Assembly: GCA_963809475.1 (NCBI GenBank)
Contig: CAWEJS010000001.1
Location: forward strand, 410,125-474,124
Direction of reading: 5' to 3'
Length of the DNA stretch: 64,000 nt
Source: an uncultured Acidobacteriota bacterium
GTDB lineage: Bacteria > Acidobacteriota > Vicinamibacteria > Vicinamibacterales > JAKQTR01
In this document: piece after piece, positions 1 through 64,000 of the stretch
Numbering within the stretch: the stretch's first letter is position 1
Layout of the letters: every line of letters begins with the position of its first letter
Translations under genes and position numbers: made by a program
The notes under the pieces: generated by a model
Databases searched by the model: none
Told to the model about the DNA's origin: nothing
The model's input: only the letters and a program-made list of their open reading frames with translations

Positions 1-1
1 G

Positions 2-259
2 GCCGCGCGCGAACTGCTGTTCAACATGCCGTCGGTCGGCGCGCTGATCGCCGAAGGGAAGATCGGCCAGCTCCCGCTGGCGATCGACTCGGGCCGGAAG
101 TACGGGATGGTGCCGATGAACGACGTGCTGCTCGCCTTCGTGCAGAGCGGCGCCGTGGACCCCCGCGAGGCCTACCGCAAGGCGTACGACCGCGTCGCGT
201 TCCTCGATCTGCTGAAACGGGAAGGCATCGACACGTCGTTCGTCGAGCGCCTGGCGTAG
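2..259 (+). CDS. PilT/PilU-family pilus retraction ATPase, C-terminal fragment (5' end outside window)
   Basis: The ORF is open to the window edge. The tail (LIAEGKIGQLPLAIDSGRKYGMVPMNDVLLAFVQSGAVDPREA) resembles the conserved PilT C-terminus (REGK..Q...Q.G...GM.T). Confidence 0.55.
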   Translation, partial: AARELLFNMPSVGALIAEGKIGQLPLAIDSGRKYGMVPMNDVLLAFVQSGAVDPREAYRKAYDRVAFLDLLKREGIDTSFVERLA

Positions 260-263
260 CCGC

Positions 264-698
264 TCATCGCTCGATCAACTCCGCCATCGACTCCAGCAAC
301 GCCGCGAGCACCTGCTCGTCCGTGATCGCGTCAACGGGCGTGCCCTCGGCCACCGGCCGCTCGTCGGCGAGCACGCGGCGGCCGCGCTCGCGCCCCACCT
401 CGGCGACAACCTGGGGGACGGCGCCCGCCGTGTCGAGACGGATCTCGACGTACGTCCGGCCCGATCGATCGGACGTCATCCGCACCGCGCCGCCGGGGGT
501 CGTGACCCGGTACGGATAGCCCTCGGCCGACAGGCTCTGGGCCACGGCAGTGACCGTCGGCGTCGCGACGTTCGCCAGGAACGTCTCGTACGCGCGCCCG
601 GCGGCGTCGACCTTCTCGCGGCGGGCGGCGGCAGCGCGCTTGACGTCGGCCAGGCGCACCTGCACGCGGCGGCGGATCTGGACCAGTTCCAACGGCAT
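264..698 (-). CDS. hypothetical protein
   Basis: 144-aa ORF with coding-like composition, fitted between neighbouring genes. No motif recognised. Confidence 0.45.
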   Translation of the reverse strand: MPLELVQIRRRVQVRLADVKRAAAARREKVDAAGRAYETFLANVATPTVTAVAQSLSAEGYPYRVTTPGGAVRMTSDRSGRTYVEIRLDTAGAVPQVVAEVGRERGRRVLADERPVAEGTPVDAITDEQVLAALLESMAELIER

Positions 699-786
699 GG
701 GTTCTACTCCACTTGCCCGGGCGGCACACGGGCCGCCGCGGGACCGATCGCCTGCATCATCTCACGCGCGGCCGGTCTCGAGTTTG

Positions 787-1899
787 TCAGCCCCTCGCCG
801 GGCCCGAGGACGCATCGGCGCCGCCCAGCCCTCTGGCGATGGTCACGAGATCGGTCAGGAGCGCGTAGGCCGTCTGCAGCAATCCCCCGCTGAGCTGCTG
901 GATGCCGACGGGGCCGAGAAGGTCCGTGTTCAGCACGAGCTGGTTCTGCAGCCCGGTGAGGTTCGCGAGCGGGTCCGACCCGTCCAGTTCAACCGGCGCC
1001 ACCCGCCCGACGGCGCGCCCGTCGAGGCGCTCGGCGCTCGCCACGAGCCGGATCCGCTTGCCCCGCAGGACGGCATCGAGCACGTGCTCGCGCGTGACGT
1101 CCCGGATGCCGGTCCGGTCGATCGTATGCGGCGTGGCGGACCCCTTCATGAGTACGTTGACGAGGGCGGCGGTCTTCGCGGCGGCATCCCACCCGTCAAT
1201 GTCGAGCGACGGATCGGCCTCGGCGATGCCGGCGCTCTGCATCTCGGCCACGGCGTGCTCGAAACTGCGGCCCGCCTCCATCGCCGTCAGGACGAAGTTC
1301 GCCGTCGCGTTGATGACGCCGCGAAAGCCGAGGATATCGACGGCCGGCAGCGTCTCGCGCACGAGATTGAACACCGGGATGCCGTCCATGACGGCCCCTT
1401 CGAAGAGGAACCGCCGGCGGGCCATCTCGGCCGTCGAGAGGATCTCGCGGCACGCGAAGGCGACGGGACCCTTGTTGGCGGTGACGACGTGCGCGCCGCC
1501 GCGAAGCGCCGCGATGACGTGGTCCGTCGCCGGCTGCCCGCGCTCGATGTCGAGCACGGTCGTTTCCACGACGACCAGGTGCTGCATCCGGCGCGCCTTG
1601 GCCTCGGAGGTGGCGTGCTTGATGAGGTCGAGCCCGGTCGCATCGGGCGCGATGGTGCGTCCGCTCTCGGGCCCGATGAGCGCGCCGATCGGCGCGCCGG
1701 CCTCGGCCAGGCGGAGCGCCTTGACCACGTCGAGCCCCCGCGCGTCGTAGGCCGACCCGTGGCGCTTCGTCGCGATGCCCACCACGCGCCAGCTGAGGTC
1801 GTGCTCGCCCCGCAGGCGCACGGACTTCTCGTCCAGCAGCGCGGCGAAACGCCGGCCCACGTTGCCGAACCCGACGAGCAGCAGGTCGAGATAGACCAT
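787..1899 (-). CDS. hom: homoserine dehydrogenase
   Basis: N-terminal Rossmann motif (LLLVGFGNVGRRF). Central VTANKGP and FEGAVMDGIPV motifs are typical of homoserine dehydrogenase. Confidence 0.85.
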   Translation of the reverse strand: MVYLDLLLVGFGNVGRRFAALLDEKSVRLRGEHDLSWRVVGIATKRHGSAYDARGLDVVKALRLAEAGAPIGALIGPESGRTIAPDATGLDLIKHATSEAKARRMQHLVVVETTVLDIERGQPATDHVIAALRGGAHVVTANKGPVAFACREILSTAEMARRRFLFEGAVMDGIPVFNLVRETLPAVDILGFRGVINATANFVLTAMEAGRSFEHAVAEMQSAGIAEADPSLDIDGWDAAAKTAALVNVLMKGSATPHTIDRTGIRDVTREHVLDAVLRGKRIRLVASAERLDGRAVGRVAPVELDGSDPLANLTGLQNQLVLNTDLLGPVGIQQLSGGLLQTAYALLTDLVTIARGLGGADASSGPARG

Positions 1900-1916
1900 G
1901 GCTCAGCCCGGACCGC

Positions 1917-3062
1917 TCACGGGCGCGCCCTCGCGGCGCCCGGTATCGAACGGAGCAGGTCCGCCAGGCGATCGAGGCCATCGCGGAGGTACCGGGTCTC
2001 GCTGCCGAAGCCGATTCGCAGGTAGCCGTCCATGCCGAAGTGGTCGCCCGGCACGATCAGGACGCTCTTCTCGACGCGCAGGCGCTCCACGAGGTCGGTC
2101 GAGTTGACGGCGTCGCGGTAACGCACGTACACGATCGCGCCTGCCTCCGGCGGCGCGTAGCTGAAGCGGTCCTGGTGCGCGTCCAGCCAGCCCGTGATGA
2201 CGGGCAGGTTCGACAGAAGAATCCGCCGCGTCCGCGCGAGGATCTTCGCGCGCGTCGCGGGCTGGAGCGCGATGCACGCCAGGCGGTCGCTCAGAGTGCC
2301 CGGGGCGATGCTCGTGTAGTCGTGCCGCGACCACGTGGCCGCCACGAACTCCGGCGTACTCGCGATCCACCCGATGCGGAGCCCGGGCAGGCCGTAGGCC
2401 TTCGACAAGCCGCTCGTGATGACGGCGCGCTCATAGCGGCCCCAGACCGAGGGCGTCTCGATGCCGTCGAGTTCGGCGCCGCGGTAGATCTCGTCGGACA
2501 GCACCCAGGCGCCGACGCTCCCGGCGATCCGGCAGATGTCGTCGAGGTCGGTCGCGGGGATGCGCGCGCCGGTCGGGTTGTTCGGGTTGCACAGGATGAC
2601 GACGCGCGTCCTGGCCGTGACGAGGCGGCGCAGCTCGTCGAGGTCCGCGTGCCAGCGGCGGCCGTCCGCCGAGAGCCGCAGCGGCCAGGGCTTCAGGACG
2701 CCGCCGAAGCCCTCCGCGAGGCCCAGCGTCTGCCCGTAGTTCGGCACCATGCACACCACTTCGTCGTCCGGCTGGACGAGGTGCCACATCGACACGAAGT
2801 TCGCCTCGGAGCCGCCGTTCGTGACCTCTACGTGCTCCGCCGTCGCGCCCGGATACATGGCCGCGATGCGCTCGCGGAGCGCGACGGTGCCGTTCGACTG
2901 GTTATAGACGAGCTCCTGGCCGAGGAAGCCGTCCCGATCGGCCGCGCCGTCGAGCAGGTCCTCCACCCGCATCGGGTGCACGCCGCTTTCGGAGAGGTTG
3001 TAGTCCACGAGGTTCTCCCACGTGGACTGCATGCGTTCCATCGCAAACAGAGGGAGAAGCAT
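1917..3062 (-). CDS. PLP-dependent aminotransferase, class I/II
   Basis: 381 aa with NPNNPTG and SGLSKAYGLPGLRIGW (PLP-lysine region), both hallmarks of fold-type I aminotransferases. Confidence 0.8.
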   Translation of the reverse strand: MLLPLFAMERMQSTWENLVDYNLSESGVHPMRVEDLLDGAADRDGFLGQELVYNQSNGTVALRERIAAMYPGATAEHVEVTNGGSEANFVSMWHLVQPDDEVVCMVPNYGQTLGLAEGFGGVLKPWPLRLSADGRRWHADLDELRRLVTARTRVVILCNPNNPTGARIPATDLDDICRIAGSVGAWVLSDEIYRGAELDGIETPSVWGRYERAVITSGLSKAYGLPGLRIGWIASTPEFVAATWSRHDYTSIAPGTLSDRLACIALQPATRAKILARTRRILLSNLPVITGWLDAHQDRFSYAPPEAGAIVYVRYRDAVNSTDLVERLRVEKSVLIVPGDHFGMDGYLRIGFGSETRYLRDGLDRLADLLRSIPGAARARP

Positions 3063-3083
3063 GATGGAAGTGTACCCGATTAG

Positions 3084-3133
3084 CTCGGGACTCGGGGCTC
3101 GGGATTCGGGGATCGGGATTCGCGGTTCGGCGG
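3084..3133 (+). repeat. G-tract array (CTCGGGACTCGGGGCTCGGGATTCGGGGATCGGG...), G-quadruplex-type motif
   Basis: At least five G3-4 tracts separated by 3-4 nt in the divergent intergenic region. It starts with the same CTCGGGACTCGGG as the array at 6132. Confidence 0.7.
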
Positions 3134-3145
3134 TATCCTGCTGAC

Positions 3146-4315
3146 GTGCGTGAACTGCCTCCCCTGACCCGCGAAGAGCTCGCCCGTTACGCCCGGCACA
3201 TGACGCTGCCGGATGTCGGCCTCGAAGGCCAGCGGAGGCTGAAGGCGGCGCGCGTCCTGTGCGTGGGCGCCGGAGGCCTGGGCTCGCCGGCCAGCATGTA
3301 CCTGGCCGCCGCCGGCGTGGGCACGCTCGGCGTGGTGGATGGCGACGTGGTCGACGCGAGCAACCTGCAGCGGCAGATCCTGCACGACACGGCCCGCGTG
3401 GGCGATCGGAAGGTGGCGTCGGCGCGAGACCGCCTGAAGGCCCTCAACCCGAACGTGACCGTCGAGACGCACTTCATCCAGCTGTCGGCCGCGACTGCGC
3501 TCGACATCCTCGGACGCTACGACGTCGTCCTCGACGGGTCGGACAACTTCCCCACGCGCTACCTGGTGAACGACGCGTGCGTGATGTTGGGGAAGCCGGA
3601 CGCGTTCGGCGCCGTCTTCAGGTTCGAAGGGCAGGCGGCCGTGTTTGGCGTGAAGAACGGCCCGTGCTACCGGTGCGTGTTTCCCGAGCCGCCGCCGCCC
3701 GATCTCGTACCGTCCTGCGCCGAGGCCGGTGTGTTCGGCGTGCTGCCGGGCATCATCGGCACCATCCAGGCCACCGAGGTGATCAAGCTGGTCCTGGAGA
3801 TCGGCGAGCCTCTCGTGGGACGCATGGTGGTGTACGACGCCCTTGGCATGACGTTCCGGGAGTTGAAGATCCCGAAAGACCCGGACTGCGCCGTGTGCGG
3901 CACGCACCCGACCGTGCGGACCCTCATCGACTACAACGCCTTCTGCGGGCTCGGCACGACCAAGAACGGCGCTGCGCCTGTCGCGGCGGCGGACGCGGAT
4001 CCCGTGATGACCGTCGACGAGTTGAAGGCGAGGATCGACCGCGGCGATCGGCCTTTCCTGCTCGACGTCCGCGAGCCTCTCGAGCACGATCTCGTACGCC
4101 TCGAGGACGATCTCCTCATCCCGATGGGCGAACTGGCGGCCCGCCAGCACGAACTGGATCCCGACCGCGAGATCGTCGTGTATTGCCACCACGGGAACCG
4201 GAGCGGCAGGGCCACCGCGTTCCTCCAGCGTCAGGGGTTCCATCGCGCCCGCAATCTCCGCGGCGGCATCGAGGAATGGGCGGCGAAGATCGACCCGTCT
4301 CTCCCTCGATACTGA
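3146..4315 (+). CDS. moeB: molybdopterin-synthase/ThiS adenylyltransferase (MoeB/ThiF family) with C-terminal rhodanese domain
   Basis: Contains the GAGGLGS nucleotide loop, DxVDxSNLQRQ, CxxC pairs (CYRC, CAVC), and a C-terminal rhodanese active-site loop (CHHGNRS). Confidence 0.85.
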   Translation: MRELPPLTREELARYARHMTLPDVGLEGQRRLKAARVLCVGAGGLGSPASMYLAAAGVGTLGVVDGDVVDASNLQRQILHDTARVGDRKVASARDRLKALNPNVTVETHFIQLSAATALDILGRYDVVLDGSDNFPTRYLVNDACVMLGKPDAFGAVFRFEGQAAVFGVKNGPCYRCVFPEPPPPDLVPSCAEAGVFGVLPGIIGTIQATEVIKLVLEIGEPLVGRMVVYDALGMTFRELKIPKDPDCAVCGTHPTVRTLIDYNAFCGLGTTKNGAAPVAAADADPVMTVDELKARIDRGDRPFLLDVREPLEHDLVRLEDDLLIPMGELAARQHELDPDREIVVYCHHGNRSGRATAFLQRQGFHRARNLRGGIEEWAAKIDPSLPRY

Positions 4316-4371
4316 CGCCCTGCCCCTTACTCCTTGCCACTTGTCCCTAGCTTCCCTGCGGGAATGGCGAC

Positions 4372-4400
4372 TTGACCGGTCCTGGATTCAGAGCTAATAT
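4372..4400 (+). promoter_or_regulatory. sigma70-type promoter of the isc operon (TTGACC-N17-TAATAT)
   Basis: TTGACC at 4372..4377 and TAATAT at 4395..4400 with a 17-nt spacer, about 35 nt upstream of the iscR ATG. Confidence 0.6.
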
Positions 4401-4419
4401 AGGACTAGTGGGGTCGTAT
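4399..4419 (+). promoter_or_regulatory. palindromic operator candidate (ATAGGAC-N7-GTCGTAT), likely IscR/Rrf2 autoregulatory site
   Basis: Inverted repeat overlapping the -10 box and start site. It resembles the half-site architecture of IscR type-1 sites. Confidence 0.45.
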
Positions 4420-4433
4420 TTGGACGGTTACGT

Positions 4434-4901
4434 ATGTTGAGACTGTCGAAAAAGGCGGACTACGCGCTCATCGCTGTGGCTCACCTGGCCAAAAAGCCGG
4501 GGTCGGCAAGCGCCCGGGAGATCGCGGAGAAGTACGAGATCCCGACGGAACTGCTGGCCAAGGTGCTGCAGCGGCTGGTCCGGCGCGGCCTGCTATCGTC
4601 CCAGCAGGGCGCGCGCGGCGGCTACCAGCTGGCGCACGCGGCCGCCGGCATCTCGGTGGCCGACGTCATCCAGGCGATCGACGGGCCGGTCTCGGTGACG
4701 GCGTGCGCGGCGCACGGCGATCGGTGCAGCCAGTTCGCGAAGTGCAATGTGCGGGATCCGCTCTGGCGCATCTCCGACATCATCCTGTCGGCGCTCTCGA
4801 GGACGACCGTGTCGGAGCTGGCCAGGGACGTCGCGGTCCCGGCGCCGCACGCCGCCCACGGCAGGCACGTGCACGTCCTGCCGACTCCCGTTCGCGCGTA
4901 G
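4434..4901 (+). CDS. iscR: Rrf2-family transcriptional regulator IscR
   Basis: Rrf2 N-terminus ([15 protein letters not shown]...), a wHTH, and three clustered Cys (C-x6-C-x5-C) for an Fe-S cluster. It is the first gene of the isc operon. Confidence 0.85.
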
Positions 4902-4912
4902 ACGAGGCCGTC

Positions 4913-6131
4913 ATGCTGAAGTTCCCGATCTATTTCGACAATCAGGCGACGACGCCGGTGGACCCGCGGGTCCTCGAGGCGATGCTGCCGTACTTCACGG
5001 AGCGCTTCGGCAATGCCGCCAGCCGCAACCACAAGTACGGCTGGGAGGCGGAAGAGGCGGTCGAGCAGGGGCGCAAGCAGGTCGCGGACCTCATCGGCGC
5101 GAGCGCGAAGGAGATTGTCTTCACGAGCGGCGCCACCGAGTCCGACAATCTCGCAATCAAGGGCGCGGCATCGATGTATCGCGAGAAGGGCGACCACATC
5201 ATCACGGCGGTCACCGAGCACAAGGCAGTCATCGACACCTGCAAGCGCCTCGAGAAGGACGGCTTCCGGGTGACGTACCTGCCGGTGAAGAAGGACGGGC
5301 TCATCGACCTCGACCAGTTGCGCGCGGCGATCACCGACAAGACGATCCTCGTCACGATCATGGCGGCGAACAACGAGATCGGCGTGCTGCAGCCGATCGC
5401 GGAAATTGGGGCGATCGCAAAGGAGAAGGGGATCCTCTTCCACACGGACGCGGTCCAGGCGAGCGGGGAAGGTGCCCTTCGACGTGAACGCGGCGAACGT
5501 GCACATGGCGTCGCTCAGCGCGCACAAGCTGTACGGCCCGAAGGGCGTGGGCGCCCTCTACGTGCGGCGCCGCAATCCGCGGGTGCTGTTGACGCCGATC
5601 CTCGACGGCGGCGGCCACGAGCGGGGCATGCGCTCCGGCACCCTCAACGTCCCGGGCATCGTCGGGTTCGGCAAGGCGGCGGAACTGTGCCGCCTCGAGA
5701 TGGCGGCCGAGAGCGTCCGGGTCGGGGCCCTGCGCGACCGGCTGAACGACAAACTGCACGCGGGCCTCGACCAGCTCTACATCAACGGCTCGATGGAGCG
5801 CCGCCTGCCCGGCAATCTGAACATCAGCTTCGCCTACGTCGAGGGCGAGTCGCTGCTGATGGGCATCAACGACGTGGCGGTGTCGTCGGGCTCGGCGTGC
5901 ACCTCGGCGAGCCTGGAGCCGTCCTACGTGTTGAAGGCCCTCGGGACGGGCGACGAACTGGCGCACTCGTCGATCCGGTTCGGCCTCGGGCGCTTCAACA
6001 CGGAAGAGGAAGTGGATTACGTCGTGGCCAAACTCGTGAGCGTGGTGAGCAAGCTGCGCGAGATGTCGCCCCTCTACGAGATGGCCCGGGAAGGCGTGGA
6101 CCTGTCGAAGATGCAGTGGCAGGCGCACTAA
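4913..6131 (+). pseudogene. iscS: cysteine desulfurase IscS interrupted by a +1 frameshift in a GGGG run (5465..5468)
   Basis: The N-terminal 184 codons are in frame 2 ([24 protein letters not shown]...[10 protein letters not shown]). The rest is in frame 0 ([26 protein letters not shown]...[19 protein letters not shown]...). Deleting one G restores a continuous IscS with the PLP-Lys (SAHK) and the catalytic Cys loop (SSGSAC). Confidence 0.85.
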
Positions 6132-6173
6132 CTCGGGACTCGGGCCTCGGGCCTCGGGGTCCGGGGTCCGGGC
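6132..6173 (+). repeat. G-tract array (CTCGGGACTCGGGCCTCGGGCCTCGGGGTCCGGGGTCCGGG) in the iscS-iscU spacer
   Basis: Six G3-4 tracts with 3-4 nt loops on the sense strand, directly after the iscS stop codon. It shares its first 13 nt with the array at 3084. Confidence 0.7.
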
Positions 6174-6207
6174 CTGACGACTCGCGGATAGATACGGAGA
6201 TAGCGCG

Positions 6208-6606
6208 ATGGCGTATTCGGACAAGGTCGTGGATCACTTCAACAACCCGCGGAACGTGGGATCGCTGCCCAAGCAGGACCCGACGGTGGGCACGGGCCTG
6301 GTCGGCGCCCCCGAGTGCGGCGACGTGATGAAGCTGCAGGTCAAGGTCAACCCGGAGACGGGCGTGATTGACGAGGCCAGGTTCAAGACGTTCGGGTGCG
6401 GTTCGGCGATTGCCAGTTCGAGCTTGGCCACCGAGTGGCTGAAGGGCAAGACGGTGGATCAGGCGCTCGAGATCAAGAACACGGACATCGTGGCCGAATT
6501 GTCGCTGCCGCCGGTGAAGATCCACTGCTCCGTGCTGGCCGAGGACGCGATCAAGGCGGCGATCGCGGACTACAAGCAGAAGCAGCGGGCCGGGGGCCAG
6601 CTATGA
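6208..6606 (+). CDS. iscU: Fe-S cluster assembly scaffold IscU
   Basis: [43 protein letters not shown] and [13 protein letters not shown] are canonical IscU motifs with the three Cys ligands. Confidence 0.95.
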
Positions 6607-6929
6607 TCACCGTGACGGATCAGGCGTCGGCGCAGATCCGGAAGCTCATGGCCAAGCAGGGGCTCACCGAGGGCGGCCTGCGCGTGGGCATCAAGGGCGG
6701 CGGCTGCTCGGGCCTGAGCTACACCTTCAGCTGGGAGAAGGAAGCGCGCCTCGGCGACGAGGTCATCGACGGCCCGGGCGGCACGAGGATCTTCGTGGAC
6801 AAGAAGAGCCTTCTCTACCTGAATGGCACGACGCTGGACTACGACTCGGCGCTGATGGGAAAGGGGCTGCACTTTATCAACCCCAACGCCAAGGCCTCGT
6901 GCGGCTGCGGCAGTTCGTTCACGGTGTAA
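6603..6929 (+). CDS. iscA: iron-sulfur cluster insertion protein IscA (A-type carrier)
   Basis: ATGA overlap with the iscU stop. GGGCSG motif and C-terminal CGCGSSF. Confidence 0.9.
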   Translation: MITVTDQASAQIRKLMAKQGLTEGGLRVGIKGGGCSGLSYTFSWEKEARLGDEVIDGPGGTRIFVDKKSLLYLNGTTLDYDSALMGKGLHFINPNAKASCGCGSSFTV

Positions 6930-7013
6930 TGCGTCCACGCCGGCTGGTGAGCGCCGGCTCGCAGGTGTGCCCGGACCGGATCACCACGGCCCCCAAGCCG
7001 GCCCGGGCGCAGT

Positions 7014-7054
7014 GAAGCCCCGCCGGGGACACCCGGCGGGGCTTCCTCTTGTTT
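7014..7054 (+). terminator. intra-operon hairpin with T-rich tail (attenuator/partial terminator) between iscA and hscB
   Basis: Perfect 14-bp stem (GAAGCCCCGCCGGG, loop GACA, CCCGGCGGGGCTTC) followed by CTCTTGTTT. Confidence 0.6.
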
Positions 7055-7060
7055 CACGAT

Positions 7061-7767
7061 ATGCAGCCCGATACCAACGCCGTTCCCATCGACAAGTGCA
7101 AGCACTGCGGCACGGAAGCCCCGGTGGACGTCCACGTCTGCCCGCGCTGCGAGAAGATCCTGACCCTGGGCCGCCACGGAGACTACTTCACGTTCCTTGC
7201 GCTCCGGCGCCGGCTGCACCTGGATCTCAAGGACCTCGATCAGCGTTTCCGCGCGCTCAGCCGGCTGTTCCATCCGGACTACTTCCAGAACGCGTCGCCC
7301 ACGGAGCGCCTGGCCAGCCTGGAGCGGTCCTCGTATCTCAACGACGCCTTCCGCACGCTGCGCGACCCGGTGACGCGCCTCGAGTACCTCCTGAAACTCG
7401 AAGGGTTCCTGCCGAAGGAGTCGCGTGACGCGACGAACGCTGTGCCCCAAGGGCTGCTCGAGAGGGTCTTCGCGCTGAATGAAGAGCTGGAGGCCATCCA
7501 GGAGATGCGGCAGGAGGGCGCCGCGCCCGAGGCGGTGGCCGAACGCCTCGACGCGGCGCGCGTGCCCATCGAGGCGCACCTGGCGGATCACGAGCGCCGG
7601 CTCGCGGAGCTGGCCGGAGTCCACGACGCACAACTTGAGGCCGGCGACGTGGCTGGCCGCCGCGAGACGCTGGCCTCGCTTCGGACGCTGCTCCTCGAGC
7701 GGACGTACCTCGCGAACCTCCTGGCGACCGTCAGGCGCGAGATGAACGGCGGCGAGGCGGCCCGGCT

Positions 7768-7771
<4 letters not shown>
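7061..7771 (+). CDS. hscB: co-chaperone HscB with N-terminal CxxC...CxxC zinc-ribbon
   Basis: J-domain ([29 protein letters not shown]), preceded by CKHCG...CPRCE. An ATG at 7061 is preferred over the TTG at 7049, which lies inside the terminator tail. Confidence 0.8.
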
Positions 7772-9636
<1,865 letters not shown>

Positions 9637-10065
9637 ATGCCGAGAGTCACCTTCATCGTGGACGGCGAGGAGCGGATCCTGCACGTGGACCTGGCGTCGC
9701 TGCCGTACTCCCATCACGGCCTGCGGGGATCGCTGCTCGACATCGCCAAGAACCTCGACATCCCCCTGGAGCACGCCTGCGGCGGGAACTGCGCCTGCAC
9801 GACCTGCCACGTCATCGTGCGCGAAGGCGCGCAGCACCTGAGCGACATGCAGGACGACGAGACGGATCGCCTGGACTCCGCGTGGGACGTGACCCCGCAG
9901 TCCCGCCTCGGGTGCCAGGCCGTCGTGAGCGGCGACGTGGTGTGCGAGATCCCGGCATATACCCGCAACTACGTCCAGGAGGGTGGCGCGATCCAGTTGG
10001 GGAAGGGCGCCAGACCGCGTCCGGGACCGCGGGACGCGGCGGCGAGGCAGGAGGTGCGGCCGTGA
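9637..10065 (+). CDS. fdx: ISC-type [2Fe-2S] ferredoxin
   Basis: ACGGNCACTTCHV...RLGCQ cluster-ligand pattern, located after hscA. It has a roughly 30-aa basic/Pro-rich C-terminal extension. Confidence 0.9.
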   Translation: MPRVTFIVDGEERILHVDLASLPYSHHGLRGSLLDIAKNLDIPLEHACGGNCACTTCHVIVREGAQHLSDMQDDETDRLDSAWDVTPQSRLGCQAVVSGDVVCEIPAYTRNYVQEGGAIQLGKGARPRPGPRDAAARQEVRP

Positions 10066-10271
10066 GATGGACCGATTCCGAGGACATCGGCATCGCGCTG
10101 GACGAGAAGTTCCCGGACGAGGATCCCCTGACGCTCCGGTTCACTGACCTGCGCCGGCGCGTGCTCGACCTCGACGGTTTTGCCGACGATCCCCATGCCT
10201 CGAACGAACCGAAACTCGAGGCGATCCAGATGGCGTGGTTCGAGGAACGAAAAGCCCGCCTGGGGGAGTAG
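10062..10271 (+). CDS. iscX: Fe-S assembly protein IscX (YfhJ)
   Basis: GTG start in a GTGA overlap with the fdx stop. VRWTDSEDIGIALDEKFPDEDPLTLRFTDL...DDPHASNEPKLEAIQMAW matches the IscX signature (KWTDS..IG..L....P..DP..VRFTD...DDP.ASNE..LEAI). Confidence 0.75.
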   Translation: MRWTDSEDIGIALDEKFPDEDPLTLRFTDLRRRVLDLDGFADDPHASNEPKLEAIQMAWFEERKARLGE

Positions 10272-10341
10272 AATCACGGGCGGGTCTGGCTCGGGGCCGT
10301 CCACATCCGGCCAGCCGGACCCGGGAGGCGTCAGAAGCGAT

Positions 10342-10890
10342 ATGCGGCCCGCGGCGGCGTGCGCGTTTGCCCTTCTCCTGGGCCTGTATCCGGCGATCGT
10401 CGGCGCGCAGAGCACGCCCGCCGGCGCCCCGGCTTCCACGCCCCCGTCTCCAGGCGTATCGGCCGACCAGGTCCGATCCGCGGCGGCCGCCGCGGCGACG
10501 GTCGTCTCGCTCGACCGGATCAAGCGCGGCCTCAGGCAGTCGGCGCCCTCGACCGTCAAGACACCCCTGAGGCTCGAGTACTACGTGGAGGTCCTGGGCG
10601 TGGCGCCGCCCATCTCGCTCTTCGAGATGGACGACCTCAGCTCCGGCCGCCTGCCGTACAACGCGCCCAGCTACGCGGACATGCGCAACGTGATGACGCC
10701 CGCCGAGTTCAGGGCCCCGGTCGTGTCCTTCAGCAACATCGCCAGGGGCGGTGCCAGGACGATCCTCGACCGGTCGGCCCAGCGCGCGCGCGCGCGGCGG
10801 CTGGAGGATGCGCGGCGGAAGGCGCTCGAGACGGAGCACGAGCGCCAGCAGAAACTCAGGGAAACCGTCGTCGTCGCTCCTCCGAAGTAG
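10342..10890 (+). CDS. hypothetical secreted protein
   Basis: The ATG at 10342 gives a signal-peptide-like start (MRPAAACAFALLLGLYPAIVGAQ). The C-terminus is charged and coiled. No family recognised. Confidence 0.5.
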   Translation: MRPAAACAFALLLGLYPAIVGAQSTPAGAPASTPPSPGVSADQVRSAAAAAATVVSLDRIKRGLRQSAPSTVKTPLRLEYYVEVLGVAPPISLFEMDDLSSGRLPYNAPSYADMRNVMTPAEFRAPVVSFSNIARGGARTILDRSAQRARARRLEDARRKALETEHERQQKLRETVVVAPPK

Positions 10891-11857
10891 CGGGGTGCAG
10901 CGCCCGAGCGAAGGCGCGGGCGGTCTGCGCGACCCTCGGCCCCGGCACGACCAACTCGCCGCCATAGAGCAGGTGCACGCGGCCGTTCTTCACCGCGGGT
11001 ACGGCTGGCAGCTGGTTCCACGCCTGGCGCTCGCGGGCCTCCTCACCGGACGCCGCCCGTTCCAGATAGTGCAGCTCGATGATGGCCTCCGGCCTGCGCG
11101 CGAGGATCGTCTCGGTTGACGCCACCGCCGACTCGCGTGTCACGTCGCCGAACACGTTGTCGCCCCCGGCCAGTTCGAGCAGGTCGTGCAGGAACCCCAC
11201 GCCGCCGCTCACGTTGACGGCGCGCAGTGACTGCGGCTCCCGGCCGATCACCAAAGCCGTTCTGGGCCGGGGAAGACCCGCGACACTGGCCCGGACGCGT
11301 TCCAGGTCGCGTTCGAGAGAGGAGGCGGCCGCCTCGGCTTCCGCGGTCAGGCCCAGCCTGGCCCCGAGACTGCGCATGCCCGCCGTGATGTCGGCGAGCG
11401 AGCCGTGCTTGTAGACATAGAGCGGAATTCCCGCGCGATCGAGCTGGGCGCGCAGGTCCGTCTGGCTGGCATACGCCACCACGAGGTCCGGGCGGAGCGA
11501 CAGGATCCGCTCCACGTCGGGGTCGACGAGCGCGCCGACGCGTGCCAGCCCTTCGACCTCGGGCGGAAAGTGGTCGAAGCTGCTCACCGCCACCACGCGC
11601 GGCCCCGCTCCGATGGCGAACAGCACCTCGGTCGCCGACGGGACGAGGGAGATGACGCGCGCGGGCACATGGCCGGGCTGCTCGACCCGGCCACCCGGGG
11701 GCTCCCCTCGACTTCGCTCGGGGCCAGGAAGCCCCCGGGCTACGACGACCTGCGTGGCGGGCGATACACCCGTGAGCAGAATAAGGGTCAGGAGAAGCGT
11801 GGCGGTTGGCGTGACAGCCCCAGTCCCGAGCCCCGAGCCCCGAGGCCCAATCCTCAT
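10856..11857 (-). CDS. ABC transporter periplasmic binding protein, cobalamin/Fe-siderophore type (BtuF-like)
   Basis: RVISLVPSATEVLFAIG...VVAVS...LRPDLVV pattern of PBP class 8. ATGA start/stop overlap with the upstream permease. Confidence 0.8.
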   Translation of the reverse strand: MRIGPRGSGLGTGAVTPTATLLLTLILLTGVSPATQVVVARGLPGPERSRGEPPGGRVEQPGHVPARVISLVPSATEVLFAIGAGPRVVAVSSFDHFPPEVEGLARVGALVDPDVERILSLRPDLVVAYASQTDLRAQLDRAGIPLYVYKHGSLADITAGMRSLGARLGLTAEAEAAASSLERDLERVRASVAGLPRPRTALVIGREPQSLRAVNVSGGVGFLHDLLELAGGDNVFGDVTRESAVASTETILARRPEAIIELHYLERAASGEEARERQAWNQLPAVPAVKNGRVHLLYGGELVVPGPRVAQTARAFARALHPATSEERRRRFP

Positions 11858-12858
11858 CGCTGCCTCACCAGCAGCCACAGGAAGAACGGCCCCCCGACGA
11901 GCGCGGTGATGATGCCGACCGGCAGCTCGATGGGCGCCATCACCGTGCGCGCGACGACGTCGGCGGCGACGAGAAACGCGGCCCCGAAGAGGGCCGACGC
12001 CGGAAGCGTCACGCGATGGTCTGCTCCCACCATCAGCCGCACGAGATGCGGAACGATGATGCCGATGAACCCGATGGGCCCGCCGAGTGATACCGCCGCG
12101 CCGGTGGCCATCGACGCGCTGAAGAACGCGACGCGCTGCACGCGCAGCACGTTCACGCCGCGCGAGGCGGCGGCGTCGGTGTCCAGGCTCAGCAGGTTCA
12201 GCGCCCTGGGCAGCCAGGCGAACGCGACGAAGGCGGCCGCGCAGAGCGGCAGGGCGGCCAGGATCGGCGCGTAGCCGGCGACGTCGAGGTCGCCCATCAG
12301 CCAGCGCACCGTGCGCAGCGCCTCCGCCGAGTCGGCGACGTACTGCACGAACAGAATCAGCGCCGAGAAGAACGCGTTCAGCGTCACGCCCGCGAGCAGC
12401 AGGACGTTCGTCGAGAAGCCGCTGTGGCGGGCGCGGGCCATGCCGTAGACGATGCCCACGGCGCCGAGGGAGCCGGCGAAACTCGCGGCGGTGACCGCCG
12501 ACACGCCCCAGAACGACAGGTGCAGCCGCAGCGTGATGGCCAGCATCGCCCCCAGGGCCGAGCCGGCGGACACGCCGAGGGTGAATGGCGTCGCGAGGGG
12601 ATTGCGGAGCAGCGCCTGGAAGACCACGCCTGCCGCGGCCAGCGTGGCGCCGACCAGCGCGCCTGCCAGGGCGCGCGGCAGTCTCGCGATGAAGAAGATC
12701 TGGGCGTCGACGTTGTCGGCGAAGGGAATCGAGCGGTCGAACGCGCGGCCCAGTCGGATCGGCGTCGTGCCGATGAGCGGCGCGGCCATCACGGCGGCGA
12801 ACGCCAGGCCTCCGAACACGAGCATCGACACGGCGAGGCGGCGGCGGACGTCAGTCAC
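11854..12858 (-). CDS. FecCD/BtuC-family ABC permease
   Basis: 334 aa, multi-TM, with a conserved C-terminus (GPIGFIGIIVPHLVR...ELPVGIITALVGGPFFLWLL). Confidence 0.85.
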   Translation of the reverse strand: MTDVRRRLAVSMLVFGGLAFAAVMAAPLIGTTPIRLGRAFDRSIPFADNVDAQIFFIARLPRALAGALVGATLAAAGVVFQALLRNPLATPFTLGVSAGSALGAMLAITLRLHLSFWGVSAVTAASFAGSLGAVGIVYGMARARHSGFSTNVLLLAGVTLNAFFSALILFVQYVADSAEALRTVRWLMGDLDVAGYAPILAALPLCAAAFVAFAWLPRALNLLSLDTDAAASRGVNVLRVQRVAFFSASMATGAAVSLGGPIGFIGIIVPHLVRLMVGADHRVTLPASALFGAAFLVAADVVARTVMAPIELPVGIITALVGGPFFLWLLVRQR

Positions 12859-13696
12859 GGCCGAGCCTGCGAAGCGGGACGACCGTCAGGTGCCCGGCGG
12901 CGTGGTGCGGATACACGTCGGCGACGACGCCGTAGAGCGCCTGGATGGAGAGGCTCGTCAGCGTGTCGCCGGTGGGCCCCGACGCCACGACGCGCCCGTC
13001 CGAGAGCATCACCAGCGAGCCGCACAGCGCGGCGGCGAAGTTCAGGTCGTGCGTGGCGACGACGATCGTCAGGGCGCGGTCTCGGTTGAGCCGGGCGAGG
13101 AGCGCCGCGATGTCGAACTGGGCGCCGATGTCGAGCGACGCGGTCGGCTCGTCGAGCAGCAGGATCTCGGCCTGCTGCGCGAGGGCGCTCGCGATCACGA
13201 CGCGCTGCTTCTCACCGCCGGAGAGCGTGGCGAAGCGGCGGCGCTCCAGCGCGGCGGTGCCCGTCGCGGCGAGGGCCTCCCGCGCGAGCGCCACGTCGCG
13301 CGGCCCTTCGAGCTGAAAGGTGCCGAGATGCGGGTAGCGGCCCATGAGGGCGATCTCGAGCACCGAGTAGTCGAACGCCAGGTGGGTTTCCTGCGGCACG
13401 ACCGCCATCGAGCGCGCCAGCAGGCCGCGCGGGATCGACGCCAGGGTCACCCCTTCGAGCGTGACCGCCCCGGATTCGGGCGTCAGCATGCCGGCCAGCA
13501 GGCGCAGCAGCGTGGTCTTGCCGGACCCGTTGGGCCCGAGAATGCCGACGATCCGGCCGCGCTCGATCGCGACGCTGACACCCTGCACGCCCGGCAGCGC
13601 GGGCCCGGCCCATCCCGGCGCCACGCCGGGCGCAGGGCGGTGCGCGGCTCCGGCGCCTCGGTCGTGGACATACGTGACGTCAGCGGCCCGCAGCAA
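12851..13696 (-). CDS. ABC transporter ATP-binding protein (BtuD/FecE-like)
   Basis: Walker A (GPNGSGKTTLL), signature (LSGGEKQR) and Walker B (LLLDEP). The 424-aa track ORF is trimmed to a TTG at 13696 because its upstream part overlaps the receptor gene, so the start is uncertain. Confidence 0.8.
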   Translation of the reverse strand: MLRAADVTYVHDRGAGAAHRPAPGVAPGWAGPALPGVQGVSVAIERGRIVGILGPNGSGKTTLLRLLAGMLTPESGAVTLEGVTLASIPRGLLARSMAVVPQETHLAFDYSVLEIALMGRYPHLGTFQLEGPRDVALAREALAATGTAALERRRFATLSGGEKQRVVIASALAQQAEILLLDEPTASLDIGAQFDIAALLARLNRDRALTIVVATHDLNFAAALCGSLVMLSDGRVVASGPTGDTLTSLSIQALYGVVADVYPHHAAGHLTVVPLRRLGRD

Positions 13697-15950
13697 GGCG
13701 CACTCCGACGGAGAACGCGCGGCGGGGCGCGGGGTAGCCGAAGGCCGATTCGTACCGCCGATCGAACAGGTTGTCGACCCGGGCCACCACGTCGGCCTGC
13801 CTGTTGAGATGGATGGCCGCGCCCGCGTCGGCCACAGCAAAGCCGGGCGAGTGGAAGAGGCCGCCCGACGCGCCCCAGTTGGGCTCGACGTCGAGGACGC
13901 GAGACCGCCCGCCCGCGCGCACATACAGCGTGGCGCGGGGGTGCCGCCAGAGGACATCGGCGCTCGCCTGATGGCGCGGCCGCCGGATGAGCCGGTCGCC
14001 GACTGCGAAGGGGGCCGGGGCGGCGCCGGACGACCGGTCCACCGCGAGGATGGCGGTGTCGAGGACGGAATACGTCGCGTGGGCCTCGATACCGCCCCGC
14101 GTGCGGACCGCGAGGGTCGTCTCAACGCCGCGCGCCCGCGCGTTGGAGATGTTGTCCGTGCGATAGCGGCTGTAGTCCTGGAGCGCGCGCCCGACGGCCA
14201 CGATCAGATCGTCGTACCGGTTGTCGAAGCACGTCGCGTCGACGGTGACGCGGCCGCCGGCGAGCGCCTGTTCGAACCCCAGGTCCACGCTCCGGCTGCG
14301 TTCCGGCGCAAGGCGCGGATTGTCGGTGAACGCGATCTCGAACGCGTCCGGCGGGCGGATGCCCGTCCCGGCGCTGGCGTGCGCCCGGCTCCAGTTGCCG
14401 CTGCTGCCGTCGGACGTCCTCAGGTAGTAGCTCACGGCGGCGCGCGGGTTGAGAGACACCACGCGGTCCGCGGCCATGGCCGGCCGGGGTTCCCACGCCA
14501 GAGGATCCGCCTCGAGGGCGCCGCGCACGATGTGCTCGGCGCGCAGGCCCGCCGTCGCGAAGAGGCGCGACATCGACCGCCACCGCAGCTCGCCGAAGTA
14601 GCCCTCCACGCGCCGCTCGACCGGGATCCGCTGCGCGGCCGATCCCGTGATGTACGTGCTGTCCGCGCGCTCGAGTTCGAGCGCCGCGCCGGCCGATCCG
14701 CCGAGCGCCCTCGTGAACGCGCGATCCACCTGCCCGCGTGCCGTGTAGCGCCGGGTCCGCGACGCCGAATCGCCCCACGGGCTCACGAACGTCGACCGTT
14801 CGTCGGCCGCGCTCGACTGCAGCCGCACCGCGGTCGCCGCTCCCCACTCGCGCGTGAACTCGAGCGAGCCCACGCGGAAGTCGTTCGTGCCCCGCGAGAC
14901 GCGGTCGATGCCGGCGTACGCGCCGAGCGGATCCGATCCGAACGGACCCGGGTTGCCGCGTTCGTTCGAGCCGTAGCGGGCGGCCGCGCGGAGGGTCGAC
15001 CGTGCCCCCGCGCGCCAGGCGGCCGAGAGCGACACCGTCGAGGCGCGGTAATCGTCGTTCGTGACAGTGCCTGCCGTGGGGTTCGGCGCCTCGCCGGTCC
15101 ATCCGTCGCTCGCCGCCCGCTCGGCGCTGACGCCCCAGTCGATCGGGCCGCGCGACCCGGTCCAGCCGACGGCCGCGCGGGTCGTTCCGTACGATCCGGC
15201 CTCGAGCAGGCTCGACCAGGCCGGCGGCCCGCCGACCTTCGACCGCAGCTGGATCACGCCCCCGATGGCGTCGGCGCCGAACACCGCGCTCTGCGGCCCG
15301 CGGACGATTTCGACCTGGCCGAGGCCGAAGGTCGTGAGGTGGCCGAAGTCGAACCCGCCGCCGAAGCTGTTCAGCTTGACGCCGTCGACGAGAACCAGGG
15401 TGAAGTCCGACTCGCCCCCGCGCGGAAACACGGCCGTCACGCTTCCGAGGCCGCCCGACGGCGCCACCGTCGTGCCCGGCACCAGGCGCAGCGCCTCGGC
15501 CACCGTCGTCAACTGGCGGTCGTCGAGATCGCGCCGCGTGAGCACCGACACGCCCGCGGTCGTTTCCGATCGCGGCACCTCGACGAAGGAGGCCGACACG
15601 ACGACCGTGTCCGTCAGCGCGGCGATTCGCAGGGTGATCTCCACGCGAAGGGCGTCGGCGGGCGCGATGACGGCGCGCACGGGATCGGCGGCGAAGCCGT
15701 CTGCCGTTGCAATCAACTCATAGGTGCCGGGAGGCAGCGCAGCGAACGAGAAGGTGCCGTCCGCGAGGCTGGCGGCGCGGCGGACGGTGCCGGGTCCCGA
15801 GCGCAGGCTCAGGACCGCGCCGGCAACCGGCTGGCCCGACGGATCGAGCACGCGCCCGTGGATGGAGGCCGGGTCCGCGAAGGCGGGTGGCGCCATCGCG
15901 AGGAGCAGACTCGTGGCGAGGATGAGTGGGACAACGAAGATCGGACGCAT
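13680..15950 (-). CDS. TonB-dependent outer-membrane receptor with N-terminal CarboxypepD_reg domain (BtuB-like by context)
   Basis: Signal peptide, then a carboxypeptidase-regulatory-like fold (GRVLDPSGQPVAGAVLSL...DGTFSFAALPPGTYEL), then plug (VVVSA...) and barrel. It sits directly downstream of a cobalamin riboswitch. Confidence 0.85.
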   Translation of the reverse strand: MRPIFVVPLILATSLLLAMAPPAFADPASIHGRVLDPSGQPVAGAVLSLRSGPGTVRRAASLADGTFSFAALPPGTYELIATADGFAADPVRAVIAPADALRVEITLRIAALTDTVVVSASFVEVPRSETTAGVSVLTRRDLDDRQLTTVAEALRLVPGTTVAPSGGLGSVTAVFPRGGESDFTLVLVDGVKLNSFGGGFDFGHLTTFGLGQVEIVRGPQSAVFGADAIGGVIQLRSKVGGPPAWSSLLEAGSYGTTRAAVGWTGSRGPIDWGVSAERAASDGWTGEAPNPTAGTVTNDDYRASTVSLSAAWRAGARSTLRAAARYGSNERGNPGPFGSDPLGAYAGIDRVSRGTNDFRVGSLEFTREWGAATAVRLQSSAADERSTFVSPWGDSASRTRRYTARGQVDRAFTRALGGSAGAALELERADSTYITGSAAQRIPVERRVEGYFGELRWRSMSRLFATAGLRAEHIVRGALEADPLAWEPRPAMAADRVVSLNPRAAVSYYLRTSDGSSGNWSRAHASAGTGIRPPDAFEIAFTDNPRLAPERSRSVDLGFEQALAGGRVTVDATCFDNRYDDLIVAVGRALQDYSRYRTDNISNARARGVETTLAVRTRGGIEAHATYSVLDTAILAVDRSSGAAPAPFAVGDRLIRRPRHQASADVLWRHPRATLYVRAGGRSRVLDVEPNWGASGGLFHSPGFAVADAGAAIHLNRQADVVARVDNLFDRRYESAFGYPAPRRAFSVGVRLAAGR

Positions 15951-15994
15951 TCGACCTCCGATCGGTGTGACCGCGCACCGATGGATCTACCGTG

Positions 15995-16172
15995 CTGGTC
16001 GGATCGCCAGGTGTCCTGACTCGCGGATCCTCACGCGCGCGTTTCGTCTTCCAGCGCCTCGAGGCGCCGTGACGGGCAGCCGATGTGCGGCTGCCGCAAC
16101 TGCGCACGCTCCCCGCTTACAGTGGCGGGACCGTGTGGGTTTCTCACCCAACTTCCCTGGCCGACCGACCGG
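15995..16172 (-). promoter_or_regulatory. cobalamin (B12) riboswitch
   Basis: The minus strand reads GGTCGGCCAGGGAAGTTGGGTGAGAAACCCACACGGTCCCGCCACTGTAAGCGGGGAGC ... GAGTCAGGACACCTGGCGATCCGACC. This covers the conserved core (AGGGAA..GGTG.GAA.CC...CCCGCCACTGT), the B12 box (AGTCAGGACACCTGGC) and P1 closure (GGTCGG/CCGACC). A hairpin (ATCGGTG/CACCGAT) abuts the GGAGG RBS. Confidence 0.8.
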
Positions 16173-16190
16173 GATGTGTTGCCAGTTGCG

Positions 16191-16196
16191 AGTATA
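16191..16196 (-). promoter_or_regulatory. candidate -10 box (TATACT) for the riboswitch transcript
   Basis: TATACT lies about 20 nt upstream of riboswitch P1, with CTGACC about 17 nt further upstream inside the repeat. Weak evidence. Confidence 0.3.
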
Positions 16197-16209
16197 GCAC
16201 TCGCGGCCT

Positions 16210-16271
16210 GTGGGGTCAGACTCGACCGCCCGACGAGCCGGTGGGGTCAGACTCGACCGCCCGACGAGCCA
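16210..16271. repeat. 31-bp tandem direct repeat, 2 copies (GTGGGGTCAGACTCGACCGCCCGACGAGCC + 1 nt)
   Basis: Copies at 16210..16240 and 16241..16271 are identical over 30 nt. Confidence 0.9.
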
Positions 16272-16295
16272 AGCGGTCGAGTCTGACCCCACCGG
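16238..16295 (-). terminator. 23-bp perfect hairpin immediately after the stop of the Gfo/Idh/MocA gene
   Basis: CCGGTGGGGTCAGACTCGACCGC (16238..16260) pairs with GCGGTCGAGTCTGACCCCACCGG (16273..16295) around a 12-nt loop. It begins 2 nt after the stop codon. There is no clear U tract. Confidence 0.55.
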
Positions 16296-16296
16296 C

Positions 16297-17652
16297 TCAG
16301 ATCTCGACCTTCCTCGTCGTCCTGTTCCACCGCACGGGCTTGCCGGCCTTGTGCGACAGGTTGCACATGTGGCCGACCAGGGCCGCGTGGTGGCCGAAGC
16401 GCACGTCCTCGACCGGCTTGCCGCCGGTTCGGATGGCTTCGATCCAGTTCCGCATGTGCGCCCGGGTGGAATCCTCGTCGTTCGGCGACTTGTACTCGAC
16501 CGGTTCAGCCGCGTCCGGTCCGTCGAGGGCGGAGAGCCTGTCGTTGAGGCCCATCAGTTCCTTGAACCGGGCCGTCGTGGCTTTCGGCCACGAATGGGTC
16601 GAGTAGCCGAAGCTGTCCGATCGGGGCTCGTGGAAGAACTTGAACGAGTCGCCGTTGTACTCCATCGTCCCGGCGGTGCCGTAGAAGGTGAGGATCGGGC
16701 CCGGGTGGCTGTTGACGGCCGTGGCCGTGAGGCGAAGCACGAACCCGTCCGGATACTTCACCAACGACGTCATCTGGTCCGGCACCTCGCGGTAGTCCTT
16801 CCAGTTGTAGATGTCGGCGAACGTGAAGACGCTCTCGGGCTCCTGCACGCCCATGAGTTGGTGCGTGGCCGTGATGAGGTGGACGAACAGGTCCGTGGGC
16901 AGGCCGCCGGAGTAGTCCCAGAAGAGCCGCCACTGGAAGAAGCGGCGGAGGTCGAAGTCGTGCGGCGGCGCGGCGCCGAGGAACCGCTTGAAGTCCACGG
17001 TGGCCGGGGACGCGTCCGGCGGAATCGGGTAGTACCACGCGCCGGTGGCGGAGTTGCGGTGGATCTTGCCCTCGACGAGCGTGACCTGCCCCAGCCTGCC
17101 GCTCTTGATGAACTCGGCTGCGCGCTTCGCGCATCCCATGCTCATGTACTGGCTGCCGGCCTGCAGGACCTTGCCGCTCTTCTCGGCCGCGGCGATGAAC
17201 GCCTCGCCTTCCTCCCACGAGTGTGTCATCGGCTTCTCGACGTAGACGTGCTTCCCGGCGGCCAGCGCCTCCTGCGTCATCTTCAGGTGCCAGTGATCCG
17301 GGACCGCAATGGCGACGGCGTCGATGTCGGCGCGGGAGAGGATCTCCGTGTAGTCGCCGGTCACGGCCGGGACCGGCGAGATGAGCTCCTGCGCCCTGTC
17401 GAGGTGGCCCTTGTAGCAGTCGGCAACGGCGACGATCTGGGCGCCGGCGATTCCCGACGCCGCTTCCATCAACAGCGTGCCGCGGATGCCCACGCCGACG
17501 AACCCCAGGCGAACCGGTTTGAGCGTCATCCCCGCGGAGTTGTTGGTCTGCGCTGCGCTCCTTCGAGGCGCGCCGACCGCGGAGGCGGCAGCCGCCGCCA
17601 ACGCCGACTTCTGAAGGAACTGCCTGCGATTCATCGAGTTCTGGGCCGCCAT
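16297..17652 (-). CDS. Gfo/Idh/MocA-family oxidoreductase with twin-arginine signal
   Basis: TAT motif (NRRQFLQKSALAAAAA), Rossmann motif (LGFVGVGIRG) and the family motif AVPDHWH...GKHVYVEKP. Confidence 0.85.
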   Translation of the reverse strand: MAAQNSMNRRQFLQKSALAAAAASAVGAPRRSAAQTNNSAGMTLKPVRLGFVGVGIRGTLLMEAASGIAGAQIVAVADCYKGHLDRAQELISPVPAVTGDYTEILSRADIDAVAIAVPDHWHLKMTQEALAAGKHVYVEKPMTHSWEEGEAFIAAAEKSGKVLQAGSQYMSMGCAKRAAEFIKSGRLGQVTLVEGKIHRNSATGAWYYPIPPDASPATVDFKRFLGAAPPHDFDLRRFFQWRLFWDYSGGLPTDLFVHLITATHQLMGVQEPESVFTFADIYNWKDYREVPDQMTSLVKYPDGFVLRLTATAVNSHPGPILTFYGTAGTMEYNGDSFKFFHEPRSDSFGYSTHSWPKATTARFKELMGLNDRLSALDGPDAAEPVEYKSPNDEDSTRAHMRNWIEAIRTGGKPVEDVRFGHHAALVGHMCNLSHKAGKPVRWNRTTRKVEI

Positions 17653-17896
17653 CTCGAACCTCCCTGCGGGCCCGGGCCGATGGCCCGTCCCGTCGGCGCA
17701 TGCTACGCGTCCCGGGAAACGGGTGTCAACGACCGTCCGGACGATCCCCGGTTTCCCCGCGACGGCACCGTGTCACCAAACCGCCCGGACCTGCGTCCTA
17801 TGAAAGGGGATTCATCCGGTCCTATTTGCCGGATCCCTGCCAAAACCGAAGAACCGCACGCTCAACCGAAGGCTTTCTGTAAGGAGGAAGACCGAC

Positions 17897-18499
<603 letters not shown>

Positions 18500-18522
18500 C
18501 GCTTCGCTCTCCAGACAATTAG

Positions 18523-18550
18523 TCAGTAGACAGTAGTCAGTATTCAGTAG
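18523..18550. repeat. AT-rich heptamer array TCAGTAG ACAGTAG TCAGTAT TCAGTAG
   Basis: Four tandem 7-mers in the sod/prx convergent spacer. An inverted partner array lies at 18591..18611. Confidence 0.85.
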
Positions 18551-18590
18551 AAAAGCCGGGGACCCGCGGCCACGCCGTCCCGTCCACCTT

Positions 18591-18611
18591 CTACTGGCTA
18601 CTGGCTACTGA
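18591..18611. repeat. inverted heptamer array CTACTGG CTACTGG CTACTGA (reverse complement of the 18523 array)
   Basis: Three 7-mers. The array overlaps the last codons and stop of the peroxiredoxin-like gene. Together with 18523..18550 it can form a stem of about 21 bp around a GC-rich loop. Confidence 0.85.
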
Positions 18612-19092
18612 TCCGCTTCAGTTCCCCCACGATGACGTCGTGTTCCGGAAACTCGGTCTGCCGGTCCGCCACGAACGCGTAGCGGACGATCCCGTCGCGG
18701 TCGATGAGGAAGAGGGCCGGGCGCGCGATGTTCCATGCGTCGAACCCGATCTGGTGCCACACGCCGTAGGCCTTCACCGTCTCGCGCGTGTCGTCGATCA
18801 GAATCTCGAGGGGCAGTCCCGTGTCCTCGAGGTAGCGCTTCACCTTTTCGGAGCGCTGCGCCACGACGGCCATCACCGTCGCGCCGAGATCCCGATACTG
18901 CTGCGAGTTGAGCGCCAGGTCGCCGAACCGGCGACGGCAGTTGGGTCACCACGTGCCCCGGTGGAACCCCAGCAGCACCGGACTTCGCGCCAGCGCCGCT
19001 TCCAGCGACACGGGCTCGCCCTTCTGGTTCGGCAGCGTGAAGAGCGGCGCCCGGTCGCCGGCCTTGAGAGTCGTGCTCTCGTCACGTGACAT
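18598..19092 (-). CDS. peroxiredoxin-like (AhpC/TSA/redoxin family) protein with in-frame TGA at the active-site position; candidate selenoprotein (U-x-x-C)
   Basis: The ATG at 19092 is preceded by GAGGAG. The reading frame gives MSRDESTTLKAGDRAPLFTLPNQKGEPVSLEAALARSPVLLGFHRGTW-TGA(18946..18948)-PNCRRRFGDLALNSQQYRDLGATV, then continues into the track ORF 18598..18876 in the same frame. The TGA replaces the first Cys of the redoxin W-C-P-x-C motif. Confidence 0.7.
18914..18938 (-). other. putative bacterial SECIS hairpin
   Basis: The core stem GUCGCCG / CGGCGAC starts 10 nt after the UGA and has an apical GUU (G and U in the loop, as in the fdhF SECIS). It is extended by GCC/GGC with a CU bulge. 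Confidence 0.5.
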
Positions 19093-19182
19093 TGCCCGGT
19101 TTCTCTCCTCGAGGCTCTCCAACCCGCCAACAGAATTGTTAGCGCCGCGTGGCCCGTTGCGAAAATAGACCCGACCCCTTTG

Positions 19183-20406
19183 TCAGAAGAGCGTGACGGC
19201 GACCGGTTCGCCCTTCTCGACCACGTCGACCTGCGACGGGATCTCGATGTAGCCGTCCGCCTGCGACATGCTGGTGATGTCCCCGGAGGCCTTGAACGCC
19301 GGCATCGCCAGGCCGCCAACAAGACGCACCGTATAGAACTGATGCCGCCCCGTCGTCGAGACCACGCGCTGGCCGAGCGGCACGCGTGCAACGCGCGGCG
19401 CCCACTCCGGCAGACGGGCCATGCGGCGGATTGGCCCGACGAGCAGCATGTAGGCGTTCGAGAGGCACGAGGTGGGATAGCCGGGCATGCCGAACACCGG
19501 CTTGCCGCCGACCGTGCCGAAGAGCGTCGGTTTGCCCGGCTTGACGGCGATGCCGTGGAACAGCACCTCGCCCATTCGTTCCACCACGTCAAGGATCAAG
19601 TCGCGCTCGCCGACCGAACTGCCGCCGGAGAAGAGGACGACGTCCTCGGCGAGGCAGGCGTTGATTGCGCGCTCGAGGTCGGGCACGTGGTCCGGCGCCG
19701 TCGGGTACGGGACCGGCACGGCGCCATGTTCGCGCAGGATCGCGCTCAAGGTGAACTTGTTGATGTCGTAGATGTGACCGGGCTTCAGCGCCTGACCCGG
19801 GTCCGCCACCTCGTTGCCCGTCGAGAGGATCGCCACGCGGGGCTGCGCGTACACCTCGACCTCGAGCACGCCCAGGGCGGCGATCGCGCCGATGCGGCTC
19901 GGGTTGAGCAGGTCTCCGGGTGCAAGCACCGTCTGGCCCGCGCGGATGTCCGCGCCCTGCTTCGTCACGTTCTGGCCGGGATAGACGGGGCTGAACACGC
20001 GCACGGCTCCGCCCGGGTCCTTCTCCGTCTCTTCGACCATGACGACGCTGTCGGCGCCTTCCGGGACTGGAGCGCCCGTCGCGATTTCGGTGCACTGCGC
20101 CGGCCCCACGCGTCGCGCCGGCACCTGCCCGGTGAAGACCGTTTCCACCCAGGCCAGCGTCCGCGGGTCGTGCGTCGACGCGCCGACGGTGTCGGCGGCG
20201 CGGACGGCATAGCCGTCCATGGCGGCGCGCGTGAACGGAGGCACGTCCGCCAGGGCCTCGACGGCGCGCGCGACAACGCGCCCGCTCGCGAGATCGACGC
20301 GGATGCGCTCCGTCCTGCCGACGGGGGCGATCGCGCGATCGATGATCTCGCGCGCCGCCTCCAGCGTGATCGTCTCGCGGATTGGCCGCATGCGGCTGCC
20401 GCTCAC
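19183..20406 (-). CDS. moeA: molybdopterin molybdenumtransferase MoeA
   Basis: FTRAAMDGYAV, GAPVPEGADSVV and STGNE...SGGSSVGERD are MoeA domain motifs. Confidence 0.9.
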   Translation of the reverse strand: MSGSRMRPIRETITLEAAREIIDRAIAPVGRTERIRVDLASGRVVARAVEALADVPPFTRAAMDGYAVRAADTVGASTHDPRTLAWVETVFTGQVPARRVGPAQCTEIATGAPVPEGADSVVMVEETEKDPGGAVRVFSPVYPGQNVTKQGADIRAGQTVLAPGDLLNPSRIGAIAALGVLEVEVYAQPRVAILSTGNEVADPGQALKPGHIYDINKFTLSAILREHGAVPVPYPTAPDHVPDLERAINACLAEDVVLFSGGSSVGERDLILDVVERMGEVLFHGIAVKPGKPTLFGTVGGKPVFGMPGYPTSCLSNAYMLLVGPIRRMARLPEWAPRVARVPLGQRVVSTTGRHQFYTVRLVGGLAMPAFKASGDITSMSQADGYIEIPSQVDVVEKGEPVAVTLF

Positions 20407-20906
20407 CGCCCCGCCTCCCTCACCAGGTGCCCGAGTTCGGGCAGAATCAGCTTCGTCATGGCCAGCCGGACGGCGGCTTCCGAGCCGGGGAGCGACAGCA
20501 CCACCTTGCCCTGCGCGAGACCGCCCACCGCGCGGCTCAGCATCGCGGCCGAGCCGATCTCCTGGTAGCTCAGCATCCGGAAGAGCTCGCCGAAGCCGTC
20601 GAGCCTCTTGTCGAGAAGCGCCGAGACGGCCTCGTAGGTCGTGTCGCGCGACGTGATGCCGGTGCCGCCCGAGGTGATGATGACCTGCACGTCGGCGTTC
20701 GCGAGCTGCAATTCGATCGCCTCGCGCACCTCGCCAGGCTCGTCGCGGACGATCTTCCGCCCCGTCACCTGGTGGCCCTCCGCCCAGAGCAGGTCGCAGA
20801 TGGCGCGCCCGCTCGAGTCGGTGGCCAGCGTGCGCGTGTCGCTGATGGTCAGGATGTAGCAGTGAGCGACGGCGGGGGAGAGCTGCTTGTGCTCGGTGTG
20901 GCTCAT
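20403..20906 (-). CDS. moaB: molybdenum cofactor biosynthesis protein MoaB (MogA/MoaB family)
   Basis: The start is set at ATG 20906 (MSHTEHK). Motifs: TSGGTGITSRD, GFGELFRMLSYQEIG and PGSEAAV. 4-nt overlap with moeA. Confidence 0.85.
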   Translation of the reverse strand: MSHTEHKQLSPAVAHCYILTISDTRTLATDSSGRAICDLLWAEGHQVTGRKIVRDEPGEVREAIELQLANADVQVIITSGGTGITSRDTTYEAVSALLDKRLDGFGELFRMLSYQEIGSAAMLSRAVGGLAQGKVVLSLPGSEAAVRLAMTKLILPELGHLVREAGR

Positions 20907-21073
20907 GGGGGGATTATGGATCGGGGGCCGGGGACCAGGCGCGGGGCCTCTGTCGGGTTGGACGCCGGGCCCCACGCGCCGGGCGGAGGTGACGCCCGGC
21001 TGTCGGGATGTTATCCTTTGCATGGTAAAGTCATTTACGTCGAGCGACGGCCTGCTCGAGGAGCGTGTGACGC

Positions 21074-22642
21074 GTGAGAATCCCGATCCTCTCCCGGGTA
21101 TTCGGGTCTGTGCCGGACGATCCCTTCTACCAGCCGCGCCGCCCGTTGTGGATGCCGCCGGACATGATCGAACCGCCCGTATGGCCCCGGTCGGGCGGCC
21201 CGGCCCGCCGCGAACCTCGGAGTGCGCTGCTCCTGAATCCCTTCTATCCGAAGGACCCGCACGGCAGTTTCGGCAAACACGTGCTGACGCCGTCCCTGGC
21301 GCTGACGAGCATCGCCGCGGCCACCCCCCCGCAGTGGCGCGTCAAGTACTGGGACGAGAATCTGCTTCAGGGCGTGCCCCGCCTCGACGTCCTCCCGGAA
21401 GTGGTCGGCATCACCGTTCACCTGACGTTCGCCGAGCGCGCCTACGAACTGGCCCGGTACTTCCGCGACCGCGGCTGCACCGTGGTGCTCGGTGGCCTGC
21501 ACGTCCAGTCGTGCCCGGACGAGGTGGTGCCGCACGCCGACGCGATCGCGCTCGGCGACGGCGTCCGGGTCTGGCCGGAGATCCTCGGGGACATCGAGCG
21601 CGGCACGCTCCGGCCACGCTACGAGGCACCCTATGACCGTGATTTCGATCTCGACCCTCCGCCGCGCCGCGCTCTCGTCCCCCGCTCGAGCTTCCTGACG
21701 ACGGCCAGCGTCATCGCCACGCGCGGGTGCCGGAATCGTTGCGGGTTCTGCTACCTCTCGAGCGCCGGTCTCCGGATCCCCTATGGCGCGCGGAGTGTGG
21801 GCGCGGTCCGCCGGGAGATCGACGGCAGTGGCGAGCGCTTTGCGGTCTTCATCGACAACAACCTGGGCGCCAGGCGGGAGTACCTGTCCGAGTTGTGCCG
21901 CGCACTGACCGGGTCGCGCACCGTCTGGAGCGCGGCCGTGACGCTGGACGTGACGGACGATCCGCGCCTGGTTCGCCGGATGGCGCTCGCGGGCTGTACC
22001 GCCGTCTTCATCGGGTTCGAGTCGCTCTCGGACGACAACCTCGCCGCCCAGCGCAAGCGCGGCCCGCGCGCCGAGGAATACGCCAGGCGCGTGCGGATGC
22101 TGCACGAGTGCGGCATCGCGGTGAACGGCAGCTTTGTCCTCGGCTTCGACGAGGACCGTGCGGACGTGTTCCAGCAGATCGCGGATTGGGTCGACGCAAA
22201 CCGGCTCGAGTGCGCCACGTTCCACGTGCTGACGCCGTACCCGGGCACGCCCTTGTTCCGCCAGTTCGAAGCGGAGGGACGGCTGCTCCATCGCGACTGG
22301 TCGAAGTACGACACGGCACATGTCGTGTTCCGCCCCAGGCACATGACGGCCGAGCAGTTGGCGCTTGGGTACGACTGGCTCTACCGGCGGCTGTTCTCCG
22401 CTGAATCGGTGTGGCGCCGGCGCCCGCAGGAGGCGCCGGCGGTACTGCCCTATCTGGCCATGTCCTTCCTCTACAAGCGCTCGAACCGCGTCTGGCGCTT
22501 CCTGATCAAACGGAGGCTCGTGCACGCCGTCTGGGGTCCGTTCGTGCAATGGGCGCGGCTCCGACGCTTCCTGCTGAGCCGGACGCTCGCTGCGCGCACG
22601 CGCGCCTTCGACCTCGAGGTCGGGAATCGCAGCTGCGATTGA
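21074..22642 (+). CDS. B12-binding domain-containing radical SAM protein
   Basis: N-terminal cobalamin-binding-like Rossmann region (VVGITVHLTF...VVLGGLH), then the radical SAM motif CRNRCGFC. Confidence 0.85.
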   Translation: MRIPILSRVFGSVPDDPFYQPRRPLWMPPDMIEPPVWPRSGGPARREPRSALLLNPFYPKDPHGSFGKHVLTPSLALTSIAAATPPQWRVKYWDENLLQGVPRLDVLPEVVGITVHLTFAERAYELARYFRDRGCTVVLGGLHVQSCPDEVVPHADAIALGDGVRVWPEILGDIERGTLRPRYEAPYDRDFDLDPPPRRALVPRSSFLTTASVIATRGCRNRCGFCYLSSAGLRIPYGARSVGAVRREIDGSGERFAVFIDNNLGARREYLSELCRALTGSRTVWSAAVTLDVTDDPRLVRRMALAGCTAVFIGFESLSDDNLAAQRKRGPRAEEYARRVRMLHECGIAVNGSFVLGFDEDRADVFQQIADWVDANRLECATFHVLTPYPGTPLFRQFEAEGRLLHRDWSKYDTAHVVFRPRHMTAEQLALGYDWLYRRLFSAESVWRRRPQEAPAVLPYLAMSFLYKRSNRVWRFLIKRRLVHAVWGPFVQWARLRRFLLSRTLAARTRAFDLEVGNRSCD

Positions 22643-22679
22643 TGGTACGATCTGGGTCCGTGCAGGACAGGGGGGACTC

Positions 22680-24548
22680 ATGCAGCGGTTGGCGGCGGTG
22701 ACAGGCATCATGCTCATGGCCGGCGTGCTGGCAACTGCCGCGGGTCAGGCCTCCCAGGACACGGGCAATCCCTCCAGACAGGCGAGGCTCGAGCAGCGGG
22801 CGGCCGAGAAGCGGCAGAAGGACGCCGCGCGCTGGGTCGAGCGGACGATGAAGGCGATGACGCTGGACGAGAAGATCGGCCAGTTGATCTTTTCGTCCAT
22901 CAACGCGGCCTACACGAGCACCGACAGCGACGAGTACGAGCGGCTGCGGCACCTGGTCCGCGACATCAAGGTGGGCGGGTTCCACGTGTTCGGCACCGCC
23001 GAGGCGCTGCCGCAGGTGATGCTCAACCCCGTCTGGGGCGGCGGCAGCGCGTCGCGCAAGGGCGATCCCTACGCGGCGGCCGTGCTGCTCAACCGGCTTC
23101 AGTCCGAGTCGGCGATCCCCCTGCTCACGTCCGGTGATTTCGAGGGAGGCGCGGCCTACATCCTGAACGGCGCCACGCGCCTGCCCCGCGCGATGGCAAT
23201 CGCGGCAACGGGCGACGAGCAACTCGCCTTCAAAGCCGGCGTCGTCGGCGGCACGGAGGCGCGGGCCGTCGGCGTCAACATCGACTTCTACCCCGTCGTC
23301 GACGTCAACAACAACCCGCGAAACCCGATCATCAACCTGCGCTCGTTCGGCGAGGACCCGGCCCTGGTCTCGAAGATGGCCGTCGCCTACATCAAGGGCA
23401 TCCAGTCGACCGGCGCCTTGGCTACAGCGAAGCACTTCCCCGGCCACGGCGACACGTCGGTCGATACGCACCTCGGTCTCGCCGTTATCAACCACCCGCG
23501 CGAGCGCCTCGACAAGGTGGAGCTCGTGCCGTTCAAGGCCGCCATCGCCGCCGGCGTCGGCACGGTGATGTCCACGCACATCATCCTGCCGGCCCTCGAC
23601 CCGACGCCCGGCATCCCGGCGACGCTCAGCCGGCCGATCCTCACGGGCCTGCTCCGGAACGAGCTGAAGTTCGGCGGCCTCATCTTCACCGACTCGATGA
23701 CGATGGACGCCATTTCGAAGATGTTCCCGCCCGACAAGGCCGCCGCGATGGCGGTGAAGGCGGGCGTGGACTTCGTCCTGCACTCGCCGGATGACGATGC
23801 CGCGTTCAGGGGCATCAAGGCGGCGGTGGAGGCGGGCGAGATCAGCGAGGCGCAGATCAACGCGTCCGTGGAGCGGATCCTCCGCGCGAAGGCGAGGCTG
23901 GGCTTGAACGTGAGCCGCACGACCGACGTGGCGTCAATTGCCACGACGTTCGGCACCCGCGCCAATGCGGCGGTCGCGCAGGAGATCAACGATCGCGGGC
24001 TGACGCTCATCAAGGACGAACGCAGCCAGGTGCCGATCGCCGCCGGGCGCGATGCGAACGTTCTCTATCTGTCGGTGCTCGACTACGCATCGGGTTGGCG
24101 CGAAGCGGTGCCGAGCCGCACCATGGTCCCCGAGTTGAAGAAGCGGTGGCCGAACCTCACGTCAATCGAGGTGACGGATCGCACGACGCCGTCGGAGTAC
24201 GAGCTCATCCGCGCGTTGACGAAGCGCGCGGACGTCGTGATCGCAGGCGTGTTCGTCCGCATCGCGTCGTACAGCGGGCGGATGGACCTGAGCCCGGCCC
24301 AGATCGCGCTGCTCGACTCGATCGCCGAACAGCAAAAGCCGTTCGTGACGGTGTGTTTCGGGAACCCCTACACCGCCACGTTCCTGCCGAAGCTCCCCGT
24401 GGTCCTGCTCGGGTACGAGTTCTCGGACTTCACCGAACGGGCGGCGGTGAAGGGGCTGGCGGGGGAGATCCCGGTCGGCGGCAGGCTGCCGATCTCGCTG
24501 CCGGGTATGTTCCCGATCGGGCACGGGCTGACCCGGGCTGCGAGGTAG
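22680..24548 (+). CDS. glycoside hydrolase family 3 (NagZ-like beta-N-acetylhexosaminidase) with extra C-terminal domain, secreted
   Basis: Signal peptide, then KHFPGHGDTSVDTHL and FTDSMTM GH3 motifs. Confidence 0.85.
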   Translation: MQRLAAVTGIMLMAGVLATAAGQASQDTGNPSRQARLEQRAAEKRQKDAARWVERTMKAMTLDEKIGQLIFSSINAAYTSTDSDEYERLRHLVRDIKVGGFHVFGTAEALPQVMLNPVWGGGSASRKGDPYAAAVLLNRLQSESAIPLLTSGDFEGGAAYILNGATRLPRAMAIAATGDEQLAFKAGVVGGTEARAVGVNIDFYPVVDVNNNPRNPIINLRSFGEDPALVSKMAVAYIKGIQSTGALATAKHFPGHGDTSVDTHLGLAVINHPRERLDKVELVPFKAAIAAGVGTVMSTHIILPALDPTPGIPATLSRPILTGLLRNELKFGGLIFTDSMTMDAISKMFPPDKAAAMAVKAGVDFVLHSPDDDAAFRGIKAAVEAGEISEAQINASVERILRAKARLGLNVSRTTDVASIATTFGTRANAAVAQEINDRGLTLIKDERSQVPIAAGRDANVLYLSVLDYASGWREAVPSRTMVPELKKRWPNLTSIEVTDRTTPSEYELIRALTKRADVVIAGVFVRIASYSGRMDLSPAQIALLDSIAEQQKPFVTVCFGNPYTATFLPKLPVVLLGYEFSDFTERAAVKGLAGEIPVGGRLPISLPGMFPIGHGLTRAAR

Positions 24549-24612
24549 CCCGCGCGCATGGTATGATCCATGTTTCCGGCGGCCGCTTCGGCGGTCCCGG
24601 GGCACGCCGCGT

Positions 24613-24689
<77 letters not shown>

Positions 24690-24943
24690 CAAATCCCCGC
24701 GGAAGCTGGCCCGGTTTCTCGAGATCGCGAGGTCTCTCTTCGGAACCACTCGGTACTACGACGCACAGCAAGACCTCCAGTAGCCTCGCCAATTGCGGAG
24801 CGTCTCGGGAGCAGCTGACAACACCGCAGTACCTCCATTCTCCGATTCAATTCCGGACGGCGCCTCCAGTCTTCCCACGCGGGGCTCCTTCGTGGCGGGC
24901 ACCGGGACGCCGACACGCCCAACCGGGAAAGACGACAACCAGC

Positions 24944-25957
24944 TCACTTGGTGAAGATGCTATCGAGAAAGCGCAGGACGGTTTCTTGGTACAGCTCTGG
25001 GGCGGTGTCGTAGGTGGTGTCGTGGAAAGCGTCGGGGATGGTGACCAGACTTCTTCGATTGCCCCGCAGGGCCGCGAGGATTCTGCGGGCGTCTTCCGTC
25101 GGGACGATCCAGTCCCGCTCGCCCGAGATGAGCAGTACGGGGCACGCGATCCGCGACGCGGCCGGGAGAACGGACACAAAACCCGGTCCAACGTACACGC
25201 CGGTTCGCACGTAGTAGACGAGCACAATCGCACGCACCACTCCGGGGAAAGACGCGGTGGCAAACAAGCCTCGCACTAGTCGATTCGTGCCGGGGTCGTG
25301 CAGATAGTGGCGGCTGACGTTGCGGAACACGTCCGCGCCTGTGGGGAAAGCGCCGTCACTGACGACGGCTCGAATCTCCGGAGACTCGGCGGCGGCAAGC
25401 AGGCACGCGACCGCGCCGTAGGAGACCCCCAAGAGGGCCAGGGGGCCGCGCTCTCCACGAGAGCGGACGTACTGGACCGCGCCGAGGAGATCGCGCCTTT
25501 CCACGAGTCCGGGCGAGACGAACTGTCCGCCGCTCTCACCGTGTCCGCGGAGGTCGACGGCCAGCACGTTGTACCCGCCACGAACGAGAAAGGCGGCGCG
25601 GGGCAGCATGACCTGGCGCGTGTGATCGATGCCATGGGCGATGACCACGGTAGCCCGCGGCGTCCCTTGCGCGGGCAACCACCAAGCCTTCAGGGGAATC
25701 CCGTCCAGCGATCGGAACGAGACAACCTCCCCTTGCAGGCCGAATTCCCGAGGGCCACGGTTCATCCCGCGCCAGCGAGGCTGTTCACCGATCATCAGGC
25801 CGCTGCCCCAATACCCGACGCCTCCGTAGAACAACGCCAGCAAGCCAACCGGAATTGCCAGCCAGCGCCATCGTCGAACAGGTTGCTGGCGAGGAATGAG
25901 CGGACTGGCGCTCCGCGGCGAGCTCGTACGCGGTTGTTCGGGTTGGATGGGATTCAT
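24944..25957 (-). CDS. alpha/beta hydrolase, membrane-anchored
   Basis: N-terminal TM segment, HG oxyanion region (VVIAHGIDH), nucleophile elbow (GVSYG) and a C-terminal D...H. Confidence 0.8.
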   Translation of the reverse strand: MNPIQPEQPRTSSPRSASPLIPRQQPVRRWRWLAIPVGLLALFYGGVGYWGSGLMIGEQPRWRGMNRGPREFGLQGEVVSFRSLDGIPLKAWWLPAQGTPRATVVIAHGIDHTRQVMLPRAAFLVRGGYNVLAVDLRGHGESGGQFVSPGLVERRDLLGAVQYVRSRGERGPLALLGVSYGAVACLLAAAESPEIRAVVSDGAFPTGADVFRNVSRHYLHDPGTNRLVRGLFATASFPGVVRAIVLVYYVRTGVYVGPGFVSVLPAASRIACPVLLISGERDWIVPTEDARRILAALRGNRRSLVTIPDAFHDTTYDTAPELYQETVLRFLDSIFTK

Positions 25958-26070
25958 ACCGTCGACTTGCCCTCCGCAATACGGGTACGGACACCGGCCG
26001 ATAGTGTGTCATGAACGCAAGAGCCCCGCACGCGCCGCCCGCAGGAGGACCGACCGCTGCAAGATAGGGG

Positions 26071-26529
26071 TTAGTACCACCTGGGTGGAGGGCGACGAAA
26101 CAGCATGCAGGTGCCGACGTCCGCGCGCGCGTGTCCAGGCTCAATCTGACGCGGGAACTGGAGCACGAGTTCACACGGCTCCATCCAGCGCCGATAGGTC
26201 TCGACGCTCCTGCCAATCGTGACGCCGCCATTCTCGACGTCTATGTCGCCGTTCCGGAACGAGGCGTCCGTTTCTTCGGTGAGCAGCACGAACCCCTTCG
26301 CAACCAGCCGTTTGATGTCGGCCAGAACCGCTTGCGCCTCCGCGTCATGCAGATGCTGCAGCACCGTGAAGGTCATCATGAAGTCAAACGATGCCGGTGG
26401 TTTCGGCAAGTCGGCCAATGACGCCACCTTGACGAATTCGATGGCGGGCAGGAACCGGCTGGCCTCCGCCAAATCGAGTAGTCGGGCGCCGCGGGTGCCG
26501 ATCCTAGGCGCTGAACCCCGCGACAACAA
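26071..26529 (-). CDS. class I SAM-dependent methyltransferase, apparently 5'-truncated or frameshifted
   Basis: Post-motif-I MTase core (FDFMMTFTVLQHL...LKRLVAKGFVLL). Motif I is absent from this frame, and a GC-G-like motif (PFGCCRG) appears upstream in another frame (26376..26570). Confidence 0.4.
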   Translation of the reverse strand: MLSRGSAPRIGTRGARLLDLAEASRFLPAIEFVKVASLADLPKPPASFDFMMTFTVLQHLHDAEAQAVLADIKRLVAKGFVLLTEETDASFRNGDIDVENGGVTIGRSVETYRRWMEPCELVLQFPRQIEPGHARADVGTCMLFRRPPPRWY

Positions 26530-26928
26530 CCGAATGGGGCAGGCGAGATGCTACGATCGGGCAGGCACATCCCCTCAGCTTCGCGTGCCGGGTTTTCCTC
26601 TAGCGGACTTGTAGGGAATTCGGCGCTCCGGGGAGGTGCGTGTGCCGCAGGTGGGGAACGCCGCTCGAGCTGGTGCCGGTCAAGAAAGACTCCCCAGGGC
26701 GCGACCGGCAGACAAAAGCCATCCTTCCCGGCGTCTTTCCGGCCAGCATCTGTGCACTTTCGGGCAGTTTCCGAAGGCCCTCATGGGAGTGGATCTTGCA
26801 AACGTCACGTTGACTTGTGTTAGACGGTCCGGTTGGGGTTTCTCACCCGTAGTCGGGCGGCGCCGTCGCGGGCAAGCGGCGGGGTCGATCTTGGGGAGAG
26901 GCGGCCGGGTTTCTGGAAGGGGGGCGAG

Positions 26929-27594
26929 ATGCTGAGTCGGCTCAAGATGGTTCTCGTAGTGGCCGCCGTGCTGTGCCTGGTGGCGAGCGCGCCGGCTCAG
27001 GCCACGGACTTCACGTTCAGTGGCAACTTCACCTATGACAACGACGTCGTCCTGCTGGCGTTCTCGGTGGCGGCACCGAGCACCGTCACGGTCTTCTCGT
27101 CGTCGTGGCTGTACGGCGATCCTCCGGCTGGTTCCGGTCCCGGTGGCTTTGACATGATGCTGGGTATCTGGAACGGGGCAGGCAACCTAATCAATTTTCA
27201 GGACGATGGCGGAAATACTGGAAGCACGCTGTCCGGTGGCACGCTGTACAATCATGGCACCTGGGACAGCTACTACACCGTCGTCCTAGCGGCGGGTAGC
27301 TACACCGCCTCGGTCACCCAGTACAACAACTTTAACAGCGGGTCCAATCTCTCCGCCGGCTTCAACTACGACGGAAACCCCAACTTCACGTTCGACAATG
27401 GTTGGGGGCCCCAAGCGCTATTCAACGGCGTCTGGGATATTCCCAACGATCCCCGCACCAGCTACTGGCAGTTCCACCTGAATAATGTCGACACCGCGTC
27501 GCAGGTGCCTGCCGTGCCGGAACCTGCCTCGCTACTGCTGGTCGGCACGGGCCTCGTCGGCCTGGGCCGCGCGTGGAGGAAGCGGCGGCAGTAG
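26929..27594 (+). CDS. PEP-CTERM sorting-domain protein
   Basis: Signal peptide (MLSRLKMVLVVAAVLCLVASAPAQA) and a C-terminal VPEPASLLLVGTGLVGLGRAWRKRRQ (PEP motif, TM segment, basic tail). Confidence 0.8.
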   Translation: MLSRLKMVLVVAAVLCLVASAPAQATDFTFSGNFTYDNDVVLLAFSVAAPSTVTVFSSSWLYGDPPAGSGPGGFDMMLGIWNGAGNLINFQDDGGNTGSTLSGGTLYNHGTWDSYYTVVLAAGSYTASVTQYNNFNSGSNLSAGFNYDGNPNFTFDNGWGPQALFNGVWDIPNDPRTSYWQFHLNNVDTASQVPAVPEPASLLLVGTGLVGLGRAWRKRRQ

Positions 27595-28214
27595 GCGGCC
27601 TAAGCAAGCGCATTGATGGACGAGGGCCACCGCAGCGGTGGCCCTCGCCGTGTACGGCGGAACAGTTCAGGCCCGTCGCTGCGGCCAGGTAAACCACCTC
27701 GTTATCTGGCAGGCCACCCCTTACAGTACCCTCCGGTGTCTTGACTCCGATCGGGGCCGGCGGTAGCGTCCGCCCTCAGCGGGCCGTGCGCCAGAGAGGA
27801 CCTGGCATGAGCAACGACCCCTCGGGCCGGCAGAGCAGGTACCACTACGCGAAGAACGCGGACCTGGCGGAGACGTGGCTCCTGCCGGGTGTGAAGGGTA
27901 AGACGAAGCTCGGGCTCGTGGATGCGCTACGGCCGCTCTGCGACAAGGGGCCGCAACCGGATCCTCGGCACCAGCCGGATGAGTGAGATCAAGCTGGAGC
28001 GCGCGGGCTGGACGCCGGACCTCTTCGTGTGACCGTCCGGCCGGACGGTTGGCATCGCGACACCGGCGGCGCTCTGGCTGCAAGCTGTCGATCATGGACG
28101 CGATCCGTCGCAAGAGCCTGCTCTACAAGAGCGGCTTGGGCTTCTGGTGGTTGAATCACGTCCAGGGACGCGCGCTTTGAACGTGCTACTCTTTTCGGCG
28201 CCAGAGGTGACCGG

Positions 28215-31163
28215 ATGACAACACGAGCGTTGCTGTGGTTGGCCGGTGTTGCGGCCGCCCAGTTGGCCGTGGGCGCGCAACAACCGCAGACCCCGGTCTA
28301 CCGGTCCGGAGTGGACGTCATCGCGGTGGATGTCCACGTGGTCGACCGCGCCGGTCATCCCGTCGTCGGCCTGCGCCCGGACGAGTTCTCCGTCTCGGTC
28401 GACGGCAAGCCGCGGGCGGTGGAATCAGTCGACTTCGTGTCGTACGTGGGGGATTCCAGCCTCGTGGCATCCGACGCCACCAACCTGCGCCCGCTCTTCT
28501 CCACGAACCTGACGCCGACCCGCACGATTCCCCCCCGGACCGTCATGCTCGTCGTGGATGAAGACAACATCCGCGCCGGCGCGGCGCGGTGGGCCGCGAT
28601 CGCCGCGGAGCGCTTCCTCGACCGCGCGCAACCGACCGACCTTATCGGCTTCGTGACGATTCCAGCCGGGAAGACCGGCATCGACCCGACGACGGACCGC
28701 GCCCCGGTGCGAAGCGCGCTGCAGCGCATAATCGGCCACCTGACACCGGCGGACGTATTGGGCACCCATTCCACCCACGCGCTCGCTGTCTCCGAGGCCT
28801 TCGCCTACCTCCACGACCGCGAAAGACCGGACAGCGCGTGGCGCCAGGTGCTGCGCCGCGAGTGCAGTCCAATTGCCTCGCAGATCCTCCTCAAGTGCCC
28901 CGAGGAGATGGCCGGCTACGCGCAGGAGGTGATCGCCGACGTGCGCCAACGTGCAACGGGCACGATTCGGGCGTTGTCCGGGCTCCTCGATGGCCTCGCG
29001 TCAGTGCCGGGACCGAAGACCTTCATCCTCATTTCACAGGAACTGCCCGTATCGGCGTACCCGTCCGAGCAGCATGCCTTCTTCTCCGAGGCTGCCCCGA
29101 TTACGGCCGCCGCGGCCAGAGCGCAGGCAACCGTCTATGTGCTCCACCTTGACGCTCCACTCGTCGATGTGGCGACACAGACGGCGTCGCCGAACGGTCC
29201 CGCCGACGCGGACATGCGTGCCTATGGTCTCGAGACGGTCACGAGCCTGACGGGCGGCCGGCGATGGATGGTGTCCGGCAGCGCCGAGCCGGCGTTCGAG
29301 CGCATCGCGCTGGAGATCTCCGGCTACTACCTGATTGGCCTGCGCGCCGAGCCCGGCGACCGGGACGGCCGGCCCCATGCGATCAAGGTGGAGGTGAAGC
29401 GCCAGGGTGTCGAAGTCCGGGCACGAAAGGCCTTTTCGTTCTCCAGCCCTGCCGGCGAGAGCGCCGCGAAGAACGCGAGCGACGTCGTGAAAGACCTGCT
29501 GCGAACGGCGGACGCCGCGACGGCCCTTCCGATCTCGGTCGCGACCTACACGCTGCCCGCGGCGCCGGACGCCGCTTCGGCCTCAGCGAATCGGGCTCGT
29601 GCTGGCGTGCTGATCACCGCCGAGATCGACCGGGGCCGGACGGCTCCCGCCGACGTCACGGTCGGCTACGCGCTCATCGACGACGCGGGGCGCAATGCCG
29701 GAGCGTCGGTCGAGGCGTTGACGCTCCGTCCCGCAATCGAGCATCCCGATGGGCCGCTCTGCTACCTCGGTGTTGCGCTGGTTCCGCCGGGAGACTACAC
29801 GCTGCGGCTTGCTGCGGCTGACGCCGGCCTGCGATCCGGAAGCGTCGCCCATCGCGTCGCCGCCAGGCCCCTTGAGGCGGGCGGGTATTCCCTGGGCGAC
29901 CTCATCGTCCTCGACCCTCATCGAGCTGAGGCCGATAAGCCTCGCCCGAGCACGACCGGAGTCGTCGCTACGCCGTTCGAGGCCTACTTCGAAGCACGCG
30001 CGTCGGCGGCCGATCTTCCACCGCTGGTTGCGCGCCTCGAGATCGGCAAGAGCCAGGACGCGCCGCCGTTGGTGTCGAGCGAGATGCACGCGCAGCCGTC
30101 AGGCGAGCGGGTTCTCGTGAACGGCATGTTGTCCCTTGCCGGTGTGCCCGAAGGCGATTACCTGGCGCGCGCGGTCGTGTCGGCGGGCGGCGAGGTCCTC
30201 GCACGCCTGGCGCGGCCGGTACGCATCGTGAAAGAAACGGCGGCAAAGCCGCCGGCACCGCGGCTCTCCTCGGCGGTACCGAGCACCGCTGAGCCGCCGG
30301 CGTCGAACGCCGACGAACTCGTCGAACGGGCACGGGGTTGGCTGCTTCGGTATGCAGAGGAGCTGTCCATCGTCATCGGCGTCGAGCGCTACGCGCAGTA
30401 CATGGGCGGCGAGGGGTTCAGCCGTGCCTATGGCCGGCAGTTCGTCTCCGAGTTCGCGCTGGTGCGGACCAAGGACGACTGGCTCGGGTTTCGTGACGTG
30501 TTCGAGATCGACGGCAAGCCCGTCCCCGACCGGCAGGATCGCCTGAGGAGGCTGTTCCTCGACGCCCCGGACTCAGCCGTGGTGCAGGCCCGGAGGATCT
30601 CGGACGAGAGCGCCCGCTACAACCTGGGTGCCATCCAGCGCAACTTCAACGTACCGACGATGGCCCTGTTCTTCCTGCACCCGACCAACGCCGGCCGATT
30701 CCAGTTCCGCAAGGTTGGGGAAGAGAGGATCGACGGTCACCACGTGTGGAAGGTCCGCTACCAGGAAACCCGCGCGCCGACGATCATCAGGACGTCCGCC
30801 GGTAAGGACATGCCGGTCGCGGGCGAGTTCTGGATCGACGCGAACTCGGGGGCAGTGCTCAAGACGCACATGCAGCTCGAGGTCGAAGCGGCCATGGGGG
30901 GGACCAGGGCCCCGAGTTCCCCCTGGGATATGGACAGCGGGACACCCGTCCGGAGGGTGCGAAGTTCAGCGAGCGTGACCGTCACCTACAAGGAAGATGG
31001 GAAGCTCGGTCTGCTGGTCCCGGACAGGATGCTGGAAACCTACGAGGGGCCGTCGGTGAACCGGTTCACCGGGAACGAGGAGATCTCGAAGGTGAACTGC
31101 TCCGCGACGTACTCCGGATTCCGGCGGTTCGAGACTTCCGGCCGTGTGGTCGTGCCCAAGTGA
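28215..31163 (+). CDS. large secreted VWFA-related protein (acidobacterial TIGR03436-like N-terminus) with long uncharacterised C-terminal half
   Basis: Signal peptide, then YRSGVDVIAVDVHVVDRAGHPVVGLRPDEFSVSVDGKPRAVESVDFV (typical TIGR03436 start), then a VWA-like region (VMLVVDEDN...). 982 aa in total. Confidence 0.7.
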   Translation: MTTRALLWLAGVAAAQLAVGAQQPQTPVYRSGVDVIAVDVHVVDRAGHPVVGLRPDEFSVSVDGKPRAVESVDFVSYVGDSSLVASDATNLRPLFSTNLTPTRTIPPRTVMLVVDEDNIRAGAARWAAIAAERFLDRAQPTDLIGFVTIPAGKTGIDPTTDRAPVRSALQRIIGHLTPADVLGTHSTHALAVSEAFAYLHDRERPDSAWRQVLRRECSPIASQILLKCPEEMAGYAQEVIADVRQRATGTIRALSGLLDGLASVPGPKTFILISQELPVSAYPSEQHAFFSEAAPITAAAARAQATVYVLHLDAPLVDVATQTASPNGPADADMRAYGLETVTSLTGGRRWMVSGSAEPAFERIALEISGYYLIGLRAEPGDRDGRPHAIKVEVKRQGVEVRARKAFSFSSPAGESAAKNASDVVKDLLRTADAATALPISVATYTLPAAPDAASASANRARAGVLITAEIDRGRTAPADVTVGYALIDDAGRNAGASVEALTLRPAIEHPDGPLCYLGVALVPPGDYTLRLAAADAGLRSGSVAHRVAARPLEAGGYSLGDLIVLDPHRAEADKPRPSTTGVVATPFEAYFEARASAADLPPLVARLEIGKSQDAPPLVSSEMHAQPSGERVLVNGMLSLAGVPEGDYLARAVVSAGGEVLARLARPVRIVKETAAKPPAPRLSSAVPSTAEPPASNADELVERARGWLLRYAEELSIVIGVERYAQYMGGEGFSRAYGRQFVSEFALVRTKDDWLGFRDVFEIDGKPVPDRQDRLRRLFLDAPDSAVVQARRISDESARYNLGAIQRNFNVPTMALFFLHPTNAGRFQFRKVGEERIDGHHVWKVRYQETRAPTIIRTSAGKDMPVAGEFWIDANSGAVLKTHMQLEVEAAMGGTRAPSSPWDMDSGTPVRRVRSSASVTVTYKEDGKLGLLVPDRMLETYEGPSVNRFTGNEEISKVNCSATYSGFRRFETSGRVVVPK

Positions 31164-31173
31164 AGACGACAAC

Positions 31174-31205
31174 GGGGTGGCCAGGACCTGCGTCCCGGCC
31201 ACCCC
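31174..31205. terminator. hairpin between convergent genes (GGGGTGGCCAGGAC...GTCCCGGCCACCCC)
   Basis: Imperfect stem of about 13 bp between the VWFA stop and the cytochrome stop. No U tract. Confidence 0.4.
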
Positions 31206-31234
31206 GGCGTGTCTGGTCACTCAGCGCGGCGGCG

Positions 31235-31633
31235 TCACGTGCTCTTGACGGTGTGGCACCCCGTGCAGGTCGTCGGCGCCTTCTTGCCGGCGGCCGCTTC
31301 CTTGATGTGGCAGTCCGGGCACGTGCCCTTCTTCGCCATCGCGTCGTGGAAGGCCGCCTTGGCGGCGGTCTTCATCGGTGCCGCCACGGCCTTCGTGTGG
31401 CAGTCCTGGCAGTTCTCCTGCTTCGCCTTCAGGGCCTTCTCGGGCTTCGAGGCGTGGTGGCAGGTTTCGCACTTGTCACCGACGAGCTTCTGATGCTTGG
31501 CGTGATCGAAGTTCACGCCGCCCATCGGGTTGCCCTTGAGGACGACCTTACCGGGTGCCGTCTGCGCCCACGCCGGGCCGGCAACGAGCGCCACCGCCGC
31601 GATCAGGGCGAATACCATAAGGACTTTCTTCAT
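31235..31633 (-). CDS. tetraheme c-type cytochrome (c3/c7-like), periplasmic
   Basis: ATG at 31633 preceded by GGAGGAGG. Signal peptide (MKKVLMVFALIAAVALVAGPAWA). Four CxxCH motifs (CETCH, CQDCH, CPDCH, CTGCH) in about 105 mature residues. Confidence 0.8.
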   Translation of the reverse strand: MKKVLMVFALIAAVALVAGPAWAQTAPGKVVLKGNPMGGVNFDHAKHQKLVGDKCETCHHASKPEKALKAKQENCQDCHTKAVAAPMKTAAKAAFHDAMAKKGTCPDCHIKEAAAGKKAPTTCTGCHTVKST

Positions 31634-31831
31634 GCTGCCTCCTCCACTGTGCGCCTGCCGGTGGGCACACGGCCTTGGCAGCCCGGCCCATCGCCGCGCC
31701 GCGTAGCAGGCGGCCGCCATCCTATCACCGGGGACGGCCGGTCGCCAACTACCGTGGCGCTCGCGTATGGCCATTGCAGGAACGATGCCAGCAGCACTGG
31801 CAAGAACCCGGCCGAATCGCGCGCCGCATGA

Positions 31832-32368
<537 letters not shown>

Positions 32369-32386
32369 TAAGAGTTTGGCCCAAGG

Positions 32387-32477
32387 GGAGAGGTACCGAA
32401 GTGGTCGTAACGGGGGCGCCTCGAAAGCGTCTTGTCGCGTAAGCGGCACGGGGGTTCGAATCCCCCCCTCTCCGCCA
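32387..32477 (+). tRNA. tRNA-Ser (anticodon CGA)
   Basis: Acceptor GGAGAGG/CCTCTCC, anticodon loop CTCGAAA, long variable arm, T arm GGGGG-TTCGAAT-CCCCC, encoded CCA. Confidence 0.9.
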
Positions 32478-32618
32478 ACCCAACTCTGCAAAGCCCGGTA
32501 GGAAGACGCCCAAGCCGTCGAGGATGTCCGCGCAGCGCCTGCGCGGCTTGAGCCGCGCCACGCTGGAACAGGACACCGCCTTCGCGGTCGACCTGACGTG
32601 GAAAGGACTGATGCAGCG

Positions 32619-34082
32619 ATGAGCAACAAGTGGGCGACGGCCTTCGTGGTGGCGTCGGCGCTCGCTCTGTCGGCCGGACCAGCCCTGGGGCAGGGGCCCG
32701 GGGGCGAGCCGCAGTTCCCGCGGGAGGGCGGACAGCCGCTCCCGGGGGCGTCGGCCGGACCGGCCGCCGGGCAGAGCCTCTTCATGGGTGGGGTGCCAAC
32801 CGGCCCCGTGACCGCGGGAGTCCTCCGGTTGTCGCTCGCCGACGCGCTGGCGCGTGGTCTGGAGCACAACCTGGGCGTCATCATCAGCGGGCAGGCCGCC
32901 CGGGCGGCCGAAGGGACCCGCTGGCAGGCTCTCAGCGGCGTGCTGCCGACGGCGTCTCTGCACGTCGGACAATCACGCGCGGAGATCAACCTCGAGGAGT
33001 ACGGCTTTCCGGTCTCGCCCGGGGCGTCGCCCATCATCGGCCCGTTCAACGTGTCGGCGATGCACGTGACGGCATCCGCCCCGGTGTTCGACTACGCGGC
33101 GATCGAGCGGGCGCGGGCCGGCGGGCAGGCCGCCTCGGCGGCGGAGCACTCGTCGAGGGACGCGCGCGACCTGGTCGTGTTCATGGTCGCCAATCTGTAC
33201 CTGCAGACCGCCACCGGGGCGAGCCGGATCGACGCGTCCAAGGCGCAGCTCGCGACGGCGCAGGCGTTGTACAACCGGGCGGTGGACCAGAAGCAGGCCG
33301 GGGTCGTGGCGGGGATCGAGGTGCTGCGGGCGCAGGTGCAGTTGCAGGCGCAGCAGCAACGGGTCATCTTCTACGAGAATGAGTTCGCCAAGCAGAAGCT
33401 CGCGCTGCAGCGCGCCGTCGGCATTCCGCTCGGGCAGCAGGTGGATCTCACCGACCGGGTGGCCTACGCGCCGCTCGCGGGGCTCACCGTCGACGAGTGC
33501 GTCGCGCAGGCGTACGCGTCGCGCGAGGATCTCCAGAGCGCGGCGTCTCTCATCCGCGCGGCCGAGTCGGGCAGGCAGGCGGCGGTTGGCGAGGGGCTGC
33601 CGTCGGCCATGGTGAGCGCCGACTACGGAAGGAGCTCGAGCCGCTGGGACACGCTGCACGGCACGTACTCCGTGGCGGCGGCCGTTCGCGTGCCCCTCTT
33701 CCAAGGCGGCCGCGTGAGGGGCCGGGTCCTGCAGGCCGACGCTCAGATCGCGCAGCAGCGGGCGCAGGCCGACGACCTGAAGGCGCGCATCGAACTCGAA
33801 GTGCGATCGGCGCTGCTCGACGTGGGGGCCGCCGACCAGCGCGTGCAGGTGGCCCGCAGCGCCGCGGATCTCGCCGGCCAGCAGCTGACGCAGGCGCAGG
33901 ACAGGTTCTCCGCCGGGGTGAGCAGCAACATCGAGGTGGTCCAGGCGCAGGAATCGGTGGCGACAGCGACTGACAACTACCTGGCGGCGCTCTATGCGCA
34001 CAACTTCGCGAAGATCTCGCTGGCCCGGGCCGTCGGCCAGTCCGCCGAGCGCGTCCAGCCGTATCTGGGAGGCACGAGGTAA
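32619..34082 (+). CDS. TolC-family outer-membrane efflux protein
   Basis: Signal peptide and two OEP repeats (LSLADALARGLEHNL..., ...YLAALYAHNFAKISLARAVG). Confidence 0.85.
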   Translation: MSNKWATAFVVASALALSAGPALGQGPGGEPQFPREGGQPLPGASAGPAAGQSLFMGGVPTGPVTAGVLRLSLADALARGLEHNLGVIISGQAARAAEGTRWQALSGVLPTASLHVGQSRAEINLEEYGFPVSPGASPIIGPFNVSAMHVTASAPVFDYAAIERARAGGQAASAAEHSSRDARDLVVFMVANLYLQTATGASRIDASKAQLATAQALYNRAVDQKQAGVVAGIEVLRAQVQLQAQQQRVIFYENEFAKQKLALQRAVGIPLGQQVDLTDRVAYAPLAGLTVDECVAQAYASREDLQSAASLIRAAESGRQAAVGEGLPSAMVSADYGRSSSRWDTLHGTYSVAAAVRVPLFQGGRVRGRVLQADAQIAQQRAQADDLKARIELEVRSALLDVGAADQRVQVARSAADLAGQQLTQAQDRFSAGVSSNIEVVQAQESVATATDNYLAALYAHNFAKISLARAVGQSAERVQPYLGGTR

Positions 34083-35392
34083 TGGCGAGCACACTCGACG
34101 CAGATCGTCAGACTCCCGCCGTCGAACCCCCGGGCGCGGCGCCCTCGACGTCGCGTGCCGGATCCGGTGGGCGACGTCGTCTCATGGCCGACCGCCCCAA
34201 CGCCAGACGCGCCCTCATCGCGGCCGGCGTCGTGGCCGTCGTCGGGATCCTGGGGGCGTGGTGGCATTTCGCCGGGCAGGAATCGACCGACGACGCGCAG
34301 GTGGACGGGCACATCGTACCGATCGCGGCGCGCGTCGGCGGCACGGTGCAAGCGGTGAAGGTGGAGGACAACCAGGTCGTCGACGCCGGCGCCGTCCTCG
34401 TCGAAATCGACCCGAAGGACTACCGCATCGCGCTGGCGCGGGCCGAGGCCGACTACGCGGACGCGCAGGCGGCGCTCGCCGCCGCACAGGCCGGGGTGCC
34501 GATCACCACGACGACCACGGCCAGCCAGATGAGCGCCGCGACGGCCAACGTCGGCCGCGCCAACGCGGGGCTGACGGCGAGCGATCGGGACATCGACGCC
34601 GCGCGGGCGCGGCTCGCGGCCGCCGGGGCGCGCCTCAAGGAGGCGACGGCGAACGCCACCCGCACCTCCCGCGACCTCGAGCGCATGAAGCAGTTGATCG
34701 CCAAGGACGAGATTTCCCAGCAGCAATACGACGCCGCTGAGGCCGCGTCCGACGCGGCCAGGGCGACGGTCGAATCGGCACAGGCCGCGGTGACCGAGGC
34801 GACACAGGGCATCGCGGTCGCCGAGAGCCGGCGCGTCCAGGCCGCCGGCGCGCTGGAACAGACGCAAGCCGATCTCCGTTCCGCGCGCACGGCCCCCGAG
34901 CAGGTGGCCGTGACGAAGGCGCGGGCGCAGTCCGCAGCGGCCCGCGTGCAGCAGGCGAAGGCCGCTCTCGACATGGCTCGGCTCAACCTCGAGTACACGA
35001 CGGTCAAAGCGCCGTCGGCCGGCCGTGTGAGCAAGAAGAGCGTCGAGCCGGGGCAGGTGACGCAGCCGGGCCAGCCGCTGCTCGCGATCGTGCCGGTCGA
35101 GGACGTCTGGATCACGGCGAATTTCAAGGAAACCCAACTGCACCGCGTGCGCCAGGGACAGCCGGTCTCGGTGTCCGTCGATGCCTTCGGCCGCTCGTTC
35201 ACTGGCCGCGTCGAGAGCGTCGCCGCGGCGACCGGCGCGCGGTTCAGCCTGTTGCCGCCCGAGAACGCCAGCGGCAACTATGTGAAGGTCGTCCAGCGGA
35301 TCCCGGTCAAGATCGTGCTCGACCGCGGGCAGGACCCGGAGCACCTGCTGCGTCTCGGCATGTCGGTCGTGCCGACGGTCTACACGAGGTAG
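34082..35392 (+). CDS. HlyD/EmrA-family membrane fusion protein
   Basis: TAATG overlap with the tolC-like gene. N-terminal TM segment, TDDAQVDGHIVPIAARVGG, long coiled coil, beta-barrel (GMSVVPTV). Confidence 0.85.
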   Translation: MASTLDADRQTPAVEPPGAAPSTSRAGSGGRRRLMADRPNARRALIAAGVVAVVGILGAWWHFAGQESTDDAQVDGHIVPIAARVGGTVQAVKVEDNQVVDAGAVLVEIDPKDYRIALARAEADYADAQAALAAAQAGVPITTTTTASQMSAATANVGRANAGLTASDRDIDAARARLAAAGARLKEATANATRTSRDLERMKQLIAKDEISQQQYDAAEAASDAARATVESAQAAVTEATQGIAVAESRRVQAAGALEQTQADLRSARTAPEQVAVTKARAQSAAARVQQAKAALDMARLNLEYTTVKAPSAGRVSKKSVEPGQVTQPGQPLLAIVPVEDVWITANFKETQLHRVRQGQPVSVSVDAFGRSFTGRVESVAAATGARFSLLPPENASGNYVKVVQRIPVKIVLDRGQDPEHLLRLGMSVVPTVYTR

Positions 35393-35459
35393 TCCCATCG
35401 AACAGACGCTTGCGGCTCGCTCGGGCGGCCAGCCTCACCCCTGGCGCATCGCGATCTCG

Positions 35460-36974
35460 GTGGTGTTCGGCACGTTCATGGTCGTGCTCGACACGACGGT
35501 GGTGAACGTCTCGCTGCCGCACATCGCGGGCAGCCTGTCGGCCAGCATCGAGGAATCGACGTGGGCGCTCACCATGTACCTGGCCGCCAACGCGATCATC
35601 CTCCCGATCACGGGATGGCTGGCGAACCAGTTCGGCCGGCGCCGCCTGCTGCTGCTCTCGGTGGCCGGCTTCACGGTCGCCTCGCTCATGTGCGGGCTGT
35701 CGTTCTCCCTGCCGTTCCTGGTGGTCTGGCGCGTCATCCAGGGCGCGACGGGCGGTGTGATGCAGCCGCTGTCGCAGGCGATCATGCTCGAAGCCTTCGA
35801 GCCGCGCGAGCGCGGGAAGGCGATGGCGCTGTTCGGGATCGTGGTCGTCGTGGCGCCAATCATGGGGCCGGTCGTCGGCGGGTGGCTGACCGACAGCTAC
35901 TCGTGGCGGTGGGTGTTCTACATCAACCTCCCGATCGGCGTCCTCGCCTTCATGATGCTGCGCCGGAACATCTTCGATCCGCCATATATCCGGCGGGGGA
36001 CGGCGGGCATCGACTACTGGGGGATCGGGCTGCTGGCCGTCGGCATCGCCGCGCTGCAGATCGGCCTCGACCAGGGTCAGCAGAAGGACTGGTTCGAGTC
36101 GTCGCTGATCACGACGCTGCTCGCGCTAGCCGCGATCGCGCTCGTCGCGTTCCTCGTGCACGCCCTGCGCTCGAAGGCGCCGGTCGTGAATCTCAGGCTG
36201 TTCCGCGACCGGACCTACGCCGCCGGCGTCGCGCTGATTACCGCGCAGAGCGTCGGGCTCTACGGCAGCCTCGTCCTGATGCCGGTGCTGCTCCAGACCC
36301 TCATGGGCTACCCCGCACTCGAGGCCGGCTACGCGATGGCGCCCCGCGGGCTCGGTTCGCTCGTCGTCACCCCGATCGCGGGCCTGCTGGTGAACCGGGT
36401 GGATCCCAGGCGCCTGCTCGCCGTGGGATTCGTCGCGAGCGCGTTCTCGCTGTACTGGATGTCGTGGCTGAATCTCCAGGCCGGCTTCTGGGACGTGTTC
36501 TGGCCCCAGTTCCTCCAGGGCGCGGGCATGGGGCTGTTGTTCGTCCCGCTGACGACGGTCGCCATGGATCGGATCAGCCTGAAGGACATGGGGCAGGCCA
36601 CCAGCATCTTCAATCTGCTCCGGAACATCGGAGGAGCGGTGGGCATCGCGATGGTGCAGACCGTGCTGGCGCGGGATCGCCAGGAGCACTTCAACGTGCT
36701 CGGCGCGCACGTCCAGCCGTACGGCTTCGCGACACAGACGATGTTCGCGAACCTGAAGGCGACATTCATCGCGCGCGGATCGGACGTGACCACCGCGACC
36801 AGCCAGGCCTACGCTGCCCTCTTCGGCATAGTTCAGAAACAGGCGGCCATGGTCGCGTTCCTCGACACGTTCAGGCTCCTGGCGGTCGTGTTCCTGCTGA
36901 TGCTGCCGCTCCTGTTCCTCATGAAGAAGCCGCGGCACCAAGACGAGCCGACGATCGTGGTCGCTGAGTCGTGA
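35460..36974 (+). CDS. MFS DHA2-family (EmrB/QacA) efflux transporter
   Basis: FMVVLDTTVVNVSLPHIAG and LANQFGRRRLLL motifs, 14-TM-like length. In-frame similarity (HPWRIAIS) extends upstream of the GTG at 35460 without a canonical start, so the 5' end is uncertain. Confidence 0.8.
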   Translation: MVFGTFMVVLDTTVVNVSLPHIAGSLSASIEESTWALTMYLAANAIILPITGWLANQFGRRRLLLLSVAGFTVASLMCGLSFSLPFLVVWRVIQGATGGVMQPLSQAIMLEAFEPRERGKAMALFGIVVVVAPIMGPVVGGWLTDSYSWRWVFYINLPIGVLAFMMLRRNIFDPPYIRRGTAGIDYWGIGLLAVGIAALQIGLDQGQQKDWFESSLITTLLALAAIALVAFLVHALRSKAPVVNLRLFRDRTYAAGVALITAQSVGLYGSLVLMPVLLQTLMGYPALEAGYAMAPRGLGSLVVTPIAGLLVNRVDPRRLLAVGFVASAFSLYWMSWLNLQAGFWDVFWPQFLQGAGMGLLFVPLTTVAMDRISLKDMGQATSIFNLLRNIGGAVGIAMVQTVLARDRQEHFNVLGAHVQPYGFATQTMFANLKATFIARGSDVTTATSQAYAALFGIVQKQAAMVAFLDTFRLLAVVFLLMLPLLFLMKKPRHQDEPTIVVAES

Positions 36975-36990
36975 CGGGCTGAGGTGGCCC

Positions 36991-38085
36991 TCACCTGAAC
37001 AGCGCGGCTTCGACGGCCAGGCCAGGGCCGAACGCGAGCGCCAGGCACGGTCTCGGGGCGCCGCGCCGCCGGAGGCGTTCGAGGATGAACAGGATCGTTG
37101 GCGACGACATGTTGCCGAACTCCCCGAGCACCTCCTGCGACACCGCATAGTCCTCGCGGGTGATGCCCGTGGTCTGCGCAACGGACTCGAGGATACGCGG
37201 CCCCCCGGGGTGCACGGCCCAGGATGCGATGCGGTCCACGGACAGGCCGTTGTGCGCGAGCCAGCTGTCGAGCCACGGCCGCAGTTCGCGTTCGATCACG
37301 CCCGGCACTCGGGCCGACAACGACATCTCGAACCCGTGATTGCCGATCCGCCACGTCATCAGCTCGGCAGAATCCGTGAGCAGGGACGACCCGCTCCGGG
37401 CGAGCTCCCAGGCATCGCCTGACGCGGGCTTTCGTCCGCCCCCGACCAGTGCGGCCGCGCCGTCCGCGAAGATCGCGTTCGACACGATCCAGTCGCCGTG
37501 CCAGCCGTACTGGTAGTGGAGGCTGCAGAGTTCGACCGCGCAGACGAGCACACACGCGTCCGGATCGCTGCCGGCGTAGGCGCCCGCCACCCGCAGCCCG
37601 TTCAGCGCGCCGTGGCACCCCATGAATCCCACGTGCGTGCGGGCCACGGTCACCGGCAGCCCGAGATCCCCCACGAGCCGCATGTCGAAATTCGGCGCGG
37701 CAAATCCGGTACAGGACACCGTGACCAGGTGGGTCACGGTGAGCGGCGACACGCCGGCGTCCTCCAGCGCGGCTCTAGCCGCTCGCACGCCGAGGCCCGG
37801 CGCGTGGGTCTCGTACTGCGCCATGCGCTCGGCCGTGGATGGTCCGCAATCACCGGCGTCGCGCACGGGCGGGAAGAACGAATGACGGACGGTGCCGGGC
37901 TCGTCGCCCTCGTCGAGCACGACGCTGTGGCGCTTCTTCACCCGCGTCAGGCGGTAGATGGCCTTCAGCTGACGCTGCTGCTCGTCGGACGAGCCGCCAT
38001 ACTGCCGCGCGACCTCGACGGCCTGCTCCTGCGAGATCGCGTGCGGCGGCGAGGCGACGCCGATGCCGTACACATAGAGGGCCAT
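36991..38085 (-). CDS. type III polyketide synthase (chalcone synthase superfamily)
   Basis: The start is set at ATG 38085 (MALYVYGIG). Catalytic Cys (VSCTGFAAP), His (WAVHPGGPRIL) and Asn (FGNMSSPTILF). Confidence 0.9.
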   Translation of the reverse strand: MALYVYGIGVASPPHAISQEQAVEVARQYGGSSDEQQRQLKAIYRLTRVKKRHSVVLDEGDEPGTVRHSFFPPVRDAGDCGPSTAERMAQYETHAPGLGVRAARAALEDAGVSPLTVTHLVTVSCTGFAAPNFDMRLVGDLGLPVTVARTHVGFMGCHGALNGLRVAGAYAGSDPDACVLVCAVELCSLHYQYGWHGDWIVSNAIFADGAAALVGGGRKPASGDAWELARSGSSLLTDSAELMTWRIGNHGFEMSLSARVPGVIERELRPWLDSWLAHNGLSVDRIASWAVHPGGPRILESVAQTTGITREDYAVSQEVLGEFGNMSSPTILFILERLRRRGAPRPCLALAFGPGLAVEAALFR

Positions 38086-39287
38086 TACACGGTCCTTCCG
38101 ATCGCGCCGGGATGGCGCGGCGCCAGATGAGCCAGAACGGGCCTGGCGAGGCCCGGGTGTCGCCGAAGCAACAGGACGAGGGGCGTGACGATCGCGGGCA
38201 TCCTGAGCACACGCGCCACCACGCGGCACCACCGCTGCTCGCGGCGGATGCCGCCGGCGTACGCGCCGATCCACTCGCGCTCGAGCCGGCGCTCGTGGGA
38301 CTGCGTGGCCCGTATCACGAACGGCACCACGGCTTCCGCCCCGGCAAACGCCCACGCCATCCCCTCGCCGGTGAACGGCTCGACGTACCCGGCTGCATCA
38401 CCGATGACGAAGATCCCGCGCGCGGCCGGGCGGGACAGACCACGGGTCAGCGGGATCGTGCCCATCCATTCGACCTCATCCAGACCGGATCCGGTGCTCT
38501 GTCCGGCTTCCGCGAGGAGGACCCCGATCGCACGGGAAGCGGTGGCGTGGGCCTTGAGAAAGCCCGGATCGATGGCCGCCGCAATGTTCACGCGTCCGCC
38601 CTCGACCTCCACGGCACCGACGTAACCGTGCCGGCCGATGGCCATCGTGATCGACCCGGGGACGATCTCGACCGCGCCGCGTTCGGCCTCGCCACCCACG
38701 CCCACGCGCGCCGTCGGGGACACGCGGCCGTGAAAGGACGTGCACTCCCGCAGGGAACTGCGGGAAAGCCCGTCGGCCACGAGGACCGCCTTGCCTTCAG
38801 CGGACGCGCCCGGCCCGTGGGGCTGCTGCAGCAAGACGCGCCGCCAGCCCTCCCGCCACGGCTGGTTGCTCTCAGCCACGACCACTGCCGTCGTCCCAGG
38901 CAGGAATGCGCAACCGGCCTCAACCGCCGCTGACACCAGCTCCGCATCGAAGGCGCGCCGCGACACGGCCAACCCCGGCGCGATCTCGATCGCCACGCTC
39001 CGGCCGCGCTGGCGCAGATGAAGCACGTGGACGGGCGCGGCACCAAGGCCTCGAACCCGCTCGACGAGGCCGGCACGGGCGAGGGCCGCGATCGCCTGCG
39101 TGTTCAGGCATCCGCCGCATACCTTCGGACGCGGAAAGCGCCTGCGCTCGACCAGGAGGACCCGGAGCCGTGCGCGCGCCAGGAGACACGCGGACAAGGC
39201 GCCGGCGGGGCCGGCGCCGATGACAATCGCATCCCACGGCTGGAGTGCCGCGCGCGCGGCATCGATGGTCGGGGCGATGTCCGTCAT
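38085..39287 (-). CDS. FAD-dependent oxidoreductase/hydroxylase (geranylgeranyl-reductase-like fold)
   Basis: DAIVIGAGPAG dinucleotide motif, CGGCL, and a C-terminal GDAAGYVEPFTGEG. 1-nt overlap (TAATG) with the PKS start. Confidence 0.8.
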   Translation of the reverse strand: MTDIAPTIDAARAALQPWDAIVIGAGPAGALSACLLARARLRVLLVERRRFPRPKVCGGCLNTQAIAALARAGLVERVRGLGAAPVHVLHLRQRGRSVAIEIAPGLAVSRRAFDAELVSAAVEAGCAFLPGTTAVVVAESNQPWREGWRRVLLQQPHGPGASAEGKAVLVADGLSRSSLRECTSFHGRVSPTARVGVGGEAERGAVEIVPGSITMAIGRHGYVGAVEVEGGRVNIAAAIDPGFLKAHATASRAIGVLLAEAGQSTGSGLDEVEWMGTIPLTRGLSRPAARGIFVIGDAAGYVEPFTGEGMAWAFAGAEAVVPFVIRATQSHERRLEREWIGAYAGGIRREQRWCRVVARVLRMPAIVTPLVLLLRRHPGLARPVLAHLAPRHPGAIGRTV

Positions 39288-39311
39288 ACACGGGACTCCA
39301 TGCCCGATCCG

Positions 39312-40004
39312 TCACACCGGTCTTCGCCAGACCAGCAGCCATCGCTGCGGCCAGACCTCGTCGACTTCAGCGCCCGACAGGCACGCGCGCCGGGCCAGGG
39401 CGCGCGCCTCGCGGCTTGTGAGCGCGGCCGCAACCGAGCGCGCCCCGTCCACCCGGAACACGCGCGAACGGGACAGCAGGCGGCAGCCAACCCACGTGTA
39501 GAGACGGCCCAAAGGCGTCCGGCGCAGATCGGACACGACGACCGCGCGCGCCGCCGCGTCCCGCATGCGGCCCAGGAGGGCCACCGCGTCCGCGTCGGTC
39601 ACGTGGTGCAGGAACAGCGTGGAGACGACGACGTCCACGCCGGCGGGCATCGGGTCGCGCAACGCGTCGGCCCGCTCGAACCACACCCCTTTGACGCGTG
39701 ACCGATCGGCCAGGGTGCTCGCGTAGTCAACGGCGACGCGGCTCGTGTCCCAGCCGGTCCACTCGACATCGACCCCCTCGGCGGCGGCGCGCCGGGCCAG
39801 AGCCACGAGGACGTGGCCTCCGCCGCAGGCGACATCGAGGACGCGCAGTCGGCGTCCCGCGGCGTCGCGCGCCGCTTCCCGTATGACTGGCCAGATGGCG
39901 GCGGCCGTGCGGCTGACCGAATTGGCCAGACCCAGCGCGTCGAGCGCGCGGACGTGCTGCCGGACATCCAGGCCGGGCTGGTCCATCATCTCCGGCACGA
40001 TCAC
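39312..40004 (-). CDS. class I SAM-dependent methyltransferase
   Basis: Motif I (VLDVACGGGH) and the post-I acidic residue, 230 aa. Confidence 0.8.
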   Translation of the reverse strand: MIVPEMMDQPGLDVRQHVRALDALGLANSVSRTAAAIWPVIREAARDAAGRRLRVLDVACGGGHVLVALARRAAAEGVDVEWTGWDTSRVAVDYASTLADRSRVKGVWFERADALRDPMPAGVDVVVSTLFLHHVTDADAVALLGRMRDAAARAVVVSDLRRTPLGRLYTWVGCRLLSRSRVFRVDGARSVAAALTSREARALARRACLSGAEVDEVWPQRWLLVWRRPV

Positions 40005-40045
40005 GCGGGGGCTGCGGATCAGGAGCGTTCCTCCTCAGCTACGGA

Positions 40046-41443
40046 CTACTCGCTCAAGCCCGCGAGACGGTACTTGGCGAGGTAATGGCTCAAGGCGCGC
40101 TGGCTGATCCCCATGAGTTCGGCGGCGTCCTTCTTGACTCCGCCGGCCGCGTCGAGGGCCCGCCGGATGGTCTCGCGCTCGACCCACTCGAGGTTCTGAT
40201 GCAGGCGCATCGACGGCACTCCGGGCACGGCGGCCGGCGTGGCGCGCAGCCCCGAGATCGCGTCAGCCCCGAGAACCTCGTCGTGCGACAGGACGACCGC
40301 GCGTTCAATGGTGTTCTCGAGCTCGCGCGCGTTGCCCGGCCAGTCATACCGCTCGAGGATCGCCATCGCCGACTCGTGCAGGCGCTGCGCGGGCCTCCCG
40401 ATGCGATGCGCGTGCTTGCGGAGAAAGTGCACCGCAAGGACGGCGATATCCTCCCGGCGTTCACGAAGCGGGGGGATCCGGATCGGGATGACGTTGAGGC
40501 GGTAGAAGAGGTCCTCCTGGAAGCTCCCGTCGGCGACCATCTGCACGAGATCGCGGTTCGTCGCGGCGATGACGCGGACGTCGACCTTCTCGGCCCGTTC
40601 CGATCCCAGCGGCTCGAACTCGCGCTCCTGCAGCACGCGAAGGAGCTTCGCCTGGAGCGGCTGGCCCAGCATCGCGATCTCGTCGAGGAGGATCGACCCG
40701 CCGTGGGCGAGCGCGAACTTGCCCTTCTTGTTGGCCGTGGCCCCGGTGAAGGCGCCGCGCACGTGCCCGAACAGCTCCGACTCGAGCAGCGTCTCCGGGA
40801 TGGCCGCGCAGTTCACCTTGATGAGCGGCATCTCGCGCTGGGCGCTGCGATCGTGGATGGCCCGCGCGACGAGCTCCTTGCCCGTGCCGGTCTCGCCGGT
40901 GATGAGGACGGTGCTCTTCGTTTCCGCCACGCGCTCGAGCGTCCGGATGACGTCCTGGATGGCGCGGCTGCCGCCGACGATGCCGTAGTGGCCGAACTCC
41001 TCGTCGCGCTCGCTCAGCAGGTAGCGGTGCTGGTTGCGCAGGCGCTGAAGGTCGATCGCGCGGCGCACCACGACCAGCAATTCGTCGATCTCGAACGGCT
41101 TCTGGAGGTAGTCGAGCGCCCCGAGTTTCATGGCCTCGATGGCGCTGTCGACCGTGGCGTGCGCGGTCATCAGCACGATCTGGGGCCGCTCGCCGGACGG
41201 CGTATGCTGGACGAGGTCGCGGATGAGATCCAGCCCGGTGAGGTCGGGCATGATGTTGTCGACGACCGCGACGTCGAAGACCTGCTCGGTGAGGAGGCGC
41301 TGCGCCGCCCGGCCGCTGGACGTCTCCACGACGTCGTGGCCCTCTTCCCGCAGCGCGCGGCCCAGTGCCCGCAGGATGCGTTCCTCGTCGTCCGCAACCA
41401 GGATGCTCCCGGTGGCCAACCTGTCGTCCGTTCGCGATGTCAT
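40046..41443 (-). CDS. sigma54-dependent response regulator (NtrC family)
   Basis: The start is set at ATG 41443 (MTSRTDD...). REC domain (ILVADDE...D...K), AAA+ Walker A (GETGTGKE), the sigma54-contact GAFTGA motif, and a C-terminal Fis-type HTH. The track ORF of 859 aa is an artefactual upstream extension. Confidence 0.9.
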   Translation of the reverse strand: MTSRTDDRLATGSILVADDEERILRALGRALREEGHDVVETSSGRAAQRLLTEQVFDVAVVDNIMPDLTGLDLIRDLVQHTPSGERPQIVLMTAHATVDSAIEAMKLGALDYLQKPFEIDELLVVVRRAIDLQRLRNQHRYLLSERDEEFGHYGIVGGSRAIQDVIRTLERVAETKSTVLITGETGTGKELVARAIHDRSAQREMPLIKVNCAAIPETLLESELFGHVRGAFTGATANKKGKFALAHGGSILLDEIAMLGQPLQAKLLRVLQEREFEPLGSERAEKVDVRVIAATNRDLVQMVADGSFQEDLFYRLNVIPIRIPPLRERREDIAVLAVHFLRKHAHRIGRPAQRLHESAMAILERYDWPGNARELENTIERAVVLSHDEVLGADAISGLRATPAAVPGVPSMRLHQNLEWVERETIRRALDAAGGVKKDAAELMGISQRALSHYLAKYRLAGLSE

Positions 41444-43263
41444 GAGGTCCCCTCGCCCGCTCTGCCGGGCGGCGGTGCGGCCGGCAGCTCGATGCGCACG
41501 TTCGTGCCGGAGGGCGTCCCGCTGGCGATGGCGATGACACCACCGAGGCTCTCGATGATGTTCCGCGAGATCGCCAGGCCGAGTCCCGTCCCGCCCCGGC
41601 GCGTGGTGAAGAACGGCTCGAACAGCCGCGCCGCGACGGCAGGATCGACGCCGGGGCCGTCGTCGTGAACGACGACGACGGCCCCGCCCTGCTCGCGCGC
41701 GACGGCGCGGATCTCGATTCGCGCGTGCCCGGGTTCGGCGCCGTCCGCCGCGCTCCCCGGGACGGCGCGAACCGCCTGGGCGGCATTCTGCAGGATGTTG
41801 ACCAGGACGGTGCGCACGCGCTCGGGGTCGGTGCGAATCGCAGGAAGCCCGGGCGCAGGGACGACGCCGATGGCCACGCCTCCGTCTGCGGCCTGGACGG
41901 CCTGCGCCGCCTCCTGACAGAGGGCGTTGACGTCGGCGTCCCGCCACGTGAACGTGATGGGCTTCGCATAATCGAGCACTTCGCTGACGATCCGGTTGAG
42001 GCGGATCACCTCCTGGTCGATGTCCTGGATCGCCTCCGCGCGGACGTCCGGCCCGGCGTCGGCCTGGCGCAGCGTCCGCGTCGCCGACTTGATGATCATC
42101 AGCGGGTTGCGAATCTCGTGGGCGATCACGCTCGACAGGCGGCCCAGCGAGGACAGGCGCTCGCGCTGGGCGGCTTCCTTCTCGAAGCCCGCGATGGAAT
42201 CGGTGAGCGTGTTGAACGTCGACGCCAGCAGACGCGCGTCCTCGTCGTCCCAGGACCCCGGCTGCACCGGGATCTTGCGGGTGAGGTCGCCGGTCGCAGC
42301 CACGTCGCGCATGACGTCGGTGATGGAGGCCAGGGGCCGCGTGACCGTTCTTGCGACGGCATAACTCAGCACCGTCGCGAGGAGGATCGTGGCGAGGGCC
42401 GCGGCGCCAATCACGGTCTGGATGTGGCCCACGAACCGCAGCTGTTCGCTCCTCGAGCGGACGACCATGACGAAGGGCGAGCCCTCGACCGCAACGGGAT
42501 CGCGCCCTCCCGCCCGGGCACCCGGAGCCCTCATGAATGGTGCCGACAGGAGCACGTAGTCGTCCTCTCCCGCCGACACCCGGGCCATGCGCCCCGGCAC
42601 GCCCGCAGCGTCGAAGGCCGCCCACGTGGGCCGCTGGAGCGTGGACGCCCGGGTTCGGCCGTCAAGGCCGAAGGACACGTCGCTGCCCGTCAACTGCTTG
42701 AAGTCGGCCGCGACCGCCCCGTCGAGCAGGAACCCGACGCTGAGGGTGCCGGCGATGCCCGCAGGATCGCCCCCGATCGTGATCGGCACGCTCAGCACCT
42801 GGAGGAGGCCGTCCGGGTGGGCCCGGAAGGACGAGGCCGTCGTGCCGCGCAACGCGGCTCGAATTGACGGTAGCGTGGACGAGACCCCCGGGTCCAGGAC
42901 GAGGGGGCCGGCCATCGCCAGCACGCGGGCGTCACGATCGGTGACCACCACCAGGCTCGATCGAGCGAGCATCTGCTGGTAATCGGCCGCCAGCGGCTGG
43001 ACCGTGGGCGGATCGCCGGTCGCGACGGCGGCCTTGAGCTTCGGCAGGTCGGCGATCAACCGGGCAAGCATCGAGATGGTCTCGACCAGCGCTTCCCCCT
43101 GGCGCCCGACGACGGCGCCCGACTCCACGAGCCCGCGCTGGAGGTCCGACTCGGCCTGCGCGGTGACGCGCGAGCTCACGAAGAACGCCGTGAACCCCGT
43201 GGCGAGCACGACGAGCAGCGCCGCCGCGAGGAAGATCCGGTTCGTGAGCGATGCCAGCAGCAT
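41440..43263 (-). CDS. sensor histidine kinase (TM - periplasmic domain - TM - HAMP - HisKA - HATPase)
   Basis: H-box (VIAHEIRNPL), N box, and G boxes (DDGPGV, GGTGLGLAIS). 4-nt overlap with the regulator gene. Start at 43263 (MLLASLTNRIF) by alignment with the paralog; 43293 is also possible. Confidence 0.85.
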   Translation of the reverse strand: MLLASLTNRIFLAAALLVVLATGFTAFFVSSRVTAQAESDLQRGLVESGAVVGRQGEALVETISMLARLIADLPKLKAAVATGDPPTVQPLAADYQQMLARSSLVVVTDRDARVLAMAGPLVLDPGVSSTLPSIRAALRGTTASSFRAHPDGLLQVLSVPITIGGDPAGIAGTLSVGFLLDGAVAADFKQLTGSDVSFGLDGRTRASTLQRPTWAAFDAAGVPGRMARVSAGEDDYVLLSAPFMRAPGARAGGRDPVAVEGSPFVMVVRSRSEQLRFVGHIQTVIGAAALATILLATVLSYAVARTVTRPLASITDVMRDVAATGDLTRKIPVQPGSWDDEDARLLASTFNTLTDSIAGFEKEAAQRERLSSLGRLSSVIAHEIRNPLMIIKSATRTLRQADAGPDVRAEAIQDIDQEVIRLNRIVSEVLDYAKPITFTWRDADVNALCQEAAQAVQAADGGVAIGVVPAPGLPAIRTDPERVRTVLVNILQNAAQAVRAVPGSAADGAEPGHARIEIRAVAREQGGAVVVVHDDGPGVDPAVAARLFEPFFTTRRGGTGLGLAISRNIIESLGGVIAIASGTPSGTNVRIELPAAPPPGRAGEGTS

Positions 43264-43400
43264 GGTCGCGGTTCTCACCGGATGCCACACCATCTGTCGA
43301 CTACGCCGTCGTCCGGCACGGCCACGATGCGCGTCTCGCGGACCGCGCCTTCATGCCACACGGCGAGGGTGTACAGACCCCGGCGGGACGCCGGCCCGGG
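42191..43400 (-). repeat. segmental duplication, copy B (relic of the upstream gene's 3' end plus the sensor/HAMP module of the kinase)
   Basis: Collinear nucleotide and protein similarity to 44520..45735 with an offset of about 2330 bp. Similarity stops right after the HAMP segment (...STFNTLTDSIA). Confidence 0.8.
43275..43400 (-). pseudogene. relic copy of the last ~41 codons of the cupredoxin-like gene (no start codon)
   Basis: Translates to PGPASRRGLYTLAVWHEGAVRETRIVAVPDDGVVDRWCGIR*, compared with PPGSYTLAVWYEGEVRERRTVVVPDDGVVESAFVIR* at the end of 45607..46296. It begins 2 nt after the PP2C gene stop. Confidence 0.7.
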
Positions 43401-43402
43401 AC

Positions 43403-45592
43403 TCACGCGGGTGAGCCACGCTTGCACACCACCACGGTGATGTCGTCCTGTTGTGGGGCGGCGCCGACGAAGTCGTGCACGGTTCGACAGAGGCGCTGCA
43501 CGAGTTGCTCGGCGGGTTCGTGGCGGTGCGCTCGGATCACGCGCAACGCGTTCTCTGCTCCGAAGACGCCGCCGGTGCTGTCCTCAGCCTCGGAGATCCC
43601 GTCGGTGAACAGGACCACGAGGTCTCCCGGCTCGAGCGCGAGGTCTTCGTAGCACCCGTACTCCTGGCTCGGGAACATCCCCAGCGGTACGCCGGTGCTG
43701 CTCAGGGCGGTCTTCATCCCGCCCTCCCGATCAAGGTGGTAGCCGGACACGTGGCCCGCATTCACACAGCTGAAGCGGTTCGAGCGGGCATCGAGCCTGA
43801 CCAACACCATCGCCACATAGTGGTTGGATTCCAGGTCGGCAAAGAGCGCGTCGTTGATGATCGCGAAGGTCTGCCCCGGGCTGGAACACGATTTCGAGAG
43901 GAACCGCAGGTACGAACGCGTCGCCGCCATGATCAGCGCCGGCCCGAGCCCGTGCCCGCACACGTCGCCGATCACCAGGTCCAGGCCGTGATCGGCCAGC
44001 GGCACGTAGTCGAAATAGTCTCCGCAGGTGGCCTGGGCCGGGAACACCGCACCAGCGATGTCATACCCCTCCACATGCGGCGCGGCTGCGGGGTAGAGCT
44101 TCTGCTGGATCTGAGACGCGTACTGCATCTCGATGTCCTGCGCCTGGCGTTTGAACCGGTCCGTCATGTCCTTGACGACCGCCACGAAGTGGATGATATG
44201 TCCGTCCGACGCTTTCACCGGCGTGATCGTCTGCTCGGCGTGGTAGAGTTCGCCGCTCTTCTTGCGATTGAGGGTGTTGGATCGGAAGGTCGACCCGGCC
44301 AGGATGGTGCTCCACAGTTCCGCGTAATACTGCGGACCGGCCTGTCCCGATTTCAGGATGCGCGGGGTCTGGCCGATTGCCTCTTCGCGGGAGAAGCCCG
44401 TGGTCGTCTCGAAGGCGGGGTTGACGTACTCGATCACGCCCTCGCGATTCGTGATGAAGACCGTGTCGGCGGTCTGCTCCACGGCACTCGAGAGGCGCAA
44501 CCGCTCCCCCTCGGTCCGGGCGATCGAGTCGGTCAGGGTGTTGAACGTCGACGCCAGGAGACGCGCGTCCTCGTCCTGCCAGGACCGCGAGCGCAACGGG
44601 ATCTTGCGCGTCAAGTCCCCGGTCGCGGCGACCTCGCGCATCACGCTGGTGATGGCAGCGAGCGGACTGGTCACGGTCCGCGCGACGGCGTAGCTCAACA
44701 CCGTGGCGAGCAGCATCGTGATGATCACGGTCACGGCAATGCCGGTCTGAATCGGACCGAGGAACCGCAGTTGCTCGGTCCGTGACCGCACGACGACGAC
44801 AAAGGGCGATCCGCCCACGACCGCTGGCGCGTGGCTCCTTGCCCCGGCGACCGACATCGGCACGAGCGGTCCCGACAACAACACGTACTCATCCGGGCCG
44901 GACGTCACCCGCGACATCCGGTCGGGCCGCCGTGCGTTGTCCAGGAGCGGCCAGAGCGGTTCCGGGAGCGTCGCGGCCACGATCCGTCCATCGAGGCCAA
45001 ACGCGATCTCGCTCCCTGTCAGTTGCTTGAGGTCGGACGCCGCCGCATCGTCGAGCAGGAACCCGACGCTGAGTGTGCCTGCCAGGCTCGCGGGTTCCCC
45101 ACCCACCGTGATCGGCACAGACAGCACCTCGAGGATGCCCGCGGGGTGGCGGCGAAACGACGAGGCCGGAGAGCCTGCCAGCGCGGCCCGCACGGACGGC
45201 AGGGCCTCGCCCAGCGCCGGATCCAGCGCGGCCGGGCCGGCTGATGCCAGCACCCGACCGTCCCGGCCGGTCACCACCACGAGGCTCGAGCCGGCGAGCA
45301 TTTGCTGATAGTCGGCGACAAGGGGTTGAACGGTGGGAGGGTCGCCGGTGGCCACGGCTGCCTTGAGCTTCGGCAGATCGGCCATCAGGCGCGCCAACAC
45401 CGCGAAGGTCTCGACGAGCGCCGCACCCTGGCGTCCAACGACAGCGCCGGATTCCAGCAGCCCGCGCTGCAGCTCCGCCTCGGCTTCGGCGGTCACCCGC
45501 GAATTGACGAACACCGCCGTGACGCCAACCGCCAGCACCACCAGCAGCGCGGCTGCGAGGAAGATCCGGTTCGTGAGCGAGGCCAGCCGCAT
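43403..45592 (-). CDS. sensor protein: TM - periplasmic domain - TM - HAMP - PAS - PP2C/SpoIIE phosphatase
   Basis: The N-terminal ~330 aa are paralogous to the adjacent kinase. PAS region (VFITNREGVIEYVNPAFETTTGFSREEAIG). PP2C motifs (GDYFDY, GDVCGHG, TDGISEA, DDITVV). Confidence 0.85.
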   Translation of the reverse strand: MRLASLTNRIFLAAALLVVLAVGVTAVFVNSRVTAEAEAELQRGLLESGAVVGRQGAALVETFAVLARLMADLPKLKAAVATGDPPTVQPLVADYQQMLAGSSLVVVTGRDGRVLASAGPAALDPALGEALPSVRAALAGSPASSFRRHPAGILEVLSVPITVGGEPASLAGTLSVGFLLDDAAASDLKQLTGSEIAFGLDGRIVAATLPEPLWPLLDNARRPDRMSRVTSGPDEYVLLSGPLVPMSVAGARSHAPAVVGGSPFVVVVRSRTEQLRFLGPIQTGIAVTVIITMLLATVLSYAVARTVTSPLAAITSVMREVAATGDLTRKIPLRSRSWQDEDARLLASTFNTLTDSIARTEGERLRLSSAVEQTADTVFITNREGVIEYVNPAFETTTGFSREEAIGQTPRILKSGQAGPQYYAELWSTILAGSTFRSNTLNRKKSGELYHAEQTITPVKASDGHIIHFVAVVKDMTDRFKRQAQDIEMQYASQIQQKLYPAAAPHVEGYDIAGAVFPAQATCGDYFDYVPLADHGLDLVIGDVCGHGLGPALIMAATRSYLRFLSKSCSSPGQTFAIINDALFADLESNHYVAMVLVRLDARSNRFSCVNAGHVSGYHLDREGGMKTALSSTGVPLGMFPSQEYGCYEDLALEPGDLVVLFTDGISEAEDSTGGVFGAENALRVIRAHRHEPAEQLVQRLCRTVHDFVGAAPQQDDITVVVCKRGSPA

Positions 45593-45735
45593 GGTCACGG
45601 ATCCCCTCACCGAATCACAAACGCGCTCTCGACGACGCCGTCGTCCGGTACGACCACCGTGCGCCTCTCGCGGACCTCGCCTTCATACCAGACAGCGAGG
45701 GTGTACGAACCCGGCGGGATGCCGGTGAACGTGTA
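44520..45735 (-). repeat. segmental duplication, copy A (3' end of the cupredoxin-like gene plus the sensor/HAMP module of the PP2C protein)
   Basis: See copy B. By eye, roughly 70 percent of amino acids are identical across the sensor module. Confidence 0.8.
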
Positions 45736-46296
45736 GCGTCCGGACACATCGGTCACCGCGAAGAACCGGTGGGCGAACACGAGGATGTAGGCGCTCATGT
45801 GCGAATGGATGTCGCAGAACACCTGCACGACGCCGGGGCGGTCGAACCGCACGGACTTCGACTTGCCGCGCGAGTAGCGGCCCAGGTCGAAGGCCTTGGT
45901 CTTCGACAGCGAGAACACGTTGTGGAACGTGATATCGCGGTTCGGGAAGTCCACCGTCGTGCCGACCGCGATCGCCAGCACGTGCGGCACGAACGTCTGG
46001 TCCCGCTGATTCATCGTGGCGCGCGCGGACTCGTCGAGTTCGAACGCGCCGCGAGGCGCGGTGTCCAGGTAGACGACGGCCGGCCGGAGCTCGGCCGGCC
46101 GGCGAGGCGGCGCGCCCAGCGCGGCGGACGCCGGCCTGGCTTCGGTGGCAAGTTGGCTGCGGCGTATGTCGACGACGCCGCGGATCGTGCCGTTGGCGCC
46201 CGACGCGACGACTCCCTGGCGGGCCGCCGCCGCGAGGGCGAGCATGACGATCGCGAGGATGGCGACGGCACGCGGACTGACGCTGTGGCTTTTCAT
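45607..46296 (-). CDS. periplasmic cupredoxin-like protein flanked by CarboxypepD_reg-like segments
   Basis: ATG 46296 with a signal peptide. TVDFPNRDITFHNVFS...VFCDIHSHMSAYI gives a type-1-copper-like H...C-x2-H-x2-M pattern. The C-terminus (GRYTFTGIPPGSYTLAVW) resembles a carboxypeptidase-regulatory fold. Confidence 0.6.
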   Translation of the reverse strand: MKSHSVSPRAVAILAIVMLALAAAARQGVVASGANGTIRGVVDIRRSQLATEARPASAALGAPPRRPAELRPAVVYLDTAPRGAFELDESARATMNQRDQTFVPHVLAIAVGTTVDFPNRDITFHNVFSLSKTKAFDLGRYSRGKSKSVRFDRPGVVQVFCDIHSHMSAYILVFAHRFFAVTDVSGRYTFTGIPPGSYTLAVWYEGEVRERRTVVVPDDGVVESAFVIR

Positions 46297-46301
46297 CGGC
46301 G

Positions 46302-47528
46302 TCAGAACCAGAGGAGCGCCTGGACGGCCGCCAGGCGACTTCGGCGGACGCCGCCGCCGTCGCGCCAGTTGTCCATGACGGAGGCCTTCACGAGCAGGCC
46401 CCGCCTGATTGTGTATCCCACGCCAAGCTCGACTCGGGACACATTCGCGTCCCACGTGCGGAAGCCGGCAGAGCCGCGAAGGGCCGAGAAGGTCATGCGA
46501 TCACCCCGGGCCGCGACGTAGAAACCCGGGCGCAGGCGTACCTTGGTTTCGAGATACCAGGCCCGGGATCCGAGCGGGTCGATGATGCGCGGCTCGTCCA
46601 GGGCCGGCAGCGCCCACGAACTCGCCACGAACTCGCCGCGAAGCAGCCAGCGGCCCCACGACGTCTCGGCATCGATCCCGACGGCTTGCTGATTGTAGGG
46701 CCGGTCCGGAATGCCGGGACGCGCTGCGCGGACCACGTCACTGACGAACGCGCCCCGAGCGGCGGACACGCCGATGGCGAACGCGGGAACGGGCCGCCAG
46801 CCCAGGTGGCCGGCCACCTGGCCGCCTCCGTTGTCGTTCTTCACCAGCGGGGACGACAGCGATCCCACGGTCAGCGCCACCGCGCCTTCCAGCGTCGGCC
46901 GCCCCACGCGAACCTCGATTCCTGTGTCCCACCGGCCAGCCGCAATCATCGGCACGCCGGCTCCCGCGTACGCATCGCCCACCGGGTAGGAAGCCCGCCA
47001 TCCCCGGCCGCGCATCCGCAGCAGGTCGTCGGCCGTCGCCGGCACGGCGTCCGGGCGCAGCGACGTCAGGTACTGGTACCCGAGCGGATCGCCGATGAGC
47101 GGATTGTCTTGCGGATAGCTTCGCCGCGCGTATGTTCCGAACACGGGCGGGATCCGCCCGGCCTGGATGTCAACGAGGCCGCTGTCAAACGGTGTCAGGC
47201 GCATGTACCACGCATACGGCCTGACGCCGGTTCCTGTTTCGGCCCGGATCTCCGTCAGGAAGGTCAATCGCCGCGACACGCGGAGCTCGACGGTCAGGCC
47301 GGCGCGGATCCGTCGAAGCGCACTGGTCTCATAGTCCGTGTACGTGAACCAGCCCGGGTCATCGCTGCCATAGGTCGCCGACGCGTCGCCTGCCAGAAGG
47401 AGGCGGCCGCCGGCAAGGGCTACCGGCTCGCTCGGCCAATGCTGAGCGTCAGCCAGGGGTGGCTGGAGTGGCCCGACGCAGGCAACGAACGTTGCAACGG
47501 CGATCCGCCGCGAGATACTCGCACACAT
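46302..47528 (-). CDS. putative outer-membrane beta-barrel protein
   Basis: The start is set at ATG 47528 with a signal-like peptide (MCASISRRIAVATFVACVG...ADAQ). Alternating beta-strand pattern, Gly/aromatic-rich, C-terminal ...ALLWF. The rest of the 729-aa track ORF is discarded. Confidence 0.5.
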   Translation of the reverse strand: MCASISRRIAVATFVACVGPLQPPLADAQHWPSEPVALAGGRLLLAGDASATYGSDDPGWFTYTDYETSALRRIRAGLTVELRVSRRLTFLTEIRAETGTGVRPYAWYMRLTPFDSGLVDIQAGRIPPVFGTYARRSYPQDNPLIGDPLGYQYLTSLRPDAVPATADDLLRMRGRGWRASYPVGDAYAGAGVPMIAAGRWDTGIEVRVGRPTLEGAVALTVGSLSSPLVKNDNGGGQVAGHLGWRPVPAFAIGVSAARGAFVSDVVRAARPGIPDRPYNQQAVGIDAETSWGRWLLRGEFVASSWALPALDEPRIIDPLGSRAWYLETKVRLRPGFYVAARGDRMTFSALRGSAGFRTWDANVSRVELGVGYTIRRGLLVKASVMDNWRDGGGVRRSRLAAVQALLWF

Positions 47529-47605
47529 TCTTGAGTGCCGACTCCATTCTATGCACATTCGCTGCCCGGCCGGAGAGCGGTTCGGGCACGGTGCCCGCCC
47601 GCCGG

Positions 47606-48562
47606 CTAGCGCAACCGATACGTCGCGAGCGCGCGGAGGTTGAAAAGGCCGTCGTTCCGCGCCGGCGCACCCGGGCCTCGCCTGACCGAGAGCGGGGAAT
47701 AGAAGGCATCCACGCTCAGAGACAGCCGGGTCGTCAGCGGGTAGCTGATCCCGCCGCTGGCGGACGCTGTCACGCCGTGCGAGGTGTACCTGGTGTGATC
47801 GATCATGTCGAAGGTCAGCGCGTCGACCTGGAACGCCACGTTCATATAGGTGAGCCCGACCGCGGCATGCGGTGAGAGCCTGTGCGGGACGCCCGGCCGA
47901 TACGCGATGCTGGCTTCCCCGCCCGCATAGCGCAAGACCGCTGTGTCTGATGACGCCGCCTGGCAGCCGTCGATGTTGCCGGGGGAGCCCGGCTCGAACG
48001 CCAGGATCGTCTCCGGGCACGTGTAAGACCCCTTCACCCGGCCGACCTGCCCGTAGCCGCGCAGGCCCACAGCCCACGAGGTTGTTTCGTAGACTGGCCG
48101 CTCGATTGCGATCGCCAGCAGCGCCGGCGTGATCCCGAACATCCGGACGGGAGGCACCACCGCGACGATGAGCGACAGGCGGGCCGGCAGCGCGATGGTG
48201 ACACGGGGCCTCAGGAACATCGGCGCCTTGTTGAGATCCTGTGCCTCCGTTCCGTCGTATCCGACGAGCTGCTGCGCGTCGCTGAGCGGAGGCAGCCATC
48301 CGACTTCCAGTCCGAGTGACACGGCGCCCGGCTTCCGGGTGCGGGGCGTCTCGAGGCCGCTGAGCAGAGAGGCCGACGCGAAGTGCTTGAGCGCCCACGA
48401 TTCCGGCCGGTCGAAGGAAAGGTGGTCGACGCTGTTCATGACCATCTGGGCGGCTGAGGGCGACGGGATGCCGACGAGACACGCGGCGCAAGCGGCCAGG
48501 CAGACCACCGTCCTCGAGACCCCGACACGACGTCGCACGTTACCGAGCAGTTCCGGTGTCAC
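47606..48562 (-). CDS. putative outer-membrane beta-barrel protein
   Basis: Signal peptide (VVCLAACAACLVGIPSPSAAQ), alternating-hydrophobic strands, and an aromatic-containing terminal strand (LRALATYRLR). Confidence 0.45.
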   Translation of the reverse strand: MTPELLGNVRRRVGVSRTVVCLAACAACLVGIPSPSAAQMVMNSVDHLSFDRPESWALKHFASASLLSGLETPRTRKPGAVSLGLEVGWLPPLSDAQQLVGYDGTEAQDLNKAPMFLRPRVTIALPARLSLIVAVVPPVRMFGITPALLAIAIERPVYETTSWAVGLRGYGQVGRVKGSYTCPETILAFEPGSPGNIDGCQAASSDTAVLRYAGGEASIAYRPGVPHRLSPHAAVGLTYMNVAFQVDALTFDMIDHTRYTSHGVTASASGGISYPLTTRLSLSVDAFYSPLSVRRGPGAPARNDGLFNLRALATYRLR

Positions 48563-49196
48563 TTGAAGTCCTCGCTCTCAGCACGAACTGAATGTCGATC
48601 TCGTCTCTGACACGCACCGTGCCACCTCCCGCGGTCACGGGCACCATGCCGAACTCGGACTGCTTCAGCGAGCATGACCCGCGAGCCGTGAGGCGGCCCC
48701 CAGCGTCGATGGTTGCGGTGGCGCGGACGGCCAACGGGCGCGTCGTGCCGTGCAATGTCAGATCGCCCTCGATCAGGAGGTCCGCGGCGGCGGCGGTCCG
48801 CGCCGACACCGAGACCCGCCGCGACCGGTAGCCAATCGTCGGGAATCGTTCGACGTCCAGCACCCGGCCGCCCAGCATCACCCGCTGAACCTCGCCCACG
48901 TCCGCGGGCGGTTCGTTCCTGCCGGTCACGCGCAGGGCGGCCGCTGCGAATTCGAGCGAGACACTGGCGCGCGACAGGTCCACCGGATCGAACACCACCT
49001 GGCCATGGACGTCCGCCGCGGCCACCTCGTGCGCGTGTCCGGCAAAGCCGAACAAACCGGCTTTCCCGACCTGAATCAGGACCTGACTGTCCGCAGCATC
49101 GACGGTCATCACCGTCGGGCTGCTGCCGGCCGACGCCGCGGCCTGGGCGAACAGACACGCCGCGATCGGGAAGCGCCACCGTGAACCGTGCAACAT
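48540..49196 (-). CDS. YceI-family periplasmic lipid/polyisoprenoid-binding protein
   Basis: Signal peptide, then the YceI pattern (S.V.F...K....F.G.......G.V.FD), LDVERFPTI and GDLTLHGTTRP. Confidence 0.75.
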   Translation of the reverse strand: MLHGSRWRFPIAACLFAQAAASAGSSPTVMTVDAADSQVLIQVGKAGLFGFAGHAHEVAAADVHGQVVFDPVDLSRASVSLEFAAAALRVTGRNEPPADVGEVQRVMLGGRVLDVERFPTIGYRSRRVSVSARTAAAADLLIEGDLTLHGTTRPLAVRATATIDAGGRLTARGSCSLKQSEFGMVPVTAGGGTVRVRDEIDIQFVLRARTSSDTGTAR

Positions 49197-49246
49197 GACT
49201 CACCTCGGTTGTCGATCCTGCCACTGGACACGCTGTCCGACACGAC

Positions 49247-49262
49247 TGCAAGGCGCGTGCCC
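49247..49262 (-). promoter_or_regulatory. sigma54 (-24/-12) promoter GGGCACG-N4-TTGCA upstream of yceI
   Basis: The minus strand reads CCAGGGGCACGCGCCTTGCAGTCG. The GG-N10-GC spacing is exact, and 15 of 16 positions match TGGCACG-N4-TTGCA. It lies about 50 nt upstream of the yceI ATG, with a GAGGTGA RBS in between. Confidence 0.6.
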
Positions 49263-49365
49263 CTGGAGGGCGCCGCATGATCCCGCGGTTCTTGGCCTGT
49301 CCGCGGTCGAGATCCGCTGTGTATCCGGGCCGCCGGCGTGATGCCGGCTTACGGGCGCCGTAGAT

Positions 49366-49384
49366 GCTTACGTCGCAGGTAAGC
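49366..49384. promoter_or_regulatory. palindrome GCTTAC-N7-GTAAGC (candidate enhancer-binding-protein site), with an extra GCTTAC at 49347
   Basis: Inverted repeat about 105-135 bp upstream of the sigma54 promoter, a typical UAS distance. Confidence 0.3.
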
Positions 49385-49505
49385 GCTCACCGGTGCGATC
49401 GCCCGAATATCGTGATGTTGGCGCTCCGGACGTCGGTATCGAACTTGCACTGGCGTACGTCGGGTATGGAAAGGAGGGGCCGAACCGGTCCCAGGAGGAT
49501 AGATC

Positions 49506-49928
49506 ATGAACTCGCGATTGACGCTCACGATCGGCGGCGTACTTCTCATTGCGGCGACGGCGGCAGGCTGTGGCGGCGGCGGCATGGGCAGCAGCTACGG
49601 CAGTCCGGCGGCGCCGACCCCGACGAGCCCCGCGCCGACTCAAGGGCCCGTGACGGCGGCGGACGTCACAATCACCATCGTCGGCATGAACGGCAGCAAC
49701 TCGTACTCGCCGAACCCGGTGACGGTGAAGGTCGGCCAGACGGTGGCGTGGCGCAACGCCGACTCGTTGATCCACACCGCGACTGCAGACGCGGGGGGCT
49801 TCGACACGGGCAATATCGCCGCCGGTGCGACGAGCTCCGCGATTGCCATGAATACCGCAGGGAGCTTTCCCTACCACTGTGCGATCCATGGCTTCACCAT
49901 GACCGGGACCTTGACGGTCACGCAGTAG
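49506..49928 (+). CDS. plastocyanin/azurin-family cupredoxin lipoprotein
   Basis: Lipobox (LIAATAAGC). Type-1 copper ligands: H (SLIHTAT) and YHCAIHGFTMTG (C-x2-H-x4-M). Confidence 0.8.
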   Translation: MNSRLTLTIGGVLLIAATAAGCGGGGMGSSYGSPAAPTPTSPAPTQGPVTAADVTITIVGMNGSNSYSPNPVTVKVGQTVAWRNADSLIHTATADAGGFDTGNIAAGATSSAIAMNTAGSFPYHCAIHGFTMTGTLTVTQ

Positions 49929-50032
49929 GCCTCGATAGCGCGTGTCTGGCCGCAGCAGGGATCGAACCGTTTCATGCGGCCAGACGACGCTCTGACACCT
50001 TCCTCGGCGAGCTTCGGCCAGGCAAGCCAGTC

Positions 50033-51094
50033 TCACACCTTGTGCGCGTGCGCGGCGTCGATCGCCACGCGGATGTTGTCCCACGGTACGTCGCTCGAAA
50101 GCGTGCAGTCGGCGCCGAGCATGAACGGGCGGGACGCCTCGTTCAACGCGTCGGTCACCGCGCGGCCGATCTCCGCCTGCCCGCCCGACCAGAACCGGCC
50201 ATGACGGTCCATGCCGCCCATGCACGGCCGGCCGAAGATGCGCGCGACCTCGGCCCAGGGCAGCCTGCTGCCCTTGAGTTGCGGGTTGCAGTTCACCACG
50301 TGGCCCGGGTAATCGACGAACGGCGCCAGGTCCGTATACGGCCCGTTGTAGTCGCAAACGTGCAGGATGTTGAACAGGCACGAGCGCTTCATCTCGTCCA
50401 TCAGCACCAGGTCGAACGGTTTCACGTGCCTGGTGAAGGTGCCGGGATCGCGGAACCTGCCCGCCTCTCCCCCTTGCGTTGACGCATAGAAGCCGTCGAC
50501 GCCCAGCCGCACGCACTCCTTGACGAAACGCATGAGGCTCTCGGTGATCGCGTCGAGCCCCTTTCGCACCGCGTCGGGGTTCTCCTCGAGGTGCGCCGTG
50601 AGGAGCGCGAAGCTGGCCGTGTGGCCGGCGCACATGAACGGCGAGTAGAGCGTCATGAGGACCAGCGCCTCGTGCTTCGCCGCCTTCACCAGGCCCTGCA
50701 CGGCCGACAGGACCGGATCGTAGAACTCGAGCGGATACGAGGGCATGGTCGCCCAGTCCGCCGGCCGCCTGATGGCAGGAACCGGCGGGAACGTCCGCTC
50801 GTACTGGATCTTCACGAGGTCCATGTTCGTATGGCGGAAGTACTCGAGGTGCTTCTTCACCGCAGCGGGGCCGAAATGGAACGCCGGATCGAAGTGGATG
50901 AAGAAGGCGGCAGGAATGTACGGCTGTCGCCCGTCCCGCTCGAGCAGCGCGAGCAAGGCATCGCGCTTGTTGACGGCGGCCGCCGTCTTTTCCTCCGCGG
51001 CGATCTTGTCCAGGGGGGCGGTCACGGCAGCCGCTGCCGCAGCGGCGCCGACCGCCGAGCGCAGGAACTTGCGACGAGACGTCGAGTTGCTCAT
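50033..51094 (-). CDS. uroporphyrinogen-decarboxylase (URO-D)-like family protein with twin-arginine signal
   Basis: ATG 51094 preceded by GAGGAG. TAT motif (SRRKFLRSAVGAAAAAAA). URO-D-like TIM-barrel motifs (NILHVCDYNG, MLGADCTL...WDNIRVAIDA). The family call is by eye only. Confidence 0.6.
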   Translation of the reverse strand: MSNSTSRRKFLRSAVGAAAAAAAVTAPLDKIAAEEKTAAAVNKRDALLALLERDGRQPYIPAAFFIHFDPAFHFGPAAVKKHLEYFRHTNMDLVKIQYERTFPPVPAIRRPADWATMPSYPLEFYDPVLSAVQGLVKAAKHEALVLMTLYSPFMCAGHTASFALLTAHLEENPDAVRKGLDAITESLMRFVKECVRLGVDGFYASTQGGEAGRFRDPGTFTRHVKPFDLVLMDEMKRSCLFNILHVCDYNGPYTDLAPFVDYPGHVVNCNPQLKGSRLPWAEVARIFGRPCMGGMDRHGRFWSGGQAEIGRAVTDALNEASRPFMLGADCTLSSDVPWDNIRVAIDAAHAHKV

Positions 51095-51165
51095 GAGCAG
51101 ACTCCTCTTCGGTCGGATCCGACCACACCGCATCCGGAGCGGGATCCGGGCCCGTGCCGGCGCGG

Positions 51166-53772
51166 CTACACCCGCGCCAGCCGCCTGATCTCGCGGACGT
51201 CGATCGCGCCCGACCTGACGTCGACGAACGGCTGGCCTCCCTTCACGCCCACCGTGCCGTAGCCGGTGGCCGTGGCGAGAAAACAACGGAAATCCCCGGT
51301 CGCCGGCGGATCGAGATACAGCACCCTCTCCACCGCGTCGTACCGCGCGCCGCTCAGGCTCTGAAGCAGAGCGTAGCTCGACATGGCCCGCGCGTACCAG
51401 TGGCCGCACTCATACTCGTTGAAGGGATTGCGCACGCGGCCGTCGTAGCGATCGCGGCACGCGCGGACGATGTCCAGGCCTTCCGTGACGCGGCCCATGA
51501 GTATCAGATGCGAGGCGACCTGGTACTCGATCCCGGTCCAGACCTCGTCGGAGTAGACGAAGGGCAGCGAGAGCTTGCCGCCTTTGGGCCACGAGCAGAG
51601 CAGCAGTCCGCCCTCGGCGCCGCACGCGAAGCTCGGCCGCTGCGGATTCGCATGGGCAGAGAGGTCGCGCTCGAGGTTGTGCCGGTGGACGGCCTGAAGG
51701 TGGCTGGTGACCTTGGCCGCGTCGAGCACCTCGCCGACGCCGCACACCAGCGCAAGCCAGGAGCCGAGTACCCCGTCCGACAGACAGCCGCTGCCGTACT
51801 GGTATTTCGGCCCCTCGCGCTTCATCACGTCCAGCGCCTCGGGCGAGTAGCTGCCGCCGAAGCTCTGGACCTGGGTCGGGTCCTTGGCGCGCAGGCCCGA
51901 CCACTGGATCTTCTGGATGAAGAACTCGCCGTCGAACAACTCGGCCTCGGTGCGCTGCGTCCCCTTTTCCAGCAGCGCCGCATACTCGGCCACATCGTCG
52001 CCGAGGGCGGCGCCCATCGCGACCGCGGCCTTGAGCGCGCCCAGGTAGAAGCTCGTGCACATGCCGTCCGGGCCCCAGAACTCGATGTCGTAGGTGTTGT
52101 GATGGGGCTCCTCGACCCACCCCTTGCGCTCGGGGTCCCACAGGTCGATGCAGTAGCTGAGGCTGGTCCTGACCTTGGGCCAGAGGGTCTTCAGCCACGC
52201 CGTGTCGCCGCTGACGCGCCACTCGCGAAACACCTTCATGATGCCGCCGAGCTGGCCGTCGGCCGCGGCGTGGAAGTCGTGCGCAACGGGGCGGATGGGC
52301 AGCGCGCTCCGGAACTGCTGGTGCCCGCGTACGTCCTGCGAGGGGCCGAACTCCGTTTCCCGCAACGTGCGTTCGAGCGACGGGAAGAGGTGCGGAATGG
52401 ACTGCGCGTAGTTCCAGACGTGCGTGCACGAGCCGTGGCAGCAACCCGAGTTGTCGCTGCAGCCTTCCCACGCCCACAGCCGGCCGTCAGCCTGGCGCAT
52501 TACCGTCGGCGACTTCAGGATCGTGAGGTTCGCGGCCACCGCTTCAATCGCTTCCGGGGGCAGCGTGGTGTCGTAGAAGCAGTCGCTGAACCGTTGCGTT
52601 CTGGCGCGCAGGTCGTCGTAGTAATCCCGCCAGTACGCGCTGACAGCGTCAATCCCGGTGAACCGTCCCGCATACCATGGCTTGTAGGTGCCCGGCACCG
52701 ATTCGACGCCCGGCCCGGCCTCCAGGTCCTTTCCGAGACGCAGGTTCGTCTGGCCCACGAACCAGGCGAGCCGCAATACGATGGTCTTGGACGCCAGCGG
52801 GGCGACCGTGAACGGCACAGAGAGCGTCGCCCCGGGCGACGGCTCCCCATCGTCGATCGGCGGGCGGTCATGGCAGGCGCCCTGGGCGACGTCGTTCCAC
52901 GCGATCGTCAGCGGATCCCACCAGCCGCCGCGGAACCAGGCGTGATTGACGTGGACCGCCGAATCGCTGACGGCGGCGGAGAACGCGCCGTCCTCCCAGT
53001 CGCGGTCCTTTGCGCCCGCACCGGACAGGACGAAGCCGCCGGGCGTGGATGTCACCCCCTGCGGATTCTCACCGATGGCCATGAAGTTCTTCGCGCTCCA
53101 GGAGAACACCGCCTCGATCGGGCGGCCGGTCGGATTACTGAAGCGATACTCGAGGGCCGCGACGGGCAGACTGGAGTCGTCCGCGTCACCGGGCTCGAAC
53201 GGGCTCCAGCCGGTAATGAGGACCTTGAGCGGCACATCCGGATCCGCGAGCATGACGGCGCCGAAAGGAAAGCGCGCGCGAAACGTCGCCCGGCGAAACC
53301 GCGGCAGTCCGAACGACGTGCCGGAGGCGCCATTGCCCGTGCCCGGCGCGCCGAACTTCTTCCAGTTCGGCACCGGCCCTTCCAGTACCCGCGCGGTGTT
53401 TGTCCTGCCCTTCACGCAGAGCGCGGCGAACGTCAGCGGTTCGTTGAACACCTCCGGCCTGTGGCGCAGGGACACGTGCGACAGGGCGCCGGTGCCTTCG
53501 AGGCAGATCATGCCCGCGCCCAGGCCGCCCATCGGAAAGGCGACCCGGTTCAGCCGCTCGCCGGCGTACACGCCGTTGTACCTGGACGTACCGCCCGGCC
53601 GGGGCGAGGTCGTCGACCGCCCCCCGGCGGCAGGTCCCGCAGCGGACTGCCGGCCCGCGGCCTCTACCGCCGGAACCACGCTGGACGTACCGATGGCGCC
53701 GACGGTGGCCGCGGACATCTTGAGGAAGTCCCGCCGGGGGACGGGTGAGGGATGCTTGCGGTTACGCGGCAT
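51166..53772 (-). CDS. GH116-family (GBA2-type) beta-glucosidase/glucosylceramidase-like hydrolase, TAT signal
   Basis: ATG 53772 preceded by AGGAGAAG. TAT motif (RRDFLKMSAATVG). GBA2 N-terminal motif (RVAFPMGGLGAGMICLEGTG). Catalytic-domain motifs (HVWNYAQ, EVWTGIEYQVASHLI). Confidence 0.8.
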   Translation of the reverse strand: MPRNRKHPSPVPRRDFLKMSAATVGAIGTSSVVPAVEAAGRQSAAGPAAGGRSTTSPRPGGTSRYNGVYAGERLNRVAFPMGGLGAGMICLEGTGALSHVSLRHRPEVFNEPLTFAALCVKGRTNTARVLEGPVPNWKKFGAPGTGNGASGTSFGLPRFRRATFRARFPFGAVMLADPDVPLKVLITGWSPFEPGDADDSSLPVAALEYRFSNPTGRPIEAVFSWSAKNFMAIGENPQGVTSTPGGFVLSGAGAKDRDWEDGAFSAAVSDSAVHVNHAWFRGGWWDPLTIAWNDVAQGACHDRPPIDDGEPSPGATLSVPFTVAPLASKTIVLRLAWFVGQTNLRLGKDLEAGPGVESVPGTYKPWYAGRFTGIDAVSAYWRDYYDDLRARTQRFSDCFYDTTLPPEAIEAVAANLTILKSPTVMRQADGRLWAWEGCSDNSGCCHGSCTHVWNYAQSIPHLFPSLERTLRETEFGPSQDVRGHQQFRSALPIRPVAHDFHAAADGQLGGIMKVFREWRVSGDTAWLKTLWPKVRTSLSYCIDLWDPERKGWVEEPHHNTYDIEFWGPDGMCTSFYLGALKAAVAMGAALGDDVAEYAALLEKGTQRTEAELFDGEFFIQKIQWSGLRAKDPTQVQSFGGSYSPEALDVMKREGPKYQYGSGCLSDGVLGSWLALVCGVGEVLDAAKVTSHLQAVHRHNLERDLSAHANPQRPSFACGAEGGLLLCSWPKGGKLSLPFVYSDEVWTGIEYQVASHLILMGRVTEGLDIVRACRDRYDGRVRNPFNEYECGHWYARAMSSYALLQSLSGARYDAVERVLYLDPPATGDFRCFLATATGYGTVGVKGGQPFVDVRSGAIDVREIRRLARV

Positions 53773-53993
53773 GATCGACTTCTCCTGCGGGTTGGCTTGC
53801 GAGGACATTACATGGCAGGATTCTGCTCTCCACTCCGGCCGCAAGGCAAGACTTGTCACTTGCGCAGCGGCGGGGGCACCGCGATGCGACCAGGCATGTC
53901 GTCTTCGACGCCACGCGGATGGGCGAGCTTACCGCCGAGCCCGTTCGGCGGTACGATTGGCGGGTCCGTGAACGAGGAGCAGATGTGAGGCAC

Positions 53994-55457
53994 ATGGTCA
54001 CCCGTCGCGACTTCCTGATGAAGACCGCTGCCGGCGGTCTCTCGGTCTACGGTGCCCTCGCCAGGCCTGCCTGGGCCGGCCCGATCGGGGCCAACGACGC
54101 CGTCCGGATGGCGGTGGTCGGCGTGAGAAGCAAGGGCCGCCACCACATCGAGATGTTCAAGGCGGTCCCGGGCGTGCGCCTGGTCGCGCTCTGTGATGTC
54201 GACGAGACGATCCTGGGCCAGCGTGCCGGGGAACTCGCCTCCGAGGGCATCCAGGTGACCAGAGACGTGGACGTCCGCCGGTTGCTGGAACGCCAGGACG
54301 TGGACGCGATTTCCATCGCCACGCCCAACCACTGGCACTCGCTGATAGCCGTCTGGGCCTGCCAGGCGGGCAAGGACGTCTACGTCGAGAAGCCCATCTC
54401 CCACAATGTCTGGGAGGGCCGCAAGGTCGTCGAGGCGGCGGCCAAGTACGGCCGGATCGTCCAGGCAGGCACCCAGTCGCGGTCCGACGAGGCACTCATC
54501 GAGATGGCCGCCTTCCTGCGCAGCGGCCAACTCGGGAAGATCCTGCGCGCCCGAGGCTTCTGCTACAAGCGCCGCGAGACCATCGGCAAGGTCGACGGCC
54601 CGCAACCCATCCCGGCCGGCGTGCACTACGACCTGTTCTGCGGGCCCGCGCCGCTCGAGCCCCTGCGGCGGAGGGAGCTGCACTACGACTGGCACTGGGT
54701 CTGGCCGACCGGCAACGGCGACATCGGCAACCAGGGCATCCACGAAGTGGACATGTGCCGGTGGATGCTCGGCGAGGAGACACTGCCGCGCCGCGTGTTC
54801 AGCATCGGCGGACGGTACGGCTACGTCGACGACGCGGAAACCCCCAACACTCAAATCGCGGTCTTCGACTACCCGTCGGCGCCGATCATCTTCGAGGTCC
54901 GGGGGCTTCCGCAGCAGGCGGGCGCCAACTACATGGATCAGTACCGCGGCGTGCGGATCGGGATCGTCATCGAGTGTGAGCACGGCTACTTTGCGGGCGG
55001 CGCCGGAGGCGGCGCGATCTACGATTCGGCCGGAAAGCGGGTCAGAGGGCTTCCGAGTTCCGGAGGCGGCGCACACGTGGAGAACTTCATCGCGGCGGTC
55101 CGAAGCCGGAAGCCGCAGGACCTGCGGGCGCCGATTGAAGGGGGCCACTGCTCCTCGGCGCTGTGTCACCTCGCCAACGTCTCGTACCGTCTGGGGACGC
55201 AGGTCCCCACGCCCGAGCTGAAGGCGCAGGCGGGATCACGAGCCGACGTGGCGGAGACCGTGGATCGCTTCGCCAGCCACCTGGCGGCCAACGGCGTCGA
55301 TCCGGCCCGGATCGCGTCGACCCTGGGGCCTGTCCTGGACATCCTGCCGGAAGAAGAGCGGTTCGCGAGTCGCTCGGAGTACGACATCGGCGCCTGGGCC
55401 AACCGGCTCCTCCGAGACGACTACCGGCCGCCGTTCGTCGTCCCCGAGCAGGTCTAG
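53994..55457 (+). CDS. Gfo/Idh/MocA-family oxidoreductase with TAT signal
   Basis: MVTRRDFLMKTAAGG, MAVVGVRSKG, ATPNHWH and GKDVYVEKP. Confidence 0.85.
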   Translation: MVTRRDFLMKTAAGGLSVYGALARPAWAGPIGANDAVRMAVVGVRSKGRHHIEMFKAVPGVRLVALCDVDETILGQRAGELASEGIQVTRDVDVRRLLERQDVDAISIATPNHWHSLIAVWACQAGKDVYVEKPISHNVWEGRKVVEAAAKYGRIVQAGTQSRSDEALIEMAAFLRSGQLGKILRARGFCYKRRETIGKVDGPQPIPAGVHYDLFCGPAPLEPLRRRELHYDWHWVWPTGNGDIGNQGIHEVDMCRWMLGEETLPRRVFSIGGRYGYVDDAETPNTQIAVFDYPSAPIIFEVRGLPQQAGANYMDQYRGVRIGIVIECEHGYFAGGAGGGAIYDSAGKRVRGLPSSGGGAHVENFIAAVRSRKPQDLRAPIEGGHCSSALCHLANVSYRLGTQVPTPELKAQAGSRADVAETVDRFASHLAANGVDPARIASTLGPVLDILPEEERFASRSEYDIGAWANRLLRDDYRPPFVVPEQV

Positions 55458-55543
55458 CGGAGGGCAGGGACGCCGGCGGTCAACGACGCACGTGTTCGGC
55501 CGGATTGGCGCGTATGCCAGGACTATTGGAAAGGACGGGAGTC

Positions 55544-56869
55544 ATGGAACAGGTAACCCGCAGGGATTTCGTGAAGACCGCCGCTGCGGCGACGGTCCTG
55601 CTCGGCACATCCAGAACCGCCTGGGCCGGCGCCAACGATCGCGTCCGTGTCGCCCAGATGGGCCTCAACGGGCGGGGTCAGTCGCACCTGAAAGGCTACG
55701 GCGCGCTCGCCGATGTCGAGGTTGCCACGCTGTGCGATCCCGATTCCCGCCTGTTCGCGCCGCGCACCAAGACGTTCTTCACCGACCAGGGCAAACCCGC
55801 ACCGAAGGTCGAGCAGGACATCCGGCGGGTCCTCGACGACAAGAGCATCGACGCGATCTCGATCGCCACGCCCAACCACTGGCACGCGCTGGCCACGATC
55901 TGGGCCTGCCAGGCCGGCAAGGACGTGTACGTCGAGAAGCCGATGACGCACAACATCTTCGAAGGCCAGCGGCTCGTCGAAGCGGCCGGGAAGTACAAGC
56001 GGATCGTCCAGTACGGCACGCAGCTCCGCAGCAACCCCGGGTTCCAGGAAGGCATCAAGCTGCTGCACGACGGCGCCATCGGCAAGGTCTACATGGCCCG
56101 CTGCGTGTGCTACAAGTGGCGCCCCGACATCGGCAAAGCGCACGCCGGACAGCCGCCCAAGGAGCTCGACTGGAACGTCTGGCAGGGCCCCGCACAGGAA
56201 GAGCCCTTCATGCTCAACGCCAAGGACGAGGGCCTGTTCGTCCACTACAACTGGCATTGGCACTGGGCCTACGGCAACGGCGACATCGGCAACCAGGGCG
56301 TGCACCAGCTGGACGCGGCCCGCTGGGGGCTCGGCGTCGGCCTGCCGTACCGCGTGACATCCATGGGCGGCCTGCTGCTCTGGGACGATGCCAAGCAGAT
56401 CTTCGACGTGTCGTCCACGTCGTATATGTTCCGCGGCAAGGACGGCAAGGACAAGATGATGACCCTCGAAGTGCGCCCCTGGTGCACGAACGACGAGGCC
56501 GGCGGCACCTCGTTCGGGGTCATCTTCTACGGGGAGAAGGGCTGGATGACCTTCCCGAACTACGACGGCTACAAGATGTACGAAGGCCGCGGGAACAAGC
56601 TGGTCGGGGAGAAAGAAGACGGCACGGACCTGAACCACTACCGGAACTTCATCGAGTGCATCCGCAGCCGCAACGCCGGCACCGTCAACGCGCCGCCGCT
56701 CGAAGGGCACTGGTCTTCAGCGCTCTCGCACTACGCCCTCACGGGCGCCCGGGTCAACCGGGTTCTGGAGATCGATCCGGCAACCGAGCTCGTCAAGCAC
56801 GACGACGAAGCCAACACGTTCCTGACGCGGGCATACCGGGCGCCGTTCACGGTGCCCAAGGCCGTCTGA
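55544..56869 (+). CDS. Gfo/Idh/MocA-family oxidoreductase with TAT signal (paralog of 53994..55457)
   Basis: MEQVTRRDFVKTAAAA, VAQMGLNGRG, ATPNHWH and GKDVYVEKP. It shares the WHW..GNGDIGNQG.H motif with its neighbour. Confidence 0.85.
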   Translation: MEQVTRRDFVKTAAAATVLLGTSRTAWAGANDRVRVAQMGLNGRGQSHLKGYGALADVEVATLCDPDSRLFAPRTKTFFTDQGKPAPKVEQDIRRVLDDKSIDAISIATPNHWHALATIWACQAGKDVYVEKPMTHNIFEGQRLVEAAGKYKRIVQYGTQLRSNPGFQEGIKLLHDGAIGKVYMARCVCYKWRPDIGKAHAGQPPKELDWNVWQGPAQEEPFMLNAKDEGLFVHYNWHWHWAYGNGDIGNQGVHQLDAARWGLGVGLPYRVTSMGGLLLWDDAKQIFDVSSTSYMFRGKDGKDKMMTLEVRPWCTNDEAGGTSFGVIFYGEKGWMTFPNYDGYKMYEGRGNKLVGEKEDGTDLNHYRNFIECIRSRNAGTVNAPPLEGHWSSALSHYALTGARVNRVLEIDPATELVKHDDEANTFLTRAYRAPFTVPKAV

Positions 56870-56888
56870 CCTGCGGCCGGGCGGTTCC

Positions 56889-57824
56889 TCAGAGCGGCGG
56901 CACGATCGCCGTCTGGGCACAGGCCGCCGGCGGTTGACTCGCCGACGTCGATTGGATCGCGGCCAGGAACGCTTCGGCGATGAACGCGTACCCGCGGTCG
57001 TTCGGATGGAAGCCGTCCGAGGAGTAGTTACCGGCGTCGTACGCGCGCGCGTCGCAGAGCAGGTCGACCACCGAGACGTTTTGTGCAGTGAGCGCGTTGA
57101 TGGCCTCGCGCGAGAGGCCAACCGAGATGCGCTGCAGGACCTGGCGGCGCAGGAGCGAGTAGGACTGGCTGAACGGCAGTCCGGCGAAGTTCGGCAGGTT
57201 CGCGACGACAATCCTGGTGCCGGCCGCCCGCTGGCGGATGCCGCGAACGAGCGTGTCGAGGCTCGTCCGGAACTGGGCGACCTGCCCGTCGATGTAGACG
57301 CCGACATCGGCCGTCCCGGCCGCCCCGCCGTCGACGGCCGCTCCAATCGCGTTGGTGTCGTTGCCGCCTGCGAACACGGTCACCAGCGTCGTGTTGGCGG
57401 GCACGAGCGGCAGTTCGGCCTGGATGAAGTTCGCCGGAATGACCCGCCCGTAGCGAGTGCCGAGTTCCTGGATCTCGGGGCTCAACACGGCGGCCGGGAT
57501 GCCCAGGTTCGTCGTGGTCACCGTCTTCGCCTCTCCCAGCCGTCGCGAGATGACCGGAACGTAGCCCGTGCCGTCCGGACAAGGCGCAAAGAGCACACAC
57601 GGCACGGTGGCGCCAACGCCGACGGCGTCGCTCGCACCCAGCGCCGTGTAGAACACGGCTTCCTTGGACGCGGAGGACGGCTGCGTCGGCGATCCAGCGC
57701 TCTTGCTGCACCCTGTCAGCAAACCGGCCATCGCGCAAAAGGCGACGGCTCCCGCCACCGCGGGTCGGCTGCCCGCGGTGTGCAGCGCCCGGTGCGCTCG
57801 AGACGATCCCCAACCGAAGACCAT
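56889..57824 (-). CDS. SGNH/GDSL-family hydrolase lipoprotein
   Basis: Lipobox (LLTGC). Block I (ALGASD), block III (GGND), block V (DGFHPN). Confidence 0.75.
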   Translation of the reverse strand: MVFGWGSSRAHRALHTAGSRPAVAGAVAFCAMAGLLTGCSKSAGSPTQPSSASKEAVFYTALGASDAVGVGATVPCVLFAPCPDGTGYVPVISRRLGEAKTVTTTNLGIPAAVLSPEIQELGTRYGRVIPANFIQAELPLVPANTTLVTVFAGGNDTNAIGAAVDGGAAGTADVGVYIDGQVAQFRTSLDTLVRGIRQRAAGTRIVVANLPNFAGLPFSQSYSLLRRQVLQRISVGLSREAINALTAQNVSVVDLLCDARAYDAGNYSSDGFHPNDRGYAFIAEAFLAAIQSTSASQPPAACAQTAIVPPL

Positions 57825-58040
57825 TTCTGGCGTCGCAGTCTAGGATAGCGCCGCTTGGTGGCCCGCGCTGCTTTTTCTCGCTGTCGCGTGCGCGGCTGCG
57901 CAGCCCGCGCTGGGGCCGAGGACCGGCTGGCCTCCAGCGGCGGAGGGCGCACGTCAGGATTGTGAGGTGACCGGCGGTTGAGTTCGCAGGGGCGCGCCAG
58001 GGCAGTGCTAGGATGGTCCTCCCGGATTGTGGAGGGGACA

Positions 58041-58931
58041 ATGCCGACGAACGATGCCTCAGAACCGACCGCACCTGTCCCCGCGACCCTGCAGGTGTCG
58101 TGCGTCCAGTTGCACTGGGCGAAGCCCCTGCCGTTCAACCTCCAGCGGACGCTGCACTTCGTGGCGGCCGCGGCGGACGCGGGCAGCCGGGTGGTGCTGT
58201 TCCCGGAAGCGTCGCTCACCAGCTATTACTTTCCCTATGCGATTGGCCTCGACCCGGCCGAGGTGTCGGCCGGGCTCGATGCGGTCCGGGGCGCGGCACG
58301 CGAGCATGACATCTGGGTCATCGTCGGCACCGTCAAGAAGACGCACGACCGGTTCCTGAACCTCGCTCACGTCGTCGACCCCCGGGGCGTCATCGTCCAC
58401 GAGTACGCCAAGGTCCATATGGCCGGCCGCGACGAGCAGCGATACTGCCGGGGCGGCAACAAGCTGTCGCTGTTCGAAATTGATGGCGTGCGATGCACGC
58501 TGGTCATCTGCCGGGACGGGCGGCACCCGGAGCTGTACCGCCTCCCGGCGATGGCAGGGGCGCAGATCCTGTTCCACCCGTCGAACAGCACCGACGAAAT
58601 TGAGGCGGTCTGCTGGAAGCGCACCTCCGGCCGAGCCCAGCAGCCTGCCGGGCCCAACTCGAAGATCTTCCATTGCGTGGCCAACACCGTCGGCGAGGCG
58701 CCCGACGGGAAACAGACGTCCAGCGGATCGTCGTTCATCCGCGAGCCGAACGGGATTCCGCTCGCCGAGGCGGGCTTCTACCAAGAGGAGATGATCACCG
58801 CGGTCCTCGACCTGGCGCGTGCGGACAGGTCGTACGTCCGCGACAGCCTCGAGCACCCGCCGTTCCTCGCCGGCTACTGGCAGCAGATGATTGCCGCCGT
58901 CGAGACGCGCAAGGATCTGCCGCCGGAATAG
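58041..58931 (+). CDS. carbon-nitrogen hydrolase (nitrilase superfamily)
   Basis: ATG 58041 after GGAGGGG. Glu (LFPEAS), Lys (YAKVHM) and Cys (LVICRDGRHPE) triad context. Confidence 0.8.
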   Translation: MPTNDASEPTAPVPATLQVSCVQLHWAKPLPFNLQRTLHFVAAAADAGSRVVLFPEASLTSYYFPYAIGLDPAEVSAGLDAVRGAAREHDIWVIVGTVKKTHDRFLNLAHVVDPRGVIVHEYAKVHMAGRDEQRYCRGGNKLSLFEIDGVRCTLVICRDGRHPELYRLPAMAGAQILFHPSNSTDEIEAVCWKRTSGRAQQPAGPNSKIFHCVANTVGEAPDGKQTSSGSSFIREPNGIPLAEAGFYQEEMITAVLDLARADRSYVRDSLEHPPFLAGYWQQMIAAVETRKDLPPE

Positions 58932-59006
58932 ACGGTCCGGCTGGTCCCGCTCGATTACGATTTCGTGCCCGCCGAGGGCAGCGATGCGTAAACCGACCCG
59001 ACCCCT

Positions 59007-60362
59007 TCAGGTACCGGGGCTGAGCGCCTCGAGAACGCTGTTCACGAGCGCCCGCGCGTCCGCCTCGGTGGCAGCTTCGGCCGAAATGCGAATCACGGGC
59101 TCGGTGGCCGAAGGACGGGCCAGGAGCCAGCGGTCCGGCCACATGACCTTCACGCCGTCGGTCAGGTCGATCTGTTCACCGCGGAAGCTGTTTCTGATGA
59201 AGCGCAGCGAGGGCGCGACATCGCGCGCCGAGCAGAGGAGGCGCTCCTCGACCATCGCGTAGTGCGGCACCTGCGCGTACAAGGGGCTCAGCGGCCGATG
59301 CGAGACGGCCATCGACTCGAGAATGACCGCCATCGCGACGAAACTGTCCCGGCAGGGATTGACGGGCAGAACAATCGCCCCGCCGTTGCCCTCGCCGCCC
59401 ACCTCGGCGCCGTGCTCCTTCATCGCCTCGATCACGTTGGCTTCGCCGACGCGGGAGCGGTGCACCTTGCACCCGAAACGGGCCGCGACATCGTCCACCG
59501 TGCGGCTCGTCGCCACGTTGACCACGACGGGCCCCGCCCTCCTCTCGAGCCAGCGCTGGACGACTAGGACCACGGCCGCATCCGCGCCGAGCGGCGCGCC
59601 CTGCTCATCGACGATCGCCAGTCGATCACCGTCCACGTCCTGGGCGAAGCCGACGTCCGCCTCCGAGCGGCGCACGAGATCGCTCAGGTCCTCCAGGTCC
59701 GCCTCGTCCGGCTGAGGGTGCGCGAGGGACGGCGTCCCGGCACCGGCGCCGACGGCGATCACCTGACAGCCGAGGGACTCGAGCAGCCGGCGCGTGGGAA
59801 CGGATGCGGCGCCGCCCTTGGGGTCGATGGCGACCGTGAACGCCCGCCCGCGAATGCGCTCGACATCGACCGCCCGCGCGACGGCATCGAGGTGCCGGGC
59901 CGTGGACGTCGTGTCGGAGCGGACGTCGGACATCTCGAGGGCCCGTACCCGGGGGTACACACCCTGATGGTAGAGGTCGGTCAGCTCGGCAGCCTGATTG
60001 ACCCGGAGGGCCAGCCCTTCGGCGTCGATGAACCGGAGCGCGTTCCACTCGGGCGAGCCGTGACTTCCGCTCACGGAGATGGCACCGAAGGCGCCGACCG
60101 CGCGCACGTGAAACATCAGCGCGGGGACGGGAACGATGCCCACGTCGACGGGGGTGCAGCCGACGCTGAGCAGGCCCGCGATCGCGGCCTGCTTCACCAT
60201 CTCGCCGGACGGCCGCGTGTCGGTCCCGATGAGAATCGGGCCCGTGCCGCAGTAGGTGCCGAAGGCGGCCGCGAAGCTCGTGACGAGTTGCGGCGTCAGG
60301 GACTCGCCGACGACTCCGCGTACGCCCGATGGCCCGATCTTCAGCGACAAGGGCTGCGGCAT
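59007..60362 (-). CDS. alpha-D-phosphohexomutase-family protein (paralog 2; atypical active-site loop SGSHGSPEWN)
   Basis: The start is set at ATG 60362 (MPQPLSLKIGPSGVRG). Phospho-Ser loop (SGSHG), metal loop (DVDGDR), sugar loop (GEGNGG), phosphate loop (RPSATEP). Confidence 0.8.
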   Translation of the reverse strand: MPQPLSLKIGPSGVRGVVGESLTPQLVTSFAAAFGTYCGTGPILIGTDTRPSGEMVKQAAIAGLLSVGCTPVDVGIVPVPALMFHVRAVGAFGAISVSGSHGSPEWNALRFIDAEGLALRVNQAAELTDLYHQGVYPRVRALEMSDVRSDTTSTARHLDAVARAVDVERIRGRAFTVAIDPKGGAASVPTRRLLESLGCQVIAVGAGAGTPSLAHPQPDEADLEDLSDLVRRSEADVGFAQDVDGDRLAIVDEQGAPLGADAAVVLVVQRWLERRAGPVVVNVATSRTVDDVAARFGCKVHRSRVGEANVIEAMKEHGAEVGGEGNGGAIVLPVNPCRDSFVAMAVILESMAVSHRPLSPLYAQVPHYAMVEERLLCSARDVAPSLRFIRNSFRGEQIDLTDGVKVMWPDRWLLARPSATEPVIRISAEAATEADARALVNSVLEALSPGT

Positions 60363-60367
60363 GGACC

Positions 60368-61738
60368 TCAGCTCCCTTCGTGCCCGGAGGCGGCCCGCCG
60401 GGCGAAGACCGCGGCCTCGTCGACGAGAGTCTCGGCCCGCGCCCGCTCCGGCGCCTCGGCGATGATGCGCAGGAGAGGTTCGGTGCCCGAGGCGCGCACG
60501 TGCAGCCACTCGTCGTCCCGCGAGAGGCGCACGCCGTCGGTGCAGTCGGGCGTCTCGTCCGCGTGGTGGCGCCGGAAGCGCTCGATCACCTTGTAGACCA
60601 GGTTCGGCGGGCACGGCAGCTCCCGCTTGCTCATGAAGAGGCTCGGGAGACCCGCGGCCAGCTCGGCCACGCTCCGGCCGCTCGTCGCCATCTCCTCGAG
60701 GACGAGGCCGAGGGCCAGCAGTCCGTCGTACGCCACGTCCAGCGGCATCACCGCGACGCCGCCGCTGCCCTCTCCCGCGAGCACCGCTCCCTCGGCGAGC
60801 CCCAGGTCCACGATCTGGCTCTCGCCGACCGGCCCTCGGATCACGCGCTGGCCGTGGGCGCGGGCGAGCGCCTCGACCATGCCCGACGTCGAGTAACTCG
60901 TCACGACCGGACCGGGCCTGCGGCGCAGGCGGGGCATGGCCACGAGGGGCAGGGAGTACTCCTCGGAGAGGGCGGTGCCCTCACCCGTGACGAAGCCGAC
61001 CCGGTCGCCGTCCACGTTGAGGGCCGCTCCCAGGTCGGCGCCGAAGGAGCGGGCCAGCGCCGCGACCTGCTGCATGTTCGCAGCGGTGGGCGCGGGCGGG
61101 TGCGCGAATTCACCCGTGGGCTCCGCGTTCACGGGAAGCAGCGTGCAGTGCAGCGACTCCAGGAAGCGGGAGGCGACGGCGCCGCAGGCGCCGTGGCTGA
61201 AGTCGACCGCGACCCGGAAGCGGCGGGCGCGGATCGGGTCGACGTCGATGGCGCTGGCGAGGTGGGCGAGGTAGCGGTCCTCGACGCCGGACGCCGTGTC
61301 CACCGGCTGCAACCGGTCCCAGGCCGCGAACGCGAAGGCCGCGCCGTGGTAGATGTCGAGCAGTTCCTCGTTCTTCGCCGCGTTGAGGAGGGCGCCGTCC
61401 GGCCCGAAGAACTTGAGCGCGTTCCAGTCGGCGTCGTTGTGGCTGCCCGTGACGGCAATCCCGCCTGAGGCCCCGAGCTCGCGGATCGCGAACGAGACCA
61501 GCGGGCTCGCACCGACGCCGAGGTCGATCACCCGGCAGCCCGTCGACAGGAGTCCGGAGACGACCGCCGCGCGGAAGGCCGTGCTCGACCGGCGCGTATC
61601 GCGCCCGATCACAACGGGACCGGCGCCGCACCACGTCCCGAAGGCGCAGGTGAAGTTCACGATCAGCTCGGGCGTCAGGGCGTCGCCCACCACGCCGCGA
61701 ACACCCGACGCGCCGATCTTGAGCTCGCGGACAGCCAT
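60368..61738 (-). CDS. alpha-D-phosphohexomutase-family protein (paralog 1; active-site loop TGSHNDADWN, metal loop NVDGDR)
   Basis: ATG 61738 (MAVRELKIGASGVRG). TGSHN, NVDGDR, GEGSGG and RASGTEP. Confidence 0.8.
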   Translation of the reverse strand: MAVRELKIGASGVRGVVGDALTPELIVNFTCAFGTWCGAGPVVIGRDTRRSSTAFRAAVVSGLLSTGCRVIDLGVGASPLVSFAIRELGASGGIAVTGSHNDADWNALKFFGPDGALLNAAKNEELLDIYHGAAFAFAAWDRLQPVDTASGVEDRYLAHLASAIDVDPIRARRFRVAVDFSHGACGAVASRFLESLHCTLLPVNAEPTGEFAHPPAPTAANMQQVAALARSFGADLGAALNVDGDRVGFVTGEGTALSEEYSLPLVAMPRLRRRPGPVVTSYSTSGMVEALARAHGQRVIRGPVGESQIVDLGLAEGAVLAGEGSGGVAVMPLDVAYDGLLALGLVLEEMATSGRSVAELAAGLPSLFMSKRELPCPPNLVYKVIERFRRHHADETPDCTDGVRLSRDDEWLHVRASGTEPLLRIIAEAPERARAETLVDEAAVFARRAASGHEGS

Positions 61739-61740
61739 GG

Positions 61741-63093
61741 TCACCTCTCCGCGCGCAGAGCTTCGATGAACCGCCTCGATTCGTCGGCGCACTCGCGGAA
61801 CCTGAGGAAGAGCGTGAGCTGCACCATGGCCCGCGTGCGGTTGAGGTCCGGGGCGTCGGCGGGGCCGAGCTTGAAGTAGCTGTCGCCGCGCAGATAGTCG
61901 GTGAGGAACCTGAGACCCAGTTCCAGAGCGATGATCCCGGCGGCGTCGACCATGAGGCCGACTTCGGCAGGCGTCACTTCCGTCGCCGTCGACAGGAACC
62001 CCCGCGCCACGGCGCGGAACACATCCATGTCGACGCGCACCCGCGAGGGGTCGCGCTCCTTCTCCCCGGTGACGTTGACGAGCGACCGCACCATGTCGCC
62101 CCAGTCGGCGAGCCAGCTGTGCGGCATGATCGTGTCGAGATCGACGAGCGCCTTGACCCGTCCCGTGCGGGTGGAGAACAGAAAGTTGTCGAGCTTGGTG
62201 TCGCCGTGGATGGCGAGGCGGCGGATCCGCGCCGACTCCATCCCCTCGAGGAGCGTGATACCGAACGCCTCTTCCGCCAGCACAAGGTCGATGTAGGGCC
62301 TGAACTCCGGGTCGCCGACGCGCCGGCGGTACTCGGCCTCGGAGAGGTGCACCAGGAAGTGCTCCTCAGTGCTCTGACGGACCGTCGGGTCGGCGGGGAG
62401 GAGCCCGGCAGCCTCTTCGGGCGTCCGGTACCCGGCAAGGACCGAGCGGAGCTGGTTGTAGTACAGGCGGGTGTCCCGGTAGCCAGGCAGCGGGTTCTCG
62501 AGGCCGTCCGTGCGCATGCGGCAGGTGAAATCGCTGTAGATCGCGAGTCCGCGGCCCGCTTCTCCGGCCACCCGCAGCCGCTCGGAGGGATCGGCGATCT
62601 CGCCGAGGCTCTTGTAGGTGCGGGACTCGGGGATCTTGACCATCAGGCGCCAGCAGCTGCAGCCCCTGTGGTTCTCGACGTCCAGGAACGGCAGACCGTC
62701 GTGCGTGTCGATGAGGGTGATCGCCTCCCACTCGTCGCCGGGCGCGAGGCGCCCGGCGGCCACCGAGGCCCGCTGCGCGTCAATCGACGCGATCATGGCG
62801 CGCATCACGGACCGGGGCCGCGTGAACACCCGCTCGTTGATGCGCTGCAGGAGATACTCCCGCGGCTGCGGCGTCCCGGCCAGGACGACGAAGGTGTGCT
62901 GGTTGATGTTCCCCTTTTCGGGGAAGTCGAGCGCCTCCACCGGATGCGCGAGACGGAAGCGCGAGGCGAGCCGGCTCGCCTGGGCGAGCGGGTACTCCTC
63001 GCTGTGCGTGAGCACTCGCGTGACCCGTCTGAGTGCCGCCGCGCCGCCGCCCCGCGCAGACCCACCGGGGTTGCCGTCGACATGGTCGCTCAT
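61741..63093 (-). CDS. APH-fold kinase, NahK/AmgK-like putative anomeric sugar kinase
   Basis: Nucleotide-lobe GNINQHTF, catalytic loop IHGDTKLDNFLF, and metal-binding DLDT...DWGDMVRS. It is followed by two phosphohexomutase genes with a 2-nt gap. Confidence 0.6.
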   Translation of the reverse strand: MSDHVDGNPGGSARGGGAAALRRVTRVLTHSEEYPLAQASRLASRFRLAHPVEALDFPEKGNINQHTFVVLAGTPQPREYLLQRINERVFTRPRSVMRAMIASIDAQRASVAAGRLAPGDEWEAITLIDTHDGLPFLDVENHRGCSCWRLMVKIPESRTYKSLGEIADPSERLRVAGEAGRGLAIYSDFTCRMRTDGLENPLPGYRDTRLYYNQLRSVLAGYRTPEEAAGLLPADPTVRQSTEEHFLVHLSEAEYRRRVGDPEFRPYIDLVLAEEAFGITLLEGMESARIRRLAIHGDTKLDNFLFSTRTGRVKALVDLDTIMPHSWLADWGDMVRSLVNVTGEKERDPSRVRVDMDVFRAVARGFLSTATEVTPAEVGLMVDAAGIIALELGLRFLTDYLRGDSYFKLGPADAPDLNRTRAMVQLTLFLRFRECADESRRFIEALRAER

Positions 63094-63322
63094 CGCGCTC
63101 GCTGGACCTCCCGCAGCCGCTGCTCAGTCTAGCAGCCTGTGGTGCCGATGCGGAACGCCGGACTCCCGGCCGCCCGTCCCGTGCCGGAGTTCACCGCAGC
63201 CGCAGGCAGCCCAATCGGTCCATAATCCCCTGGGACTCGGCGGCGAACGGGAGACGCACCAGAACGCGCGGCGGCATCAAGCCCGCAGGGCCATGCGGCC
63301 AGAAAGGACGATCGACGGTGAC

Positions 63323-64000
63323 ATGAGACAAAGTCTGCTGGCGTGCTGGCTGGTTGCGCTCGCCGGGGCGGCGGCGGCGGCGCAGCCCGCCGCCAGACCG
63401 AACATCATCTTCATCCTCGCCGACGACCTCGGGTACGGCGACCTCGGCAGCTACGGGCAGGCGATCATCCAGACGCCGAGCATCGATCGGATCGCGGCCG
63501 AGGGCGTGCGGTTCACGCAGTTCTACGCCGGGTCCACCGTCTGCGCGCCGTCGCGCAGCGTGCTCATGACCGGCCGGCACCTCGGGCACACGCGGGTGCG
63601 CGGCAACGCCGGCGCGGGGGGCTACGACGCCCAGACGCTCACCGCCGCCGACGTGACCGTCGCGCGCGTCCTGCAGAAGGCCGGCTACGTCACGGCGCTC
63701 ATCGGCAAGTGGGGCCTCGGCGAAATCGGTTCCGAGGGCGAGCCGACTCGTCACGGGTTCGACGAGTTCTACGGCGTCGTCAACCAGACGCACGCGCACA
63801 ACCACTACCCCGACTTCCTCTGGCGGAACACCGGGAAGATCGCGCTGCCCAACGTCGTGACGCAGGTGGGCTCCGTGCCGGGCGCCGGCTACGCGACGCG
63901 GCGCGTGCAGTACGCCAACGACCTGTTCTTCGACGAGGCGGGCCGCTTCATCGAGCGGAGCAAGGATCGGCCGTTCTTCCTCGAACTGGCGCTCACCGTG
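63323..64000 (+). CDS. formylglycine-dependent sulfatase, N-terminal part (3' end outside window)
   Basis: Signal peptide, PNIIFILADDLGYGDL, the CAPSR formylglycine motif, and GKWGLG. The frame is open to the window end and is not in the ORF track because no stop is reached. Confidence 0.85.
   Translation, partial: MRQSLLACWLVALAGAAAAAQPAARPNIIFILADDLGYGDLGSYGQAIIQTPSIDRIAAEGVRFTQFYAGSTVCAPSRSVLMTGRHLGHTRVRGNAGAGGYDAQTLTAADVTVARVLQKAGYVTALIGKWGLGEIGSEGEPTRHGFDEFYGVVNQTHAHNHYPDFLWRNTGKIALPNVVTQVGSVPGAGYATRRVQYANDLFFDEAGRFIERSKDRPFFLELALTV

Follow-up and report, generated by a model that had tools for sequence, protein, structure and literature searches.

The locus analysed here raises the question of whether an in-frame TGA codon in a peroxiredoxin-like gene ends translation or is read as selenocysteine (Sec). 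We studied the gene within the window, the whole stretch of 64,000 nucleotides (64 kb) that was available, and compared it with orthologous loci. Taken together, the data make it very probable that the gene encodes a 164-residue thioredoxin-fold oxidoreductase with a catalytic Sec49 encoded by UGA, decoded via a bacterial SECIS hairpin inside the open reading frame.

The interrupted reading frame and its orthologues

The gene and its surroundings comprise the following features, given with the evidence on which each was called.

18598..19092, minus strand: putative selenoprotein gene, 164 codons plus TAG (translation, Pfam, orthologues conserved on both sides of the TGA)
18946..18948, minus strand: in-frame TGA, presumed Sec codon, residue 49 (TGA conserved in orthologues, Cys in homologues)
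18937..18939, minus strand: TGC codon, Cys52, UxxC partner of Sec49 (invariant column; alignments to 2cx3 and ResA)
19105..19110, minus strand: GAGGAG, possible ribosome-binding site, 12 nt 5′ of the ATG (sequence; ATG position conserved in orthologues)
18554..18571, minus strand: terminator-like hairpin and T-run 3′ of the gene, common to the convergent sodA
17897..18499, plus strand: Fe/Mn superoxide dismutase (sodA), convergent neighbour (Pfam; synteny in 52 loci)
19183..20406, minus strand: moeA, directly upstream on the same strand (Pfam; synteny)
20403..21023, minus strand: moaB/mog-type gene (Pfam)

The initial annotation of this DNA had proposed that 48 codons, starting at an ATG at 19092, lead to the TGA and that the frame then runs on into the annotated ORF. 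Coordinates and translation agree with this. On the minus strand, the sequence places the start ATG at 19092..19090, and in the frame from there to the TAG stop (18600..18598) a single TGA is found, at 18948..18946, which is codon 49. The conceptual product reads MSRDESTTLKAGDRAPLFTLPNQKGEPVSLEAALARSPVLLGFHRGTW--PNCRRRFGDLALNS across codon 49, with LLGFHRGTW--PNCRRRFGDLA around the TGA. The annotated ORF of 92 aa (18598..18876) is a C-terminal fragment of the 164-codon gene, and translation of the gene showed no lesion besides the TGA. A good ATG with a GAGGAG ribosome-binding site had also been described; the GAGGAG is present and the start is conserved in the orthologues, but the spacing of 12 nt to the ATG is rather long.

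TGA is the normal terminator of 27 of the 42 predicted genes in the window. Because it is thus an ordinary stop for these genes, the standard genetic code applies and a reassignment of TGA was rejected. A TGA flanked on either side by 40 codons with a high-GC3 coding signal occurs at two sites in the 64-kb window, of which the second (7013..7015) is a mere stop in frame with the start of the next gene. No further credible gene with an in-frame TGA was found when the window and the flanks of all orthologous loci were scanned, the other matches being same-frame gene junctions and one moeA lesion. The moeA of locus L041 carries a GGA-to-TGA lesion.

Scanning GTDB species genomes together with JGI metagenomes gave 74 orthologous loci, which belong to Vicinamibacterales or Acidobacteriota wherever they are labelled. 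The codon following HRG(T/V)W is TGA in 72 of them and TGT (L065) or TGC (L077) in the remaining two; TAA or TAG was found at this position in none of the 74 loci. The TGA-form orthologues span 46-89% identity and come from many independent assemblies. On both sides of the TGA the orthologues show conservation at the protein level with abundant synonymous change. Between the TGA and the next start codon lie 23 codons (PNCRRRFGDLA...) whose conservation ranks with the highest in the protein, and they must therefore be translated.

In a first protein search, full-length homologues had about 160 aa and were only about 60% identical, and the closest matches (75-88%) were fragments of 90-119 aa with starts at a downstream Met or Val. 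Such fragments account for 43 database entries. No full-length Sec form was present among the protein-search matches, in which all close relatives were truncated or frameshifted calls except for a natural Cys variant, P0001, which is the protein of L065. This bears out the earlier expectation that such a gene would be missed or annotated as a fragment. Homologues were also to be inspected for Cys or Sec at the column of the TGA, and all 77 full-length database homologues have Cys there (GTW-C-PNC). The L065 protein, with Cys encoded by TGT, shares 96% identity with the Sec forms L007 and L073, and the near-identical genes thus differ by a single base, TGA or TGT, at this codon. Five further genes of the Cys clade, fetched with their flanks, lie in the same GH3 / moaB / moeA / X ... 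sodA slot. Because the Cys clade shares the moaB-moeA-X-sodA slot, Sec and Cys forms are orthologues.

The neighbours were correctly named as sodA and an upstream moeA-moaB pair, as Pfam identifies an Fe/Mn superoxide dismutase, moeA and a moaB/mog-type gene. The order moaB, moeA and peroxiredoxin-like gene with a convergent Fe/Mn superoxide dismutase gene is conserved in essentially all loci whose flanks are long enough, and in the Cys clade the start of the peroxiredoxin-like gene overlaps the moeA stop. This conserved neighbourhood fits an antioxidant role, without being proof of it.

The RNA element downstream of the UGA

The RNA features that follow the UGA are listed below; hairpin positions in the text are counted with the U of the UGA as 1.

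18919..18935, minus strand: SECIS candidate hairpin H1, GUCGCCG-GUU-CGGCGAC, 7 bp, loop GUU (MFE, pair probability, bSECIS criteria)
18913..18939, minus strand: extended H1, with four more pairs (UGCC/GGCG) past a 2-nt CU bulge, in total -16.2 kcal/mol
18916..18939, minus strand: codons +3 to +10 past the TGA (TGC CGT CGC CGG TTC GGC GAC CTG), synonymous variation suppressed (codon entropy about 0, where these residues have 1.1-1.4 bits upstream; variable in Cys-clade DNA)
18914..18932, minus strand: block GCCGGUUCGGYGAMCUGGC, G17-C35, conserved in all Sec forms (invariant columns 26-44 of the Sec-form alignment)

H1 is the core hairpin that had been pointed out in the initial annotation, and both its sequence and its spacing were confirmed: it occupies 18935..18919, and exactly 10 nt separate the UGA from its first base. 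It has a pair probability of 0.84-0.87 and predominates in the window as well as in every orthologue with Asp in the sequence RRRFG(D/E)LA (Asp forms), but the orthologues with Glu (Glu forms) favour an overlapping hairpin, H2, so that the proposal holds for only part of the family. The codons UGC and CGU, which lie within the extended H1, are near-invariant in Asp-form sequences.

The folding energy alone of the window hairpin is not significant (-16.2 kcal/mol, z = -1.71, in a sequence of 69% G+C), and 14 of 200 shuffled sequences fold as well. Covariation tests on the Sec-form alignment had no compensatory base-pair covariation available for either hairpin, the core being invariant. The evidence that the hairpin matters is comparative, not energetic. 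We determined codon entropies in 64 distinct orthologous sequences, 62 of which have the TGA. The entropy is about 0 for codons +3 to +10, and on the 5′ side of the TGA it is 1.1-1.8 bits for codons of Arg, Leu and Gly. The frozen codons include CGG for Arg+6 (62/62), CGC for Arg+5 (56/57), TTC for Phe+7 (63/64) and CTG for Leu+10 (64/64, a count that includes two Cys forms). The same codons vary in seven Cys-form DNAs (CGG/CGT/CGC; AAG/AGA/AAA/CGG; TTT; AGC/GCC; GAG; CTC), and neither H1 nor H2 is predicted in these seven. In the protein sequence, RRKFGELA, RKKFSELA and RTRLTELA are tolerated by the Cys clade, but Sec forms keep RRRFG(D/E)LA. Because the synonymous sites are held constant in the Sec forms but not in the Cys forms, the constraint is tied to the UGA. 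This marks an RNA element that would be needed only together with the UGA, as expected of a SECIS.

The published bSECIS model has an apical loop of 3-9 nt, an upper stem of 4-16 bp, a G within the first two loop positions, a UGA-to-loop distance of 16-37 nt and an MFE of <= -7.5 kcal/mol (PMC13188914). H1 lies within all of these limits (loop GUU, 7 bp, 17 nt, -11.8 kcal/mol, or -16.2 kcal/mol when extended), and so does H2 (loop GGU, 8 bp, 21 nt, -11.8 kcal/mol). The comparison with a bacterial SECIS model that had been advised for H1 was therefore favourable with respect to loop, stem, distance and MFE. A scan of the 64-kb window at Rfam gathering thresholds gave no match to a SECIS or tRNA-Sec family; its matches were one tRNA and one cobalamin riboswitch, and nothing else. 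A third hairpin, in which CCGAAC pairs with GUUCGG and which includes the UGA, was rejected, since it relies on a freely varying CCG/CCC codon and the ribosome would melt the fold.

The 19-nt block varies only at Y and M, save for one G-to-A change at position 20 in L076, and it is coextensive with H2 (17-35, 8 bp, loop GGY). H1 (14-30, -11.8 kcal/mol) is the fold of the Asp-form genes (CGU...GGC-GAC; 38 distinct sequences, the window among them); it can be extended to 10-36 with the CU bulge (-16.2 kcal/mol), and in these sequences H2 contains one U.C mismatch. In the Glu-form genes (12 distinct sequences; GGU-GAA), H1 falls to about -4 kcal/mol and H2 is favoured, with the loop GGU and -11.8 kcal/mol. 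H2, which is shifted by 5 nt, would be used by about one quarter of the distinct Sec sequences and is the consensus fold of the family according to RNAalifold. Both folds present G-G-U at the tip (G-G-U-U-C in H1, G-G-U in H2). The Asp form fixes CGU, UGC and GGC and the Glu form fixes GGU and GAA, where the Cys clade has GAG; one gene, L074, carries both codon sets. Judged from the predicted folds, these fixed and otherwise unfavoured codons would be explained in each form by its own hairpin. In a rough NJ tree without support values, the Glu-form lineages branch deeply and are mixed with Cys lineages; the Asp form makes up the large derived clade.

We tentatively suggest that the family may hold two interchangeable SECIS solutions derived from one conserved 19-nt block, a natural register-switching under coding constraint, although we regard this as somewhat less probable than its opposite. 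A non-synonymous GAC-to-GAA change, together with a linked synonymous GGC-to-GGU change and a relaxed CGU codon, would flip the hairpin register, and H2 would shift the SelB-binding tip 5 nt farther from the UGA than H1. The hairpin bound by SelB would then be H1 in lineages of the Asp form and H2 in those of the Glu form, and L074 looks like a register intermediate. Repeated Sec-to-Cys reversion would be found alongside this register-switching.

Protein fold, active site and relatives

When the stop was modelled as Cys, the Pfam families AhpC-TSA (PF00578; residues 12-138, E 5.8e-29, 101 bits, cutoff 26) and Redoxin (residues 10-149, E 3.8e-24) were both found to span the TGA. No NCBIfam model reached its cutoff: the scores were 64 against 140 for thiol peroxidase, 25 against 260 for PrxQ, 19 against 270 for PrxU, 50 against 170 for ResA and 50.7 bits against 120 for the SelL-related redox protein NF040769, which covered residues 15-111 only. 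The subfamily assignment therefore rests on motif and homology.

Among solved sequences, the Aeropyrum pernix BCP/PrxQ (2cx3, E 9.5e-20) and the Bcp proteins of Sulfolobus are closest, and ResA comes next (E about 1e-9). In the alignment to 2cx3, the TGA falls on the Ser of F-S-P-V-C, which is the T/S of the peroxiredoxin T/SxxC motif; the peroxidatic Cys is matched by Cys52 and the catalytic Arg by the invariant Pro125. The alignments to ResA (3c71, 4nmu) place GTW-C-PN-C on GTW-C-xx-C and Pro125 on the cis-Pro. A nearly invariant Arg124 adjoins Pro125 and, from its position in the alignment, may make some contribution of the kind made by the catalytic Arg. An AlphaFold (AF2) model of the natural Cys variant P0001 had a pLDDT of 84.5 and shows residue 49 at the N-terminal tip of helix 50-68. 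In Foldseek, this model matched PrxQ/BCP best (TM 0.74-0.83), with ResA somewhat lower (0.65-0.70). The N-terminus (MSRDESTTLKAGDRAP) is hydrophilic, and no signal peptide or anchor could be read from the sequence; the protein is predicted to be cytoplasmic.

These alignments indicate that the protein combines a thioredoxin/ResA-type UxxC active site (U49-P-N-C52) and a cis-Pro with a PrxQ-like scaffold. It is not a true peroxiredoxin, as the predicted Sec occupies the Thr/Ser position and Pro125 the site of the catalytic Arg. The term "peroxiredoxin-like", with the TGA at the first Cys, was thus appropriate insofar as the TGA stands at the first Cys of CxxC; the motif, however, is of the thioredoxin/ResA type, and this position is Thr/Ser in true peroxiredoxins. 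With PrxQ/BCP (A. pernix BCP, 2cx3/4gqf) the protein has in common its length, its scaffold and the position of Cys52 as that of the peroxidatic Cys, but the Thr/Ser of PxxxT/SxxC is replaced by Sec and the catalytic Arg site by the invariant Pro. GTWCxxC aligns residue for residue with GTWCEPC of ResA, and Pro125 corresponds to the cis-Pro of the ResA/TlpA/CcmG proteins. Those proteins, however, are membrane-anchored and extracytoplasmic, in contrast to the hydrophilic N-terminus of the window protein, and the overall similarity to them is below that to BCP. PrxU (TxxU) is likewise a selenoprotein of the AhpC/TSA superfamily, but its Sec replaces the peroxidatic Cys, whereas the Sec of the window protein is located three residues earlier (UxxC).

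Sec at this active-site position is an exposed nucleophile, as in GPx and UxxC thioredoxins. Sec49, at the N-tip of the active-site helix, would attack a peroxide or disulfide substrate and would then form a selenenylsulfide with Cys52, which a thioredoxin-type reductant would recycle.

The initial annotation had referred to an established class of bacterial selenoproteins, and Prx-like UxxC selenoproteins were indeed published in 2004-2005. A Prx-like thiol:disulfide oxidoreductase (PF00578, UxxC/UxxU) is graded "predicted with high confidence" in Table 1 of PMC13188914, and that table, as far as its citation goes, credits the class to Kryukov & Gladyshev 2004. Prx-like UxxC selenoproteins were also reported in the Sargasso Sea study (PMC1088965) and in GOS, where "Prx-like 1" has 225 members (PMC2398784). 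The "#Prx-like 1" Sec proteins in the GOS supplement contain nearly the same motifs, FRGQWUPYCR and YRGHWUPYCRR (PMC2398784). The features shared with this class are the AhpC/TSA domain, a Sec that is first in UxxC and replaces the TxxC of true peroxiredoxins, a SECIS just 3′ of the UGA and abundant Cys homologues. However, the window protein is only about 32% identical to the one published sequence that was compared, a GOS "Prx-like 1" read (TIFRGQWUPYCRAEL; 93 residues aligned, E 4e-15, with U opposite the TGA codon). The Vicinamibacterales/Acidobacteriota subfamily is distinct and has traits of its own, namely the fixed HRGTW-U-PNC-RRRFG motif, the conserved moaB-moeA/sodA synteny and its own SECIS sequence. 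A literature search on selenocysteine in Vicinamibacter found nothing relevant. The Vicinamibacterales orthologous group as such appears to be unrecorded, whereas the class itself has been known since 2004-2005.

Decoding of the UGA and alternative explanations

According to the proposed mechanism, the UGA at codon 49 would be read as Sec, with the short hairpin inside the ORF acting as a bacterial SECIS. In the window, this hairpin starts 10 nt past the UGA and has a triloop that opens with G-U; it would recruit SelB.GTP.Sec-tRNASec to the ribosome. We infer the binding of SelB and the incorporation of selenium, as well as the substrate and the reductant named above, from the comparative data and the active-site alignments. 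With the E. coli fdhF-type SECIS, the element shares its location inside the ORF, about 10-13 nt past the UGA, and a small apical loop with G followed by U/G. It differs in having a triloop and a perfect G+C-rich stem of 7-8 bp without a 5′ bulged U, and in its two overlapping registers, which depend on the lineage.

A search for selA, selB, selD and tRNA-Sec found none of these, either in the window or among related loci amounting to about 600 kb, and ARAGORN found no tRNA-Sec in the window and 45 loci. With E. coli SelD, SelA and SelB sequences as probes, tblastn against the window and all loci gave only a GTPase-domain match in the distant loci L095/L096. As a SelB candidate this match was rejected: it lies in a 741-aa ORF with the G domain from about residue 240, which looks like IF-2, a provisional reading. 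Selenoproteins had been recorded in the phylum Acidobacteria by 2006.

The comparative data show that decoding of the UGA is aided by an RNA element, but they do not tell which amino acid enters, and insertion of Cys or Ser instead of Sec has to be weighed. This could be brought about by a selC*-type tRNACys(UCA) with a SelB-like factor or by an acidobacterial allo-tRNA acting as an opal suppressor. Indeed, a tRNASec-like tRNACys with a UCA anticodon has been described beside selB-like genes in deltaproteobacteria (Mukai et al., PMC5389517), and Acidobacteria have allo-tRNAs that may serve as nonsense suppressors (PMC5389517). However, anaerobic Firmicutes, Thermodesulfobacteria, Nitrospirae and Proteobacteria are the groups in which selC* tRNAs were reported, and Acidobacteria are not among them (PMC5389517). 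Moreover, a general suppressor would have no need of a hairpin specific to this gene, and the 27 genes of the window that end in an ordinary TGA would be read through as well. For the insertion of Cys, a TGA with a hairpin would bring no benefit over TGC, yet the TGA form is maintained across 46-89% divergence. We therefore consider recoding to Cys or Ser very unlikely.

Still less probable are the explanations in which the UGA is not decoded at all. TGA is one base away from TGC or TGT and some related assemblies do contain errors, such as the frameshifts in L010 and P0085, so that a Cys codon altered by a sequencing or assembly error, or a pseudogene, could be considered; the initial annotation had itself named these as cases that would overturn its proposal. 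Against this, the same TGA is present in 72 of 74 loci from independent samples and assemblers, and a pseudogene is at odds with a conserved protein that has abundant synonymous change on both sides and, in the window, a gene free of other lesions. We regard such an error or pseudogene as extremely improbable. The same degree of doubt applies to a real stop at the UGA, which would yield a peptide of 48 residues and, from a start of its own, a C-terminal protein, the 92-aa ORF. This is what the gene callers return, and the 43 fragment entries in the databases correspond to it, but the strongly conserved codons after the TGA would remain unaccounted for. Furthermore, in the AF2 model and by Foldseek neither half of the protein, split at the TGA, is a complete thioredoxin fold, and the Cys orthologues are single polypeptides. 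Because the TGA is conserved in the orthologues and L065 provides a near-identical Sec/Cys pair, sequencing error, pseudogene and split gene are excluded, and reading of the UGA as Sec is the explanation that we retain.

With Sec at codon 49, the whole Vicinamibacterales/Acidobacteriota orthologous group is mis-annotated in public databases, either as fragments of 90-119 residues or as a split gene. These are abundant bacteria of soil, sediment and wetland. Correcting the annotation adds a selenoprotein, and hence a selenium requirement, to a lineage that is seldom discussed for selenium, although the gene does not reveal a new kind of system. The resulting data set, with about 70 Sec forms, a Cys clade in synteny with them and one Sec/Cys pair of 96% identity, can be used to study the advantage of Sec over Cys, the encoding of a SECIS inside a conserved peptide and the decay of a SECIS once Sec has been lost. 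In L065, the Cys member of that pair, the putative SECIS is still nearly intact.

A natural Cys variant and probable assembly errors or lesions among related loci

Among the related loci, L065 carries a TGT (Cys) codon in place of the TGA of the prx-like gene and shares 96% identity with the TGA (Sec) forms L007 and L073. The SECIS sequence was kept in L065 with only one change, C18 to G (counted from the U of UGA as 1). The Cys state of L065 appears to stem either from a Sec-to-Cys replacement that happened very recently or from polymorphism between strains.

Two assemblies, represented by L010 (3001-3448) and the database protein P0085, carry a frameshifted prx-like gene, with the frameshifts in its N-terminal half. 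The TGA and the SECIS were retained in both, and the frameshifts are likely assembly indel errors. In addition, moeA of L041 harbours an in-frame TGA (673-675) at the position where a conserved Gly codon is expected (window MoeA: ...EIATGAPVPEG...). This TGA is unlikely to encode Sec and probably reflects a lesion or an error of assembly.

Gene order and repeats around the prx-like gene

In the all-Cys clade L099-L103 (about 3480-5900), a DUF2520-panC-panB block intervenes between the prx-like gene and sodA, and the prx-like start overlaps the moeA stop. This overlap suggests translational coupling of moeA and the prx-like gene in the Cys clade. In the window, the two genes are separated by a 90-nt gap, which holds a weak terminator-like site (19187-19170).

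The interval between the prx-like gene and sodA contains two mutually inverted arrays of CAGTAG-N heptamers, located on either side of the terminator hairpin:

18520-18552, CAGTAG-N heptamer array
18589-18611, CAGTAG-N heptamer array, inverted relative to the other

The array arms are 22 nt long with 86% complementarity. The pattern CAGTAGNCAGTAG occurs five times at these arrays and nowhere else in the window (expected 0.03). The upstream array overlaps the final codons and the stop of the prx-like gene, and the same ...SSQ*PVASSQ* repeat as in the window is also present in L001 and L002.

Other genes in the window

A cobalamin riboswitch was placed upstream of three transport genes, together probably forming a B12 uptake operon:

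16009-16158 (-), cobalamin riboswitch (Rfam RF00174, 65 bits)
13680-15950 (-), TonB-dependent receptor
11854-12858 (-), FecCD-type permease
10856-11878 (-), periplasmic binding protein

Two further features were listed:

24613-24689 (+), tRNA-Arg(ACG), just past the GH3 gene
4434-9636 (+), candidate Rrf2/IscR-like, IscU-like and HscA/DnaK-like proteins

Judged solely from the N-termini, the latter region looks like one for isc-type Fe-S cluster assembly. The tRNA-Arg(ACG) is syntenic in at least 10 related loci, for instance L012, L037, L051, L056, L058, L070, L071 and L073.

Follow-up and report, generated by a model that had tools for sequence, protein, structure and literature searches.

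A three-gene operon of the hidABC type, predicted to make a tailored alkylresorcinol, in a Vicinamibacterales-like acidobacterium

In the analysed window, a stretch of 64,000 nucleotides from an uncultured acidobacterium, a cassette of three intact genes has been identified on the minus strand, spanning positions 36991-40004 (Table 1). The open reading frames are exactly those first described in a sequence-only reading of the window. The enzyme classes proposed there, i.e. a SAM methyltransferase, an FAD-dependent oxidoreductase and a type III polyketide synthase (PKS) with an intact Cys-His-Asn triad, have been confirmed through Pfam and NCBIfam domains and alignments, and the tight packing noted there is borne out by the coordinates. 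The methyltransferase stop and the start of the FAD gene are 24 nt apart, and the TAA stop of the FAD gene has one base in common with the ATG of the PKS gene (gtgTAATGgcc; 1-nt TAATG overlap), which suggests that the flavoprotein and the PKS are translationally coupled. For the methyltransferase, which opens with GTG, alternative ATG start codons are present at 39989 and 39986. All three proteins aligned full-length to their relatives, with best homologues at E-values of 1e-237 (PKS) and 1e-224 (FAD protein), and the cassette is therefore not a chance pattern of open reading frames in a genome of 69% GC. Neither a sigma-70 promoter nor an intrinsic terminator was found in a scan of positions 36500-40600.

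Table 1. Genes of the cassette and active-site codons of the PKS, in window positions
Feature	Position	Strand	Remark
HidA-like class I SAM-dependent methyltransferase (MT)	39312..40004	-	230 aa from GTG 40004
HidB-like FAD-dependent oxidoreductase, geranylgeranyl-reductase superfamily	38085..39287	-	400 aa
HidC-like type III polyketide synthase (PKS), predicted alkylresorcinol synthase	36991..38085	-	364 aa
PKS catalytic Cys125	37713-37711	-	
PKS Trp245	37353-37351	-	
PKS catalytic His292	37212-37210	-	
PKS catalytic Asn325	37113-37111	-	

The PKS carries the Pfam domains Chal_sti_synt_N and Chal_sti_synt_C, and its triad Cys125-His292-Asn325 is invariant across the homologue alignments. Trp245 is invariant in the Gimesia and Synechococcus homologues, in which Met254, located in a "GFEMSLS" motif, is near-invariant. 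In an ungapped alignment, Trp245 falls on ArsC residue 284 and Met254 on ArsC Met293. The former position is that of ArsB Trp281, which switches the product from pyrone to resorcinol (PMC6274091), and both residues match the configuration of resorcinol-forming ArsB and of ArsC-G284W. According to PMC8086630, a methionine at the CHS-Phe265 position is characteristic of the HidC clade, and the window PKS shows this trait together with the triad.

The placement of the PKS rests on identities to homologues of named genera and on bit scores against PDB references. The PKS shares 52-57% identity with homologues from Gimesia, Planctomyces and Synechococcus, the hid-like ones with E-values of about 1e-117 to 1e-138. 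Scores of 150-166 bits were obtained against PKS18, PKS11, Ectocarpus PKS1 and Steely1, versus 112 bits against THNS/RppA (1u0m) and 112 bits against ArsC; among solved relatives, the best matches are type III PKSs that act on long-chain acyl substrates. These scores rule out a non-lipid PKS of the RppA/THNS type, the outcome named in the sequence-only reading as contrary to its assignment, and the long-chain alkylresorcinol type of phenolic lipid assigned there holds. Of the solved structures, the two nearest to it, PKS18 and PKS11, act as pyrone synthases in vitro, and PKS11 of M. tuberculosis, named a pyrone synthase, carries Trp too at the position equivalent to 245, so that Trp245 is supportive but not decisive. 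Nevertheless, alkylpyrones (triketide or tetraketide lactones) are a very improbable product, since the enzyme is far closer to a clade whose tested members make alkylresorcinols, and Trp245 and Met254 taken together fit the resorcinol-forming enzymes.

A total of 84 related loci have been analyzed, of which 67 had enough upstream DNA for gene order to be counted. The order methyltransferase, FAD gene and PKS on one strand was found in 62 of these 67, from Acidobacteriota, Planctomycetota, Gemmatimonadota, Hydrogenedentota, Elusimicrobia and Synechococcus (six phyla); methyltransferase homologues immediately upstream of the FAD gene (62/67) are 39-70% identical to the window protein. Among the loci with this order are three from Acidobacteriota in which the flanking genes are wholly different, and one acidobacterial locus (L001) has the same 1-nt overlaps. 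Compared to the window proteins (tblastn, near full length), the identity is 52-53% for the PKS, 43-45% for the methyltransferase and 42% for the FAD protein in Gimesia spp. (L013, L020, L042), and 52-53%, 42-47% and 40-42%, respectively, in Synechococcus (L068, L082).

Judged by gene order and protein identity, the nearest counterparts among known systems are the hidABC (hierridin) operon of picocyanobacteria and the planctomycetal mtr-fdo-t3pks operon. The former was described in Cyanobium sp. LEGE 06113 (Costa et al. 2019; summarised in PMC6836626 and PMC8086630). The cassette shares with it (i) a set of three genes that follow one another on one strand as methyltransferase, FAD oxidoreductase and type III PKS (PMC8086630); (ii) the Met corresponding to CHS-Phe265 and the conserved Trp; (iii) an identity of 40-57% over the three proteins, a comparison in which Synechococcus and Gimesia homologues of the same genera stood in for the HidABC and G. 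maris proteins. The cassette differs in its host, an acidobacterium with a heterotrophic life in soil or fresh water. The planctomycetal operon, known from Gimesia maris and Rhodopirellula baltica (Milke et al. 2024, PMC10896814), has an identical gene order, and the window PKS is 52-57% identical to those of Gimesia, Planctomyces and other Planctomycetota; it differs in belonging to another phylum. Of 96 planctomycetal type III PKS genes, 58 stand at the end of such an operon, and the PKSs tested from this group make C15/C17 alkylresorcinols (pentadecyl- and heptadecylresorcinol) in C. glutamicum (PMC10896814). The cyanobacterial and planctomycetal operon proteins are 48-55% identical to each other.

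The cassette thus has the features of a hidABC-type operon, namely a co-directional methyltransferase and FAD oxidoreductase with the PKS last and homology of all three proteins, and represents an unremarkable example of an operon type, known and widespread, for long-chain phenolic lipids. A literature search for operons of this type in Acidobacteria or Vicinamibacteria found nothing specific.

The methyltransferase is a soluble class I Rossmann protein with the Pfam domains Methyltransf_25/31/12/11. Its score against the PRK06202-like NCBIfam profile is 174 bits, under the cutoff of 243, and the domain search revealed no ICMT/PEMT domain in this protein. Recombinant HidA methylates 5-pentadecylresorcinol (PMC6836626, PMC8086630) and is described as methylating the two phenolic hydroxyls; the G. 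maris methyltransferase appears to C-methylate (PMC10896814). The sequence of the window enzyme is compatible with either O- or C-methylation.

The second enzyme had been named an FAD hydroxylase. It is confirmed as an FAD protein, but the hydroxylase role is only inferred: the protein is closest to the geranylgeranyl reductase (GGR) family, and no modification was detectable when the homologous G. maris flavoprotein (Fdo) was co-expressed (PMC10896814). It possesses a FAD_binding_3 domain (Pfam), a GxGxxG sequence at residues 24-29, an invariant Cys57 (codon 39119-39117) and a GDAAGYVEPFTGEG motif. The best full-length PDB match of its profile is the Thermoplasma GGR 3oz2 (E 7e-16), and in this alignment Cys57 falls on the Cys of the GGR "RCGEG" motif. 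The 3oz2 stretch "GYIWVFPKGEG", which corresponds to the YxWxFP motif of GGRs and to the site of the halogenase WxWxIP motif, reads G-Y-V-G-A-V-E-V-E-G-G in the window protein. The score against TIGR02032 (GG-red-SF) is 118.3 bits, under the curated cutoff of 158.8. A bona fide GGR is ruled out by this score and by the loss of YxWxFP, with the Cys of CGG kept; on profile and motif evidence the protein is a member of the GGR superfamily only.

The AF2 model of the flavoprotein (pLDDT 86, pTM 0.89) matched flavin halogenases, aromatic hydroxylases and GGR in Foldseek at TM 0.6-0.75, with epoxidases also among the neighbours, and with classes so mixed at similar scores the reaction is not assignable by structure. 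The top neighbours are flavin-dependent halogenases; these matches and the unexplained chlorination of hierridin C had prompted the idea of a halogenase. The likeness is at the level of the fold only, and a halogenase was rejected on motifs (WxWxIP, GES and the conserved Lys are absent). Where halogenases have "FPR..IGES" the window protein has "FPRPKVCGG", with CGG in place of GES, and no Lys after CGG is found in the list of invariant residues of the homologues. It is in this stretch that the halogenase catalytic Lys would be expected.

These results also bear on two roles that the flavoprotein might have in place of ring hydroxylation: that of a GGR/MenJ-like reductase, with a double bond or a quinone as its target, or that of a halogenase. 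The Thermoplasma GGR match with its aligned Cys57, the automatic naming of some homologues as menaquinone-9 beta-reductase, the halogenases at the top of the Foldseek matches, the silent G. maris Fdo and the chlorination of hierridin C, for which the enzyme is not known (PMC6836626), are consistent with such a role. It is, however, considered improbable, as the substrate motifs of both families are replaced and hierridin B requires one extra ring hydroxyl for which HidB is the sole candidate in the hid cluster (PMC6836626). GGR-like folds acting as aromatic hydroxylases also exist, as in QhpG, LodB and GoxB, all three of which are among the NCBIfam matches of the window protein (QhpG weakly).

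The sequence-only reading had taken srsABC of Streptomyces griseus, and more distantly the ars genes of Azotobacter, as the nearest systems, which is not borne out in view of the gene order and the 40-57% identity, measured through homologues of the same genera, shared with the hid and planctomycetal operons. Its statement that the enzyme set is that of srsABC is correct as a functional analogy: srsABC, like pkqABC of Mycobacterium smegmatis, relies on a type III PKS to supply an alkylresorcinol, which subsequently undergoes methylation and modification by a flavoprotein. Orthology does not follow. The annotation of an srsB homologue, whose operon shares 51-63% identity with S. griseus srs, places it in the isoprenylcysteine carboxyl methyltransferase (ICMT) family (PMC6669644). 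With the type of SrsB taken from this annotation, the two methyltransferases are, by family assignment, analogous and not homologous, because the window enzyme is of the class I Rossmann type. In srs and pkq, moreover, the PKS gene comes first, followed by the methyltransferase and the oxidoreductase, whereas in the window it is last; an operon of this type has been rejected on both gene order and methyltransferase family. The gene order is indeed different from srs, as had been remarked, but it is no peculiarity, since hidABC and the planctomycetal operons share it exactly and it is the standard order of this other, described operon type.

The end product of srs and pkq is a benzoquinone, and the cassette could be their functional equivalent, with a redox-active alkyl-methoxy-benzoquinone serving as an alternative membrane electron carrier or envelope-protective lipid and not a hierridin-like phenol. 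The three enzyme functions are the same, auto-oxidation can turn a hydroxylated methoxy-resorcinol into a quinone, srs alkylquinones provide resistance to beta-lactams, and polyketide quinones function in electron transfer as carriers. This is nonetheless judged rather unlikely: besides the order and the methyltransferase family, all three window proteins have their nearest relatives, by a wide margin, in the hid and planctomycetal operons, and planctomycetal mutants and heterologous producers suggested (PMC10896814) a natural function unlike that of other alkylresorcinol producers.

The Azotobacter relation is likewise not supported. The arsABCD system of A. vinelandii resembles the cassette in a type III PKS primed with long chains and in the Trp245 equivalent of ArsB Trp281. 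It is defined, in contrast to the single PKS of the window, by two PKSs (ArsB/ArsC) and the dedicated fatty acid synthase ArsA, and lacks a methyltransferase or flavoprotein. The system also includes ArsD, ArsA and ArsD being type I fatty acid synthases. No genes for a fatty acid synthase, ACP or acyl-ligase/acyl-activating enzyme were found among the window ORFs scanned. A cyst-lipid cluster of the ars type was rejected on the single PKS, the lack of a fatty acid synthase in these ORFs and the efflux and two-component flanks.

As had been noted, the PKS stop (36991) lies 16 nt from the stop of a convergent EmrB gene (36974), in a set that encodes EmrB (TIGR00711, 460 bits, above the cutoff), an EmrA/HlyD adaptor and an OEP/TolC protein. 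On the other side, the stop of the response regulator of a sigma-54 two-component system is 42 nt from the methyltransferase start. This proximity, and transporter genes near an srs-like cluster in Marisediminicola (PMC6669644), could be read as one unit of production, export and possibly regulation. The position of the efflux set is confirmed, but the adjacency is not conserved: homologues of EmrB, EmrA, TolC and the sigma-54 response regulator were found within ~8-10 kb of the PKS in none of the 84 related loci (tblastn, E <= 1e-10), and three close acidobacterial relatives have entirely different flanks (e.g. PGM/PMM genes, DinB, EamA). Nor was a sigma-54 promoter (TGGCAC-N5-TTGC, <=2 mismatches) found upstream of the methyltransferase gene; the window holds 44 matches versus 56 expected by chance, and the only two in the cassette are inside the PKS and FAD coding regions. 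A single unit is therefore highly unlikely. Owing to their absence from all 84 related loci, the efflux set and the two-component system look incidental neighbours, and neither is part of the unit.

Taken together, the locus is very probably a self-contained hidABC-type operon of three genes, predicted to make a tailored long-chain 5-alkylresorcinol, a phenolic lipid. By homology, from which all steps are inferred, the PKS would draw a fatty acyl thioester of long chain length (about C14-C18) from the pool of the cell itself, bind the chain at Cys125 and extend it by three malonyl-CoA units via His292 and Asn325. The tetraketide would then be folded against the steric wall of Trp245 and Met254, leading to C2-C7 aldol condensation and decarboxylation and yielding a 5-alkylresorcinol, probably pentadecyl- or heptadecylresorcinol. 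The class I methyltransferase would methylate the ring, either at oxygen, as HidA, or at carbon, as the G. maris enzyme appears to, and the flavoprotein of the GGR superfamily may hydroxylate the ring, as has been proposed for HidB. The end product would be a hierridin-like methoxy-alkylphenol or hydroquinone, with oxidation to a quinone as a possible further step.

In the flavoprotein, Cys57 of the reductase type is retained but the substrate motifs of both GGRs and halogenases are lost, which makes an undescribed alkylresorcinol chemistry conceivable. There is a slight chance that the flavoprotein performs such chemistry, with the cassette perhaps recruited under the sigma-54 system and EmrAB-TolC export, resulting in a secreted or outer-membrane phenolic lipid for signalling or defence.

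The locus would be labelled a T3PKS cluster by tools of the antiSMASH type and is in this sense no surprise. It extends the known alkylresorcinol operon of picocyanobacteria and Planctomycetota to Acidobacteriota of the Vicinamibacterales type, and the related loci show that Gemmatimonadota, Hydrogenedentota and other groups commonly carry the operon as well. The finding supports tailored alkylresorcinols as a widespread class of bacterial membrane or envelope lipids.

The three minus-strand genes at window positions 36991-40004, encoding a methyltransferase, an FAD flavoprotein and a type III polyketide synthase (PKS), make up an alkylresorcinol (phenolic lipid) operon of the hidABC type, carried by a Vicinamibacterales-like acidobacterium. 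At the outset, long spurious ORFs are frequent in the window because its GC content is about 69%; despite this, the three genes are genuine. The genes and enzyme classes proposed in the sequence-only reading are borne out by the ORFs and their domain matches, and so is the spacing; (i) a 24-nt gap separates the methyltransferase and flavoprotein genes; (ii) the flavoprotein and PKS genes share one base in the junction 'TAATG'. The catalytic triad, read as intact, comprises Cys125, His292 and Asn325, invariant in two alignments. The closest NCBIfam family of the methyltransferase is PRK06202, with a score under the cutoff.

Features of the window, in order of position
Feature	Position	Strand	Remarks
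DnaK/Hsp70	7768-9636	+	PF00012, E 9e-198
Periplasmic binding protein	10856-11878	-	uptake cluster
FecCD permease	11854-12858	-	uptake cluster
ABC ATPase	12851-14125	-	uptake cluster
TonB-dependent receptor	13680-15950	-	uptake cluster; CarboxypepD_reg
PEP-CTERM-anchored protein	26833-27594	+	
TadA-like deaminase	31868-32368	+	MafB19/dCMP_cyt_deam; adjoins TolC gene upstream
TolC-like OEP	32598-34082	+	OEP/TolC match
EmrA/HlyD adaptor	34082-35392	+	precedes EmrB
EmrB-type DHA2 MFS pump	35460-36974	+	TIGR00711, 460 bits
Type III PKS, 364 aa	36991-38085	-	Chal_sti_synt_N and _C
FAD flavoprotein, 400 aa	38085-39287	-	FAD_binding_3; TIGR02032 geranylgeranyl-reductase superfamily
Class I SAM-methyltransferase, 230 aa	39312-40004	-	Methyltransf_25/31/12/11
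NtrC-type sigma-54 response regulator	40046-41443	-	4-nt overlap with kinase stop
Histidine kinase	41440-43293	-	HAMP/HisKA/HATPase
Signalling protein, 735 aa	43403-45610	-	HAMP, PAS, SpoIIE/PP2C phosphatase; upstream of two-component system
PGM/PMM phosphohexomutase	59007-60614	-	about 19 kb from cassette

The cassette had been likened to srsABC, in a different gene order. This likeness holds for the enzyme classes and the lipid type, but not for the closest relative, which by order and identities is the picocyanobacterial hierridin operon hidABC with its planctomycetal equivalent, mtr-fdo-t3pks. The "different" order is not distinctive, being the canonical arrangement of this already described operon. 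Among planctomycetal type III PKS genes, 58 of 96 sit last in a methyltransferase-oxidoreductase-PKS operon, and in C. glutamicum the PKSs tested yielded pentadecyl- and heptadecylresorcinol (PMC10896814). The window PKS, methyltransferase and flavoprotein are 52-53%, 43-45% and 42% identical to those of Gimesia spp., and 52-53%, 42-47% and 40-42% to those of Synechococcus (tblastn), about the same range as the 48-55% between planctomycetal and cyanobacterial sets (PMC10896814). In the pkq and srs alkylquinone operons the PKS is placed first, whereas in the window it is last. The ars system, also named as related, has two PKSs and the dedicated fatty acid synthase ArsA, along with ArsD, in contrast to the single PKS of the window; among the parts of the window that were scanned, none held an ars-like second PKS or fatty acid synthase. 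The class I fold of the window methyltransferase also sets it apart from an srsB homologue, which lies in an operon with 51-63% identity to S. griseus srs and is annotated as isoprenylcysteine carboxyl methyltransferase-family (PMC6669644), a different fold. No paper on a hidABC-type operon in Acidobacteria was found in the searchable literature.

Among solved structures, the PKS best matches the long-chain-acyl enzymes Ectocarpus PKS1 (166 bits), 7cb3, PKS18, PKS11 and Steely1, and reaches only 112 bits against THNS/RppA and against ArsC. Since the long-chain-acyl enzymes outscore THNS/RppA, the PKS is not RppA-like, an affinity that would have spoken against the proposed phenolic lipid. A 46-residue segment around Trp245 aligns to ArsC without gaps, Trp245 falling on the sole position that distinguishes wild-type ArsC (Gly284, 3vs8) from the resorcinol-producing G284W (3vs9), and Met254 on ArsC Met293. 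The equivalent residue of ArsB, Trp281, is the steric wall for aldol cyclisation (review PMC6274091), and methionine at the CHS-Phe265 position is a HidC-clade trait (PMC8086630). Trp245 is unchanged throughout the aligned homologues from Gimesia, Synechococcus, Hydrogenedentota and Gemmatimonadota, and Met254 is almost invariant. Trp245 would favour a resorcinol product, as support short of proof, because PKS11 also has Trp at the equivalent position.

The flavoprotein is the least certain part of the operon. Its homologues are automatically annotated as flavin-dependent dehydrogenase, FAD-dependent monooxygenase or menaquinone-9 beta-reductase, and its own match to TIGR02032 (118 bits) lies under the NCBIfam cutoff of 158.8. 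The confident AF2 model (pLDDT 86, pTM 0.89) matches, with similar scores, the flavin-dependent halogenases FasV, Bmp2, PltA and CndH, the aromatic hydroxylases 3HB6H, PqsL and PnpA, squalene epoxidase and the Thermoplasma geranylgeranyl reductase (GGR). With the family profile, GGR 3oz2 is the best match across the full length, and Cys57 aligns to the Cys of the GGR 'RCGEG' motif. The protein lacks the GES motif of halogenases, and no invariant Lys stands where their catalytic Lys would be expected. Where GGR carries YxWxFP and halogenases WxWxIP, it has G-Y-V-G-A-V-E. GGR-like proteins can act as aromatic hydroxylases, as weak NCBIfam matches to QhpG, LodB and GoxB indicate. For HidB, the hydroxylase role was grounded on the hierridin B structure and the lack of another hid candidate (PMC6836626); on this ground we infer by analogy a ring hydroxylase, since the matches and motifs point to no single reaction. 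Co-expression of the G. maris genes led to detection of methylation alone, probably on carbon, and did not reveal the role of the flavoprotein (PMC10896814).

Elsewhere in the window, the ORF antisense to dnaK (7588-9837, -) matches PF10712, 'NAD-specific glutamate dehydrogenase' (E 1e-122), which looks like the known artefact of this family matching antisense dnaK in high-GC genomes. The iron or cobalamin-type uptake cluster (10856-15950, -) coincides with the region at 12-16 kb where GC (0.73) and AT skew peak. ORFs of 616-982 aa at 28215-31163 (+), 46302-48491 (-), 16210-18060 (+) and 13461-16019 (+) have no Pfam match; the last, antisense to the TonB-dependent receptor gene, is probably spurious, and the first (982 aa) may encode a real uncharacterised protein.

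Relatives were scanned in one genome per GTDB species, and the best 80 of at least 592 found, along with four other loci (84 in total), were compared by tblastn with the window proteins. The complete efflux set (32598-36974, +) is convergent with the PKS gene, the PKS and EmrB stops lying 16 nt apart as first described, but a link to the cassette finds no support; homologues of the window EmrB, EmrA, TolC and sigma-54 response regulator were within reach in none of the 84 loci (tblastn). The adjacency of EmrAB-TolC thus looks incidental. Immediately upstream, and in the same orientation as the cassette, is the two-component system, with 42 nt from regulator stop to methyltransferase start; its transcription may read through into the cassette. 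Scans around the cassette turned up no consensus for a sigma-54 promoter, a sigma-70 promoter or a terminator. The two-component neighbourhood is not conserved, either in three acidobacterial contigs or in the 84 loci (tblastn).

The closest PKS homologues, up to 97% identical, are metagenomic, the named ones being Acidobacteria or Vicinamibacterales MAGs. The three acidobacterial contigs, with PKS homologues at 68-75% identity, carry methyltransferase, flavoprotein and PKS in unchanged order, one of them (L001) also having the 1-nt overlaps, and their flanks (PGM/PMM genes, DinB, EamA, FGE-sulfatase) are wholly unlike the window. Two PGM/PMM genes stand directly upstream of the methyltransferase gene in the acidobacterial loci L001 (5246-8107) and L002 (4448-7192); compared with the distant PGM/PMM gene of the window, this suggests rearrangement of an ancestral operon neighbourhood. 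Of the 67 loci with 2.1 kb or more of DNA upstream of the PKS gene, 62 have the three genes co-linear on a single strand (tblastn). These loci represent Acidobacteriota, Gemmatimonadota, Hydrogenedentota, one Elusimicrobia MAG, Planctomycetota (Gimesia, Planctomyces, Isosphaerales, Gemmatales, Pirellulales) and picocyanobacteria (Synechococcus, Prochlorococcaceae). One locus (L054) has methyltransferase and PKS with the flavoprotein missing, much as in Stieleria maiorica, for which a two-gene operon is reported; in L072 the flavoprotein is present and no methyltransferase is detectable; in L060, L066, L073 and L079 (Singulisphaera, Gemmataceae and Planctomycetota MAGs) the PKS stands alone. 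Because the gene order is kept, the flanks differ and no efflux or regulator gene is linked, the methyltransferase-flavoprotein-PKS trio is a self-contained, horizontally mobile operon.

Follow-up and report, generated by a model that had tools for sequence, protein, structure and literature searches.

To our knowledge, no regulator or envelope partner has been described for hidABC, the cyanobacterial hierridin genes, and srsABC of Streptomyces griseus encodes the same three enzyme types as the cassette described here: a methyltransferase, an FAD oxidoreductase and a type III polyketide synthase (PKS). In hidABC and in a planctomycete operon, these genes are tightly spaced and stand in that same order, PKS last, and expression of the planctomycete PKSs in Corynebacterium yields alkylresorcinols (PMC10896814). 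The closest regulators are ZraP-ZraS-ZraR, and also AtoSC and NtrBC, which combine a membrane kinase with an NtrC-type receiver-AAA+(GAFTGA)-HTH_8 activator; systems of the ZraPSR type have an inverted-repeat upstream site, a -24/-12 promoter at divergent targets and a periplasmic accessory protein alongside. In PahS-PahP-PahK-PahR of Cycloclasticus, which senses aromatic hydrocarbons and controls catabolism, the genes of a two-component system are accompanied by those of an outer membrane (OM) receptor and a periplasmic protein, which signal to it (PMC10570129). Finally, YceI lipocalins such as BcnA/LcoA are periplasmic or secreted; crystallised members carry octaprenylphenol or ubiquinone-8, other hydrophobic ligands are known in the family, and cytochrome b561 is a redox partner (PMC9113575).

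The locus studied here lies in a 64,000-nt stretch of DNA (the window) from an uncultured Acidobacteriota bacterium (GCA_963809475.1, contig CAWEJS010000001.1, positions 410,125-474,124 of the forward strand; GTDB lineage Acidobacteriota; Vicinamibacteria; Vicinamibacterales; JAKQTR01). The host of the envelope system is a soil acidobacterium. Open reading frames and domain searches place ten genes at 36991-49196, all on the minus strand (Table 1). An earlier note on this DNA had described an eleven-gene train driven by a single sigma-54 promoter and linking envelope proteins, sensors and a PKS cassette. We counted ten genes, as does that note's own list; its domain labels match the Pfam and structural results for all ten, and its two larger gaps have the sizes claimed (77 nt at 47529-47605 and 139 nt at 43264-43402), the others being 41 nt or less or replaced by overlaps. 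The gene relic, the sigma-54 site and, by recurrence, the link between PKS and envelope genes also held up, in contrast to the gene count, the sole promoter and the single train. The 12-kb stretch is composite and falls into several units instead of forming a single 11-gene operon.

Table 1. Features of the locus (window coordinates)
Feature	Position	Strand	Basis or remark
Type III PKS, 364 aa	36991..38085	-	Pfam Chal_sti_synt_N, _C
FAD-dependent oxidoreductase	38085..39287	-	Pfam FAD_binding_3; NCBIfam geranylgeranyl-reductase family
SAM methyltransferase	39312..40022	-	Pfam; NCBIfam PRK06202
NtrC-type sigma-54 activator (receiver, AAA+ with GAFTGA, HTH_8)	40046..41443	-	Pfam Sigma54_activat 235 bits
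Sensor histidine kinase, 607 aa	41440..43263	-	Pfam HisKA, HATPase_c, HAMP
Relic of 3' end of a second G4 gene	43275..43402	-	Aligns with G4 3' end, about 45607-45715
Sensor (two TM segments, periplasmic domain)-HAMP-PAS-PP2C/SpoIIE phosphatase, 729 aa	43403..45592	-	Pfam SpoIIE 161 bits; PAS, HAMP
G4, periplasmic cupredoxin-like + CarboxypepD_reg protein, 229 aa	45607..46296	-	Pfam
bar2 (G3), porin-like OM beta-barrel (predicted), 408 aa	46302..47528	-	AlphaFold2 + Foldseek
-10 box TAGAAT	47546..47551	-	17 nt before start codon of porin-like gene
bar1 (G2), small OM beta-barrel (predicted), 310-318 aa	47606..48562	-	AlphaFold2 + Foldseek
yceI, YceI-family periplasmic lipocalin, 218 aa	48540..49196	-	Pfam YceI E=4.6e-18, 66.5 bits (cut-off 23.7)
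Sigma-54 -24/-12 promoter of yceI (GGGCACGCGCCTTGCA)	49247..49262	-	Near-identical to CGGCACGCGCCTTGCC after NtrC in L001
Two TTAC-N7-GTAA inverted repeats, 19 bp apart	49349..49382	.	49368-49382 exact; 49349-49363 one mismatch
Weak sigma-54-like -24/-12 site (CGGTATCGAACTTGCA) facing cupredoxin gene	49434..49449	+	Equivalents in relatives
Divergent blue-copper (Cupredoxin_1) lipoprotein	49506..49928	+	Pfam Cupredoxin_1 E=4.4e-8, Copper-bind 4.2e-5

Two sets of loci, sampled through homology searches and not at random, were compared with the window: 80 species anchored on a barrel-G4-kinase-NtrC core, and 80 metagenome loci anchored on the PKS. Across the 80 species-level genomes, the core was collinear wherever the contig extends far enough to show it, and their NtrC proteins are 69-84% identical to that of the window. 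None of these 80 species carried this cassette or the PP2C gene in the window position, and the core was absent from all 80 PKS-anchored loci. The exact ten-gene order was found only in a sibling strain (L170, 92-97% nucleotide identity), so that the neighbourhood as a whole is not conserved. The core belongs to a previously uncharacterised envelope signalling system that is conserved in Vicinamibacterales, and the stretch is best read, with reasonable though not strong confidence, as a lineage-specific joining of units belonging to, or captured by, that system.

The sigma-54 element before yceI is the sole match to GGCAC-N5-TTGCW in the 64 kb, and an alignment of yceI upstream regions shows it conserved in seven loci. 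About 105 nt upstream lies the exact TTAC-N7-GTAA repeat, of which the window has a single copy (0.01 expected). The repeat was seen 62 times in 1.25 Mb from relatives; 55 of these copies lie just 3' of the NtrC gene, and of the remaining seven, three precede yceI. Both the repeat and a -24/-12 site are present in 35 of 37 non-redundant loci, from other Vicinamibacterales species with an orthologous NtrC gene, that have an accessory operon directly after NtrC; in contrast, 18 of 24 loci without such an operon have neither. The pair also accompanies yceI itself in every locus that has this gene; it is conserved before yceI in L004, L008, L047, L170, L171, L174 and L175, in L171 unlinked to the core. 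The repeats are thus putative binding sites of the NtrC-type activator. Since dozens of species have the same repeats and a -24/-12 site at the accessory operons that adjoin their orthologous NtrC gene, the adjacent activator very probably serves the yceI promoter, from which sigma-54 would drive yceI and the small barrel gene.

This element is not, as had been claimed, the only strong promoter signal. The divergent gene, whose product has a lipobox and H...C-x2-H-x3-M motifs, is faced by a second sigma-54-like site and is probably also sigma-54-driven. It adjoins yceI in L004, L008, L170 and L171 too, and the same four loci have opposite-strand equivalents of the site, that of L004 (TGGCACCGGACTTGCT) with no mismatches. 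The gene lies outside the stretch covered by the earlier note, which missed it. In addition, the -10 box before the porin-like gene is a candidate sigma-70-type promoter of the sensor operon, and TA[TGC]AAT was found within -100 to +10 of the porin-like gene start in 51 of 82 loci (0.0075 expected per region). That gene starts at ATG 47528; an upstream ATG at 47558 was rejected because of an in-frame stop in L087.

Neither barrel has a Pfam family, and the predicted structures show both to be OM beta-barrels, G3 being porin-like. The model of G3 (pLDDT 87.1, pTM 0.83) matches OmpC, OmpK36, OmpF and OprP in Foldseek (E 5e-16 to 1e-13), and that of G2 (pLDDT 75) matches Pla, OmpT, OmpA and FadL (E down to 6e-8). 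The G2 family has 621 members and, where seen, is always downstream of yceI. More than 7500 relatives of G4 were found, and its profile matches cupredoxin domains of the type-1 copper kind, ligand residues falling on ligand residues; H125, C161, H164 and M167 are invariant.

The two membrane sensors are paralogous, the kinase and the PP2C protein being 72% identical over their sensor and HAMP regions (BLASTP). A barrel-G4-PP2C module also exists on its own in L086-L089, with PP2C orthologues 82-89% identical, and the window combines this module type with barrel-G4-kinase-NtrC. The duplication relic noted earlier in the 139-nt gap is indeed there: the cupredoxin-like gene was once present twice, and the second copy survives as its 3' end, of which L170 retains only some 10 nt. 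As judged from gene order and this relic, the sensor operon is a fusion of the two modules, and the relic marks the joint.

Compared with known regulators, the window kinase and activator have ZraS and ZraR among their closest NCBIfam models, but their scores fall well short of the equivalog cut-offs (AtoC 447, cut-off 714; ZraR 369, cut-off 760). In place of ZraP, the window encodes a porin-like barrel and a cupredoxin-CarboxypepD_reg protein as accessory proteins, and the TTAC-N7-GTAA site and the target set also differ. With the Pah system the likeness proposed here is one of logic; by analogy, the barrel and G4 may relay a signal to the sensors. In contrast to BcnA/LcoA, the YceI protein here is partnered by an OM barrel and a blue-copper lipoprotein under predicted sigma-54 control, with a type III PKS as a recurrent neighbour; the window system includes no cytochrome b561 gene.

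These results suggest a model in which production of lipid-binding, copper and pore proteins of the outer envelope is probably turned on by the sensor system, through sigma-54 promoters. The sensor operon (porin-like barrel, G4, PP2C sensor, kinase and NtrC) would be expressed from its own -10 promoter; the kinase would phosphorylate NtrC, and NtrC bound to the two repeats would activate sigma-54 at the divergent promoters, one serving yceI and the small barrel gene and the other the blue-copper lipoprotein. The PKS cassette would probably be transcribed by read-through from the sensor operon, its lipid would be the cargo of YceI, and barrel or redox partners of the regulon might act on that lipid. 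The roles offered in the earlier note, oxidation of the lipid by the cupredoxin-like protein and its insertion or export by the barrels, are guesses. The stimulus is, at best guess, copper or envelope redox state. We put the probability of the whole proposal, with its fused sensor operon, sigma-54 targets, captured cassette and lipid link, at roughly 0.6.

That guess bears on the alternative that survives best, in which the system is a regulon for copper or periplasmic-redox homeostasis, an analogue of CopRS, CusRS or ZraSR that works through sigma-54; G4, as the accessory protein, would report copper to the sensors, the targets would handle copper or electrons, and YceI and PKS would be peripheral. 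Its proposed targets are blue-copper and CuA-type cupredoxins, a c-type cytochrome, a His-rich lipoprotein and barrels. Indeed, accessory operons in relatives encode a Cupredoxin_1 protein with a CuA-like C-x3-C-x3-H-x2-M motif, a CxxCH protein, an H-x-H-rich lipoprotein and a barrel of family DUF5777, and the window itself has a blue-copper lipoprotein as target; the four type-1 ligands kept in G4 and the ZraS and ZraR models point the same way. However, none of these loci contains a copper exporter, a multicopper oxidase or a CusF/CopC-type chaperone, copper binding by G4 is predicted from its ligands, and the recurrent PKS cassettes and YceI are left unexplained. We regard this alternative as possible but unlikely. 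As it is about the signal, it can hold alongside the regulon architecture proposed above.

Whether the cassette belongs to the regulon at all is the next point. Its synthase has Cys, His and Asn intact, its closest solved structures are 4B0N, PKS18, PKS11 and Steely1, and by homology the product would be a modified alkylresorcinol or alkylquinone. The methyltransferase likely starts at CTG 40022, after the Shine-Dalgarno sequence GGAGGA; both, together with the N-terminal LLIRSPR, are kept in L092 and L098. Unlike hidABC, the cassette begins 23-41 nt after NtrC, beside a YceI/barrel/cupredoxin regulon. Since no promoter or terminator of its own was seen, it is probably read through from the sensor operon.

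The cassette could nevertheless be an unrelated neighbour, a mobile, promoter-less hidABC-type unit that landed after NtrC, the regulon having no connection to phenolic lipids. In most of the 80 PKS-anchored loci, methyltransferase, oxidoreductase and PKS form a free-standing three-gene unit, conserved at 39-80% PKS identity; it follows a phosphoglucomutase gene or stands in many other contexts, never beside the core, and YceI is near it in only 3 of 80 loci (two near-duplicates), not above chance. The 80 core loci lack the cassette, and neither the repeat nor a sigma-54 site was found at the cassette in the window. Against this, a type III PKS is present in five of nine YceI-bearing loci and in none of 86 others (hypergeometric p about 2e-6, a value that ignores shared ancestry), leaving four YceI-bearing loci without a PKS nearby. 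These PKS genes belong to three kinds of cassette, not orthologous to one another and differently placed: methyltransferase-FAD-PKS in the window, (URO-D)-PKS-methyltransferase-(FAD) in L174, L175 and L047, and PKS-ICMT-ACP-acyl-AMP ligase in L172. Window and L174 PKSs are only 30% identical. Counting the common arrangement of L174, L175 and L047 once, and L170 together with its sibling, the window, leaves about three independent events, not five.

In L172, the repeat and sigma-54 promoter in front of the PKS cassette are the same as those in front of yceI: the 20.9 kb contain exactly two copies of CGTAACCGTTTACG, one before each, and both are followed, about 75 nt downstream, by GGCACG-N4-xTGCATTGTCCA. 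In L174 and L175, by comparison, the region before the PKS showed no sigma-54 site. Furthermore, the ligands octaprenylphenol and ubiquinone-8 of crystallised YceI lipocalins resemble alkylresorcinols and alkylquinones in being amphiphilic long-tailed phenols or quinones (PMC9113575), and an operon of a planctomycete-related strain joins a lipid/isoprenoid-binding protein to a type III PKS (PMC10896814). The literature searched contained no paper linking YceI to a type III PKS. Repeated settling of phenolic-lipid genes beside the sensor system suggests that the two work together, which leaves an accidental neighbour somewhat doubtful, about a one-in-four prospect.

The single autoregulated operon of ten or eleven genes, in which one periplasmic signal acting at the yceI promoter switches on envelope proteins, sensors and PKS, is improbable: the conserved -10 box lies inside it, the core stands alone in 80 other species with an upstream region of its own lacking a sigma-54 site (four weak matches in 81), the yceI-barrel pair occurs elsewhere after NtrC, convergent with it or unlinked, and a kinase and activator whose synthesis had to await their own activation could not do without a second promoter in any case. 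Part of what the earlier note had itself held to count against such a train, a neighbourhood that is not conserved and an internal promoter, was thus found. Read-through from the sigma-54 promoter is possible, since no terminator-like site, structured RNA or Rfam family was found in the gaps of the ten-gene stretch (all 139 nt or less, on one strand) and the gap between the yceI-barrel pair and the porin-like gene has no stable structure (z = -0.1); it would give positive feedback, and L172-L175 do have a sigma-54-like site before a cupredoxin-porin-G4-kinase-NtrC operon.

Finally, the PP2C sensor has no partner in the 64-kb window, which holds no sigma/kinase pair. In L087-L089 the barrel-G4-PP2C module is followed by a sigma-70 region-2 protein and a Ser/Thr kinase, probably its partners there. 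This arrangement resembles EcfP/PknT and EcfK/PknS, and there are published papers on Ser/Thr-kinase control of ECF sigma factors; by analogy, such a kinase could be counteracted by the sensor PP2C. L105 has genes for an ECF sigma factor and a kinase divergent to a cupredoxin-cytochrome-DUF5777 operon.

Codon-position G+C and inspection of start sites gave ten minus-strand genes and not the eleven of the earlier note, which had read them as one sigma-54-driven train; the rest of its inventory is largely right. Its protein labels match the Pfam and NCBIfam results, its gap sizes (77 and 139 nt) are correct, and the ten genes do lie on one strand with short gaps and without terminators. The first product is a YceI protein (Pfam 66.5 bits against a gathering score of 23.7). 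The next two, G2 and G3, have no family match in Pfam or NCBIfam; each has a signal peptide and a predicted closed antiparallel barrel. Structure prediction makes G3 a porin-like outer-membrane barrel (pLDDT 87; matches to the porins OmpC, OmpF and OprP at E about 1e-15), with the C-terminal residues LLWF. G2 is predicted with moderate confidence to be a smaller outer-membrane barrel (pLDDT 75; Pla/OmpT/OmpA matches at E 6e-8), moderate because the TM scores reach only 0.25-0.46; it gave no cross-match with DUF5777 at the thresholds used. The fourth protein, G4, carries a CarboxypepD_reg domain and a weak Pfam Copper-bind match (20.8 bits, slightly below the 21.2 cut-off). In a profile search it matched copper nitrite reductase over the cupredoxin domain (E=2.2e-4), with H125, C161, H164 and M167, invariant in 12 aligned sequences, placed at the type-1 copper ligands. 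A HAMP-PAS-SpoIIE sensor phosphatase follows (sensor-PP2C; SpoIIE domain 161 bits, cut-off 25), then a HAMP, HisKA and HATPase_c sensor kinase whose gene overlaps that of the activator by 4 nt. The activator is of NtrC type (Response_reg 92 bits, Sigma54_activat 235 bits, HTH_8 32 bits), with GAFTGA present in the translation; rpoN itself is absent from the 64-kb window. The window has a G+C content of ~69%, and its proteins have relatives almost exclusively in metagenome-assembled genomes of Vicinamibacterales (Acidobacteriota), an order that is abundant in soil and on which hardly any experimental genetics has been done.

The sigma-54 element that had been proposed in front of yceI is real (GGGCACGCGCCTTGCA, ~50 nt upstream of the start codon). 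With two mismatches allowed, a loose sigma-54 consensus turns up in the window no more often than expected by chance, and GGCAC-N5-TTGCW occurs once in the 64 kb, at the yceI element. For comparison we used 80 species-level loci from a genome search anchored on G4; L-numbers denote such loci and those from PKS- or barrel-anchored searches. Of 67 core-anchored loci, 38 have a -24/-12 site downstream of the NtrC orthologue (e.g. CGGCACGCGCCTTGCC in L001), the core being porin-like barrel, G4, kinase and NtrC. The DNA between the NtrC gene and this site contains an inverted repeat, TTAC-N7-GTAA, in many cases as two copies 19 bp apart. It occurs 62 times in 1.25 Mb of relatives, 55 times between NtrC and the -24/-12 site, and three of the remaining seven occurrences precede yceI (L004, L008 and L047). 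Among non-redundant loci, repeat and -24/-12 site are both present in 35 of the 37 with an accessory operon directly after NtrC, and neither is present in 18 of the 24 with none. The window holds one exact copy, against 0.01 expected, and a second with one mismatch 19 bp away, ~105 nt upstream of the yceI -24 element. Repeat and promoter are conserved upstream of yceI in seven loci; in one of the seven, L171, the yceI pair is unlinked to any core. This co-localisation suggests that NtrC binds the repeat.

The earlier promoter and gene list proved incomplete, having overlooked a divergent cupredoxin gene and a weak sigma-54-like site facing it (see table). The same divergent arrangement recurs with better sites in L004 (perfect TGGCAC-N5-TTGCT), L008, L171 and L170, the sibling strain of the window, so that the repeats appear to be flanked by two divergent sigma-54 promoters. 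In L174, L175 and L047, the divergent partner of yceI is not a cupredoxin; it is a TPR-like protein of ~279 aa with its own sigma-54 site. A search of the region for known RNAs, including riboswitches, found none.

Positions of genes and sites in and around the ten-gene stretch
Feature	Position	Strand	Remark
1002-aa ORF	28155-31163	+	no Pfam match
TadA-like deaminase	31832-32368	+	
Efflux operon	32598-36974	+	OEP/TolC-like, HlyD-type adaptor, EmrB-type MFS pump
Ten-gene stretch	36991-49196	-	
Gap with relic of cupredoxin-like gene	43264-43402		139 nt
TAGAAT -10 box	47551-47546	-	before porin-like gene
Weak GG-N10-GC	47552-47567	-	overlaps -10 box
Sigma-54 element of yceI	49262-49247	-	
Repeat, one mismatch	49349-49363		
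Repeat, exact	49368-49382		
Weak sigma-54-like site facing cupredoxin gene	49434-49449	+	
Blue-copper lipoprotein gene	49506-49928	+	Cupredoxin_1; overlooked by the earlier note
URO-D-family protein	50033-51409	-	458 aa, long N-terminal extension
GH116 glycosidase	51166-53928	-	

The reading of all ten genes as a single train found no support. On sequence evidence, the porin-like gene has a conserved -10 box of its own, 17 nt upstream of its true start (ATG 47528; an upstream candidate, ATG 47558, is ruled out by an in-frame stop in L087). Of 82 loci, 51 carry TA[TGC]AAT between -100 and +10 relative to the porin-like gene start, where chance would give 0.0075 occurrences per region. The box is visible only through this comparison of loci, a sigma-70 and terminator scan of all gaps having returned neither promoter nor terminator. 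Gene-order conservation likewise speaks against one train: the full order is found only in L170, at 92-97% nucleotide identity, and none of the 80 core-anchored or 80 PKS-anchored loci has it. At regulon level, the comparison of loci does lend real support to the proposed association of sigma-54 control, envelope proteins and phenolic-lipid synthesis. We read the stretch as a sigma-54 two-component envelope regulon together with a PKS cassette of a known type.

The sensor operon, which runs from the porin-like gene to NtrC, is composite. The core order of porin-like barrel, cupredoxin-like protein, kinase and NtrC is kept in 80/80 species, and the region after NtrC is variable. The commonest operon there encodes a CuA-type cupredoxin, a CxxCH protein, a DUF5777 barrel and a His-rich lipoprotein; in some core loci a cupredoxin and the yceI-barrel pair follow instead, and in others nothing recognisable. 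A second type of module lacks kinase and NtrC and comprises only barrel, cupredoxin-like protein and sensor-PP2C. The first three genes of the window's sensor operon show 79-89% identity to this barrel-G4-PP2C type and its kinase and NtrC 75-84% identity to the kinase-NtrC type; the two window sensors share 72% identity across their first 374 residues. As had been proposed, the 139-nt gap is filled by a duplication relic, to which the cupredoxin-like gene aligns over its last ~110 nt. The relic marks the joint of the two fused modules, and in L170 it is down to about 10 nt. The window illustrates how two sensor modules that share an input domain and differ in output, kinase or phosphatase, were fused into one operon.

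For the sensor operon of the window, no sigma-54 promoter or repeat was found at three or fewer mismatches, except the weak GG-N10-GC overlapping the -10 box. This pattern, a possible second promoter of sigma-54 type, is also seen in the TAGAAT clade in L001 (CGGCATGGAATGTGCT), L002, L007, L009, L010 and L012; the spacing is one base longer in L086-L088. In L172-L175 and L047, sigma-54-like sites (TGGCATCCGGCTTGCC, TGGCCTCAGTCTTGCT and others) lie upstream of a Cupredoxin_1 gene that heads a cupredoxin-porin-G4-kinase-NtrC operon, so the sensor operon may be autoregulated in these lineages. Neither a sigma factor nor a Ser/Thr kinase that could partner the PP2C sensor was found in the window. 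Barrel-G4-PP2C modules in L087-L089 (L087 12363-15682) are followed by a sigma-like protein with sigma-70 region 2 and an 859-aa Ser/Thr kinase, and in L105 (6206-8337) an ECF sigma factor and kinase are divergent to a cupredoxin-cytochrome-DUF5777 operon, 3.3 kb from a hid-type PKS cassette. These neighbours suggest a second control route for the same targets, in which kinase and phosphatase act on a sigma factor.

The cassette behind NtrC consists of a methyltransferase, an FAD oxidoreductase (FAD_binding_3) and the type III PKS, spaced by a 24-nt gap and then a 1-nt overlap. The PKS has both Chal_sti_synt domains (N and C, 78.5 and 73 bits in Pfam), VSCTGF, VHPGG and GNMSS in its translation, and the Cys-His-Asn triad; its closest solved relatives are 4B0N, PKS18 and PKS11 (E about 1e-45). 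This order and content are those of cyanobacterial hidABC and of planctomycete operons, whose PKSs make alkylresorcinols (PMC10896814). With hidABC/srs-type cassettes the window thus shares the PKS triad, the three enzyme types, their order and their tight spacing. In most of the 80 PKS-anchored metagenome loci the three-gene cassette is free-standing, and the core adjoins it in none; several have a phosphoglucomutase gene ahead of it. In the window the methyltransferase probably initiates at CTG 40022, which lies behind a conserved Shine-Dalgarno sequence (GGAGGA) and 23 nt past the NtrC stop codon. In the window (39990-40045, minus strand), L092 and L098, the upstream residues LLIRSPR are kept as protein, with no ATG, GTG or TTG there. 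No sigma-54 promoter or repeat for the window cassette was found at three or fewer mismatches, and no promoter, repeat or terminator is visible between NtrC and the methyltransferase, which makes read-through from NtrC into the cassette likely. Pointing at the PKS gene from the other side, and ending 16 nt away from it, is an efflux operon that could export the PKS product; L170 has an MFS gene at the equivalent place. Upstream of other hid-type cassettes we noted repeated inverted GGGTCAGAGTCGACA copies about 150 nt before the methyltransferase (L093 and L141) and a tandem repeat of about 39 nt directly upstream of the cassette (L095 7790-7900), which may be small mobile or regulatory repeats.

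A link between PKS and regulon is supported by the 95 loci anchored on core or barrel: 5/9 of those bearing yceI have a type III PKS, against 0/86 of the others. Arithmetic on the counts gives ~2e-6, although shared ancestry reduces the five cases to about three independent events. The search anchored on the small barrel revealed such cassettes beside yceI in other lineages: L172 has a PKS, an ICMT methyltransferase, a carrier protein and an acyl-AMP ligase; L174 a PKS and a methyltransferase; L175 a URO-D protein, PKS, methyltransferase and FAD enzyme; and L047 a URO-D protein and PKS. The PKSs of the window and of L174 share only 30% identity, indicating that different cassettes were recruited. 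In L172, CGTAACCGTTTACG, a junction form of the TTAC/GTAA half-sites, occurs exactly twice in 20.9 kb, each time about 75 nt upstream of GGCACG-N4-xTGCATTGTCCA, once ahead of the PKS cassette and once ahead of yceI. The divergent sigma-factor gene of L172 has its start called too far upstream, so both signals lie in true intergenic DNA. A search of the 80 metagenome loci with hid-type cassettes for YceI, barrel or core genes nearby gave weak YceI matches only (L115, L116 and L128), no more than chance. The window's URO-D-like gene beside the cupredoxin was considered as a counterpart of the L175 and L047 URO-D genes and rejected (21% identity).

In solved structures of YceI lipocalins the ligand is octaprenylphenol or ubiquinone-8 (PMC9113575), which resemble alkylresorcinols and alkylquinones, and a planctomycete study describes an operon pairing a type III PKS with a lipid/isoprenoid-binding protein (PMC10896814). 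In the literature that could be searched, no paper ties YceI to type III PKS or alkylresorcinol, and none deals with DUF5777 or with sigma-54 in Vicinamibacter. Like other NtrC-type sigma-54 systems, that of the window has the full set of activator domains, an adjoining kinase and a -24 GG/-12 GC target promoter with a putative activator site upstream. It works like ZraSR and AtoSC but is not a member of either, scoring below the NCBIfam equivalog cut-offs (AtoC 447 against 714, ZraR 369 against 760 and AtoS 187 against 646). Input through a porin-like barrel and copper protein would resemble PahS-PahP-PahK-PahR, an outer-membrane and periplasmic relay (PMC10570129).

These results can be accommodated in a model whereby the sensor operon would be expressed from its own promoter, and a periplasmic stimulus would reach the paralogous sensor domains, perhaps via the porin-like barrel and copper protein. 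The kinase would then phosphorylate NtrC, which would bind the repeats and open the two divergent sigma-54 promoters, leading to production of YceI, the small barrel and the blue-copper lipoprotein; a phenolic lipid or quinone for YceI to carry would come from the PKS cassette. As to the signal, our guess is copper or the redox state of the envelope. Taken further, the regulon might build an extracytoplasmic lipid-quinone shuttle, in which a PKS-derived alkylresorcinol or alkylquinone is carried across the periplasm by YceI and received at the outer membrane by the small barrel as a dedicated acceptor, cupredoxins (blue-copper or CuA-type) and a c-type cytochrome exchange electrons with it, and a kinase/phosphatase sensor assisted by porin and cupredoxin exerts control. 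We give this roughly one chance in five. If true, it would provide polyketide quinones and YceI proteins with a defined envelope function. Two old questions are touched, namely the purpose of bacterial type III PKS alkylresorcinols and alkylquinones and the natural cargo of YceI lipocalins. Because non-orthologous PKS cassettes recur beside YceI-bearing regulons, and in one lineage share a promoter, the two become one: is the PKS product the cargo of this YceI, and are both under NtrC control? The cis-signature of the regulon, TTAC-N7-GTAA repeats plus a -24/-12 promoter, is sharp and testable, and the core module is present in hundreds of genomes.

Finally, we noted that five loci of high-G+C Vicinamibacterales type (L016, L025, L034, L063 and L079) are filed under Bifidobacterium or Bifidobacteriaceae MAG records, which look mislabelled or contaminated.
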